IMG/VR virus record: IMGVR_UViG_3300032218_002221
Coordinates: 1-44,070 of that record
Source: a virus
Lineage: Duplodnaviria; Caudoviricetes
DNA length: 44,070 nt
Strand: one strand, 5' to 3'
Below the pieces are notes generated by a model. It ran no database searches. It was not told the DNA's origin and worked only from the letters and a program-made list of their open reading frames with translations. The position numbers and the translations under genes were made by a program. This document shows, one piece after another, positions 1-44,070 of this stretch (the first letter of the stretch is position 1; every line of letters begins with the position of its first letter).

Positions 1-70
1 CTCTATTCAAAAACAAATAACCTATCATAAGACCATACCAAACAACAATAATAATATCTAATATTTCCAT
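1..70 (-). CDS. small membrane protein, partial (runs off the window edge)
   Basis: Read manually. ATG at 70-68 directly follows the stop of ORF 71-322. Translation MEILDIIIVVWYGLMIGYLFLNR... is hydrophobic. Confidence 0.55.
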   Translation of the reverse strand, partial: MEILDIIIVVWYGLMIGYLFLNR

Positions 71-322
71 CTATTTGTCCAGTAAATCTTTTACAACATC
101 ATACCAATAGATACCACTATCTCTTAATTTATCGTTGGAGTTTCTTAATTTTTCCATACCACGTTTAAATTTATATAACTGACCTCTTTTCAATACATCT
201 AAATCTTCTATAAATGTTATAATCTCATCTATATGAGGACAAGTAAAATCAGGTATCTTTGGTGCCTTTTTCTTTAGTATCTTTAAACTTGGTTTTCTTT
301 TTTTAAATCTAAAACCTAGCAT
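71..322 (-). CDS. hypothetical phage protein, 83 aa
   Basis: Intact ORF with an AGGAGG Shine-Dalgarno just upstream. Basic N-terminus and PDFTCPHID motif. Confidence 0.75.
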   Translation of the reverse strand: MLGFRFKKRKPSLKILKKKAPKIPDFTCPHIDEIITFIEDLDVLKRGQLYKFKRGMEKLRNSNDKLRDSGIYWYDVVKDLLDK

Positions 323-476
323 GTTTCCTCCTAATTTTTCTTGCTAACAATTTTAATTTTTTTAGTCTTTTAAGTCTTTTCATATAACGTTTTGAATAAC
401 AATAGATTGAAAGATATATCCAACCAAGAAATGAAAATATAACACCAAGAATAATAAACAGAGCGTATTGTTTCAT
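309..476 (-). CDS. small membrane protein, 55 aa (not in ORF track)
   Basis: MKQYALFIILGVIFSFLGWIYLSIYCYSKRYMKRLKRLKKLKLLARKIRRKHARF. TAATG overlap with the upstream gene. One TM helix plus a basic tail. Confidence 0.65.
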   Translation of the reverse strand: MKQYALFIILGVIFSFLGWIYLSIYCYSKRYMKRLKRLKKLKLLARKIRRKHARF

Positions 477-811
477 TATGCTGGTTCTCCTTTATATTTT
501 TTAAGATTAAATGTTCTACCTACCATACAACTTTCTTTATTATCTAAAGTTGTAAGTAATATTATAGATTCTGTTTTTTTCTTATTAAGATAATATTCTA
601 CTACTAATAATGGGGTACCATTATCGTCTTGCTCTTCTTTTAAAAGACTAACACTTTGTAATTCAAAATTATAATCTTTTAAATATTCTTCCATTTTATC
701 TTTGGAAGTACACACTACTGGATATTGTAATATTTTAAAATCGGGTTCTATTGTATAAGCAGTTTTTGCAAATAGTAGTATAATAAAGCAAAGAAATAGT
801 TTTCTTGCCAT
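476..811 (-). CDS. hypothetical protein with signal peptide (likely start MARKLFL, rather than TTG at 832)
   Basis: Hydrophobic N-terminus with an AxA-like cleavage site. Two mature-region Cys (YPVVC...SCMV). Purine-rich AAGGGA upstream of the ATG. Confidence 0.7.
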   Translation of the reverse strand: MARKLFLCFIILLFAKTAYTIEPDFKILQYPVVCTSKDKMEEYLKDYNFELQSVSLLKEEQDDNGTPLLVVEYYLNKKKTESIILLTTLDNKESCMVGRTFNLKKYKGEPA

Positions 812-834
812 TAGTTCCCTTTGTTGTGTCAAGG

Positions 835-856
835 GGTGCCTAGTTACCTAGGCACC
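835..856 (-). terminator. GC-rich hairpin GGTGCCTAG-GTAA-CTAGGCACC (terminator or RNA-stability element)
   Basis: Perfect 9-bp stem with a GNRA tetraloop on the minus strand, just downstream of the 874-1026 stop. The U-tract is weak. Confidence 0.45.
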
Positions 857-873
857 TGAAATATAGATTGTTA

Positions 874-1026
874 TTATTCTTCGTCTGTCTCGTCTATTTC
901 TTCTTCTTCATACGAAACACCGATCTTATCTTCTAAGTCGTATAATAAGTCGTCAATTTCAGATTGTTTTTCTTTTATAGATTCAATGATATCTTCAGGA
1001 GTTACTGTTTTCTTTTTTTTAACCAT
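874..1026 (-). CDS. small acidic protein, 50 aa (not in ORF track)
   Basis: MVKKKKTVTPEDIIESIKEKQSEIDDLLYDLEDKIGVSYEEEEIDETDEE. AGGAG SD upstream and tandem TAA TAA stops. Confidence 0.75.
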   Translation of the reverse strand: MVKKKKTVTPEDIIESIKEKQSEIDDLLYDLEDKIGVSYEEEEIDETDEE

Positions 1027-1052
1027 ACACACTCCTATGTTGTTGGTGATAT

Positions 1053-1064
1053 TATTTATAAATA
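1053..1064. promoter_or_regulatory. overlapping divergent T4-type late promoters (TATTTATAAATA)
   Basis: TATAAATA on + (1057-1064) and on - (1060-1053), between divergent genes starting at 1026 and 1078. Confidence 0.7.
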
Positions 1065-1077
1065 TACATAACCTATT

Positions 1078-1680
1078 ATGGCATATAATCGCACAACATT
1101 AAAAAATTCTTTTATACCTAGTTTACGAGGGGAAGAGATTAACATCAGAAAACAAATTAATATTGAAAATTTAAAAATTCAGAATGAATTAAATAATTTA
1201 AATTCATTAAAAGTCAATATTAGTGATTTAAATACTGCAATAGATACTAAATTAAGTTCGGGTATATCTGCAATTCCAACTCCTCAATTAAATAACACCT
1301 ATGATATAGGAACTACTTCAAAAAAATTTAAAGATTTGTATCTATCGGGTAAAATATATTTAGGAACTTTTAACATTGGAACTACGTTAACAGGATTTGA
1401 TTTTGATAATCAAAGTTTAGTTGCAGGTGCAACGTCTGTTCAATCATTGGCTTCAGGTGGTGCAATATCAGGAACTACTATTGGAGGAACTACTATTACA
1501 GCGTCATCAGGATTTAGTGGTAATATAACAGGTAATGTAACAGGTAACGTATCAGGAAATTTAAATGGTAACGTAACAGCAACAACAGTAAGTACATCAA
1601 CTTTAACTGCTAACAGTGTTACAGTTGCAGGATTAGATATTAATAATTTTGCAATAGCAATGTCCACTGCACTATCATAA
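1078..1680 (+). CDS. short tail-fibre-like virion protein
   Basis: Coiled-coil N-terminus, YDIGTTSKKFKDLYLSG fibre motif, GNVT repeats and C-terminal AIAMSTALS. Confidence 0.7.
   Translation: MAYNRTTLKNSFIPSLRGEEINIRKQINIENLKIQNELNNLNSLKVNISDLNTAIDTKLSSGISAIPTPQLNNTYDIGTTSKKFKDLYLSGKIYLGTFNIGTTLTGFDFDNQSLVAGATSVQSLASGGAISGTTIGGTTITASSGFSGNITGNVTGNVSGNLNGNVTATTVSTSTLTANSVTVAGLDINNFAIAMSTALS
1519..1578 (+). repeat. five degenerate 12-nt tandem repeats encoding GN(I/V/L)(T/S/N)
   Basis: ggtaatataaca ggtaatgtaaca ggtaacgtatca ggaaatttaaat ggtaacgtaaca. Confidence 0.8.
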
Positions 1681-1699
1681 ATAGAGAATAAGGAATTAA

Positions 1700-4600
1700 A
1701 TGGCAAAAACGCAGATAAGACAATACAGTTTTACTCCAGGTGTATCAGGATCTGGTATTATAAAATTTCCAGGTAAAATTGATTTAAGTCAACTACTACT
1801 TATTACTAACGTAACAAGAAATACAATATTATATAATTTTGCCGATTCATCTTTTTCAGGTACAGTACTTAATTTTAGCAGAGCAAACGAATCAGCATTT
1901 CCTACAGCCTTAGATAATACAGATGGAGTAACTTATGTTTACTTACAAAAAAATACTTCATCAATGCAATCAACTGATCAAATACAAATTTTTATAGATC
2001 AAAAAGAAACAATTGTACGTCCTTGGGATATGGGTACAGATGCTTTTGAACGTATGCGTGTTGCAACACCTACATCAATGTTGGATGCTGACTTTGAATA
2101 TGGATTGCAACCTACGAAGTGGCAAGTTATTGATATCGTAAGAGGTTATCCAAGTTTATATGAAGTTCCAGGAACAGATATATTAGTTACAAGTGTAACA
2201 ACAGATGCTTCTGTAGGTACTGCTGGTGGTACTGGTGCAAGTTTAATGTCTGTAACAACACAAACTGCTCACGGAATTACAGTAGGAACTCCAATAACTA
2301 TTAAAGGTTTATTAAATACTATTTTAGGATTTTCTCGTGCAGAAGGAACTTTTATAGTAAACACTGTTCCTGATACAACAAGTTTTACATATTATTCAAA
2401 AGCAAAAGTAGGAACTGCAAATGGACAACAAGTTGCTTCAACTTATACACAATTGAGAAAAGGAAACTTTTACACAAGTTCAGCAATCAATCAAGCAACA
2501 TTCTCAATTTCAGCATCCAATCCTGCAGTAATAACAGTTACGTTTGCAAATGCTCATGGATTAGTTCCAGGTATGGGTATTACTGTTGTTATAACTTCAG
2601 ATGATGCAATTATAGGAGGAACTAATAATCATTCTCTTGCAACAGGTCCATATTATGTTGAATCTGTTCCATCTCCAACAACACTCACTTATACTGCTAG
2701 AGCAAATGGAGTGATTACAGGAACACCCCTTGGTGTTGTTTATACTAGACCAGATTGTTTTTATACTCATAGAGCAGTTGATGGAGGAGTTCAATTAGGA
2801 ACAGGTGGACCTGGATATGGTTCAACAGCAATACGTCAAAGTAAAAAATATATTAGATATCAATCAGGTAAAGCAGTTAATTATAATACTGGTGCATTAT
2901 TTGCTCCAAGTCAAGATATTAGATCAATTACTTCTACTGGAACAGCTATTGGAAGTACAATCACAATTACAACTGATGATACAGATCATGGTTGTCAAGT
3001 AGGAGCACAAATTACAGTAAGTGGTGTTATAACTTCAGGATATAATGGAACTTATACTGTAACAAGTATAATTGATGAACGTAATTTAAATGTAATAGCA
3101 AATCAAGTATTGGCTGCAACATCAGGAGCTTTAGATTCTCCATGTAATTTTACTCCTATTAAATGGCATGGTGCTATCGTAAGAGCAGGAACTTTTGATG
3201 ATCAAAATGGTGTATTTTGGTTATATGATGGAAATCAATTTGGTGTTGCAAGAAGATCAGCAACATTTCAATTAGCAGGATTTATTACAGCAACTCCAGA
3301 TTCAAACAATATAGTAGGATCAAATACAAGATTTACAGAACAACTTTTAGTTGGAGATAAAGTTGTAATTAGAGGTATGACACATACGGTTACAAACATT
3401 ACTAATAATTTTAATATGACTGTTAATCCAGATTTTAGAGGTGCAACTCAACAGACTGGTGTTAAAATGGCAAAAGTAAATGATAAAATTATTATGCAAA
3501 ATCAGTGGAATGTAGATCGTTGCGATGGTACAAATAGTGTTTATAATCCTAGTGGTTATTTACTTGATCCTTCTAAAATGCAAATGATAGGAATTCAATG
3601 GACATGGTATGGTGCAGGATTTATTGATTTTATGTTAAGAGGTCCAGAAGGTAAATATATTACAGTACATAGAATAAAAAATTCAAACGTAAATAGAGAA
3701 GCATACATGCGTTCTGGTAACCAACCGGTACGTTATGAAGTTACAAATGAAAGTTATAAAACAAATTTAACTTCAGCAATTGATGCTTCTGTTACAACTT
3801 TACCTGTCGCAGATACAACAAACTTTCCTACAGCAGGAACGGTTTATGTGGAAGGAGAATTGATATCTTATACAGGAGTTACATCAACAACATTAACAGG
3901 TTGCACTAGATCAGCACCATTAACACAATTTGTTGCAGGAACAACACGTTCATTCTTAGGTACAGCAGCAACAACACACCCTATAAGATCAGGAGTGCTT
4001 TTAGTTTCTCAAACTGCAACTCCTATTATTAGTCATTGGGGTTCTGCATTTTTAACTGATGGAGGATTTGATCAAGATAGAGGTTATATTTTTAACTATC
4101 AAGCTACAAACGTTAACATTAGTACAAAAAAAACTACTGCGTTTGCAATTCGTTTAGCACCAAGTGTATCTAATGCTATCACCGGTGATTTAGGAACAAG
4201 AGAATTAATTAATAGAGCTCAATTATTATTATCAGGTCTTGAAATTACAGCAGGTGGTAGTTCAAATTTAAACTCAGCACTTGTAATTGAGGGTGTATTA
4301 AATCCTTCAAACTATCCTTCAACTGTAACTAACATTACTTGGAACAGTTTAAATTCTCCTGCTATTCCTACAGGACAACCAAGTTTTTCTCAAATTTCCT
4401 TAGGTACCTCAGTTACATTTGATAATCAGTTTAATTTAACAACAACAACATCAGGTGCTTCACTTGGAGCAACAACTATTCCGGTAGCAAGTACAATAGG
4501 TATTGCAGTTGGAGATGACGTATTCTCTACATCAGTAACAAATGCTTTTGCTGGTAACGTTAAAGTAGTAAGTTTTATTCCAAATAATAGTATAACAATA

Positions 4601-4879
4601 AGTTCAGGTTTGTCTGCTGCTTTATTAAATGGTAATTTAATTACTATTAGTAGATCAACTTATGCTTTACCGGGAGAAACAATTTTCTCATTCATTGCAG
4701 GTCAATCATCACGAGACGGTTTGGATCTTTCATCTTTAAAAGAATTAACTAATACTCCACTTGGAGGAAGAGGAACATTTCCAAATGGTCCAGATACATT
4801 ATTCATAAACGTTTATTTGACGCAAGGTTCTCCAATCAACTCAAATCTAGTTTTACGTTGGGGTGAAGCTCAAGCTTAA
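1700..4879 (+). CDS. large virion structural protein, 1059 aa (aquatic T4-like phage type)
   Basis: Thr/Gly/Ser-rich beta-sandwich repeats (TxxxHGxxxGxxITIxG). DADFEYGLQPTKW and WYGAG motifs. AAGGA SD upstream. Confidence 0.75.
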   Translation: MAKTQIRQYSFTPGVSGSGIIKFPGKIDLSQLLLITNVTRNTILYNFADSSFSGTVLNFSRANESAFPTALDNTDGVTYVYLQKNTSSMQSTDQIQIFIDQKETIVRPWDMGTDAFERMRVATPTSMLDADFEYGLQPTKWQVIDIVRGYPSLYEVPGTDILVTSVTTDASVGTAGGTGASLMSVTTQTAHGITVGTPITIKGLLNTILGFSRAEGTFIVNTVPDTTSFTYYSKAKVGTANGQQVASTYTQLRKGNFYTSSAINQATFSISASNPAVITVTFANAHGLVPGMGITVVITSDDAIIGGTNNHSLATGPYYVESVPSPTTLTYTARANGVITGTPLGVVYTRPDCFYTHRAVDGGVQLGTGGPGYGSTAIRQSKKYIRYQSGKAVNYNTGALFAPSQDIRSITSTGTAIGSTITITTDDTDHGCQVGAQITVSGVITSGYNGTYTVTSIIDERNLNVIANQVLAATSGALDSPCNFTPIKWHGAIVRAGTFDDQNGVFWLYDGNQFGVARRSATFQLAGFITATPDSNNIVGSNTRFTEQLLVGDKVVIRGMTHTVTNITNNFNMTVNPDFRGATQQTGVKMAKVNDKIIMQNQWNVDRCDGTNSVYNPSGYLLDPSKMQMIGIQWTWYGAGFIDFMLRGPEGKYITVHRIKNSNVNREAYMRSGNQPVRYEVTNESYKTNLTSAIDASVTTLPVADTTNFPTAGTVYVEGELISYTGVTSTTLTGCTRSAPLTQFVAGTTRSFLGTAATTHPIRSGVLLVSQTATPIISHWGSAFLTDGGFDQDRGYIFNYQATNVNISTKKTTAFAIRLAPSVSNAITGDLGTRELINRAQLLLSGLEITAGGSSNLNSALVIEGVLNPSNYPSTVTNITWNSLNSPAIPTGQPSFSQISLGTSVTFDNQFNLTTTTSGASLGATTIPVASTIGIAVGDDVFSTSVTNAFAGNVKVVSFIPNNSITISSGLSAALLNGNLITISRSTYALPGETIFSFIAGQSSRDGLDLSSLKELTNTPLGGRGTFPNGPDTLFINVYLTQGSPINSNLVLRWGEAQA

Positions 4880-4881
4880 TA

Positions 4882-6621
4882 TTAGAAATTCTGTCTAAAT
4901 CCTATTAGAAAATTTCTACCCAATTGAGAATAACCATCTGGTCTTTGATAAGTTTTATCGGTAATATTATTTAATTTACCATAAAGAATTGTATTACCTA
5001 AAGTGTAATCAGCACTTAAATCAAATGTACTTACAGCAGGCATAATTTTATTATTATAAGTTACGCTATCAACATCTATATGAGAACCATAATAATTCCA
5101 ATTTGCTTTTAAAGATGTATTTTGAATTTTATTATATGATGCTTCTAAATTGTTTACCCATTTAGGACGTCTTACTAATTCATTACCCGAACTATCTTCA
5201 GCAATTAAAAATGTATTTGAGTTTTTAAAATCTATAACAGATATATTATAATTTAATTTTGTTTCAATACCTTTTCTTGTACTTATTCCAGTATCATTTA
5301 CATAGGTGTTGTTTTTATAAACAAATAAATGTTTTATATCACTTTGAAATAGTGCAATGTCTATAATTTTGTTTTTGTAACCTACTTCGTATGTAATACT
5401 TTCTTCTGGTATCAATTTTGAATTACCTAAAAATCCATAATTGTCTTTACCGTACATTTCATACAACGTAGGCATTTTATAACCTGTTGATACACTTGTT
5501 CTAAATCCATTATAGTATGCACCAACTCTTTCAGTTAATTGATTATCAAAATTACTAGGCATATCATAACGGCCACCTGCTGTTACAAAAAAATCATCAG
5601 ATAAAAATTTGATTGCATTAGTATAATAGGCATGATTTTCTCTTTTTTTATCTACTGAAGAAACATAATCATCTATGTTAGTATCAAATTTACCATGAGT
5701 GAATGTATGTTCTGAACCTACACTAATATCAGCAAACGTATGAATAGTTGTTTTGGTTAATAATGTTTTGTTATTACTATCGTAAGTATCTTTAACACCA
5801 TTTTTATTATAATCTCTATTATGATCGGTATTATTAATCGTTAATTCATTATCTTTATTTTGTAATGATAGATATTGATTTGAAAATTTATATAAACCTG
5901 TATAGTTACGAGTATCTTCTCCTAAGCCATCTAAATTAGTATGATTAGTTTGATTTATAAAATTTGATTTTAAATAGTAACCACTATCTAATAGTGATTG
6001 AGTTTGAAATGTATAGTTTCTAAAATGATATGGATCTTTTTCAGAACCATTAGGATGGACACTTATATTTTTACTACTTTCATTTTCACCTTGAAAATCT
6101 ATTATAGTTTTGCCTATTGTTTGTCCTAATTTAATTTTTTCATTCCATGTATTATTAGAACCGTAAGATAGATCAATCCAATTTTTATCATTTGGTTGTG
6201 TTACCATATTAACAACTCCACCAATTGCATCTGGCCCATAAACACTACTCATTGGGCCTTTAATAATTTCTAATGATGAAACTCCAGCAAAACTATGTTG
6301 AGTTAGATCATCGCTGCCTGTAGGTGTACTAGCATCTTTAATAGGAATACCGTTTAAAGTAAATAATGTATGATTTGAATTTGTACCACGAGTAAAGGTA
6401 CTACTAAATTGTTGTTTAGGTCCGCTTTGAATTATATTTAAACTTGATGATGACTTTATATCATTTGGTTCTATAACGTCATAAGAATATGTTAATGGAA
6501 GATGTTCCTCCGCCGTTCTAAATGCTTGTATTGTAATTTGTGGAATATTTTCGTAAGTGTATTGTGAATACGAAGTATTAGTTACTAATATGAATAATAG
6601 TAATTTAATGAATAAGCGCAT
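4882..6621 (-). CDS. btuB: TonB-dependent outer-membrane receptor, BtuB (cobalamin)-like
   Basis: Signal peptide. Plug motifs TRGTNSNHTLFTLNGIPI and LEIIKGPMSSVYGPDAIGGVVNMVT. Barrel motifs GYKMPTLYEMYG and GNSKLIPEESITYEVG. C-terminus NNITDKTY...GRNFLIGFRQNF ends in Phe. Substrate is inferred. Confidence 0.85.
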   Translation of the reverse strand: MRLFIKLLLFILVTNTSYSQYTYENIPQITIQAFRTAEEHLPLTYSYDVIEPNDIKSSSSLNIIQSGPKQQFSSTFTRGTNSNHTLFTLNGIPIKDASTPTGSDDLTQHSFAGVSSLEIIKGPMSSVYGPDAIGGVVNMVTQPNDKNWIDLSYGSNNTWNEKIKLGQTIGKTIIDFQGENESSKNISVHPNGSEKDPYHFRNYTFQTQSLLDSGYYLKSNFINQTNHTNLDGLGEDTRNYTGLYKFSNQYLSLQNKDNELTINNTDHNRDYNKNGVKDTYDSNNKTLLTKTTIHTFADISVGSEHTFTHGKFDTNIDDYVSSVDKKRENHAYYTNAIKFLSDDFFVTAGGRYDMPSNFDNQLTERVGAYYNGFRTSVSTGYKMPTLYEMYGKDNYGFLGNSKLIPEESITYEVGYKNKIIDIALFQSDIKHLFVYKNNTYVNDTGISTRKGIETKLNYNISVIDFKNSNTFLIAEDSSGNELVRRPKWVNNLEASYNKIQNTSLKANWNYYGSHIDVDSVTYNNKIMPAVSTFDLSADYTLGNTILYGKLNNITDKTYQRPDGYSQLGRNFLIGFRQNF

Positions 6622-6715
6622 AGGCCAAACACCATAACTCTAGGCCTAGTTTGTATAATAAAAATGCAATTACAGGCGCTAATAATAAACTCAAATAAAG
6701 ATATTTCTCTTCCAT
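6605..6715 (-). CDS. small hydrophobic peptide, 36 aa (not in ORF track)
   Basis: MEEKYLYLSLLLAPVIAFLLYKLGLELWCLAYALIH. Overlaps the receptor start and follows an AATAAATA box. Confidence 0.55.
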   Translation of the reverse strand: MEEKYLYLSLLLAPVIAFLLYKLGLELWCLAYALIH

Positions 6716-6720
6716 ATCTT

Positions 6721-6728
6721 TATTTATT
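6721..6728 (-). promoter_or_regulatory. possible late promoter variant AATAAATA for the btuB-like unit
   Basis: TATTTATT on +, lying in the short intergenic gap 5 nt before the ATG at 6715. Confidence 0.4.
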
Positions 6729-6731
6729 CTA

Positions 6732-6878
6732 TCAGGAATTGTTTAAATTGTCAACCTCTTTACACCAATCTTCAATTTCTTCTTTTAAAATAACGTTTGA
6801 ATAACCTTTATACTTAACAAGATAACATTTACCCCAATAACCAATATAATTAATATCAATAATTTCTGGTTTATCCAT
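6732..6878 (-). CDS. hypothetical protein, 48 aa (not in ORF track)
   Basis: MDKPEIIDINYIGYWGKCYLVKYKGYSNVILKEEIEDWCKEVDNLNNS. 8-nt overlap with the upstream gene, tiling the region. Confidence 0.6.
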   Translation of the reverse strand: MDKPEIIDINYIGYWGKCYLVKYKGYSNVILKEEIEDWCKEVDNLNNS

Positions 6879-7095
6879 AGATATGATACAATAAAGCAAC
6901 AGTACTTACAACAACTAATACTCCGTTTGTAATAATTAATGCTGGTTCTTTCCACATAATGCTTACGATTAACCAAATAAAACTACCTGTAATAATAACA
7001 ATAGGTCCTAGTGGATAAATCCCTAGTGAATTTATACCACTACCTATAATTAAAATTACTGTAGCAATCCATTTTAATAAAATATCTAATTTCAT
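6871..7095 (-). CDS. small integral membrane protein with about 3 TM helices
   Basis: Almost entirely hydrophobic (LKWIATVILIIG...YPLGP...WKEPALIITN). ATGA overlap with the upstream gene. Confidence 0.75.
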   Translation of the reverse strand: MKLDILLKWIATVILIIGSGINSLGIYPLGPIVIITGSFIWLIVSIMWKEPALIITNGVLVVVSTVALLYHIYG

Positions 7096-7220
7096 ATTTT
7101 CATTTGTTCATAAATTCCCATAAATTTTGCCAAATAATAGAAACCATACATTGAAGCATAAACAGCAACTATGAATAGGCCTGCATAAACTAGAGATTTT
7201 ATATCATCTTTATTAAACAT
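7092..7220 (-). CDS. small membrane protein, 42 aa (not in ORF track)
   Basis: MFNKDDIKSLVYAGLFIVAVYASMYGFYYLAKFMGIYEQMKI. AAAGGAG SD upstream. Confidence 0.7.
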   Translation of the reverse strand: MFNKDDIKSLVYAGLFIVAVYASMYGFYYLAKFMGIYEQMKI

Positions 7221-7221
7221 A

Positions 7222-7362
7222 TTAGTTAACTCCTTTCACAACTACTAAATTTTCATTTTCTTTTTGTCTTTTAAGAAATTGAATGTAGTTTTTTCCGTCT
7301 TTTGTTTTTAAATACATTTTTGTATCTTTTTTTATTTCTTTTATTAGTTGTTTTAAGTTCAT
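7222..7362 (-). CDS. small basic hypothetical protein, 46 aa (start revised to ATG at 7362)
   Basis: MNLKQLIKEIKKDTKMYLKTKDGKNYIQFLKRQKENENLVVVKGVN. The longer ORF-track start would run through the promoter. Confidence 0.6.
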   Translation of the reverse strand: MNLKQLIKEIKKDTKMYLKTKDGKNYIQFLKRQKENENLVVVKGVN

Positions 7363-7368
7363 ATAGCT

Positions 7369-7397
7369 ATAATATACTATAAAATGGATTAAATCAA
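7369..7397 (-). promoter_or_regulatory. sigma70-like early promoter TTGATT-N17-TATTAT, probably giving a leaderless mRNA
   Basis: -35 at 7397-7392 and -10 at 7374-7369. The ATG begins after a 6-nt gap with no SD. Confidence 0.55.
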
Positions 7398-7483
7398 GGG
7401 TTATTTTGGTTATTTTCAAAGAAATAGGATAATAAAATCAATGACTTAACACTGTTGCAAAAATACAACACCAAAAAAATTCT

Positions 7484-7491
7484 TATAAATA
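7484..7491 (+). promoter_or_regulatory. T4-type late promoter TATAAATA
   Basis: Exact consensus, intergenic, at the head of the structural operon. Confidence 0.75.
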
Positions 7492-7498
7492 GTAAAAT

Positions 7499-7636
7499 AT
7501 GATTGATTTTGATAAAATTGACGATTTATCATTTATGATTGATGATTCGGAACAAAAAAAACTAAAAAAAGCAAAAAAAAATGGCAAGAAAAGTAGCAGG
7601 AAATACAAATTCATCAAAAAGCGAAAGAAAACCTAA
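7499..7636 (+). CDS. small hypothetical protein, 45 aa (acidic N-half, Lys-rich C-half)
   Basis: MIDFDKIDDLSFMIDDSEQKKLKKAKKNGKKSSRKYKFIKKRKKT. ATG is 7 nt after the late promoter. Overlaps the next ORF by 56 nt. Confidence 0.4.
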   Translation: MIDFDKIDDLSFMIDDSEQKKLKKAKKNGKKSSRKYKFIKKRKKT

Positions 7637-7730
7637 AAGAACAAGCATTGGACGTGGTTATTTAAGTTCTTCAATGATGAATAAACATAAAAGAAGAAGT
7701 TTTAAGGCTTATAGAGGCCAAGGAAGATAA
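7581..7730 (+). CDS. small basic protein ending YRGQGR, 49 aa (not in ORF track)
   Basis: MARKVAGNTNSSKSERKPKRTSIGRGYLSSSMMNKHKRRSFKAYRGQGR. Resembles a small protein I recall next to PAAR/gp25 in aquatic T4-like phages. Confidence 0.75.
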   Translation: MARKVAGNTNSSKSERKPKRTSIGRGYLSSSMMNKHKRRSFKAYRGQGR

Positions 7731-7738
7731 AAAAATAA

Positions 7739-8029
7739 ATGCCAGGTATTGTTAGAGTAGATTTGGATAAACATATTGGACATGCCAAGGCAAAAACTCC
7801 ATATCATCAAACTGCTTACAAAACAGGATCAGAAAATGTATTTGTAAATGGAAAAAAAGCAGTCAGAATAGGCGATAAAACTGCATGTAACGATATAGCG
7901 TTAGAAGGAAGCACTACAGTATTTGTAAATGGTATAGGAGTTCATAGAAAAGATGATGCAACCGCAGGTCATAATGGTTGGGTAGCAAATAAAGCTGCAA
8001 CAGGTTCAATAAACGTAATAACAGGATAA
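7739..8029 (+). CDS. PAAR-domain spike tip protein (T4 gp5.4-like)
   Basis: GSENVFVNGKKAVRIGD and GSTTVFVNGIGVHRKDD repeats, His/Cys metal ligands, 96 aa. Confidence 0.9.
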   Translation: MPGIVRVDLDKHIGHAKAKTPYHQTAYKTGSENVFVNGKKAVRIGDKTACNDIALEGSTTVFVNGIGVHRKDDATAGHNGWVANKAATGSINVITG

Positions 8030-8031
8030 AG

Positions 8032-8208
8032 ATGGCAATATTAGATTCATCTGGTTATACATTTACAAGTCAACCTACTAAAGCAGAAACAGAACGTTTT
8101 GAATATGCTGCTTTTGGTTACTTTGACCAAAATCCAGGCATAGTTGGTAACACATATAAAAGTTATATTGGTATTTACTATAATGATAATGGAGATAAAA
8201 CAGATTAA
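8032..8208 (+). CDS. hypothetical protein, 58 aa (not in ORF track)
   Basis: MAILDSSGYTFTSQPTKAETERFEYAAFGYFDQNPGIVGNTYKSYIGIYYNDNGDKTD. Fills the gap exactly, with a TAATG overlap to the next gene. Confidence 0.7.
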   Translation: MAILDSSGYTFTSQPTKAETERFEYAAFGYFDQNPGIVGNTYKSYIGIYYNDNGDKTD

Positions 8209-8774
8209 TGACTATAACTTATAGAAATACAAAAGGAACAGCATTAACATATGACGAAATGGATGAAAATATCCGTGATTTGCGTCAAGACACAACACTT
8301 GATAGAGTTTTAGGAAACGGTAACACAACTACAAAAAATATATCAGTAGGTTCAATAAACGCCACTGCAATTTCAATTAACAATCAATCAGCATTTAGTT
8401 CTCCTCCTGCAATTGGGGATATTACACCTAATACAATTACAGGAACTAGCGTTGCAGATACAAAAGGAGAAATTAGATTAGTACCAATAAATGTTAAAGC
8501 ATCAACATATACATTACAATTATCAGATCATGGTAAATTTATATCTACTGCATCAGGAGTTACTGTTCCTGCTAGTATTTTTTTAGCAGGTCAAAGTATA
8601 ACAATTTTTAATAACTCAACATCTAATATAACAATAACACAAGATACAAATGTAACATTATATCTAGTTGGTACTAATACAACAGGAAATAGAACATTGG
8701 CACAATATGGATTAGCAACTGTATTTTGTGTATCAACAAACATTTTTGTTATTACAGGTGGGGGATTAAGTTAA
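8208..8774 (+). CDS. short tail-fibre/virion protein
   Basis: N-terminal RNTKGTALTYDEMDENI anchor motif. C-terminal GNRTLAQYGLATVFCVSTNIFVITGGGLS beta domain. Confidence 0.7.
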   Translation: MTITYRNTKGTALTYDEMDENIRDLRQDTTLDRVLGNGNTTTKNISVGSINATAISINNQSAFSSPPAIGDITPNTITGTSVADTKGEIRLVPINVKASTYTLQLSDHGKFISTASGVTVPASIFLAGQSITIFNNSTSNITITQDTNVTLYLVGTNTTGNRTLAQYGLATVFCVSTNIFVITGGGLS

Positions 8775-8793
8775 AAATATATAAAACTATAAT

Positions 8794-9660
8794 ATGACAA
8801 TATATAATTTATTAATTGGAGCATCTGCTGGTGGATTTGTTTCAGCTACAGGAGGATCTCTTTCAACGCAAACAATAGGACTTATTACCTACAATGTACA
8901 TCAATTTACATCTAACGATACACTTACAATATTATCAGCACCAGGTAATGCAACTATAGAAGTATTTGGTTGGGGTGCTGCAGGAGGTGCAGGAGGAAGA
9001 TCCCAAAATGGAGGTGGAGGTTCTTATGCTAGAACTCCAGCATTATCTGTATCAAAAAATGATGTATTAAACGTTTATGTTGGAAGTGGCGGAGGAAATG
9101 GAAATGGTGGTTGTGTAACAAATAGTGCTGCAGGTGGAGGTTCTGGTTATGGTAGAGGAGGAAATGGTTGGGGTGCAGGTCCTAGTGGTTGTTCTTGCTC
9201 AGGTGGTGGTGGAGGAGGGGGTTCTTTTATTTTTAAAAATTCTATAATACAATGGTGTGCCGCTGGAGGCGGAGGAGGTGCTGGTGCTGAAAATGGAGGA
9301 GGAGGTGCTGGAGGTGGCGGAGATCAAGATGGTGGAAGTGGAAATGCTAACTCTGGTGGTAGTAAAGGAGGAAATACAGGAAGTTATGATGGAGGAGATG
9401 GAGACAGTTATGCACCAGGGGATCAAAGTGGTGCAGGAGGAGGTGGAGGAGGATATTGGGGTGGCGCTAGAGGAAATTTGCCCAATGGTGATGGAAACGG
9501 TGGTGGTGGAGGAGGTGGTGGCCAAAGTTATGCTGCAGAAATAACTCCAGGAACTACAAATGGTAATGCAGGAAATTATAATGATCCTTTCAATGCAGGA
9601 AGTTATGGTAGTGCAAATGGTCAACAAGGAAAAATAGTAATTAGATATAGGATAACATAA
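8794..9660 (+). CDS. glycine-rich tail-associated protein
   Basis: VHQFTS, GWGAAGGAG, AAGGGGGAG and GKIVIRY motifs of phage glycine-rich (polyglycine II) domains. Confidence 0.75.
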   Translation: MTIYNLLIGASAGGFVSATGGSLSTQTIGLITYNVHQFTSNDTLTILSAPGNATIEVFGWGAAGGAGGRSQNGGGGSYARTPALSVSKNDVLNVYVGSGGGNGNGGCVTNSAAGGGSGYGRGGNGWGAGPSGCSCSGGGGGGGSFIFKNSIIQWCAAGGGGGAGAENGGGGAGGGGDQDGGSGNANSGGSKGGNTGSYDGGDGDSYAPGDQSGAGGGGGGYWGGARGNLPNGDGNGGGGGGGGQSYAAEITPGTTNGNAGNYNDPFNAGSYGSANGQQGKIVIRYRIT

Positions 9661-10109
9661 TGAGTAATATAATAGCAAAATATAATATATCAACAAATAA
9701 TTGGTCTGTAACAATACCAAATTTAAATCCCGAAGATCCTTTTTGGGATATAGTACATATAAAAATAGGATTTACTTCAAATAATGATAATATTGTTAAA
9801 TTTAATAATTTATCATTTGGTTATAATATAGAATGTAATAATAAAGAAATAGGTAAAAAACAATGGCCTGTAATTGAGGGTTTTAATTATGTACATACTG
9901 AACAAGAATTTTTAGAAGTATCTACTGAAAAATTGTTACCCACGTTAACACATAAAATAAAAGTTTGGTGTAAAAATAATGATATATATGAAGAAACTGT
10001 ATCTTTTTTTGAAACTCCTGCTCCTCCTAATTTTGATAAACAATTTATTGATGCTCATGGTGAAGGATATGTAATAGATACAGTAACTCCTCAAGGTTTA
10101 TCAAATTAA
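9660..10109 (+). CDS. hypothetical protein
   Basis: Intact 149-aa ORF with a TAATG overlap to the glycine-rich gene. Confidence 0.65.
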   Translation: MSNIIAKYNISTNNWSVTIPNLNPEDPFWDIVHIKIGFTSNNDNIVKFNNLSFGYNIECNNKEIGKKQWPVIEGFNYVHTEQEFLEVSTEKLLPTLTHKIKVWCKNNDIYEETVSFFETPAPPNFDKQFIDAHGEGYVIDTVTPQGLSN

Positions 10110-10137
10110 ATTTAAATTTTAAAAAGCGTAAATCTGT

Positions 10138-10145
10138 TATAAATA
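10138..10145 (+). promoter_or_regulatory. T4-type late promoter TATAAATA
   Basis: Exact consensus 9 nt upstream of gp25. Confidence 0.75.
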
Positions 10146-10154
10146 TTAGCACTT

Positions 10155-10580
10155 ATGCCAAATTACGATTCATCTAGTACTAATAAAAGTAACCGTGCAA
10201 CTAGACAATACGTTGATTTGGATTTAGATTTTGGAAGAAATACAGTTACAGGAGATGTCAATAAATTAACTGATATTGAAGCTGTAAAAAGAAGTGTTAG
10301 AAATTTAGTAAGTACTGCTCACTTTGATAGACCATTTCATCCCGAGTTAGGTTCTGATGTTAGAGCGTTGTTATTTGAAAATATAACACCATTAACTGCA
10401 TTAAATCTACAAAGAAAAGTACAAGAAGTTTTAGTTAATTTTGAACCTAGAATTAAATTAGTTCAAATATTAGCAGATCCTGATATTGATAATAATTCTT
10501 ATGGATTATCAATTATATTTTATGTTATAGGAAATCCAGAACCAGTGGTTGTGGAAACATTTTTAGAAAGATTAAGATAA
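10155..10580 (+). CDS. gp25: baseplate wedge subunit gp25
   Basis: YVDLDLDF...AVKRSVRNLV...RPFHPELGSDVRALLFEN...FEPRI...LERLR. Confidence 0.92.
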   Translation: MPNYDSSSTNKSNRATRQYVDLDLDFGRNTVTGDVNKLTDIEAVKRSVRNLVSTAHFDRPFHPELGSDVRALLFENITPLTALNLQRKVQEVLVNFEPRIKLVQILADPDIDNNSYGLSIIFYVIGNPEPVVVETFLERLR

Positions 10581-10581
10581 A

Positions 10582-12489
10582 ATGGCAAGTTCTAAGTTAC
10601 AAGTATCAGATTTTGATTTTGACACGATAAAGGCAAATCTTAAAACCTTTTTACAAAGTCAAACAGAATTTCAAGATTATAATTTTGAAGGATCTGGTAT
10701 GTCTGTTCTTTTAGATATTCTAGCTTATAATACTCACTATCTAGGTTACAATGCTAACATGTTAGCAAACGAAATGTTTTTAGATAGTGCTGATATTAGA
10801 AAAAATATTGTTTCTTTGGCAAAAGGGTTAGGTTATATTCCTTCTTCAGTTATTTCTCCACAAGCCGTAATTAATATTGTTGTAAATGATGCAACGGGTT
10901 CATCTTTAATATTACCAAAAGGTACATCTTTCTCAACTACAGTAAACGGAACAAATTTTCAATATGTAACTAAAGAAGATTATTCAGCAACTATTGAAAA
11001 TAATGTTTATACTTTTAATGATGTTTCAATATATGAAGGAACTTTAGTAACTTATAGATATGTTGTAGATTCAAATGATCCTGATCAAAAATTTGTAATT
11101 CCAAGTCAATATGCTGACATGTCAACATTAAATGTTGTTTTGCAAAATAGTGCAACTGATACTACGTCAAGAATTTTTATAGAATTGGATGTTAATGCAA
11201 TTCAAGCGAGCAAAGTTTTTAATCCAGATACAAATGTAGGTAACAATAGTTTAGTATATCTAAAACAAGAAAATGAAGATGGAAGATATGAAATATATTT
11301 TGGAGATAATGTTATTGGAAAAAAACCAGATGATGGTAATATAGTTATCCTTCAATACATTGTTACTAACGCTACACTATCAAATGGTGCAACAACTTTT
11401 TCAATTAATAATGCAATTCAAGGATTTTCCGATATAACAATAACAACTACAACTCCTTCATTTGGTGGAGCATTAGCCGAATCAAAAGAATCTATAAGAT
11501 ATAATGCACCTTTATTTTATGGAACACAAAATAGAGCAGTTACAAGTTTTGATTACGAAGCATTAGTTAAAAAATTAGTTCCTGCTGCATTATCAGTTAA
11601 AGCGTGGGGTAGTGAAAATGATGAATATCCTTCTTATGGAAATGTAAAAATTGCTATAAAATTAGATAATGATCAAACATTAACAGTTGGAGCTAAAGAT
11701 TTAATTTCATCAAATTTAAAAAATTATAATATTGCTTCTATTCGTCCTGTTATTGTAGATCCTACTATAACATATGTTATGATTAATAGTAACATATTAT
11801 TTAATTCATCTTTAACTACAAAAACAGCAGATACAATAAGATCATTAGTAATTGAAAATTTAATAGACTATAATCAAAATACATTGCAAAGATTTGATTC
11901 AGTACTTCGTTTTTCAAAATTAACAAAATTAATTGATAATACAGATTCAAGTATAGATTCAAATATAACTACATTAAAAATTAAACAAAGATTGATTCCT
12001 GTTTTAGGATCAAATCTTTCATATTCAGTTTATTTTAGAAATGCTTTATACAATCCAACATCAGGATATAATGAAGTAAATGGAGGCATTTTACAATCGT
12101 CTGCATTTAAAATTAATGGAGATCCTACAAACATATATTATTTAAATGATGATGGTAACGGTAAAATTAGATTGTATACTTTAGTATCTACAGGTTTAAC
12201 TGATTCTGCTGTAAATTATGTAAATACAAATCAAGGAACTATTAATTATACCACTGGAGAAATTTTAATTAATTCATTAAATATAAGTAATATAGAACCT
12301 GTTAATGGAAATGAAGTTGATTATATTTCATTAACTGTTAAATCAAATTCAAATGATATTGTTCCCGTTAGAGATCAAGTAGTTGAAATTGATTTTGATA
12401 ATTCTGTAATTAGTGTTGAAAAAAATAATTATGTAGGAGGTTCGTCAGTAACAACTACAGGAGTTGTTGTAACATCCAGAAGTAATTAA
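10582..12489 (+). CDS. gp6: baseplate wedge subunit gp6
   Basis: DFDTIKANLKTFL...FQDYNFEGSGMSVLLDILAYNTHY...EMFLDSA, IYFGDNVIGK and QNRAVTSFDY. Directly follows gp25. Confidence 0.92.
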   Translation: MASSKLQVSDFDFDTIKANLKTFLQSQTEFQDYNFEGSGMSVLLDILAYNTHYLGYNANMLANEMFLDSADIRKNIVSLAKGLGYIPSSVISPQAVINIVVNDATGSSLILPKGTSFSTTVNGTNFQYVTKEDYSATIENNVYTFNDVSIYEGTLVTYRYVVDSNDPDQKFVIPSQYADMSTLNVVLQNSATDTTSRIFIELDVNAIQASKVFNPDTNVGNNSLVYLKQENEDGRYEIYFGDNVIGKKPDDGNIVILQYIVTNATLSNGATTFSINNAIQGFSDITITTTTPSFGGALAESKESIRYNAPLFYGTQNRAVTSFDYEALVKKLVPAALSVKAWGSENDEYPSYGNVKIAIKLDNDQTLTVGAKDLISSNLKNYNIASIRPVIVDPTITYVMINSNILFNSSLTTKTADTIRSLVIENLIDYNQNTLQRFDSVLRFSKLTKLIDNTDSSIDSNITTLKIKQRLIPVLGSNLSYSVYFRNALYNPTSGYNEVNGGILQSSAFKINGDPTNIYYLNDDGNGKIRLYTLVSTGLTDSAVNYVNTNQGTINYTTGEILINSLNISNIEPVNGNEVDYISLTVKSNSNDIVPVRDQVVEIDFDNSVISVEKNNYVGGSSVTTTGVVVTSRSN

Positions 12490-12491
12490 TT

Positions 12492-15098
12492 ATGTCTTTG
12501 TTTAAAGAGAAAATATCTAATTTAGTTACTTCTCAATTACCAGAATTTGTTGTAGAAGATCATCCCAAATTTGTAGAATTTTTAAAAGCATATTACACAT
12601 TCATGGAGGCTTCTTTATTAGAGGTCACAGAAGTTGAAACTACAGATGGTTTACAATTAGAATCAGAAACCGGTCAAGTAAATCTTTTACTTTTAAATAG
12701 TACAGGAGTATCTTCAGAAATTACACTTGAAAATGCAGAAGAAAAATTATTATTTGAAAGTTCTGCTTATGGTAAATTTACAGTAGGTGAAATAGTACAA
12801 GGTCAAACTTCAAAAGCATTATCAACAATACTATCAGTAGATATAAACGAAACTACTAATACTGGAAAAATTTTTATATTAGCACAAGACAAATTTCTTA
12901 AAGATGAAGTTATATTAGGGTTAACTTCTAATGCTTCAGCAGTAATAAACAATTATAAACCAAATCCAGTTACAAGTATTCAACAGTTATTAAATTTAAG
13001 AGATGTAGATAAAACATTAGATAATTTTTTATCTCATTTTAGAAATGAATTAGTTAATACTCTTCCTGAAACTATAACTTCAGAAATAAAAAAAAGAGAA
13101 TTTTATAAAAATGCTTATTATTTTTATAGTTTAAAAGGAACACCTGTTGGTAATGATTTATTTTTTCGAATATTGTTTAATGAAAAAGCAGAAACTATCT
13201 ATCCAAGAGATAATATATTAAGGGCGTCTGATGGTAAGTGGGAAAAAAATAATATTATAAGAGTTTCAGATATAAAAGGAGATACCTATAATTTATTATA
13301 CAGACAAATAACAGGAACAACTTCTTTTGCAACAGCTATTGTTCAAAATATTGTTAAGATTATTATAGGTGGTGAATTAATAACAGAAATTGTTTTAGAT
13401 CCTAATAATATTAATGGAACATTTTTATTAGGAGAAACAATTAAAGGAACTTCTAATGATACAGATGATACTTATATTACTGCAAGTGTTTTAGGAATAC
13501 CTGCAGATTTTGAAATTACAAATGGAGGTTCTTTATATTCATTTAATCAAATAGTTGATACAACAACCAATAATAATACCGCAGTACAAATTGACAAATT
13601 AAATACAGGCAGTATTGAAAATATTATCATAGATGTTCCTGGAATTGGTTATAATATTGGAGATGATTTAATTTTTAACAATACAGGAACTTACGGAAAA
13701 GATGCTGCAGGATTTGTTAAAATTGTCAATGGTGGATTTATAAATGAGGATAACTCAAATGATCGTATTATATTAGAAGATTTTACACAGAATGGTGATA
13801 GTTATGATGGTTCTGTTTTAGTTCAAGAAAAAGCAAGTGGTTCTGGTGATATTACGGATATATTTCTTTATAACAAAGGAAACAGTTATACTTCTTTACC
13901 CACAATAACAATATCATCAAATTCTGGAATAAATGCAAAGATAAAATGTTTTGGTTCTAATATAGGAAAAATACAATCAATAAAATTTGTTGAAGAAGGT
14001 GCAGGTTATACTGATCTTTCTGTTCCTTTAAAATTTAAAACTAATTTATTAATAACTTCAATAATTGGTTCATTTATTGTAGATGAAACTGTAACTACTA
14101 ATACTGGTATTACTGGAACAGTTGTTAGTTTTAATTTAGCAACCGGATTGCTAGTTTTAAAAAATACTACCTCTACAATATATCCAAATTATACTGTTAC
14201 AGGAAATTTATCAAATGCAACTGGTACAATTACAATTGCAACTGAAGCAACAGGAAATATAATTGTTGGTACTGTAAGAGAAACAGACGGATCATATTTT
14301 GGAACTACAGGATTGATTTCTGAAAGTTCTATGATTATTCAAGACAATAAAAAATATCAAGATTATTCTTATGTAGTAAAAGTAGGACGTACTATAAATG
14401 AATGGAGATCAGATTTTATTAAATCTATACATCCTGCAGGTTTTTATTTTGAAGGAGAAGTAGATATACAATCATTTGCTGTTGCTAAAACAAGAGCTCC
14501 AATTATTGGCGAAATTTCAAAAGTTGTTCAATCTCCTTTATTTAGCGTTTTAAATACTTTATTCTTAACAACGTTTAGAAGAAAACTTGGAACAATAGAT
14601 GATGGATCAACTTTAAACTTAACTCCTTTATTAGGAAAAGGTGGAGATTTCAATCAACAAACAGGTTCACAATTTTTAATTTCATCAAGAGATATAACAT
14701 TAAGAAGGTCACCAGTAAATTTATTCTATATATCAAGACTTAGATATTTAATAGGTGGTATAGATATAAGAAAAGGTTATGCTTATACAGGTCCTTCTTA
14801 TAGAACAATTAATAGAGAAATAGATAGATCCTTTGTTAGACAAGCAGGAACTAATTATACTATTGGTACTCTATCAAATAATTTAACTTTTAATACGGAT
14901 TCAATTTATGATGGAAAAGATAATCATTTATTGTTTTGTTCTAATGATGCAGGTAGAAATATTAAAGCAAGTTTAACTATGCCTGCAGAAATTGTATTAA
15001 TTGTAGGAAAAATACAATTTGATAGTGATATAGTTAAAATGGATCAAACAATTGACAGAAATAATAATCCAATAACTTTTGATAGTACACTACCTTAA
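12492..15098 (+). CDS. gp7: baseplate wedge subunit, gp7-like
   Basis: SQLPEFVVEDHPKFVEFLKAYY, YSLKGT...FFRILFNE, RASDGKW and IQDNKKYQDYSYVVK...IHPAGF. Located between gp6 and gp8. Confidence 0.75.
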   Translation: MSLFKEKISNLVTSQLPEFVVEDHPKFVEFLKAYYTFMEASLLEVTEVETTDGLQLESETGQVNLLLLNSTGVSSEITLENAEEKLLFESSAYGKFTVGEIVQGQTSKALSTILSVDINETTNTGKIFILAQDKFLKDEVILGLTSNASAVINNYKPNPVTSIQQLLNLRDVDKTLDNFLSHFRNELVNTLPETITSEIKKREFYKNAYYFYSLKGTPVGNDLFFRILFNEKAETIYPRDNILRASDGKWEKNNIIRVSDIKGDTYNLLYRQITGTTSFATAIVQNIVKIIIGGELITEIVLDPNNINGTFLLGETIKGTSNDTDDTYITASVLGIPADFEITNGGSLYSFNQIVDTTTNNNTAVQIDKLNTGSIENIIIDVPGIGYNIGDDLIFNNTGTYGKDAAGFVKIVNGGFINEDNSNDRIILEDFTQNGDSYDGSVLVQEKASGSGDITDIFLYNKGNSYTSLPTITISSNSGINAKIKCFGSNIGKIQSIKFVEEGAGYTDLSVPLKFKTNLLITSIIGSFIVDETVTTNTGITGTVVSFNLATGLLVLKNTTSTIYPNYTVTGNLSNATGTITIATEATGNIIVGTVRETDGSYFGTTGLISESSMIIQDNKKYQDYSYVVKVGRTINEWRSDFIKSIHPAGFYFEGEVDIQSFAVAKTRAPIIGEISKVVQSPLFSVLNTLFLTTFRRKLGTIDDGSTLNLTPLLGKGGDFNQQTGSQFLISSRDITLRRSPVNLFYISRLRYLIGGIDIRKGYAYTGPSYRTINREIDRSFVRQAGTNYTIGTLSNNLTFNTDSIYDGKDNHLLFCSNDAGRNIKASLTMPAEIVLIVGKIQFDSDIVKMDQTIDRNNNPITFDSTLP

Positions 15099-15105
15099 AA
15101 ATGAT

Positions 15106-15113
15106 TATAAATA
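15106..15113 (+). promoter_or_regulatory. T4-type late promoter TATAAATA
   Basis: Exact consensus, intergenic. Confidence 0.75.
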
Positions 15114-15132
15114 TAAGAAACAATTATAAAAA

Positions 15133-16461
15133 ATGAGTAAACAACCAGTAAATATAGGTTCATTCGCAAACGATGGTACAGGAGATACCTTACGAAATGC
15201 AGGAACAAAAATTAATGCTAATTTTACAGAACTCTATACTGCAATGGGAGATGGTACAACACTAACTTCAGGTGTATTTGTAACTACTCTTAATACTGTA
15301 ACTCTTTTTAATAAAACTTTAAATCAACCTATTATATCTACAATTTTAAATTCAGGACCTTTGGTACTTCCAACTGGACCTAATACACTTGCAACATTAA
15401 ATGGTATAGAAACTTTTACAAATAAAACTTTAACCTCTCCTTCAATTTCACAAATATTAACTAATAGTGGAAATTCAACTATAACATTACCTGCAACTAC
15501 AGATACTCTTGTTGGTAAGGCAACTACAGATACATTTACAAATAAAACTTTTGATACTGCTGCAACAGGTAACGTATTTAAAATTAATGGAACTACTATC
15601 ACATTAAATACAGGAACAGGAAGTAATGTTTTAGCAACATCTCCAACATTAACTACACCAGTTATTTCTACAATTACAAATACTGGAACATTAACTTTAC
15701 CCACATCAACAGATACTCTTATTGGTAGAGCAACAACAGATACTTTAACAAATAAAACATTTGATACAGCTGGCACAGGAAACGTATTTAAAATTAATGG
15801 TACCACTCTTACAGATAAAACAGGAACTGGTAAAGTAGTATTAGATACAAGTCCTACAATTACAACTCCTTCTATAGCACAAATTATAAACACAGGAACT
15901 TTAACATTACCAACTTCTACAGATACATTAGTTGGAAGAGCAACTACTGATACATTAACTAATAAAACTTTAAGTGGCGCTACAAATTTTTTAGATGTTA
16001 CAAGTTCGGCTAATAAAATTAGATTTAACTATGCAAATATTGGTTCATTACCAAACGCAATAACATATCAAGGTGCAATAGGAGTAATAACTGGTGCAGC
16101 AAGATTGTTTTTTGCAGATTCAGGAAGTTGGATTGAAATTGGTTCTAACAATTCTAGTATAGATTTATTTACAGATGTTGATTTATCGACTACTCCTCCT
16201 ACAAATAAACAAACTTTAAGTTGGGTTGGAACTAATGCAAAATTTATACCTGCTACTTTAGGTGCAATGACTTCATATACTGGAAATGGAAGTCAAACAG
16301 TATTTGCCATAAATGCAAATTATAACGTTTATAATATACTAGTATTTGTAAACGGAGTATGTAAAGTTCCTCTTACAGAATATACATTATCTGGATCTAA
16401 TTTAACATTTATTGTGGCACCTATAAATGGAGCTGTTATTATGATAAGATACTTAGGATAA
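15133..16461 (+). CDS. baseplate/tail-fibre connector with T4 gp9/gp10-like N-terminus
   Basis: KQPVNIGSFANDGTGDTLRNAGTKINANFTELY N-terminus and a Thr-rich repeat shaft. Confidence 0.8.
   Translation: MSKQPVNIGSFANDGTGDTLRNAGTKINANFTELYTAMGDGTTLTSGVFVTTLNTVTLFNKTLNQPIISTILNSGPLVLPTGPNTLATLNGIETFTNKTLTSPSISQILTNSGNSTITLPATTDTLVGKATTDTFTNKTFDTAATGNVFKINGTTITLNTGTGSNVLATSPTLTTPVISTITNTGTLTLPTSTDTLIGRATTDTLTNKTFDTAGTGNVFKINGTTLTDKTGTGKVVLDTSPTITTPSIAQIINTGTLTLPTSTDTLVGRATTDTLTNKTLSGATNFLDVTSSANKIRFNYANIGSLPNAITYQGAIGVITGAARLFFADSGSWIEIGSNNSSIDLFTDVDLSTTPPTNKQTLSWVGTNAKFIPATLGAMTSYTGNGSQTVFAINANYNVYNILVFVNGVCKVPLTEYTLSGSNLTFIVAPINGAVIMIRYLG
15481..15972 (+). repeat. about 210-nt (70-aa) tandem internal repeat, roughly 2.3 copies
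   Basis: (I/L)TLPxxTDTL(V/I)GxATTDTxTNKT recurs at 15481, 15691 and 15901. aacgtatttaaaattaatgg occurs at 15571 and 15781. Confidence 0.85.
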
Positions 16462-16474
16462 TATAAAAATGATG

Positions 16475-16482
16475 TATAAATA
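16475..16482 (+). promoter_or_regulatory. T4-type late promoter TATAAATA
   Basis: Exact consensus upstream of gp8. Confidence 0.75.
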
Positions 16483-16503
16483 TAACAAAAGAAATTAAAA
16501 ATT

Positions 16504-17967
16504 ATGCCAGCAATTATAACAAATAAATTTAGAATTAATAGTAGTAATCAATTTTACAACTCTTTTTCAGGAACAACTAACTATTATTTGGGTATAGGTC
16601 GTCCTCAACCTTTTAGTACATCACAAATAAGAGGTGATGGAAGATCAGTAAATGAAGGAACTGATGCTGCGGCATTAACTCCAGTTGATAGTTTTTCTGA
16701 TGAATATTATGCTTATAACGACTTATTAGCTCTTAAAAAAATTGCATCTACCGATATATCTTATGCAATTGCAAGACGTGATTGGACAACAAACACGGTT
16801 TACGATTATTACAGACACGATTATGGCAATTATATTACAGGAACTACTTCTCTACAAACTACTTATTCTACTGCAACTAATTTATTTGATGCAAAATTTT
16901 ATGTTTTAAATTCAGAAAAAAATGTTTATAAGTGTTTAGATAATAATAACAATGCACCTTCAACAATAGAACCAACAGGTACTTCAACTTCAATAATTCA
17001 AACTGGAGATAATTACAAGTGGAAATATATGTACACTTTAAGTGCAACACAACAAGCAAATTTTATATCAACAGATTTTATGGCTGTTGTAACAAATTCT
17101 ACAGTATCTTCTTCTGCTATTAATGGTGCTATTAATATAGTAAAAATTAAATCATCAGGTACAAATGGAGTAACAGGATCTTATACAAATATTCCAATTC
17201 GTGGAGATGGAACAAATGGTAGAGTTACTGTAGGCGTAAGTGCTGGAGGAGTAACTAGTGTTATAATTACAAATGTAGGTTCTGGTTATACTTTTGCTTA
17301 CATTAAAAATTCTGATATTGTTGCTGCAGGTTGTACAAATTTAGTAGGAGCAGAATTAGATTGTATCATTGAACCAAAAGGTGGTCATGGTTTTAATGCT
17401 GTAAGAGAACTTGGCGGATATTTTGTTTTAATGAATATAAGTTTGTCAGGTGCAGAAACAGCAAACTCAGGCGATTTTACAGTTGCAAACGATTTTAGAA
17501 GAATTATGTTGATTGCAAATCCAACAACTACTGGAACATTATCAACTGCAAATTCTCTTAGAGCAACAAAAGCAATTAATTTTGCTAGTTCACCTACACC
17601 TGGAACATTTGTTGCTGATGAAACAATCACTCAATCAACTACTGGTGCAGTAGGTAAAGTAGTAGAATGGGATTCAACAAATAGAATACTTTATTATATT
17701 CAAACAAGATTTAATAATGAAGGTATTGATTCAAGTGGAAATAAAACAGCATTTAGTGGTGTAAACGTTGTAACCGGTTCATCATCAGGTGCTACAGGAA
17801 CTCCATCAACAACAACTGCAACTATAAACAATGCTAATTTTATATCAGGTTACGCTAATTCAGAAGTTGATTTAAATTCTGGAGATATAATTTATATAGA
17901 AAATCGAGCTCCGATTGCTAGGGCTGCGGATCAAACCGAGAACATTAAATTAGTAATAGAATTTTAG
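16504..17967 (+). CDS. gp8: baseplate wedge subunit gp8
   Basis: MPAIITNKFRI, FYVLNSEKNVYKCLDN, GDNYKWKYMYT, PKGGHG and SGDIIYIENRAPIARAADQTENIKLVIEF. Confidence 0.9.
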   Translation: MPAIITNKFRINSSNQFYNSFSGTTNYYLGIGRPQPFSTSQIRGDGRSVNEGTDAAALTPVDSFSDEYYAYNDLLALKKIASTDISYAIARRDWTTNTVYDYYRHDYGNYITGTTSLQTTYSTATNLFDAKFYVLNSEKNVYKCLDNNNNAPSTIEPTGTSTSIIQTGDNYKWKYMYTLSATQQANFISTDFMAVVTNSTVSSSAINGAINIVKIKSSGTNGVTGSYTNIPIRGDGTNGRVTVGVSAGGVTSVIITNVGSGYTFAYIKNSDIVAAGCTNLVGAELDCIIEPKGGHGFNAVRELGGYFVLMNISLSGAETANSGDFTVANDFRRIMLIANPTTTGTLSTANSLRATKAINFASSPTPGTFVADETITQSTTGAVGKVVEWDSTNRILYYIQTRFNNEGIDSSGNKTAFSGVNVVTGSSSGATGTPSTTTATINNANFISGYANSEVDLNSGDIIYIENRAPIARAADQTENIKLVIEF

Positions 17968-17974
17968 GTGAAAT

Positions 17975-20900
17975 ATGCCTTCGAATTACGATTTTAAATC
18001 ATTTCCATATTATGATGATTATGATACTACTAAAAAGTTTCATAGAATACTTTTTAAACCCGGTTATGCAGTTCAGTCAAGAGAATTAACTCAATCACAA
18101 ACAATACTTCAAAATCAAATAGAAAGAGTATCTGATTTTCTATTTCAAAAAGGTGCAATGGTCATTCCAGGTGAAATTGGATTTGACTTAAATTATGATT
18201 ATGTAAAATTAACTTCTAAAACTTATACAGACGTATCTTTATATATTGGTAAAAAATTAACAGGAGTAACATCTGGAGTTGTTGCAACTTGTGTTAATGC
18301 AATTGCTGCAGATGGAACAGATCCTGATACTTTATATGTCAAATATTCAAAAACAGGAACTAATAATACAAATTTTGTTTTTACAGATGGTGAAACAATT
18401 AATGCGACTAGTTTAACTGGAACTACTACACTTGCAACTGCTGTTGTTGATTCAACGGGTACAGGTTCTGCTGCAAGTATTGCCGCAGGAGTTTATTATA
18501 TCAATGGATTTCAAGTTGCTGTTGATGCCACTACTTTAATATTAGACAAATATTCAAATACACCAAGTTATAGAATTGGTTTAACCGTAGATGAAAATAT
18601 TGTAACTACTAATACAGATTCTTCATTGTATGATATTGCACAAATAAAAACAGATGGTACTACAGTTTCTAATTACAATGCAATTGGTGCTGATAGATTT
18701 CAAATTCAATTATTATTATCTAAAAAAACTTTATCAGACGCAGATGATACAAATTTTGTAGAATTATTAAGATTGCAAAATGGTATTAGACAAAATAAAG
18801 TTCGTTCATCACAATATTCCGTTTTAGAAGATACTTTAGCAAGAAGAACGTCTGACGAATCTGGTGATTATGCTGTTAGAGATTTTGATTTAGATATTAG
18901 AGAACAATATAATAATGGTGGTAATAGAGGTATCTATACATTATCACAAGGAGGATTAGATGATTATTCTTTGTTAACAGCAGTATTGTCTCCAGGAAAA
19001 GCATATGTCAAAGGTTATGAAATTGAAACAATTGGACCTAGTTATTTAAATATTCCTAAATCAAGAAATTTTACAACTGCTAATAATTCGAATACAAATT
19101 TTACAGTTGGTAATTATATAAATGTAAAAAACGTTTATGGTTCTCCTGATATTAGTTTTTTATCATCTGTTAGTGAAGCATTTAAAAGAATAAATTTATA
19201 TAACACACCAACAGCAGTTAAAGGAACACAACAATCAACAAACGGAGTTTTTGTTCCTCAAATTGGTATAGCAAAATCTAGAGGATTTGAATTAAATAGT
19301 GGTACTTCTGCATCAGGTGTATTTGCAAATTCATCTTTATCAAGTGCTATTTACAAACATTATCTATTTGACATAGAAATGTTTACACATCTTAATATTA
19401 GAACAGCACAAGTATTTACAGATGGAGAAAAAATAGTTGGAAGCACTTCAGGTGCATTTGGTTATAAACAACTCTATAGTTCTGTAAAAAGTGCAACGAT
19501 TACAAATATTGCACAAAGTACTACTGCAACTGTTACTTCTAATGGTCATTCATTTTTAGATGGACAACAAATATTTATTTCAGGTGTAGTTGGAATGATT
19601 GAAGTAAATAATAGAACTTTTGTTGTTCGAAATCCAACTACAAATACTTTTCAACTATATGACATTGATGGTATAACACCTATTGATTCTAACGTACTTA
19701 CTTTATACAGTTCTGGTGGTACAGCAGTTCATGGTGTTATTGTATTAAACAATGTCTCAGGAACATTTCTTCCAGGAGAAACAATTACAGGAACTACATC
19801 AAGTTTAACTGCTGTTATACAAACAAACACAGTTGGATTTAAAGGAGTACAAACGTTTGATACAAGTTATGTAAAACAACTTGGAATGGTGGGTTCTCCT
19901 ACATACACAGCAGATACAGCATTAGATGCTTATGGATCAACTAAAAAAATTTCAGGATCAATTACAGTTGCTAATAACTCTAGTGCAATTCAAGGTTTTG
20001 GTACATTTTTTACAACAGAATTAAGAATAGGAGATTCAATAACATTTATAACTGATGCAGGAGTTTCTTTAACTAGATTTGTAGCAGCAATTGTTTCAGA
20101 TACTTCTTTAACATTAACTGCAACTGTAGGTGCGTCTGGTGTATCTACAAAAACAAGTGTAACTGTGGGAAGAGCATCAATACAAGATTCTACAAATAAT
20201 ATTGCTGTATTTCCTTTACCTTATAAAACTATAAAAACTTTAAACACAACTTCAAATGGTGGAATATCAGATACTAATTTTACTATTAGAAGAGCATACA
20301 CACTAACTTTATCAGGTGGAACAGGAACAATATCAGCAGGTTCGAATGAAGTATTTTCTTCTGCTGTAGAAAAAGATTACGTTGTTTCTGTATTGACTAT
20401 TGGTTCTTCTTCAGGAGTAAGTGTAGGAGACGTATTAGCAGTTACTGGAAATAACTATGCAGGAGGCCAAATATTTACTTTAGGTGGAACTCCAACTGGA
20501 AAAACATTAACATTAAATTATGGTTCAAATTATGGAACGGTTACATTAAAAATATTGGCAACGGTGAATCGTTCAGTTGCATATCAAAAGACAAAAACTC
20601 TAGTTACAGGTGCTACAACAACTATTACAACTCAAGCAGCAGCACAAGCAAGTGTTATATCTTTAGGAAAAGCAGATGCAACTTCTATAACAGGCGTTTA
20701 TATGTCTGCAAATTTTTCAACTACACCTACTACAGCAAGTACAGATATTACAAATAGATTTGATTTTGATAATGGACAACGTGATAATTTTTACGACTTA
20801 GGTAGAATAAAATTAAAAACAGGTGCTATAGTTCCAACAGGACAATTGTTAATAGTATTTAATTATTACGATCATGGATCTGGAGATTACTTTAGCGTTG

Positions 20901-23900
20901 ATTCTTATCCTAGTGATTACAATTCTTACATTAGTATTCCAACATATACTTCAGATACGACAGGTATTGTTTATAGTCTTAGAGATTGTTTAGATTTTAG
21001 ACCTAGAGTTGCAGATGCTTCTGTAATAAATGGTACATTTCAGGATAGAACATTTCAAACAACATCTACTTCAATTGCAACAGGTGCTTCAATTGTAGAT
21101 ATAGTTCAGTTTAATTCAGGAGTTAGAGCAGATATAGAATATTATTTACCTAGAATTGATAAAATATTTTTAGATAAAGATGGTAATTTTAAACTTGTAT
21201 CTGGTGCTGGTGCAATAACTCCTCAAGTTCCTAAAGGACTTGACAATGCTATGCACTTATATACTATTTCATTAAATCCTTATACTTTTAGTGCAAAAGA
21301 TTTAATTATTACTAAACAAGATAATAAACGATATACTATGAGAGATATTGGTCGTTTAGAAAATAGAATTGCTAACGTAGAATATTATACTCAATTATCT
21401 TTATTAGAAACTCAAACTGCAGGATTACAAATATTAGATAGTCAAGGATTAGATAGATATAAAAATGGATTTTTTGTAGATGATTTTACTGGTCATGGAA
21501 TTGGAGATCCTACAAATTTAGATTACAAAGTTGCTATGGATATGGCAAATGGTTTGATGAGACCAACATGCAATTCTGATGCTGTAAAATTTATTGAACA
21601 AAATACTACTAATACTTCAAGACTTTTAAATAATTATCAAAAAACAGGAAGTTTATTAACATTACCTTATACTGAAAAAACTGTAATAACACAACCATAT
21701 GCAAGTCATTATGAAAATGTAAATCCTTTTAATATATTTACTTGGGCAGGTTCTATAGTTCTTGATCCTCCTGGAGATGAATGGAAAGAAACTAATAGAG
21801 TTCCTGATTTAATAGTAAATCAAATGGGATCATTTGATACTATGGTTGCGGGTTTAGGTAATCCTAATTTAAATAGTGTAGAAATTAGTACTATATGGAA
21901 TGATTGGCAAGATTTTTGGATGGGTACACCTGTAGAAACTTCTACGGCTGGAGGAACTTATAGAGGAAGAAATACTGAAGCTGGAAACGGAAGAGGAGCT
22001 GGTGGTTGGACAGTTTTAGCACAAGATGTAACTACAACAACTGCACAACAAATAGGTCAAACACGTAGCGGTATTCGAACTGCAATAGTTCCACAAATAG
22101 TTTCAACATCTTTAGGAGACAAATTATTAAGTGTTGCATTTATTCCTTTTATTCGTAGTAGAACAATTAATTTTACTGCAACAAGATTAAAACCTAATAC
22201 AAAAGTTTATCCTTTCTTTGATAATATTTCTGTAGCAACTTATGTAACACCGACAGGTGGAATAACAGGAGGTGCTTTAATTACTGATGCTAATGGTGCA
22301 GTATCAGGAACATTTACAATTCCTAATCCTACTGTAGATAGTAATCCTAGATGGAGAACGGGACAAAAAGTTTTTAGATTAACAAGTTCTATTACAAATT
22401 CAATTACAGATGTTGAAACTTCAGCAGAAGGTGATTATGTTGCAAAAGGAACTATTGAAACTACACAAAATACAATTGTATCTACTAGACAAGCAACTGT
22501 AGTTAGACAAGATGTTGTTGACACTAGAAGTATATCAAGAACATCAACTAGAACAACACAAGAAGTTATTGCTTGGATTGATCCTATTGCACAAACATTT
22601 TTAGTAGATGATGTAGGTGGAATTTTTGCTACATCTATTGACGTTTATTTTCAATCAAAAGATGCTAACATTCCTGTAACATTACAAATTAGAGAAGTAA
22701 TAAATGGTTATCCTTCTCGTACTTTAGTACCATTTGGTGAAGTAACTTTAAATCCAAGTTCTGTAAATGTGAGTGATGATGCCACTTTAGCTACCACATT
22801 TACTTTCCCTTCTCCTGTTTATTTACAAGAGAAAACAGAATATTGTTTCTGTTTATTAAGTAATTGTAATAATTATAATGCTTGGGTAGGAACAATAGGT
22901 GAAACACAAGTAAATTCAAATAGAACAATATCTGATAATCCATATGCAGGGGTTTTCTTTAAATCACAAAATGGATCAACTTGGACAGCAGATCAAACAA
23001 CAGATATTATGTTCAAATTAAAAAGAGCAGCTTTTGAAAATGTTATTGGAAACGTAACACTTGTTAATGATGTATTACCTACAAAACTTTTAGCAACAAA
23101 TGCTATAAGAACAACTGCATCATCAGCAGTGGTTAGAGTATTCCATAAAAATCATGGTATGCACAGTTCAAGTAATTATGTTACTATTTCAGGAGTGCCT
23201 GCTGGAACATATAACGGTATTGCATCAACGGCAATTAATGGAACGTTTACAAATTTACAAAATATTACATTAGATAGTTACGATATTACATTATCTCAAA
23301 CTGCAACAGGTTCAGGAGATATAGGTGGTACTACAATTAATGCTACTCAAAATAGAATATTTGATGTTGCTAATTTAAATTTATCTACTTTAACTGTAGG
23401 TGGAACATCATTGGATTATATCATATTAACAGTTTCAGGTAAATCTTTACATGGAACAGAAACAGAATTTGTTTACAATAGTAATGACCTAAGTGTTCAC
23501 CCAGGTGATAATATTTACTTTACTTCACCTCAATTAGTTGCAAGTTCAATTAATGAAACAAATCTTTTAACAACTACAGGTAAAAAATCTATATTCTTAA
23601 ATATAACATTAAATACTGAAAATTTAGATTCTGATGGAACATCAAAATTATCTCCTGTTATTGATACAGGAAGATTAAGTATGGTTGTTGTACAAAATAG
23701 ATTAAATAATCCTACTTCCATAAATACTCCAAATTATGTTTCAGATACTTCTCCTTCTGGAAGCTCTTCTGCTGCAATTTATGTGGGAAGACCAATTACA
23801 CTTGCCAATCCATCAACTGCTTTAGATGTAAGATTGACTTCTAACGTAAGATCAGGTTCGACTGTAAAAGTATTCTATAGAACAACAAGTGCAACTGAAG

Positions 23901-24118
23901 TTAGAGATATAAAAGATTTATCTTGGATTCCATTTAACATAGATGGAAATGAAGATGTAACTATTCCATTTGCAAGTAATTCAACTTTTACTGAATACAA
24001 ATATTCGGTTTCTAATATTACTCAATTTACTGCATTTCAAATTAAAATAGTATTAAAAGGAACAAATTCATCTTATCCTCCATTAGTTAGAGATTTAAGA
24101 GGAATAGCATTGGCGTAA
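17975..24118 (+). CDS. vrlC: very large virion structural protein, VrlC/DUF4815-like, 2047 aa
   Basis: PYYDDYD...RILFKPGYAVQSRELTQSQTILQNQ, LARRTSDESGDY, DNGQRDNFYD, RYTMRDIGRLENRI, GFFVDDF, DPIAQTF and C-terminal DLRGIALA. Confidence 0.85.
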   Translation: MPSNYDFKSFPYYDDYDTTKKFHRILFKPGYAVQSRELTQSQTILQNQIERVSDFLFQKGAMVIPGEIGFDLNYDYVKLTSKTYTDVSLYIGKKLTGVTSGVVATCVNAIAADGTDPDTLYVKYSKTGTNNTNFVFTDGETINATSLTGTTTLATAVVDSTGTGSAASIAAGVYYINGFQVAVDATTLILDKYSNTPSYRIGLTVDENIVTTNTDSSLYDIAQIKTDGTTVSNYNAIGADRFQIQLLLSKKTLSDADDTNFVELLRLQNGIRQNKVRSSQYSVLEDTLARRTSDESGDYAVRDFDLDIREQYNNGGNRGIYTLSQGGLDDYSLLTAVLSPGKAYVKGYEIETIGPSYLNIPKSRNFTTANNSNTNFTVGNYINVKNVYGSPDISFLSSVSEAFKRINLYNTPTAVKGTQQSTNGVFVPQIGIAKSRGFELNSGTSASGVFANSSLSSAIYKHYLFDIEMFTHLNIRTAQVFTDGEKIVGSTSGAFGYKQLYSSVKSATITNIAQSTTATVTSNGHSFLDGQQIFISGVVGMIEVNNRTFVVRNPTTNTFQLYDIDGITPIDSNVLTLYSSGGTAVHGVIVLNNVSGTFLPGETITGTTSSLTAVIQTNTVGFKGVQTFDTSYVKQLGMVGSPTYTADTALDAYGSTKKISGSITVANNSSAIQGFGTFFTTELRIGDSITFITDAGVSLTRFVAAIVSDTSLTLTATVGASGVSTKTSVTVGRASIQDSTNNIAVFPLPYKTIKTLNTTSNGGISDTNFTIRRAYTLTLSGGTGTISAGSNEVFSSAVEKDYVVSVLTIGSSSGVSVGDVLAVTGNNYAGGQIFTLGGTPTGKTLTLNYGSNYGTVTLKILATVNRSVAYQKTKTLVTGATTTITTQAAAQASVISLGKADATSITGVYMSANFSTTPTTASTDITNRFDFDNGQRDNFYDLGRIKLKTGAIVPTGQLLIVFNYYDHGSGDYFSVDSYPSDYNSYISIPTYTSDTTGIVYSLRDCLDFRPRVADASVINGTFQDRTFQTTSTSIATGASIVDIVQFNSGVRADIEYYLPRIDKIFLDKDGNFKLVSGAGAITPQVPKGLDNAMHLYTISLNPYTFSAKDLIITKQDNKRYTMRDIGRLENRIANVEYYTQLSLLETQTAGLQILDSQGLDRYKNGFFVDDFTGHGIGDPTNLDYKVAMDMANGLMRPTCNSDAVKFIEQNTTNTSRLLNNYQKTGSLLTLPYTEKTVITQPYASHYENVNPFNIFTWAGSIVLDPPGDEWKETNRVPDLIVNQMGSFDTMVAGLGNPNLNSVEISTIWNDWQDFWMGTPVETSTAGGTYRGRNTEAGNGRGAGGWTVLAQDVTTTTAQQIGQTRSGIRTAIVPQIVSTSLGDKLLSVAFIPFIRSRTINFTATRLKPNTKVYPFFDNISVATYVTPTGGITGGALITDANGAVSGTFTIPNPTVDSNPRWRTGQKVFRLTSSITNSITDVETSAEGDYVAKGTIETTQNTIVSTRQATVVRQDVVDTRSISRTSTRTTQEVIAWIDPIAQTFLVDDVGGIFATSIDVYFQSKDANIPVTLQIREVINGYPSRTLVPFGEVTLNPSSVNVSDDATLATTFTFPSPVYLQEKTEYCFCLLSNCNNYNAWVGTIGETQVNSNRTISDNPYAGVFFKSQNGSTWTADQTTDIMFKLKRAAFENVIGNVTLVNDVLPTKLLATNAIRTTASSAVVRVFHKNHGMHSSSNYVTISGVPAGTYNGIASTAINGTFTNLQNITLDSYDITLSQTATGSGDIGGTTINATQNRIFDVANLNLSTLTVGGTSLDYIILTVSGKSLHGTETEFVYNSNDLSVHPGDNIYFTSPQLVASSINETNLLTTTGKKSIFLNITLNTENLDSDGTSKLSPVIDTGRLSMVVVQNRLNNPTSINTPNYVSDTSPSGSSSAAIYVGRPITLANPSTALDVRLTSNVRSGSTVKVFYRTTSATEVRDIKDLSWIPFNIDGNEDVTIPFASNSTFTEYKYSVSNITQFTAFQIKIVLKGTNSSYPPLVRDLRGIALA

Positions 24119-24119
24119 T

Positions 24120-24338
24120 ATGAAAATAAAAGTTGAAGGATATAGTTCTTATGTTAGAGATGTTCGTAATAATGCAATTATAAATGATAATAAAAGTGAA
24201 TATGAATTATATATGAGCAGAATAACTAATAGAGAAAAACAAAGTGATGAAATAAGAAATGCTGTTAAAGAAATAAATATATTAAGAACGGAATTAGAAG
24301 AAATTAAAAGTTTATTAAAAGAGGTAATTAAAAAATAA
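24120..24338 (+). CDS. small coiled-coil protein following the VrlC-like gene
   Basis: KVEGYSSYVRD...AIIN, then a heptad C-terminus EINILRTELEEIKSLLKE. Confidence 0.75.
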   Translation: MKIKVEGYSSYVRDVRNNAIINDNKSEYELYMSRITNREKQSDEIRNAVKEINILRTELEEIKSLLKEVIKK

Positions 24339-24340
24339 TC

Positions 24341-25720
24341 ATGGCACTTACAGTAATTAATACTACAGATACACTAGAACAAATGCGAGTTAAGTTAAAT
24401 AACTTAACACAAAATGATTTTGGTGATCCTGCTTTATTATCAACAACCGGATTTCAAGCAACATCTGTTATGGGTGCTATTGTTGAGGTTGCTGGTTATG
24501 TTACTAATACGTTTGCATTTACAGTTAAAGATACTGCAAACGCTTCTCAATTAGTTGGACCTGGTACACAACTTAGATTTGCTTCAACAACAAATCAAAT
24601 TACTGCGTCCGTTTCTTCTGGCCCAACAATAACTTTTAGTCTTCCAAATACTGTAACTGTAAATAATCAAATAAATGCAGGTAATTTGTCTTTATCTAAT
24701 GGAAGTATAACTTCATCAAGTAATAATATATCTTTTTCAAATAATAATTTAAGTACTACAGGTACATTAGGTGCTGGTGCCATAACTGCAACCTCATATA
24801 CTTCTTCAGGAAATATAACAATTAATACAAATAAATTTGTAGTTACAGGTGCAACCGGTAATACGTCAGTTGGTGGAACTTTAGGTGTAACAGGATTACT
24901 TACTTCTGCTGGAGGAATATATGTTTCTGGTGGAAATATTCAATTTGAAGGTGTTACAGCAAATGCGTTTAAAACAACGTTAGATGTTGTAGATCCTACA
25001 GCAAACAGAACAATCACATTACCTAACGTTTCAGGTGCGATTGTTACTACAGGTGATGTGGGTACAATTACAAGTACAATGATTGCAGATAGTACAATTA
25101 TAAATTCTGATATTGCTGATAATACCATTAGAGGTGTAAAATTTAATACATCTGCAGATAATGTAACATTTGCTAGCGTTACTGCTACAACTTTTACAGG
25201 TACGGCAAGTGCTGCTGCAACAGTCCAAACATCTCCTCAGGATAGTGATAGTAATCCATATTATTTAACTTTTGTAGCAAGTAATTTAGGAAGCAATCAA
25301 GTTGTAAGAACAGATACAGATTTATCATACAATCCAGGAACAAATATTTTAACTACTACTGCTTTAAAAGCACAATACGCCGATCTTGCCGAAATATATG
25401 AAACAGATAAAATATATGATATTGGTACAGTTGTAATGATAGGTGGAGAAAAAGAAGTTACAGAATGTTTTGTAGGTAAAAGAGCATTAGGAGTTATTTC
25501 AGATAGACCTGCTTTTTTAATGAACGCAAAAGGAAAAGGTCAACCTATTGCATTAAAAGGACGTGTAAAAATTAAAGTTACAGGACCTGTTAAAAAAGGT
25601 GATGAATTAGTTGCAGGTAACGGTGGTTATGCTACAACAATCAGTGAAGAATTTACAAAAGTATTTGCGATTGCTTTAGAAGATAATGATAAAGGCTTAA
25701 TCGAAGCAGTTATATTATAA
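24341..25720 (+). CDS. tail fibre with C-terminal peptidase G2-like autocleaving chaperone domain
   Basis: INTTDTLEQMRVKLN N-terminus and Thr/Gly shaft. C-terminal AQYADLAEIYETD...GTVVMIGGEKEVT...GVISDRPAFLMN...IALKGRV...KKGDELV. Confidence 0.8.
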   Translation: MALTVINTTDTLEQMRVKLNNLTQNDFGDPALLSTTGFQATSVMGAIVEVAGYVTNTFAFTVKDTANASQLVGPGTQLRFASTTNQITASVSSGPTITFSLPNTVTVNNQINAGNLSLSNGSITSSSNNISFSNNNLSTTGTLGAGAITATSYTSSGNITINTNKFVVTGATGNTSVGGTLGVTGLLTSAGGIYVSGGNIQFEGVTANAFKTTLDVVDPTANRTITLPNVSGAIVTTGDVGTITSTMIADSTIINSDIADNTIRGVKFNTSADNVTFASVTATTFTGTASAAATVQTSPQDSDSNPYYLTFVASNLGSNQVVRTDTDLSYNPGTNILTTTALKAQYADLAEIYETDKIYDIGTVVMIGGEKEVTECFVGKRALGVISDRPAFLMNAKGKGQPIALKGRVKIKVTGPVKKGDELVAGNGGYATTISEEFTKVFAIALEDNDKGLIEAVIL

Positions 25721-25729
25721 TTTAATCAT

Positions 25730-25737
25730 ACTAAATA
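25730..25737 (+). promoter_or_regulatory. possible late-promoter variant ACTAAATA heading the enzyme operon
   Basis: TAAATA core in the 23-nt intergenic gap, 6 nt before ATG 25744. Confidence 0.4.
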
Positions 25738-25743
25738 TTAAGT

Positions 25744-26193
25744 ATGATTGATGCTTTAACTGATGAAATTTTATCTTTCCATAGATACGAAAACAATCAA
25801 ATTATTTACATAGATAAAGAAGGCAAAGACTATAAAGTTAAAGACGAAATAACTTATGGTACTTGGATTAAAACTTATAAAGACATTCCTCATATAAAAG
25901 TTGAAGGATTGGAAGATAAATTTTTTCATTTAAAAATATTAAAAGATTTTAATTTAGATCATAAAGTAAATAGTGTTCATTTATTTTATAATCAATATGG
26001 TGGATTTTCTTTTCCTGAACATGCAGATGATACTAACGTTCTTTTATATATTGTAAAAGGATCAAAAAAAGTTTATGTAGATAATCACCCAACTTTAGTA
26101 AAAGAAGAACAAGCAATTTTTATACCCAAAGGAGTAAAACATAGAGTTGATAGTTCCGAAAACACTTGGGCATTAAGTATAGGATTTAATTAA
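25744..26193 (+). CDS. cupin/JmjC-like Fe(II) oxygenase
   Basis: SFPEHADDTNVLLYIVKGSKKV (HxD) and FIPKGVKHRV (distal His). Confidence 0.8.
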   Translation: MIDALTDEILSFHRYENNQIIYIDKEGKDYKVKDEITYGTWIKTYKDIPHIKVEGLEDKFFHLKILKDFNLDHKVNSVHLFYNQYGGFSFPEHADDTNVLLYIVKGSKKVYVDNHPTLVKEEQAIFIPKGVKHRVDSSENTWALSIGFN

Positions 26194-27230
26194 TGAATTG
26201 GATGTTTTATTTAAAGACAACTGAAACTTGTCAACTGAATTGCAAACACTGTTTTACTAGTGGCATAAACGGTAAAAAGATTTACTTTAATCATTTTAAA
26301 ACAATAGATTTCATAAAAAGATTTAGACAATATTTTAATAAAGATGAAGATACTATTCATTTAGAATTTCATGGTGGTGAACCTTTTTTGGCGCCAGTAT
26401 CTCACATGAATAAAGTATATGAAGAATGTAAAGACTTGTGGCCTAATATGTCGTGGGGCATAACTTCAAATCTTGTTTTTAAATTAAAAGACGAACATTA
26501 TGAATTTATAAAAGGACCTTTAAACAATCGTATGGGTACAAGTTGGGACCCTAAAATACGATTTGAAAATGATGCACAATATAATCTATGGGAAAAAAAC
26601 GTTAAAGATTTATTAAACAGAGGTGTTACAATTAAATTGTTTATCAGTGTAACTAAAGATACTATTGCCATGGAACCTATTGAATTATTAAAATGGATTA
26701 AAGAGTTAGGTGTACAAGAAATATCTTTTGAAAGATTAACGGGTAATGGTAATGCAAAATTACATCCTGAGATATTCCCAGATAACATAGAACAAGACAA
26801 ATGGTTTTTAAAAATGCACCATCAATCTAAAGAATTTAATTGTAGAAGTTGGTTTGACAATGAAACATTAGAGGTTATATACAGTAAATTTGAAACTGGA
26901 TTTTTAAAAGGTGGCACTTTTTGTAGAGATTGCGAACAGAAGATATTTACAATAAATGCAGATGGAACGATATCTGGATGCCCAAATTCAGCACCAGAGT
27001 TCTCCTTTGGTACTATAAATGACGATATACAAAGTATTATAAATAGTCCTATAAGAATAGAGAACATTGCTTGTGAACGTGCAAGAAATCCTATATGTTT
27101 TTCTTGCGAAGTTTTTGAGTTTTGTGGTGGTGATTGTCATCAACTTGCTTGGCAAGGAAATATATGTGGCGCACCTAAGAGTTTAATGAAGGAATTAAAA
27201 AGTAGTATAAAATATGACAACGTTAAATAA
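26193..27230 (+). CDS. radical SAM/SPASM-domain enzyme 1
   Basis: CQLNCKHC (CX3CX2C) and FHGGEPFL. C-terminal CRDC...INADGTISGCP...C...CFSCEVFEFCGGDC...C. Confidence 0.92.
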   Translation: MNWMFYLKTTETCQLNCKHCFTSGINGKKIYFNHFKTIDFIKRFRQYFNKDEDTIHLEFHGGEPFLAPVSHMNKVYEECKDLWPNMSWGITSNLVFKLKDEHYEFIKGPLNNRMGTSWDPKIRFENDAQYNLWEKNVKDLLNRGVTIKLFISVTKDTIAMEPIELLKWIKELGVQEISFERLTGNGNAKLHPEIFPDNIEQDKWFLKMHHQSKEFNCRSWFDNETLEVIYSKFETGFLKGGTFCRDCEQKIFTINADGTISGCPNSAPEFSFGTINDDIQSIINSPIRIENIACERARNPICFSCEVFEFCGGDCHQLAWQGNICGAPKSLMKELKSSIKYDNVK

Positions 27231-28101
27231 TCCAATAGAATCTCAAAATCTTATTGATAGATTTGCAGATTTTGTAACAGCAGTCGTTAATGGAAGTGCA
27301 ACAAATGTACCTGCTGATAATATAATCTGGGCAGCAGATACAAAACCATTTGCAGATTTTGATGGAAATCTATTAACAGGTAATTTGGCTGATCCAATTA
27401 CACTAAGTATTGGTGCGAATAATCTAGGAGGAAGTGGCGCTGTAATTAATGCAAATACTATTAATAGAGTTTTATTAGGACAACTTGCCATCTATACAAA
27501 TGTTAGAAAATTAAGAGCAATATTAAACGTTACGGGTGGAGGAGGAAATACAGGATCGTATGCTAATACTGGAGTTTTTTCTGATCAAACAGGTAAAGCA
27601 AAAATGAACAATTCTTATTTGCAAACGTTTGGTAGTTCATATACATTATCAGGTGTTACTCTTACAGGAACAGAAGGACAATTTTCTTGCAACAGTACAT
27701 ATTTGTTTCCTACACAGGCAATTACAGTTTCAGGAACATTAACTGGTACTGCAACTTTTATTGATCCTACTACTACAACTTCAGTTTATTCCGATCCTAC
27801 AACTTTTTATGTTGTTGCTACAAACAATTCAACAACGTTTCAATTATCGCTTAGTCGTTATGGTACACCTATTGCATCACAGTTAGGTTCATTAAATGGA
27901 TTAACTTTTCTTACATCATACGTTGTTGATAAAGCAGGAACCCAATTAGGAAGTCTAATTGGAACAACACAATTAGAAACATTTTTTACAAATTTACAAA
28001 CGCAATATACAACGGCACGAGATAATACTGTAACTATTCAAGTGGACGTATGTCATGCAAGTTGTCATAGTTCATGTCACAGTAATAGAGGAAGAAGATA
28101 A
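27214..28101 (+). CDS. virion-like protein with C-terminal (CHxS)-repeat tail; candidate substrate/precursor of the cluster
   Basis: Thr/Gly/Ser/Asn-rich composition like the fibre genes. Ends VDVCHASCHSSCHSNRGRR. It is the only structural-looking gene inside the enzyme operon. Confidence 0.75.
   Translation: MTTLNNPIESQNLIDRFADFVTAVVNGSATNVPADNIIWAADTKPFADFDGNLLTGNLADPITLSIGANNLGGSGAVINANTINRVLLGQLAIYTNVRKLRAILNVTGGGGNTGSYANTGVFSDQTGKAKMNNSYLQTFGSSYTLSGVTLTGTEGQFSCNSTYLFPTQAITVSGTLTGTATFIDPTTTTSVYSDPTTFYVVATNNSTTFQLSLSRYGTPIASQLGSLNGLTFLTSYVVDKAGTQLGSLIGTTQLETFFTNLQTQYTTARDNTVTIQVDVCHASCHSSCHSNRGRR
28051..28086 (+). repeat. three 12-nt units encoding CHAS-CHSS-CHSN
   Basis: tgtcatgcaagt tgtcatagttca tgtcacagtaat. 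Confidence 0.9.
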
Positions 28102-28787
28102 TGCAAATCATTGAAACAACGGCGCCAATATCAATAGAAGAATTAAAGAAATATTTTATAGATAAAGATACTTTCTATTTTATTGATTATTCTAAAAGTG
28201 AAATGAAAGGATCTAAACTATTAACTTATTTAAGTAATTTAGATTTGCCGGTAGATATAAAAGAACCAGATTTAGAATTAGTTAAAGATTACTTCAACAG
28301 CATTTCATTAGTAAATATTAATTCATTAGAAAATATAGCAATTAATGTTTTATTGCAATACAAAGGTTTAGTTAAAGAAGATAATTATAAAAATTTTATT
28401 GAAGAAAACAAAGAAATTGTTTCACGCTGGTCAGATATATTAGATAGTTTATCAATTTATAATTTATATACATTAAAATCAGATGAATTTAGAAATTATG
28501 CTAAAAGTTTTCCAAAAGATGATACTAAAGATTTAAAAGGTGTTAACTTTTTAAGTATCTTAAAACACGAAAATTTTTATTTATTTTACAGTAAATTAAA
28601 TTCAAATATTAAATTTTATACTCATTATTTTGATGATTATATGTTTAGAGGTAAAAATTTGTTTAGTTTTTGGAATAACAAAAATAATTTATTATTTTTA
28701 TTAACGCTTGCAGTTTCTCAAAGCAAAGGTAATGAATTTATAACTGCAAAACAACAAGATAAGGAACAAAATGTTGTACCTGTTTAA
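28101..28787 (+). CDS. hypothetical protein, cluster accessory
   Basis: Intact 228-aa ORF with TAATG coupling to the CHxS protein. No motif recognised. Confidence 0.75.
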   Translation: MQIIETTAPISIEELKKYFIDKDTFYFIDYSKSEMKGSKLLTYLSNLDLPVDIKEPDLELVKDYFNSISLVNINSLENIAINVLLQYKGLVKEDNYKNFIEENKEIVSRWSDILDSLSIYNLYTLKSDEFRNYAKSFPKDDTKDLKGVNFLSILKHENFYLFYSKLNSNIKFYTHYFDDYMFRGKNLFSFWNNKNNLLFLLTLAVSQSKGNEFITAKQQDKEQNVVPV

Positions 28788-29907
28788 AAAAGTTTATTTA
28801 GAACATGATGAAAATATAGATTTTAATTTTGATAGAGTAGTTATATCTGAATTAAATGGTGTTAAGAATTGGAGTGAAATAAAAAAAATTTCAGGTGGCG
28901 AACTTATATCATATGGAAAAGATTTAAATAGTTTAAATAATGTATCTTCTTTTTTAGAATTGCTTAATAAAGTTAAAGAACAAACTATTAAATCAAATAA
29001 ACCAGTTTTCATATATGCTGATCAAAAAAATTATTATAAAATAATTGCTTTATGGTTTAAAATTTTGTTACCAAATGCAACAACTGAAAATATAGTAGAA
29101 TATGTAAAACTGTTTTTTGATTATAAAAATTTTTTAAGAATATCTGCATATTGGAATCAAGTTGATAAAAATAAAGTTACAGATATATTTTTTTCTCAAA
29201 AAAATTTAAGAAACGAAATAAATTCATTAGATGTTAATAGAAATGATTATATGACTTTTATAAATGAAAATATTGAATCATTTAGTGTAGAATTATTATT
29301 ATCTTCTTTTTTATATAATGGTTCAAGAGCAAATGAACTAGCAAAATCAGTATTACCTTTAATTAAAATAGAAATTTCAAAACATTTATATGATTTAAGA
29401 GAAACCTTTATGTATAATTTGGTTAATGCTAAATTTCTTAAAAAAATAGGAATAGAAGAAACTTATAATATAAACAATTATATGGATATTGTAAAAAATG
29501 AAAATTCTATAGTAAAAACATTTTTTAATAATTCTGATGTTTGGAAGATAAATTCACTGTGTAGCAAAACTTACCATATATTATTAACTAATGGTTCTAA
29601 TTCATTAATTAATTTTGAAAATATTACGGAAAATGATATTGCAAATATAAAACAATTTTTAGATATTCTTGGTATAGACAATAGAGAATCAAATTTTTTA
29701 ATTGAAATTATTCCCTTATTAAAAACAAATTCAGTAACAACTGAAGAATTAAAAACCTTAATTTCATATCAAAATCAACAAGATAGTTCCTTTACTACTG
29801 GTACTTTTTATGGTTTAGGTTTTCCTAGTATTAATACTTACTTTATACAACATATTTTTAATGTATATGAAGATAACAAAGAATTATTGAGCGGTTATGT
29901 TATATAA
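28771..29907 (+). CDS. hypothetical protein, cluster accessory, very AT-rich
   Basis: Intact 378-aa ORF with a 17-nt overlap and AAGGA SD. No motif recognised. Confidence 0.75.
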   Translation: MLYLFKKVYLEHDENIDFNFDRVVISELNGVKNWSEIKKISGGELISYGKDLNSLNNVSSFLELLNKVKEQTIKSNKPVFIYADQKNYYKIIALWFKILLPNATTENIVEYVKLFFDYKNFLRISAYWNQVDKNKVTDIFFSQKNLRNEINSLDVNRNDYMTFINENIESFSVELLLSSFLYNGSRANELAKSVLPLIKIEISKHLYDLRETFMYNLVNAKFLKKIGIEETYNINNYMDIVKNENSIVKTFFNNSDVWKINSLCSKTYHILLTNGSNSLINFENITENDIANIKQFLDILGIDNRESNFLIEIIPLLKTNSVTTEELKTLISYQNQQDSSFTTGTFYGLGFPSINTYFIQHIFNVYEDNKELLSGYVI

Positions 29908-29909
29908 AG

Positions 29910-30950
29910 GTGAAAATGCAAGAAGATATATCATTTTACAAAGTAATAGATAATAAAGTTATTGATTGGTCTGAAATTGTTTTATGCTTATTTGAACATT
30001 GCAATTTATCATGTTCTTTTTGTCCACAAGATCATTCCAGTATATTAGGCGCTTCAGAAAAAGAAATCTTAAATAAAGTTCCTACGATAACCCGTTACAT
30101 TGAACGAAACGATAGATCAAAACATTTTATAATAAACACTATGGGTGGTGAACTGTTACAAGATACGTGGACAGACAAAGGCTTCTTAGATATATATTCT
30201 AAATTTGTAAAACAAGTTAGAGAAAAGGTTTCTTCTGATAAAACAATCGTATTTAATTTTGTTACTAATCTTGTATTTGATAAAACAGATTTAATTGTAG
30301 ATTTCATTAAAAAAAATAATATCATACTATCAGTTTCTTATGACATTGTAGGCAGATTTAATACGTTGGCATTAGAGACTTTTAAAAAAAATATAGATAT
30401 TTTTAAACCTCATATTAAAATGATAAGTTGTGTTTTAACTAAACAAAACATTCAAAAGATAGTTGCAGGTGATGAATACTTTGATTATCTGTATAATAAT
30501 TTTGAAATACATTTTGATTCTTTATTACCAAGTGTAACTAGAAAAACAAATGTCTTTATGATGCCTGCTGAATCAGAAACATTTAAATTCTATAAACTAT
30601 GTGTTGACAAATATCCTAAAATGTTAAACATAGAACCATTTTTAAATGGCAAAATAAATAATAGAATGGGTTGTACTAAAGGCAACAGTTTAACAGTAAT
30701 GCCAGATGGTAGTATACCTAGAGGTTGTTCGGGTGCGGTATTATTAAAAGACGCAACTCAAAATACAGAAGATTTGGGCGGCACTAAAATTATTGAAAAC
30801 TTTATGAAAAAATATAATTGTTTTGAATGTGAGTTTTTTCAAAGATGCCCTTTTACTTGTTTTATAAAACAAGATTTTAAATTTATTGAACATGATATGA
30901 AAGAATGTGTGTTTAAGGAAACATTTAGGTATGCTGATTCAAAAAAATAA
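29910..30950 (+). CDS. radical SAM/SPASM-like enzyme 2 (start GTG 29910 or ATG 29916)
   Basis: CNLSCSFC and MGGELL. C-terminal GCTKG...VMPDGSIPRGC...CFECEFFQRCPFTC...C. Confidence 0.9.
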   Translation: MKMQEDISFYKVIDNKVIDWSEIVLCLFEHCNLSCSFCPQDHSSILGASEKEILNKVPTITRYIERNDRSKHFIINTMGGELLQDTWTDKGFLDIYSKFVKQVREKVSSDKTIVFNFVTNLVFDKTDLIVDFIKKNNIILSVSYDIVGRFNTLALETFKKNIDIFKPHIKMISCVLTKQNIQKIVAGDEYFDYLYNNFEIHFDSLLPSVTRKTNVFMMPAESETFKFYKLCVDKYPKMLNIEPFLNGKINNRMGCTKGNSLTVMPDGSIPRGCSGAVLLKDATQNTEDLGGTKIIENFMKKYNCFECEFFQRCPFTCFIKQDFKFIEHDMKECVFKETFRYADSKK

Positions 30951-32577
30951 AATAGCATTTATAAATCCACCATATACTGATTGGAGTTTAGCAAATAATA
31001 TGACCTATTTAATGATGCAAAGTCATTATAAAAGATTTGGCAAATACTATAACAGATTTGAATGGTTAGAAGCTCCTTATAAATTTAATAAGTACAAAGA
31101 TATAAAAGATATATACAATGAAGTTCCTAATGCAGACATTTATTTAATTAGTAGTTATGTATGGAATTATGATATATGTGATTTGTTTGCTCAACATGTT
31201 AAAAAAATAAACAAAAATGCTTTATGTATATTAGGCGGTCCACATATAGGTACAAATGAACCTGAGTTTTTAAAATCAAGAAAATTTTATGATTTTATAT
31301 GTCAACCTACAAAACCTGGTGAAGTTTTTATAGAAGATTTTTTAAATTCTTATATAGACAATAACGGCAAAGTTAATAAAGAAGATATCAGTTGGGAAAT
31401 GAATAGTACAAAACAAACTAAATGTGGCCTGCCTGATTATTCAATATATGAAGAACATTTTGATTATGTAAAAAAAATATGCAACTATTCAAAAGAACAT
31501 AAAATGGAAGCAATTATTGTATTAGAAACTACAAGAGGTTGTCCATACAAATGTGTGTATTGTGAATGGGGTGGCGGATTAGATACTAAAATTATAAAGA
31601 AAAAAGTAGATGTTGCTAAGAGAGATATTTCTGCTATGAAGCGTGCTGGTTATACACGTGCATTTTTAACAGATGCAAATTTTGGAGCTTTTGAAGAAAG
31701 AGATTTAGAAATATTTAAATTTGCATGGCAACAAGGAGTGCATTTAACAGATATATCTACAATGAAATCTAAAGATTTAAATAGAAGAAAAAGGTTAGTT
31801 GATTGTTGGTTTGAAATAGTAGGACCTAGGGGTGAAGATGAATTAGATTTAATTGTTCCTGCTGTTTCAATTCAAAGTATATCTGATGAAGCAATGAAAG
31901 TTGCTAAAAGAGTTGATTTATCATCTAAAGATAAAATAGAACTGAGTAAACATATAGGAAAACAATGTAAAGAAAAAGGTTATCCTGTACCATCACTAGA
32001 ATTAATATTAGGAATGCCTGGTTCAACATTAAAAGATTTTTATGATGAAATGGAAATTATATGGAATTTTAAAGCACTTAGTAATAACAGACACGATTAT
32101 ATGTTATTGCCAGATAGTTATATAAGCAAAAAAGAATATTTGGAACAATATAAAATTCAACCTGTAAAAGTATATACTGATTTTGTAGATGATTCTGGTG
32201 TAGACAATGTACATAGTTTATATAAACAAAAACAAAATTATTTCCATACAATACAAAGTTGTTATAGTTTTACCAAAGAAGAAATGCACGAAATGTTTTT
32301 TATGAATCAAGCTTGTAATAAATTATTAGAATTGATATATCCAATGTTTGAAGAAAAATTAACACCTGGTAATTTTTGTAAAGAATGTTTTGCTATAATA
32401 AAAGAATTACCTGAGTATAGTAAAATAAATAATTATATTATAGATTTATACGATATTAATACTCCTCCAAAAAGTATTAAAAAAATAAATGGAAGATTTA
32501 GAACTGAAATTATTGATGAAATGGTTTTAAATAATAAACATATTATAATAAGTAAGATGTTTAGAAAATGGATTTAA
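30931..32577 (+). CDS. cobalamin-binding-domain radical SAM enzyme (class B methyltransferase-like); start revised to ATG 30931
   Basis: N-terminal Rossmann-like IAFINPP...ISSYVWN...CILGGPH. Then LETTRGCPYKCVYCEWG, TDANFG, SIQS and ELILGMPG. Confidence 0.88.
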   Translation: MLIQKNKIAFINPPYTDWSLANNMTYLMMQSHYKRFGKYYNRFEWLEAPYKFNKYKDIKDIYNEVPNADIYLISSYVWNYDICDLFAQHVKKINKNALCILGGPHIGTNEPEFLKSRKFYDFICQPTKPGEVFIEDFLNSYIDNNGKVNKEDISWEMNSTKQTKCGLPDYSIYEEHFDYVKKICNYSKEHKMEAIIVLETTRGCPYKCVYCEWGGGLDTKIIKKKVDVAKRDISAMKRAGYTRAFLTDANFGAFEERDLEIFKFAWQQGVHLTDISTMKSKDLNRRKRLVDCWFEIVGPRGEDELDLIVPAVSIQSISDEAMKVAKRVDLSSKDKIELSKHIGKQCKEKGYPVPSLELILGMPGSTLKDFYDEMEIIWNFKALSNNRHDYMLLPDSYISKKEYLEQYKIQPVKVYTDFVDDSGVDNVHSLYKQKQNYFHTIQSCYSFTKEEMHEMFFMNQACNKLLELIYPMFEEKLTPGNFCKECFAIIKELPEYSKINNYIIDLYDINTPPKSIKKINGRFRTEIIDEMVLNNKHIIISKMFRKWI

Positions 32578-32578
32578 T

Positions 32579-33100
32579 ATGAACGAATTAAATTTATTTC
32601 CTACAAAGATATATACAGATAATATTGATAAAGAGTATTGTCTTTTATTATCTTCTTGGTCTTTACAACAAACATTATATTTTTCAGATGAAGATGATAA
32701 TTGGACTATTGAAGATGTTAAACAAAAATTGAATGATCCTATTTTAAAAAATTTATTTAATAAAACTAAAGGAGTAATTAGAGATATTTGGTTAAGAAAC
32801 GAACATGATCATTTTGATTTACATTGTGATGATCATCACAATACTACTCATATAGCTATTGTTTGGGTTAGTGGAGAAAATAATAAAGGAGGAGATTTAA
32901 TATTATATGACCCACTTTGGAGAAATCCTCAAAAATTAAAAAAAAATGAGTGTACTTTTACTCATACTATAAAATTTGAAATTGGTAAAATAGTTATTTT
33001 TCCTAGTAATGTATGGCATAAAGTAACAAAATATAATGGTAATGAAAAAAGATTAGTAATTAATGTTGCATTAGATTTGAAAAATGGATTTGATAATTAA
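32579..33100 (+). CDS. 2OG-Fe(II) oxygenase (TIGR02466-like)
   Basis: NLFPTKI, LHCD (HxD), GGDLILYDP and GKIVIFPSNVWHKV...KRLVI. Confidence 0.8.
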   Translation: MNELNLFPTKIYTDNIDKEYCLLLSSWSLQQTLYFSDEDDNWTIEDVKQKLNDPILKNLFNKTKGVIRDIWLRNEHDHFDLHCDDHHNTTHIAIVWVSGENNKGGDLILYDPLWRNPQKLKKNECTFTHTIKFEIGKIVIFPSNVWHKVTKYNGNEKRLVINVALDLKNGFDN

Positions 33101-34175
33101 ACCTACTGAGTTGTGTAACTTTAAATGTACTTTCTGTTCTAGTACAAAGATATCTGATAATAGAAAAGACGAACTATCTCACGATTATATATTTTCATTT
33201 TTAAAACGTTTTCCTGAAACAAAAACTATCATAGTAAATGGTGGTGATCCTTTAATGATGGAACCTGAATACTATTGGAAGATTATTAGATGGTTAGATG
33301 AGCATGATTATGATACATCTATTGCATTGACTACAAATCTATGGCCGTTTTATAAGAAACCAGAGAAGTGGTCTGATCTATTTAATAATGAAAGAGTTGG
33401 CATAACTACATCATTTCAATATGGTGGTGGCCGTCTTAAAGGAGATTTAACAGAATTTACAGAAGAAGATTTTTGGAAATGCTCAGATGCAATGTTAAAA
33501 CATTGTGGTTACAGACCAGATTTTATATCTGTTATTGTCCCTGAAAATGAAAAAGATGCAATTAAAAACGTAGAACTTGCAAAGCGTATGAGTGAAGATG
33601 TTGTACCTGATGGTACATTACATAACTTTTCACGCAACAGTAAAACCGGTGTAGAATGTAAATTAAACTATGCAATGGCAAGTGGCGAACAAGGTAAACC
33701 GTATTTGTTAAGTAAAATATATAAAATCTACGTAGAGATATGGAAACGTGGTCTTGCGCCTTGGGAATTTAATACAAAACAAATGATGCAAAGATTAACT
33801 GGTGGTAGAACATCATGTCCTCAAAATCGTAAATGTGATAGTGGTATTCGTGCATTAAATCCTAGTGGTGATTATTATTCTTGTGGTTCTTTTGGCGATG
33901 ATAAAGATAAGTCAATAGATTTTGATAAAGAAATGAAAGGTGAGTTTTTTACGCCATTACAAGATGATGTTAATCTTATTAGTATGAAGAAGGCCTGCTT
34001 TACTTGTCCTATGTTTGAGATATGTAATGGTTGCAGAAAAACAATTAAAGATTTAAAACAGCATAATATGGTGGAAGAACATTGTAAGTTAATGAAATCT
34101 ATTGCACCAGATATACTTAAATCTAACGGACTAAATATAGAAGTAACGCCTTATATAGATGAAAGTACATTATGA
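33084..34175 (+). CDS. radical SAM/SPASM-domain enzyme 3
   Basis: IIKPTELCNFKCTFC and NGGDPLM. C-terminal CPQNRKC...LNPSGDYYSCG...CFTCPMFEICNGC...HC. Confidence 0.92.
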   Translation: MDLIIKPTELCNFKCTFCSSTKISDNRKDELSHDYIFSFLKRFPETKTIIVNGGDPLMMEPEYYWKIIRWLDEHDYDTSIALTTNLWPFYKKPEKWSDLFNNERVGITTSFQYGGGRLKGDLTEFTEEDFWKCSDAMLKHCGYRPDFISVIVPENEKDAIKNVELAKRMSEDVVPDGTLHNFSRNSKTGVECKLNYAMASGEQGKPYLLSKIYKIYVEIWKRGLAPWEFNTKQMMQRLTGGRTSCPQNRKCDSGIRALNPSGDYYSCGSFGDDKDKSIDFDKEMKGEFFTPLQDDVNLISMKKACFTCPMFEICNGCRKTIKDLKQHNMVEEHCKLMKSIAPDILKSNGLNIEVTPYIDESTL

Positions 34176-34756
34176 AAAACTATAAAACAAATTATGGAAA
34201 AGTAATTGCAGGTATTGACACAGATGATAATGACAAATATTTTTCTATTACAGTTAGTCCTTATGAGCCAAATTTTGAAGATAATTTAGAAGAAGGAATA
34301 AAAGAAGTCGTATTTGCTTTCTTAAATAAAAATTATATGACTATTAATAGTTGCGAAGGACACGATTCTGGTTGGGATAATCCTTATATAACATTAGCAT
34401 TTGTGGAAGAAAATGAAAGAGAAGATATAATAAAAAAAATGAAGAAAATACCTTTTGTTACATTTGAATTAAAAAAATATATTTTTAATATTAAATTTGT
34501 AGATAAAAATAACAAAAAATTTAAAATAATAGATGAAAGTAATTATGACGTTAAGTTAGAAGCGCAATCTGTTAATAATTTATATCTTAAAAAATATAAA
34601 AATTATTGTTATTTAGAAATAGTATTTTTTAAATATAGTGATAATTTATTTCAAAGATATTTTATGCTTTTTATGAAACGTTTGTTTTTTAAAATTATTA
34701 AAAATAAACTAATAAATATAATAAAAGATAAAGAATTTCCTGTTTATGATAAATGA
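34172..34756 (+). CDS. hypothetical protein with TINSCEGH motif
   Basis: Intact ORF with ATGA overlap. Contains LEEGIKEVV...YMTINSCEGH...PYI. Confidence 0.7.
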   Translation: MKNYKTNYGKVIAGIDTDDNDKYFSITVSPYEPNFEDNLEEGIKEVVFAFLNKNYMTINSCEGHDSGWDNPYITLAFVEENEREDIIKKMKKIPFVTFELKKYIFNIKFVDKNNKKFKIIDESNYDVKLEAQSVNNLYLKKYKNYCYLEIVFFKYSDNLFQRYFMLFMKRLFFKIIKNKLINIIKDKEFPVYDK

Positions 34757-35339
34757 TATGAATGAAGGTTTAAATAATTTTTGGGCTACACCAATATTAA
34801 AAGATACTATCACTGATAAAAGTATATTAGATGACGTTGTCACTTATATTCTATCTAGTTACAATTCTGAAGATTTAAAAGTTTCATTAAGTGTTAAAGA
34901 TCAAAATCTATTTGATAATAAACAATTTGATACGTTTAAAGAAAAGATTGTTATACCTTCTTTCCAAAAATACATAGAATTGCAAAATTTTAATATCAAT
35001 CTATCTAAAAAAGAATTTCATTTAAAGGCATGGATAACGGGCAACAAATCATCTTATTTTGTTCCTAAACATAATCATTCAGGCGCTCATTTATGTGCAG
35101 TGTTTTATTTATTATGCGAAGAACAAGATCAAGGTGGTGCATTAGCAATACATGACCCTAGACATAATGCAAATAGAGGATATACTTCTGAGTTTAATGA
35201 ATGGTTTAAACCTATAAGATTTTTTCCTAAATCAGGTGATATAGTTATATTTCCAAGTTTTACATATCATAGTGTAGAAACATTTTTTGGAAAAATGAGA
35301 CTTGCTGTACCTGTAGATTTGTTTTTAAAAGATGACTAA
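34746..35339 (+). CDS. 2OG-Fe(II) oxygenase (TIGR02466-like)
   Basis: FWATPI, HNHSGAHLCAVFY, GGALAIHDPR and GDIVIFPSFTYHSV...MR. Confidence 0.85.
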   Translation: MINDMNEGLNNFWATPILKDTITDKSILDDVVTYILSSYNSEDLKVSLSVKDQNLFDNKQFDTFKEKIVIPSFQKYIELQNFNINLSKKEFHLKAWITGNKSSYFVPKHNHSGAHLCAVFYLLCEEQDQGGALAIHDPRHNANRGYTSEFNEWFKPIRFFPKSGDIVIFPSFTYHSVETFFGKMRLAVPVDLFLKDD

Positions 35340-35838
35340 TATTGAACAACATAAATCTAATTTTCTTACAAAAGGATTTACTGTATTTAAAGGTAATAAA
35401 TATACTGATCTTGTAAATCTTGATACTATTGAATGGAATTTTCCTGGTATAGATCACGACTATCATCCTACTGGAGATACTAAACAGTTAGATAAGGCTT
35501 TAATGGCCATACATTTTAATATTTCAAATGAAATAGTGCAACCCATGTTTGGTGAACATGTTATGGGAGATCGTCAAATGTGGGAAGGCATTGCTAAAAA
35601 AGCAAGTGAATGGCATAATGATATAGAGGAATGTGATTTCTTTTTTATACTATATTTCTCAGAAATGAAAAAATATAGTCAAGGAGAAATACAGTTTAAA
35701 ACAGATAAAGAAATGTGGACATTTTATCCAAGTGTTGGTTCTTTGGTGTTAGTTAATAATGATACAAAATTTAAACATAGGGCAGGTAAAACAGATAGAC
35801 AAAGAATACAAGCATCTTTTAACTTTAATCATATATGA
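35332..35838 (+). CDS. 2OG-Fe(II) oxygenase (prolyl-hydroxylase-like fold)
   Basis: WHNDIE (HxD), ILYFS, GEIQF and FKHRA...RIQASF. Confidence 0.82.
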   Translation: MTNIEQHKSNFLTKGFTVFKGNKYTDLVNLDTIEWNFPGIDHDYHPTGDTKQLDKALMAIHFNISNEIVQPMFGEHVMGDRQMWEGIAKKASEWHNDIEECDFFFILYFSEMKKYSQGEIQFKTDKEMWTFYPSVGSLVLVNNDTKFKHRAGKTDRQRIQASFNFNHI

Positions 35839-36407
35839 TAAACAAAGGATTTAATAATTGTTGGCCTACAACAATATTGAAAAATAATATAAAAGACAAA
35901 GAATTATTAAATCGTATTGTTAATTATATTCATTTAAACTATATTAACAAAAATATTACAGATCAAAATATATTTGAAGATACTTTTTTTAATCTTTTTG
36001 TGGATAAAGAAATATTACCTATATTTAATGAATATTTAAATTTTGTTAATATAGATTTAAAAAAAGAAAAACATTTTTTAAGAGGTACTCTAACAGGTTC
36101 TAATATTATTAATACAATCCCTACACATAATCAATATGATTCTCATATTACAGGATTATTTTATATATTATCTGACGAGAAAGAAACTGGTGGTACTTTA
36201 ATACTCAAAGATCCTAGATTTAATGCAGATAGAGGGTATCATTTAAATAAAAAATTTAAAAAATGGTTTGAACCTGAAATTATAAAACCCCAAACAACAG
36301 ATGTTATTATTTTTCCTAGTTTTGCATATAATAATATAGATATGTCATATGGTAAAATAAAATTAATTATGCAAGTTGAATTAACACTGTTGAAAGATTA
36401 TGAATAA
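35835..36407 (+). CDS. TIGR02466-like oxygenase paralog with degenerate metal ligands
   Basis: Aligns by eye with 34746-35339 (DPRFNADRGY, IIFPSF), but HNH>HNQ and YHSV>YNNI. Confidence 0.75.
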   Translation: MINKGFNNCWPTTILKNNIKDKELLNRIVNYIHLNYINKNITDQNIFEDTFFNLFVDKEILPIFNEYLNFVNIDLKKEKHFLRGTLTGSNIINTIPTHNQYDSHITGLFYILSDEKETGGTLILKDPRFNADRGYHLNKKFKKWFEPEIIKPQTTDVIIFPSFAYNNIDMSYGKIKLIMQVELTLLKDYE

Positions 36408-37326
36408 TATAAAAATATCAATTAATCCTAGTTATTTTTGCAACTTTAGATGCAACTTTTGTTATCTTACACCTGAACAATTGGGAGATCAAAAAAAAAT
36501 ACCATTAGCAATACTTGATCAAAGACTTAAAGAAATTAGTAGAGTAAGGAAGATTGATTGGGTAGATTTATATGGCGGTGAAATAGGTGCATTAAAAAAA
36601 GAATATTTTTATGGATTAAAAGATGTTATAAGAAAATATTATAAAGATAAGATTAATATTATAACTAATCTTTCAATGTTACATGAGGGTTTTTTTGAAC
36701 CTGATTTTTATTTAGGAGTGAGTTATGATTTTGAAGCAAGAGAAAAGTCTGATTTAGTTTATAATAACATGTTTCATAGTCCTGTGCCTATTGCAGTACT
36801 GATACTTGCAAGTGAAAAGGTATTAAAAATGAATGTTGATGATATGATACAAAAAATGAATTTATGTTCTAGTATAGAAAGCGTAGAGATTAAACCGTAT
36901 TCAATAAATCAAGCAAATTCACAACCCGTTACTCATAAAGACTTTGAGTTATTTGTAAAAAAATGGATTGAAAGTCCTATAAGAAAAAGATTTGATTTTA
37001 TAAATGAAGGTAATATAATTAAAAGTTTAAAAAAAGAATATAACGCATTTTCAAACAATCACGTTTATATAACACCTAATGGCAATTTTGCTGTGTTAGA
37101 ATTTGATGAAAATGATAAAGAATATTTTTTAGAACTAAATTCAATTAAAGAATATATAAAATGGGCAGAACAGGAACCAATTAATAATGTTTCTGATATA
37201 TGTAGAAAGTGTAAATATTATGGCCATTGTTTAACAGAACATTATCGTTATGTAAAAGATTTAGATAACGGTTGTAATGGATATAAAGGATTGTTGGATT
37301 ACTATGCACAAAGAATGGAAAATTAG
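36400..37326 (+). CDS. radical SAM enzyme 4 with partial SPASM-like C-terminus
   Basis: CNFRCNFC and LYGGEIG. YITPNG hairpin lacks flanking Cys. C-terminal CRKCKYYGHC...GC. Confidence 0.9.
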   Translation: MNNIKISINPSYFCNFRCNFCYLTPEQLGDQKKIPLAILDQRLKEISRVRKIDWVDLYGGEIGALKKEYFYGLKDVIRKYYKDKINIITNLSMLHEGFFEPDFYLGVSYDFEAREKSDLVYNNMFHSPVPIAVLILASEKVLKMNVDDMIQKMNLCSSIESVEIKPYSINQANSQPVTHKDFELFVKKWIESPIRKRFDFINEGNIIKSLKKEYNAFSNNHVYITPNGNFAVLEFDENDKEYFLELNSIKEYIKWAEQEPINNVSDICRKCKYYGHCLTEHYRYVKDLDNGCNGYKGLLDYYAQRMEN

Positions 37327-37708
37327 ACAAGAACTATATCATAGAATGGTTACAGATCATGGTGATGATCTTAATAAATTACAGGTAGAATTTTCTAATG
37401 ATATAGTTGAAAATGCTGTAAGATATTTTTACAATAAAGATATGCCTTTTATATATCCTTCTAAAAGTTATGTTGTGGCTATTTGTTATGCTTACTGGTT
37501 ATCAAAAGATTTTAATGAAGATTTTTATGAATTATTAAATGATAGTGATTTGTTATATGGAAATGATCCTCATTTTAAGATTTATGATGCCGACATAAAT
37601 ACTTATGACAGTATATTAAACAAAATTATGCCTTTAGATGAGAATAAAGGTATCGTTCCTGACATAAAAGAATACTATAAGAAAGAGTTTTTAATAGATG
37701 AATCTTAA
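37304..37708 (+). CDS. hypothetical protein, cluster accessory (likely start ATG 37304)
   Basis: MHKEWKIRQELYHR...IYPSKSYVVAICYAYWL...LLYGNDPHF. Overlaps both neighbours. Confidence 0.75.
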   Translation: MHKEWKIRQELYHRMVTDHGDDLNKLQVEFSNDIVENAVRYFYNKDMPFIYPSKSYVVAICYAYWLSKDFNEDFYELLNDSDLLYGNDPHFKIYDADINTYDSILNKIMPLDENKGIVPDIKEYYKKEFLIDES

Positions 37709-38459
37709 TTTTGATTATCAATTTGATGTGTATAAATTCCATGAAATGGGATTTAATATTGGTTTATTACCTAATGATATTGCACAAGAAGCAAAATCTA
37801 TAATTAAAAATACAAAATTTAAAAATTTCGTAGAGATTAACGAAAAAAATAAGATCGAAGATATTAATTTAAATAATCAATTTCCTGTTGCGGCTTCTTG
37901 GTCTCAAATGCCTTACGACACTTTAACTACTATAATGTCTCCTAACAATTCAAAAGAATTGAAAGAAATATTTACAATAAATGATTTTCCATATGAAGAA
38001 AGATTGAGAGAATTATATTGTTTTAATAATGCTCCTTTAGAAGTTAAGCATTTAGCAAATAAAGTAATTACAATGGATTTTTTTAAACCTTTGAGAGAAA
38101 GCTTTGTTAGAGAACAACATAAAAATACTTCTTGGTTAAGAACAATAAAATCTTTTACTTATGGTCTTTGGAATGGAACTGAAAATTTGCCTTGGCATAA
38201 TGATACTGACGATTGTTGTAATATGATGATATTAATGTATTTTAACGAAGAAAAAACTTGGAAAGAAGAATGGAAAGGACAAATCTGTTTTGGTAAAGAA
38301 CAAGAGAACGGTGAAATAAAAGAAATATATCAGCATTTTCCTGTAGATTCTAGTTTTGTTTGTATTAACAATTATAATCCTTTAATGAGACATAAAACAA
38401 TTGCAAACGATTATAGTAAAAATAGATTTACTTTTAATTTTAAATTTAAATTTGAATAA
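37698..38459 (+). CDS. 2OG-Fe(II) oxygenase
   Basis: LPWHNDTD, ILMYFN..TWKEEWKGQI and MRHKT...RFTFNF. Confidence 0.85.
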   Translation: MNLNFDYQFDVYKFHEMGFNIGLLPNDIAQEAKSIIKNTKFKNFVEINEKNKIEDINLNNQFPVAASWSQMPYDTLTTIMSPNNSKELKEIFTINDFPYEERLRELYCFNNAPLEVKHLANKVITMDFFKPLRESFVREQHKNTSWLRTIKSFTYGLWNGTENLPWHNDTDDCCNMMILMYFNEEKTWKEEWKGQICFGKEQENGEIKEIYQHFPVDSSFVCINNYNPLMRHKTIANDYSKNRFTFNFKFKFE

Positions 38460-38988
38460 CTTTGTCTAAAGATGGAACGAAATAATCAAAAGTCATAACA
38501 CGTCTATTTACATTATCATTATTAATATTTGCTTTATGTTTAAATGCGTTGCTTACATTTAACATAAACAAGTCACCTTTTTTAGGAAATAAATTAAATT
38601 CTTCTGTGTCGTTTTTAATATCAAATCCATTATTATGTTCTTTAGTATCATCTAAGTACAAATTAAAAACTAAACAAATATTTAAATCTGCCCAAGTGTC
38701 TACATCACTGTGCCATTTACGTGCTTTATTGTGAGCTAGATTGACACCTAATTTACGAAGATTTTTATATTCAGAACCAAAAAAACTTACATATCTTTGT
38801 TCTATTAATTCTGCAAATTCATTTATTATAGGAATTAATAAAGGGTCATTTTTATAAACAAAATCATCTGATTGATTTCCTGCTTGAATAAAGTTAAAAT
38901 TATCAAAGTTATATTTAAATGCTTCTGGAAATGAAAATACCGTAAAACCCTTTATATAAAAGTCATTTAAATGTTCAGTTTTTAACAT
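38446..38988 (-). CDS. 2OG-Fe(II) oxygenase, convergent with the operon
   Basis: KWHSD, NLYLDD, PKKGDL and FKHKA...RRVMTF. Paralog of 35332-35838. Confidence 0.85.
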   Translation of the reverse strand: MLKTEHLNDFYIKGFTVFSFPEAFKYNFDNFNFIQAGNQSDDFVYKNDPLLIPIINEFAELIEQRYVSFFGSEYKNLRKLGVNLAHNKARKWHSDVDTWADLNICLVFNLYLDDTKEHNNGFDIKNDTEEFNLFPKKGDLFMLNVSNAFKHKANINNDNVNRRVMTFDYFVPSLDKVIQI

Positions 38989-38994
38989 ATTTAA

Positions 38995-39013
38995 TATTTA
39001 TCTTATATAAATA
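38995..39013. promoter_or_regulatory. back-to-back late promoters: GATAAATA (-, 39002-38995) and TATAAATA (+, 39006-39013)
   Basis: Both lie in the divergent intergenic gap. The + copy is an exact consensus. Confidence 0.6.
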
Positions 39014-39016
39014 TCA

Positions 39017-39045
39017 TTGACATTTTTAATATATTAATGTATAAT
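39017..39045 (+). promoter_or_regulatory. perfect sigma70 consensus promoter TTGACA-N17-TATAAT
   Basis: TTGACA at 39017-39022 and TATAAT at 39040-39045, followed by an AAGGAG SD and ATG 39069. Confidence 0.8.
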
Positions 39046-39068
39046 AACTGTAAAAGGAGTGAATAATT

Positions 39069-39281
39069 ATGACTATTACTATAAATGGTAAAGATTATGA
39101 TGAGACAAAGTTTAGTGATAAATTAAAAAATTATATTATCGCTAGACAAGAGATACAACAAAATAAAACTAGATTAATAATTGAAGTTGAAAAAATTGAT
39201 GTATTGACTGAGTACTATAATAATAAAATAGTAGAAGAACTAGGTGACCAACCAGTACTAGAAGCAACAGAAAAAAAATAA
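39069..39281 (+). CDS. small coiled-coil hypothetical protein
   Basis: MTITINGKDYDETKFS... with a strong SD. Confidence 0.8.
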   Translation: MTITINGKDYDETKFSDKLKNYIIARQEIQQNKTRLIIEVEKIDVLTEYYNNKIVEELGDQPVLEATEKK

Positions 39282-39289
39282 ATAAGTAA

Positions 39290-39625
39290 ATGGGTGCAAT
39301 TGCAAATTTAAATATTGATCAAGGGTCAACATTTTCATCAGACGTGTCTGTAAAAGATTTAGTGGGAAATCCTTTAAATTTAACAGGTTACACTGCATCT
39401 GCAAAAATGGCCAAAGGTTATTCTTCAACAAGTACAAGAGTACCCATTACTACAAGTATAAACACTGCTACGGGCATAGTTTCTCTTACTTTAACTGCTA
39501 CTCAAACTGCTGCTTTAGAGGCTGCACGTTATGTATATGATGTAAAAATAACAGATTCCTTAAATCAATCGACAAGAATTGTTGAGGGAATTATTACAGT
39601 AAGACCACAAGTAAGTACATCATAA
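39290..39625 (+). CDS. virion structural protein (adaptor-like beta sandwich)
   Basis: ANLNIDQGSTFS...LNLTGYTASAKM...GIVSLTLTATQT...RYVYDV...RIVEGIITVRPQV, a pattern common ahead of T4-like fibre genes. Confidence 0.78.
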   Translation: MGAIANLNIDQGSTFSSDVSVKDLVGNPLNLTGYTASAKMAKGYSSTSTRVPITTSINTATGIVSLTLTATQTAALEAARYVYDVKITDSLNQSTRIVEGIITVRPQVSTS

Positions 39626-39652
39626 TATATTATAATATAAACAAAATAATAT

Positions 39653-39660
39653 TATAAATA
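39653..39660 (+). promoter_or_regulatory. T4-type late promoter TATAAATA
   Basis: Exact consensus, intergenic. Confidence 0.75.
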
Positions 39661-39681
39661 TAGAGTAAAAGGGAGAGACAA

Positions 39682-39942
39682 TTGTCTTATATTGTAGCAA
39701 ATATTCAAGGAAGTCCATTACAACCTCAACAGGTTTCAGTAACTCTACCTTCAATGGGTAGTTTAAGTAATGCGGCTTTAAATAATTCGACATTAAAACT
39801 TTCACTTTTAGGTGACGTAGATACAACAGGTATCGCTGATGGTGCTATTTTACAATATAGAGCAAGCGATCAAAAATTTTTTACTACAACTAATGTTATT
39901 ACTTCTACTGGTAATTTAACTTTAAATGGAGGCGAGTACTAA
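39682..39942 (+). CDS. small virion protein (TTG start)
   Basis: GGGAG SD before the TTG. LSLLGDVDTTGIADGAILQY fibre motif and C-terminal NGGEY. Confidence 0.7.
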   Translation: MSYIVANIQGSPLQPQQVSVTLPSMGSLSNAALNNSTLKLSLLGDVDTTGIADGAILQYRASDQKFFTTTNVITSTGNLTLNGGEY

Positions 39943-39945
39943 TAA

Positions 39946-41688
39946 ATGGCAACTATAATTAAAATTAAAACGTCATCTGGCATAGGTACACCCGCAACAG
40001 CAAAAGTTGGAGAACTTTCATATTCATACGCTGCAGGTACATACAATACATTAGGAGATAGACTTTTTATTGGTGTAGGTCCAGTAGGGGGAGATGGAAA
40101 CGCATCACAACAAGTTGCTATTGGTGGTAAATATTTTACAGGTCTTTTAGGTGCTACTCCAGGAACTCTGGCTGCATCAGGTGCTATATTAGTTGATGCA
40201 AATAAAGCAATAGATCAACTTATTGTAGGAAATAGTTCTGGTTCATCTGGTTCTATTAAATTAAACGAAGCAACAAATAATGGAACGGATTCCGTTACTA
40301 TTAAAGCTCCTACAACGCTTGCAGGTAGTGTAACATTTACTTTACCAAGTACTGCAGGTTCAAGTGGACAATTTTTAACAACAGATGGATTAGGAACTTT
40401 ATCTTTTGCAACTCCATCTATAACATTTACTATTTCAGGTGATACAGGTTCATCTAGTTTTTTAACTACAAACACTTTAGATTTTCAAGGTAACACGCAA
40501 ATTGTAACTGATGTTACAGGTAACCAAGTATCATTTTCAATTGGTGCTGGTTCAATTGGAACAACTCAATTAACTAATGCAGGTGTTACAAATGCAAAAT
40601 TACAATATTCAAAAACTACTTTAGGTTCTACTGATTTAACATTAGGTAGTACAGTAACTACACTTGCAGGTTTAACACAATTAGATGTTAACAATGTTAG
40701 AATATCTGGCAACACAATTTCTTCAACTAATACAGATGGTGATATAAATTTATCTCCAAACGGTCAAGGTACTGTTAAAGTTCCTTCAGGTTACAAAGAT
40801 AGAACAAGTTTTTCTGCTTTATCATTAGCAACAAAAGATTACGTTGATCAAGTTTCTCAAGGTTTAAATATAAAACAATCAGTTAAAGCTGCTACAACTG
40901 CTGCATTAGGTGCATACACTTATAATAATGGTACGTCTGGTGTTAATGCTACATTAACAAAAAATTCTCCTTATGCTACGTTTCAAATTGATACAGGTGT
41001 TTCATTAACTGTTGGTGATAGAATATTAATTAAAAATGAACCTATTGCAGGAGCGTTTGACGCATACAATGGTATCTATACAATTACAAGTATGGGTTCA
41101 TCTTCTGCTCCTTGGGTTTTAACAAGAGCAACAGACGCTGATACTCCTCAGGAATTAACTTCTGGTTCATTTGTTTTCGTATCTGAAGGTGATACAAATT
41201 CTAAAAATGGTTATGTAATTACATACACAGGAACTCTTTCATTAGGATATACAGAATTAACAGTAACACAATTTTCGGGTGCAGGTTCAGTTGTTGCAGG
41301 TGCTGCATTAACTAAAAATGGAAACACACTTGATGTTGCTGTAGATGATAGTTCAATAGAAATTAATGCAGATGCTTTAAGAATTAAAGCGCTTGGTGTT
41401 ACTAACGCAATGTTAGCAGGCAGTATTGACAATTCAAAATTATCCACACCTTATTTTACAGTTGCAGATGAAGCTGGAACACCTAGCACTTCTCAAATAA
41501 ATTTAAATAGTACACTTACATTTATAGGTGGTACTGCGTTGGATAGTGTTGTAACAACCAACACAGTTACATTTAATGCAAAAACAGCAACCGCATCTGC
41601 ATTAGGAGTTGCATATTTTCCAACAGATAATTTTACTGTAACTACAGGTTCAGTAGCAATAACAACAATAGACGGAGGAACATACTAA
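39946..41688 (+). CDS. tail fibre protein
   Basis: MATIIKIKTSS...GELSYS N-terminus, ATKDYVD, GDRILIKNE...NGIY...WVLTRATDAD and C-terminal IDGGTY. Confidence 0.82.
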   Translation: MATIIKIKTSSGIGTPATAKVGELSYSYAAGTYNTLGDRLFIGVGPVGGDGNASQQVAIGGKYFTGLLGATPGTLAASGAILVDANKAIDQLIVGNSSGSSGSIKLNEATNNGTDSVTIKAPTTLAGSVTFTLPSTAGSSGQFLTTDGLGTLSFATPSITFTISGDTGSSSFLTTNTLDFQGNTQIVTDVTGNQVSFSIGAGSIGTTQLTNAGVTNAKLQYSKTTLGSTDLTLGSTVTTLAGLTQLDVNNVRISGNTISSTNTDGDINLSPNGQGTVKVPSGYKDRTSFSALSLATKDYVDQVSQGLNIKQSVKAATTAALGAYTYNNGTSGVNATLTKNSPYATFQIDTGVSLTVGDRILIKNEPIAGAFDAYNGIYTITSMGSSSAPWVLTRATDADTPQELTSGSFVFVSEGDTNSKNGYVITYTGTLSLGYTELTVTQFSGAGSVVAGAALTKNGNTLDVAVDDSSIEINADALRIKALGVTNAMLAGSIDNSKLSTPYFTVADEAGTPSTSQINLNSTLTFIGGTALDSVVTTNTVTFNAKTATASALGVAYFPTDNFTVTTGSVAITTIDGGTY

Positions 41689-41828
41689 TGGCATTTTTAG
41701 CTTGGCATATTTTAGCAATTTTAACAGTTATGATTGGTTCATTTTTAATCGGTTATAGCATAGCAAAAAAAGAAGATAGAAAAAATTTTACAGTAGTTGA
41801 AAAGATTAGAAATATTTTAAGAAAGTAA
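41688..41828 (+). CDS. small membrane protein, 46 aa (not in ORF track)
   Basis: MAFLAWHILAILTVMIGSFLIGYSIAKKEDRKNFTVVEKIRNILRK. GGAGG SD and TAATG overlap. Confidence 0.7.
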   Translation: MAFLAWHILAILTVMIGSFLIGYSIAKKEDRKNFTVVEKIRNILRK

Positions 41829-41834
41829 TTTACA

Positions 41835-42212
41835 ATGACAACTGTTTTAAAACCTAAACGTTCAGAGGTACAATATTCTATTCCAGGTACAAGCGACTTA
41901 CAAGTCGGCGAACTGGCGATGAATATTAGAGACGGAAAGTTTTACACAAAAGATTCTTTTAATGTTGTTAAAGAAATTGGAGGAGCGGGATCTGTTTCTT
42001 TTCAAACAGTTTTAGGTAATGGAAATAAAACAACTTATGATATTTGGTTAAATGGTTCTAATTTAGTATTTGAAGGTAATTATGAAAATGCTTTTCATAC
42101 AAATTTAACAGTCGTTGAACCAACACAAACAAGAACAATAGCGTTACCTAATGATAATGGTACGTTAGCAATGGATGGAGATGCTTTGGCATACTCTATA
42201 GTATTCGGTTAA
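41835..42212 (+). CDS. short fibre-like virion protein
   Basis: KPKRSE...LQVGELAMNIRDGKFYTKD, an FEG...RTIALPN module and C-terminal ALAYSIVFG. Confidence 0.75.
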   Translation: MTTVLKPKRSEVQYSIPGTSDLQVGELAMNIRDGKFYTKDSFNVVKEIGGAGSVSFQTVLGNGNKTTYDIWLNGSNLVFEGNYENAFHTNLTVVEPTQTRTIALPNDNGTLAMDGDALAYSIVFG

Positions 42213-42216
42213 AAAA

Positions 42217-42546
42217 ATGGCAAGTATATTTACAAGTGCAGCAAATACATTAAGTACTACAAATAATAGTAGTGCAAATGTATATACATGTCCTAATGAT
42301 AAAAAAGCGGTTATTCACGCATTGTATATTTCAAATACAAACGAAACTCTAACATTAAACGTAAATATAGCAGTAACAGTTGCGGGTAATCCTACTTTTT
42401 ATTATGTAGGAAGTGGATTATCAATAGATTCAAATAACACTTTAGTTTTAGATAAACCTATCAATTTGCAATCAAATGATATAATAAGAGTATGGGCTGA
42501 TGTGGCTGGTGGTAGTGTTTATATGAGTATATTAGAGGTAACATAA
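42217..42546 (+). CDS. small virion-associated beta protein
   Basis: VYTCP...AVIHALYISN...LVLDKPINLQSNDIIRV...SILEVT. Confidence 0.7.
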   Translation: MASIFTSAANTLSTTNNSSANVYTCPNDKKAVIHALYISNTNETLTLNVNIAVTVAGNPTFYYVGSGLSIDSNNTLVLDKPINLQSNDIIRVWADVAGGSVYMSILEVT

Positions 42547-42574
42547 TGTATTGTAAAAATAACATTATTTTTTT

Positions 42575-42591
42575 TATAAATAGTATAAATA
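42575..42591 (+). promoter_or_regulatory. tandem late promoters TATAAATA-G-TATAAATA
   Basis: Two exact copies at 42575-42582 and 42584-42591. Confidence 0.75.
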
Positions 42592-42607
42592 ATTACGGAA
42601 ATATTTA

Positions 42608-43027
42608 ATGGCTTACTTAGTTAATAAATCTTTAAAAAAAGCAGAAGGTTACAATGACGAGTCAGCTGTTCATGCGTTAAAAAAAGATAATACAGGTATT
42701 TTAACGTATAGTAAAGTAAAGTTTTACGGTGACGAAGGAAGTATTAACATGAGTGATGGTTCGGGATTTCCTTATTCATTAGACCAAATTGAAAGTGGTT
42801 TTGCTACTGATGGTCAAACGTTAATTAATGATGTACAAAAAGGAGTTAGTGAAGGTTCTGATAATAGACAATATAATTTTAACTCCAGAAGTAATGATCA
42901 AATAAAAATTGATCATAGAAAAGTGACTTACTATATTAATTCGAACGGATTTTTAGTTGCTAGGTTTGACAAAAGTTATACTTATGCAGCTACACAAGAT
43001 GGAGCAACAGGCAACTGGGTTTCATAA
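42608..43027 (+). CDS. hypothetical virion-associated protein
   Basis: HALKKDNTGILTYSKV...TYYINSNGFLVAR. Late promoter upstream. Confidence 0.7.
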   Translation: MAYLVNKSLKKAEGYNDESAVHALKKDNTGILTYSKVKFYGDEGSINMSDGSGFPYSLDQIESGFATDGQTLINDVQKGVSEGSDNRQYNFNSRSNDQIKIDHRKVTYYINSNGFLVARFDKSYTYAATQDGATGNWVS

Positions 43028-43044
43028 TTAACTAGAGAGAATAA

Positions 43045-44070
43045 ATGGCAGATTTTATTTTAGGTCGTATAAAGTTTCAATTTCAAGGTCCTTGGACAAC
43101 AGGTACAGCATACATTAAAGATGACGTTGTTAAATTTGGTGGTCAATCTTATGTATGTTTAATTAATCATACAGCAGCTGCAAATTTCTATACAGATGCA
43201 AATGCTGCAACTCCATTATGGTCTGTAATGACTTCTGGAACAGATTACAAAGGAGATTGGACATCTGGAAATGGAACATCAACTTTCTTTTACAAATTAA
43301 ATGACGTTGTTAAATATGGTGGAATAAACTATATTTGTACTTTATCTCATTTTTCTGCAGCAAGTTTTGATCCTTCAAAATGGTCAATTTATGTTCCAGG
43401 ATTTAATTGGGTTTCTGCTGGATATACAAATGGTGGAACTTATAAATTAAACGATATCGTAAAATATGGTCCATCACTTTATATTTGTACAAGTGCATTA
43501 CCATTTACAAGTTCTACAGATACAATTGATCTAACAAAATTTAGTTTATTTGTTGCTGGTTTAGATTATGAAAGTTCTTGGAATTCAGCTACTGCTTATC
43601 AACCTGGCGATACAGTAAGTTACGGCGGTTACACTTATACTGCTAATCTTTCAAACACAAATAAAGTACCTTCTACTAATACATCTGAATGGACAGTATT
43701 TACAACTGGTTATAGTAGTGCAGGTGTATGGAGTAGTTCAACTGCTTATAAAATAGGATCAGTAATTAATTATGGAGGTAACGCTTATGTTGCTTTACAA
43801 GATAACACAAATGCTGCTCCTGCTGCCGCTGGAGATTCAAACTGGTCATTATTAATTAAAGGATTTAACTTTATTGATGCAGGTTGGATTAATGGAACAA
43901 CATATTATCCAGGAGATACAGTAAGATATGCTTCATCAACTTATAGAGCAAAAATATCTCATGTAGGAAATAACTCAACTACAAGACCTGATTTAGATAC
44001 AAATGCTGTTTATTGGGCACTAGTTGCTGCGGGAGATTCAAATTCAGTATTATCTGCACGTGGAGATATA
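43045..44070 (+). CDS. tail/virion protein with tandem CBM5/12-like (chitin-binding type) repeats, partial (absent from ORF track)
   Basis: MADFILGRIKFQFQGPWTTGTAYIKDDVVKFGGQSYVC... is open to the window end. About six W-x4-9-Y-x2-(G/N/D)(D/S)-x-V-x-(Y/F)G-x2-Y repeats. Confidence 0.85.
   Translation, partial: MADFILGRIKFQFQGPWTTGTAYIKDDVVKFGGQSYVCLINHTAAANFYTDANAATPLWSVMTSGTDYKGDWTSGNGTSTFFYKLNDVVKYGGINYICTLSHFSAASFDPSKWSIYVPGFNWVSAGYTNGGTYKLNDIVKYGPSLYICTSALPFTSSTDTIDLTKFSLFVAGLDYESSWNSATAYQPGDTVSYGGYTYTANLSNTNKVPSTNTSEWTVFTTGYSSAGVWSSSTAYKIGSVINYGGNAYVALQDNTNAAPAAAGDSNWSLLIKGFNFIDAGWINGTTYYPGDTVRYASSTYRAKISHVGNNSTTRPDLDTNAVYWALVAAGDSNSVLSARGDI

Follow-up and report, generated by a model that had tools for sequence, protein, structure and literature searches.

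In the HXS system (HxsA/B/C/D; TIGR03976-03979), several radical SAM enzymes act with a small partner to mature a protein that is folded, with a +8 Da shift mapped to an SHRSS motif, and the product is a periplasmic defense effector (PMC13128918). The triceptide enzymes HtkB, HaaB, and YhhB cross-link His-C2 to the Cβ of X3, Ala being among the X3 residues, in precursors that carry tandem His-X2-X3 motifs (PMC11499958). CrpC (CrpAC) modifies a 29-kDa protein, a further precedent for a radical SAM-modified protein, and C-terminal cysteines with CX3C spacing lie beside SPASM enzymes in ranthipeptide and thioether systems (PMC13692751). The MAT fibers of the predatory bacterium Bdellovibrio are phage-like, trimeric, and S74 chaperoned (PMC10769870).

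The window analyzed here is a 44,070-nucleotide stretch of a virus (Duplodnaviria; Caudoviricetes), positions 1 to 44,070 of IMG/VR record IMGVR_UViG_3300032218_002221. It carries a kit of radical SAM enzymes and partner proteins around a tail-bearing protein, SUB. Like the HXS substrate, SUB has His-x-Ser repeats in a basic context, but its repeats are C-H-x-S with a period of 4, they are accompanied by four radical SAM enzymes and three unrelated unknown proteins, and its product is likely found on virions or on the cell surface. Block enzymes scored 37.3 versus 370 bits for HxsB and 30.9 versus 267.9 bits for HxsC, while SUB and U1, U2, U3, and U4 had no NCBIfam match to HxsA or HxsD and none in PADLOC. 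Tandem His-X2-X3 motifs are shared with triceptide precursors. Unlike these, SUB belongs to a family of folded proteins of 120 to 460 aa with Cys before nearly every His, and the YhhB, AmcB, FxsB, XyeB, and GrrM models gave <35 bits against cutoffs of 310 to 450 (YhhB, 31.9 versus 445). The CX3C-spaced C-terminal cysteines beside SPASM enzymes recall ranthipeptides, but the SUB tail has no Asp/Glu acceptor, the kit is multi-enzyme, and R1 has no room for an N-terminal RRE because its radical SAM motif begins at residue 13. None of the radical SAM enzymes of the block reached an NCBIfam maturase cutoff (best, PapB, 47.6 versus 340; CXXX-repeat model TIGR04115, 35.9 versus 350). MATs are proteins of ∼1,000 aa that bear a signal peptide, whereas the cassette neighbors are 320 to 410 aa with prepilin-like N termini, and the MAT paper does not contain the word "radical" (PMC10769870). 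We found no description of the system in the literature, and no curated family cutoff was reached.

Sixteen consecutive plus-strand open reading frames (ORFs) (25744 to 38459) and a convergent ORF (38446 to 38988) make up the block, as the earlier note had it (Table 1), and the tail-fiber and virion genes that it saw on either side are T4-like baseplate and fiber genes. Intergenic spacing within the block ranges from +2 to −50 nt. Start calls placed too far upstream at 30907 and 37277 are the probable cause of the two largest overlaps; in an alignment of 37277, Met12 is the start position in most homologs. Recurrence of this gene set across many loci puts the arrangement far beyond chance.

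Table 1. Features of the cassette and its upstream neighbor (positions in the window; counts refer to dereplicated phage loci)
Feature	Position	Strand	Evidence
TF1, fiber-like protein, usual neighbor upstream of cassette	24341..25720	+	PHROG tail-fiber match
Cupin/JmjC-like protein, core	25744..26193	+	Cupin_2 above cutoff; HAD93...H133; 27/27 loci
R1, radical SAM-SPASM, core	26193..27230	+	SPASM above cutoff; phrog_1802; 27/27 loci
TATAAATA, presumed T4-type late-promoter motif in R1 coding sequence	27038..27045	+	176 nt upstream of tail gene
SUB, likely substrate and virion component	27214..28101	+	Conserved fold of ∼190 aa, ∼100-aa insertion, tail CHASCHSSCHSNRGRR
U1, core, usually directly 3' of SUB	28101..28787	+	phrog_20767; 27/27 loci
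U2, core	28771..29907	+	26/27 loci; no family found
R2, radical SAM, SPASM-like Cys pattern, core	29910..30950	+	27/27 loci
B12-binding radical SAM, accessory	30907..32577	+	11/27 loci
2OG-Fe(II) oxygenase, accessory	32579..33100	+	2OG-FeII_Oxy_5 above cutoff; HxD...H
R3, radical SAM, SPASM-like Cys pattern, core	33084..34175	+	27/27 loci
U3, accessory	34172..34756	+	5/27 loci; no family found
2OG-Fe(II) oxygenase, phrog_81 type, common accessory	34746..35339	+	Type in 23/27 loci
2OG-Fe(II) oxygenase-like, common accessory	35332..35838	+	Weak Pfam match; HND...H; type in 24/27
Degenerate oxygenase-fold protein without iron triad	35835..36407	+	Weak 2OG-fold match, E 3.6e-4
R4, radical SAM, half SPASM pattern, core	36400..37326	+	27/27 loci
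U4, core	37277..37708	+	phrog_20737; 24/27 loci
2OG-Fe(II) oxygenase-like, rare accessory	37698..38459	+	Pfam E 0.06; HND...H; type in 3/27
Convergent 2OG-Fe(II) oxygenase-like, accessory	38446..38988	-	Weak Pfam match; HSD...H

All five radical SAM enzymes counted in the earlier note have the CX3CX2C motif, conserved in homologs, and a Radical_SAM match, which exceeds the Pfam cutoff for 30907 and 33084; four of them match phrog_1802. The SPASM-like Cys-rich C termini described for four enzymes were recovered in 26193, 29910, and 33084 (7 to 8 conserved C-terminal Cys) but only as the second half in 36400, which has four such cysteines (C268/271/277/292). Only 26193 passed the SPASM domain cutoff (Pfam, 25.9 versus 21.5; TIGR04085, 34.5 versus 27); 29910 and 33084 have the Cys pattern, with a model score below cutoff or no match. 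R3 is the best conserved (51 to 65% to cultured phages), and the best NCBIfam matches of both R1 and R3, though below cutoff, are peptide or protein maturases. The B12-binding match of 30907 is weak (20.5 versus a cutoff of 32.1), and its best NCBIfam model is KedN5 (83 bits versus a cutoff of 700).

The core, comprising the cupin, the four SPASM-type radical SAM enzymes, U1, U2, U4, and SUB, is conserved. Most core genes occur in 26 or 27 of 27 dereplicated phage loci and 37277 occurs in 24. All 67 R1 loci with ≥2 kb of downstream sequence had the SUB tail, and all 80 tail loci with flanks had a CX3CX2C ORF. R1 and U1 occur in the same 15 phage records, and the tail gene lies right after R1 in the four that were examined. 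Bacteria and a second architecture among phages have a reshuffled gene order, yet the set is still together. The cassette is also present in cultured jumbo phages; in the phiKZ-like carriers RSL2 and DT01, no TF1 homolog lies beside it. Locus G145, an apparent case of homologous enzymes without a CHxS-tailed gene, does have a tail gene, which is short and divergent and ends CHSNCYTPPPKSRSRR; in it the SUB body has shrunk to ∼80 residues and an RSRR-ended Cys tail remains.

Around this core the complement varies. The earlier note counted seven oxygenase-family proteins; 37698 keeps HND...H despite its weak Pfam match, whereas 35835 reads HNQ...YNN and is probably inactive as an oxygenase because the HxD/H motif is absent. 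The oxygenase set differs between loci, and none of the four cultured-phage loci examined yielded the B12 enzyme. This enzyme and most of the 2OG oxygenases are accessory genes; the B12 enzyme and the 2OG oxygenases would provide optional tailoring at most. With the B12 enzyme in 11/27 loci, a variable oxygenase set, and one degenerate copy, the suggestion that methyls and hydroxyls are installed is weaker than the rest of the proposal. We found no support for a connection of the B12 enzyme with the BtuB-like receptor of the window, the receptor being present in 0/5 B12-positive and 0/5 B12-negative contigs, all of them fragments.

The 27214 protein ends in CHASCHSSCHSNRGRR, as had been read from the sequence. 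The tail pattern is CHxSCHxSCHxxRxRR, with C, H, and R invariant in 68/68 unique sequences, and the residue at His+2 is Ser, Asn, or Ala in 1041/1059 cases (Ser in 935/1059), statistics that are partly circular in that the motif itself was used to gather many of the sequences and the loci are related to each other. The tail has three His-X-(S/N/A) motifs. The body diverges to ∼20% identity, and nine tail residues are invariant; in one variant the inner Cys is gone and His-x-Ser is kept. SUB takes variable inserted domains, one of them Gly-rich, has no C-terminal S74 domain, and ends at RxRR. An AF2 model reached a pLDDT of 72.8, low at residues ∼145 to 235, and had no PDB match (Foldseek E > 4; VIA best Z 3.8). 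Only uncharacterized proteins matched SUB in BFVD, that of phage Atu_ph07 among them, and a homotrimer prediction for the 190-aa homolog from locus L005 was uninformative (score 0.00). Full-length SUB found nothing in cultured phages by tblastn; homologs there came from the neighborhood instead. Profile or sequence searches of SUB, U1, U2, U4, and R1 against solved structures gave nothing significant. U1, a candidate substrate-recognition partner, had a confident model and no clear fold match (best Z 4.6 over ∼55 residues), and the ESM Atlas yielded nothing usable for U1 or U2.

The tail gene is preceded by TATAAATA, which we take to be a match to the T4-type late-promoter consensus. The motif lies ≤300 nt before the tail gene in 77/104 viral loci, compared with 0/105 for U1 and 1/92 for R1, and 36/40 R1 "IN[SN]" sites spell it. 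It is not enriched by count in the window (11 versus 16.3 expected), and only its position is informative. The window's own phage is uncultured. In PEG-purified virions of Atu_ph07, the SUB homolog gp170 was detected with 8 peptides (35% coverage), and the enzymes of its cassette are absent, with none of gp164 to gp169, gp171, and gp172 on the virion proteome list (PMC6102473 Table S5). The abundance of gp170, a 31.9-kDa protein, was highest in gel band 1 (PMC6102473 Table S5); such migration could reflect aggregation or disulfide bonding, given that no reductant is listed for the gel buffer. Together, the co-occurrence of tail and enzymes, the presence of a homolog in virions, and the late-promoter motif before the gene lend independent support to the proposal that the enzymes act on a CHxS-tailed virion protein, not a secreted peptide.

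The TF1 homolog of Atu_ph07, gp176, is also found in virions. The C-terminal domain of TF1 starts with YADLAE, is present in 26/27 dereplicated loci, and is presumably a self-cleaving chaperone; it may be common in T4-like phages irrespective of the cassette. The segment preceding it is not conserved, and thus no common docking site is evident on TF1.

The kit is not confined to phages, as a phage-only reading would have it, since Bdellovibrionota chromosomes carry it too (13/40 GTDB pattern matches were off-frame or chance and were excluded). There it adjoins prepilin/S74-chaperone genes predicted to encode pilus fibers, with S74 proteins in 8/9 loci scanned, and the bacterial SUB copies have no obvious signal peptide as judged by eye. 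U1 and a chaperone-like protein, WND, share 14 genomes of 401 (∼0.9 expected), 12 of them on one contig within 15 kb. WND homology to TF1 is weak (HMM E 1.3e-5 for 1/9; hhalign probability 33%). Among genomes with WND only, 7/8 carry a sister multi-radical SAM cluster with a Cys-tailed protein. In phages, the S74 motif directly follows the Cys tail of the sister protein in 11/12 (2/14 sister-pattern matches were excluded as off-frame or chance), and against cultured phages this protein matches through its S74 domain only. The sister body scored 31 against SUB in hhalign, compared with ≤13 in 25 shuffles, and support is moderate with tails removed (probability 54%); the two proteins are probably homologous, judging from these profile comparisons.

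We assign a probability of roughly 0.6 to the reading that the kit accompanies a single, likely late-made and particle-borne protein, likely cross-links its C-terminal tail, and probably finishes an attachment-fiber tip. The four radical SAM enzymes, the cupin, and the three unknowns would cross-link the (Cys-His-x-Ser)3-RxRR tail, with repeats or steps divided among the enzymes; that the tail is their substrate we consider likely. The −2 Da cross-links would be of the triceptide kind, connecting His with the Cβ of Ser/Asn/Ala at i+2, or Cys thioethers, or both; by analogy either chemistry is conceivable at somewhat less than even odds, and the two are not exclusive. Tentatively, RxRR with U1, U2, and U4 may form a recognition system replacing leader peptide and RRE. 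We lean slightly toward a finished protein that sits on the fiber or baseplate and serves adhesion or fiber stability. Against the scheme, eight core genes are a lot for 16 residues. More speculatively, radical SAM enzymes might make the Cys-His tail the rigid polycyclic, possibly metal-binding tip of a portable adhesin module with at least two interchangeable tail chemistries. T4-like and phiKZ-like tails would carry this module, as would type IV pili in predatory bacteria, where prepilin/S74 adaptors would attach it.

With three Cys and three His, all well suited as ligands, the tail could be an unmodified metal or cluster site, and the enzymes could build a cofactor, glycan, or small molecule that the fiber binds or carries. 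Four radical SAM enzymes plus oxygenases do resemble a multistep pathway, and a glycosyltransferase-8-like gene neighbors the kit in one bacterial locus (L238), with similar ORFs in L223 and L230. We consider this unlikely: it leaves the strict Ser/Asn/Ala at His+2 and the terminal RxRR unexplained, the best matches of R1 and R3, though below cutoff, are to peptide or protein maturases, and the core has no precursor-supplying or transferase gene. The tail might instead be a RiPP core, cut off after modification as a free peptide acting on host or prey, with the body as a large leader or carrier. Its C-terminal position, the shrunken body with its retained tail in G145, and the repeated His-x-Ser, as in triceptide precursors (PMC11499958), fit such a precursor; the body, however, keeps a conserved fold, takes inserted domains, and is packaged in virions, the core has no protease or exporter, and the sister family has a fiber chaperone after its tail, all of which makes a released peptide quite improbable.

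Fiber genes are nearly as constant neighbors as the tail gene (26/27), and WND travels with two different radical SAM sets, as would be expected if the enzymes modified a neighboring fiber or host surface protein and the tailed protein were a co-inherited adaptor. Yet each tail type comes with its own radical SAM set, WND being the same with both, and the fibers have no invariant motif outside the chaperone domain, so we regard another target as very unlikely. Phage radical SAM enzymes reportedly contribute to the hypermodification of bases, oxygenases of phrog_81 count as auxiliary genes, and the oxygenase set here varies; unrelated auxiliary or DNA-hypermodification genes could have gathered in a variable tail-region island. 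This may hold for some accessory oxygenases. For the block as a whole we give it very little credence because of the co-occurrence, the core being fixed across T4-like phages, phiKZ-like phages, and bacterial chromosomes and free of nucleotide-modification genes.

If the tail-cross-linking reading is true, viruses finish a particle protein by natural-product-type radical chemistry, for which we found no described case in the literature. It is directly testable, since cultured carriers exist, one of them with virion proteomics already. It would assign a purpose to a large group of genes annotated as "radical SAM domain" or hypothetical in many aquatic T4-like phages and in jumbo phages (the tail proteins form 887 clusters at 50% identity), would add four uncharacterized enzyme families and three unknown protein families, and would link phage adsorption structures with the prey-contact structures of Bdellovibrionota.

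The 44-kb virus fragment carries T4-like baseplate, wedge and fibre genes, as judged by family searches of the window. An ORF check recovered all 16 plus-strand genes of the block and the convergent gene as first described, with the CX3CX2C motif present in five of its proteins. Of the four core radical SAM (rSAM) enzymes claimed to have SPASM-like, Cys-rich C-termini, R1, R2 and R3 have seven or eight conserved Cys residues there and R4 has only four. The HxD/H...H triad is kept in six of the seven proteins called cupin- or oxygenase-like and is lacking in the one at 35835. None of the block enzymes reached the cut-off of an NCBIfam maturase model. A tie between a phage-borne receptor in the window and the B12 rSAM was not supported when checked.

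Features of the window (gene labels or ranges) and of viral or bacterial comparison loci (L- and P-numbers)
Location	Feature	Observation
4882-6621 (-)	TonB-dependent receptor, phage-borne	Top model vitamin B12 receptor, 186 bits versus cut-off of 600; next non-B12 model, 80; relatives at 16 viral loci
24341-25720	TF1, fibre-like gene upstream of cassette	C-terminal chaperone-like domain
25744	Cupin	
26193, 29910, 33084, 36400	R1, R2, R3, R4 (core rSAMs)	
27214	SUB, presumed substrate	Tail CHxSCHxSCHxxRxRR
28101, 28771, 37277	U1, U2, U4 (core, no known family)	
30907	B12 rSAM	
34172	U3 (accessory)	
43028-44070	Open frame, ~342 aa	Reaches window end
L032-L035 (about 11016-12384), P0040	Gly-rich domain inserted in or fused to SUB	In L032-L035, SUB gene appears as two ORFs, tail on second only
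L228:3907-4266	Cassette fragment, 4.3-kb contig, Dysosmobacter assembly	CHxSCHS repeats extended; R3 falls with phiKZ-like phages (quick R3 tree)
L233:17582-18628	Prepilin-like/S74 protein	Above prepilin model cut-off
L256:6562-7170	Tail variant, inner Cys lost	CHSNHCSHSNHGSRGRR
L258:4310-4918	Tail variant, inner Cys lost	CHSSHSSHSSHSSRGRR; short protein with phage-type TF1 chaperone domain takes the place of WND

Searches with R1 and with U1 each matched the identical 15 of 50,697 phage records (Atu_ph07, Phosso, the RSL2/RSF1 group and pPa_SNUABM_DT01, several being duplicate records). CHxSCHxSCHxxR[GS]RR ends the gene after R1 in all four cultured-phage records examined. R1 also had 198 IMG/VR matches, of which the best 80 were used; 67 of these extend for 2 kb or more downstream, and every one has the tail. 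The earlier note had looked to neighbourhood conservation across viral metagenomes, and enzymes and tail do recur together: among 27 loci that cover the whole block and remain after dereplication at 90% R1 identity, core genes are found in 24 to 27, with the cupin, R1 to R4, SUB and U1 in every locus, U2 in 26 and U4 in 24. The TF1 fibre domain lies upstream in 26, two oxygenase types occur in 24 and 23, the B12 enzyme in 11 and U3 in 5. From the reverse side, a tail-pattern search of viral DNA gave at least 121 stretches; each of the 80 flanked loci contains a CX3CX2C ORF of 200 aa or longer, and the fibre domain is present in 66. This set overlaps the R1-seeded one, and both include relatives. 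With a SUB profile, matches with E values of at most 0.001 fall into 887 clusters (50% identity), and the canonical tail ends 136 of the top 150 matches. The system is real and widespread. It also exists in a second phage architecture with reordered enzyme genes and a doubled tail gene; two short tail genes (124 to 140 aa) lie in tandem directly after the fibre gene in L086, L097, L102, L110, L221, L227 and others. The phiKZ-like carriers L087, L088, L145 and L003 have extra rSAM paralogues after R4.

Across 89 aligned sequences, identity in the SUB body falls to ~20%, while nine residues (three each of Cys, His and Arg) never change. In 349 unique SUB sequences, 1040 of 1059 tail His residues are preceded by Cys, and 1041 have Ser, Asn or Ala at position +2; these figures are partly circular because many sequences were gathered by the tail motif. 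The body has no Cys in 254 of the 349. In the predicted structure, the core is modelled with confidence and the insertion with low confidence, and the tail is unstructured.

In the window, the motif TATAAATA, the consensus of T4 late promoters, is found 176 nt upstream of SUB. Of 104 viral loci, 77 have it no more than 300 nt from SUB; for the other genes the share is 0 to 17%, apart from a rare type of oxygenase (6/19). In 36 of the 40 loci where the motif falls on Ile-Asn-Ser/Asn codons of R1, the exact spelling TATAAATA is used.

A SUB homologue is present in virions. In the proteome of Atu_ph07 virions, gp170 is represented by 8 peptides that cover 35% of it (PMC6102473, Table S5); its computed mass agrees with that of the SUB homologue (31,894 Da). 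Fibre gp176 is also listed, while the cassette cupin, rSAMs and unknowns are absent from rows gp57 onward of that list (PMC6102473). gp170 peaks in gel band 1; gp57-62, 64 and 65 (29 to 32 kDa) peak in bands 7-8, and gp63 is larger than these (PMC6102473). Since the particles were PEG purified and no reductant is listed for the buffer (PMC6102473), gp170 may run in band 1 through disulfide linkage or aggregation.

A tail-pattern scan of GTDB gave 40 stretches: 13 off-frame or chance matches, 6 phage-like contigs within assemblies, 16 titled Bdellovibrionota and 5 others. The neighbours of the cassette in nine bacterial loci (102 proteins) were scanned with Pfam, which showed housekeeping genes and no capsid, portal or terminase families. 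S74 fibre chaperone domains were found in eight of the nine, on proteins with prepilin-like N-termini, and the ninth has three S74 genes 12 to 15 kb away on the same contig. A fibre neighbourhood is observed in two very different settings. The prepilin-like/S74 proteins (320 to 410 aa, one to three per locus in L214, L218, L223, L230, L233, L238, L243 and L263) are candidate pilus-mounted fibres. WND, a bacterial 200-aa protein weakly like the TF1 C-terminal domain, occurs once per genome, no more than 14 kb from U1, in five of five genomes. Among 401 Bdellovibrionota genomes, 17 have U1, 22 have WND and 14 have both, with the two on one contig within 15 kb in 12 of the 14 (hypergeometric P of ~1e-17 for co-occurrence, in genomes that are related, incomplete and partly seeds of the profiles). 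In a quick tree rooted only at its midpoint, the 13 R3 sequences from bacteria group together on long branches (SH-aLRT 93), which would be consistent with long residence in bacteria.

In seven of the eight WND-only genomes, WND adjoins another type of multi-rSAM cluster, in which one protein has a Cys-rich tail unlike that of SUB; in the eighth genome the stretch runs to the end of its contig. The protein with this tail, CICNxDCxCNxVCxCxxxCxCxY, lies among several rSAMs in bacterial L247-L252 and L254 and in viral L267-L271, L273, L274 and L276-L280. The sister system accounts for 12 of 14 viral pattern matches, with a TF1-type fibre adjacent in 8. A YSDxxLK motif follows the Cys tail in 11 of the 12 viral proteins, and both sister proteins tested pass the S74 cut-off. 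S74 domains mediate fibre trimerisation and then cleave themselves off, according to PMC10769870, which would leave the sister's Cys tail as the C-terminal end of a mature, trimeric fibre protein. Profile comparison of sister and SUB gave 89.8% probability at full length and 54% once tails were removed. The score without tails was 31.4; 25 column-shuffled controls reached 13.0 at most, and a reversed one 11.3. This likeness is the best indirect argument, of moderate strength, that SUB may be a fibre-tip component.

We consider it probable (roughly 0.6) that the cassette serves to mature a tail carried by a virion protein associated with fibres; the core rSAMs would act on the SUB tail before or during assembly. 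One option would be three-residue cross-links on His-X-(Ser/Asn/Ala), a sequence that fits the triceptide-type cyclophane pattern outlined in the part available of PMC11499958; the tail variant that keeps His-x-Ser and loses the inner Cys also favours this option. Cross-links from the tail Cys would suit the CX3C spacing, as in the thioether formation on CrpA that PMC13692751 describes. With four enzymes at hand, both may occur. Because the N-terminus of R1 is too short to hold an RRE, our guess is that U1, U2 or U4 might recognize the RxRR end. Tail maturation is made less likely by the eight core genes, which seem many for 16 residues, by the lack of conservation in the fibre segment that would dock SUB, and by the absence of TF1 beside the cassette in phiKZ-like carriers.

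The nearest characterised system is the HXS (His-x-Ser) antiphage system (PMC13128918), which resembles the cassette in having a protein with His-x-Ser repeats and rSAM maturation, the latter proposed for the cassette. In tests for membership of the HXS family, the cassette shares the motif alone and differs in all else. In the portions available, carrier-phage papers give cassette genes as annotations without function (PMC8066314, PMC11898562), one reports a T4-like genome with 12 rSAM genes (PMC5332604) and another lists RP12/RP31 rSAM genes (PMC5468394). We found no description of the cassette in a literature set with poor coverage of subscription papers, the RSL2/RSF1 virion proteome paper not included, and the system is apparently undescribed. 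The cassette is accepted by no known family, and that literature yielded no virus-encoded radical maturation of a particle protein, although bacteria and archaea offer precedents for chemistry of this kind.
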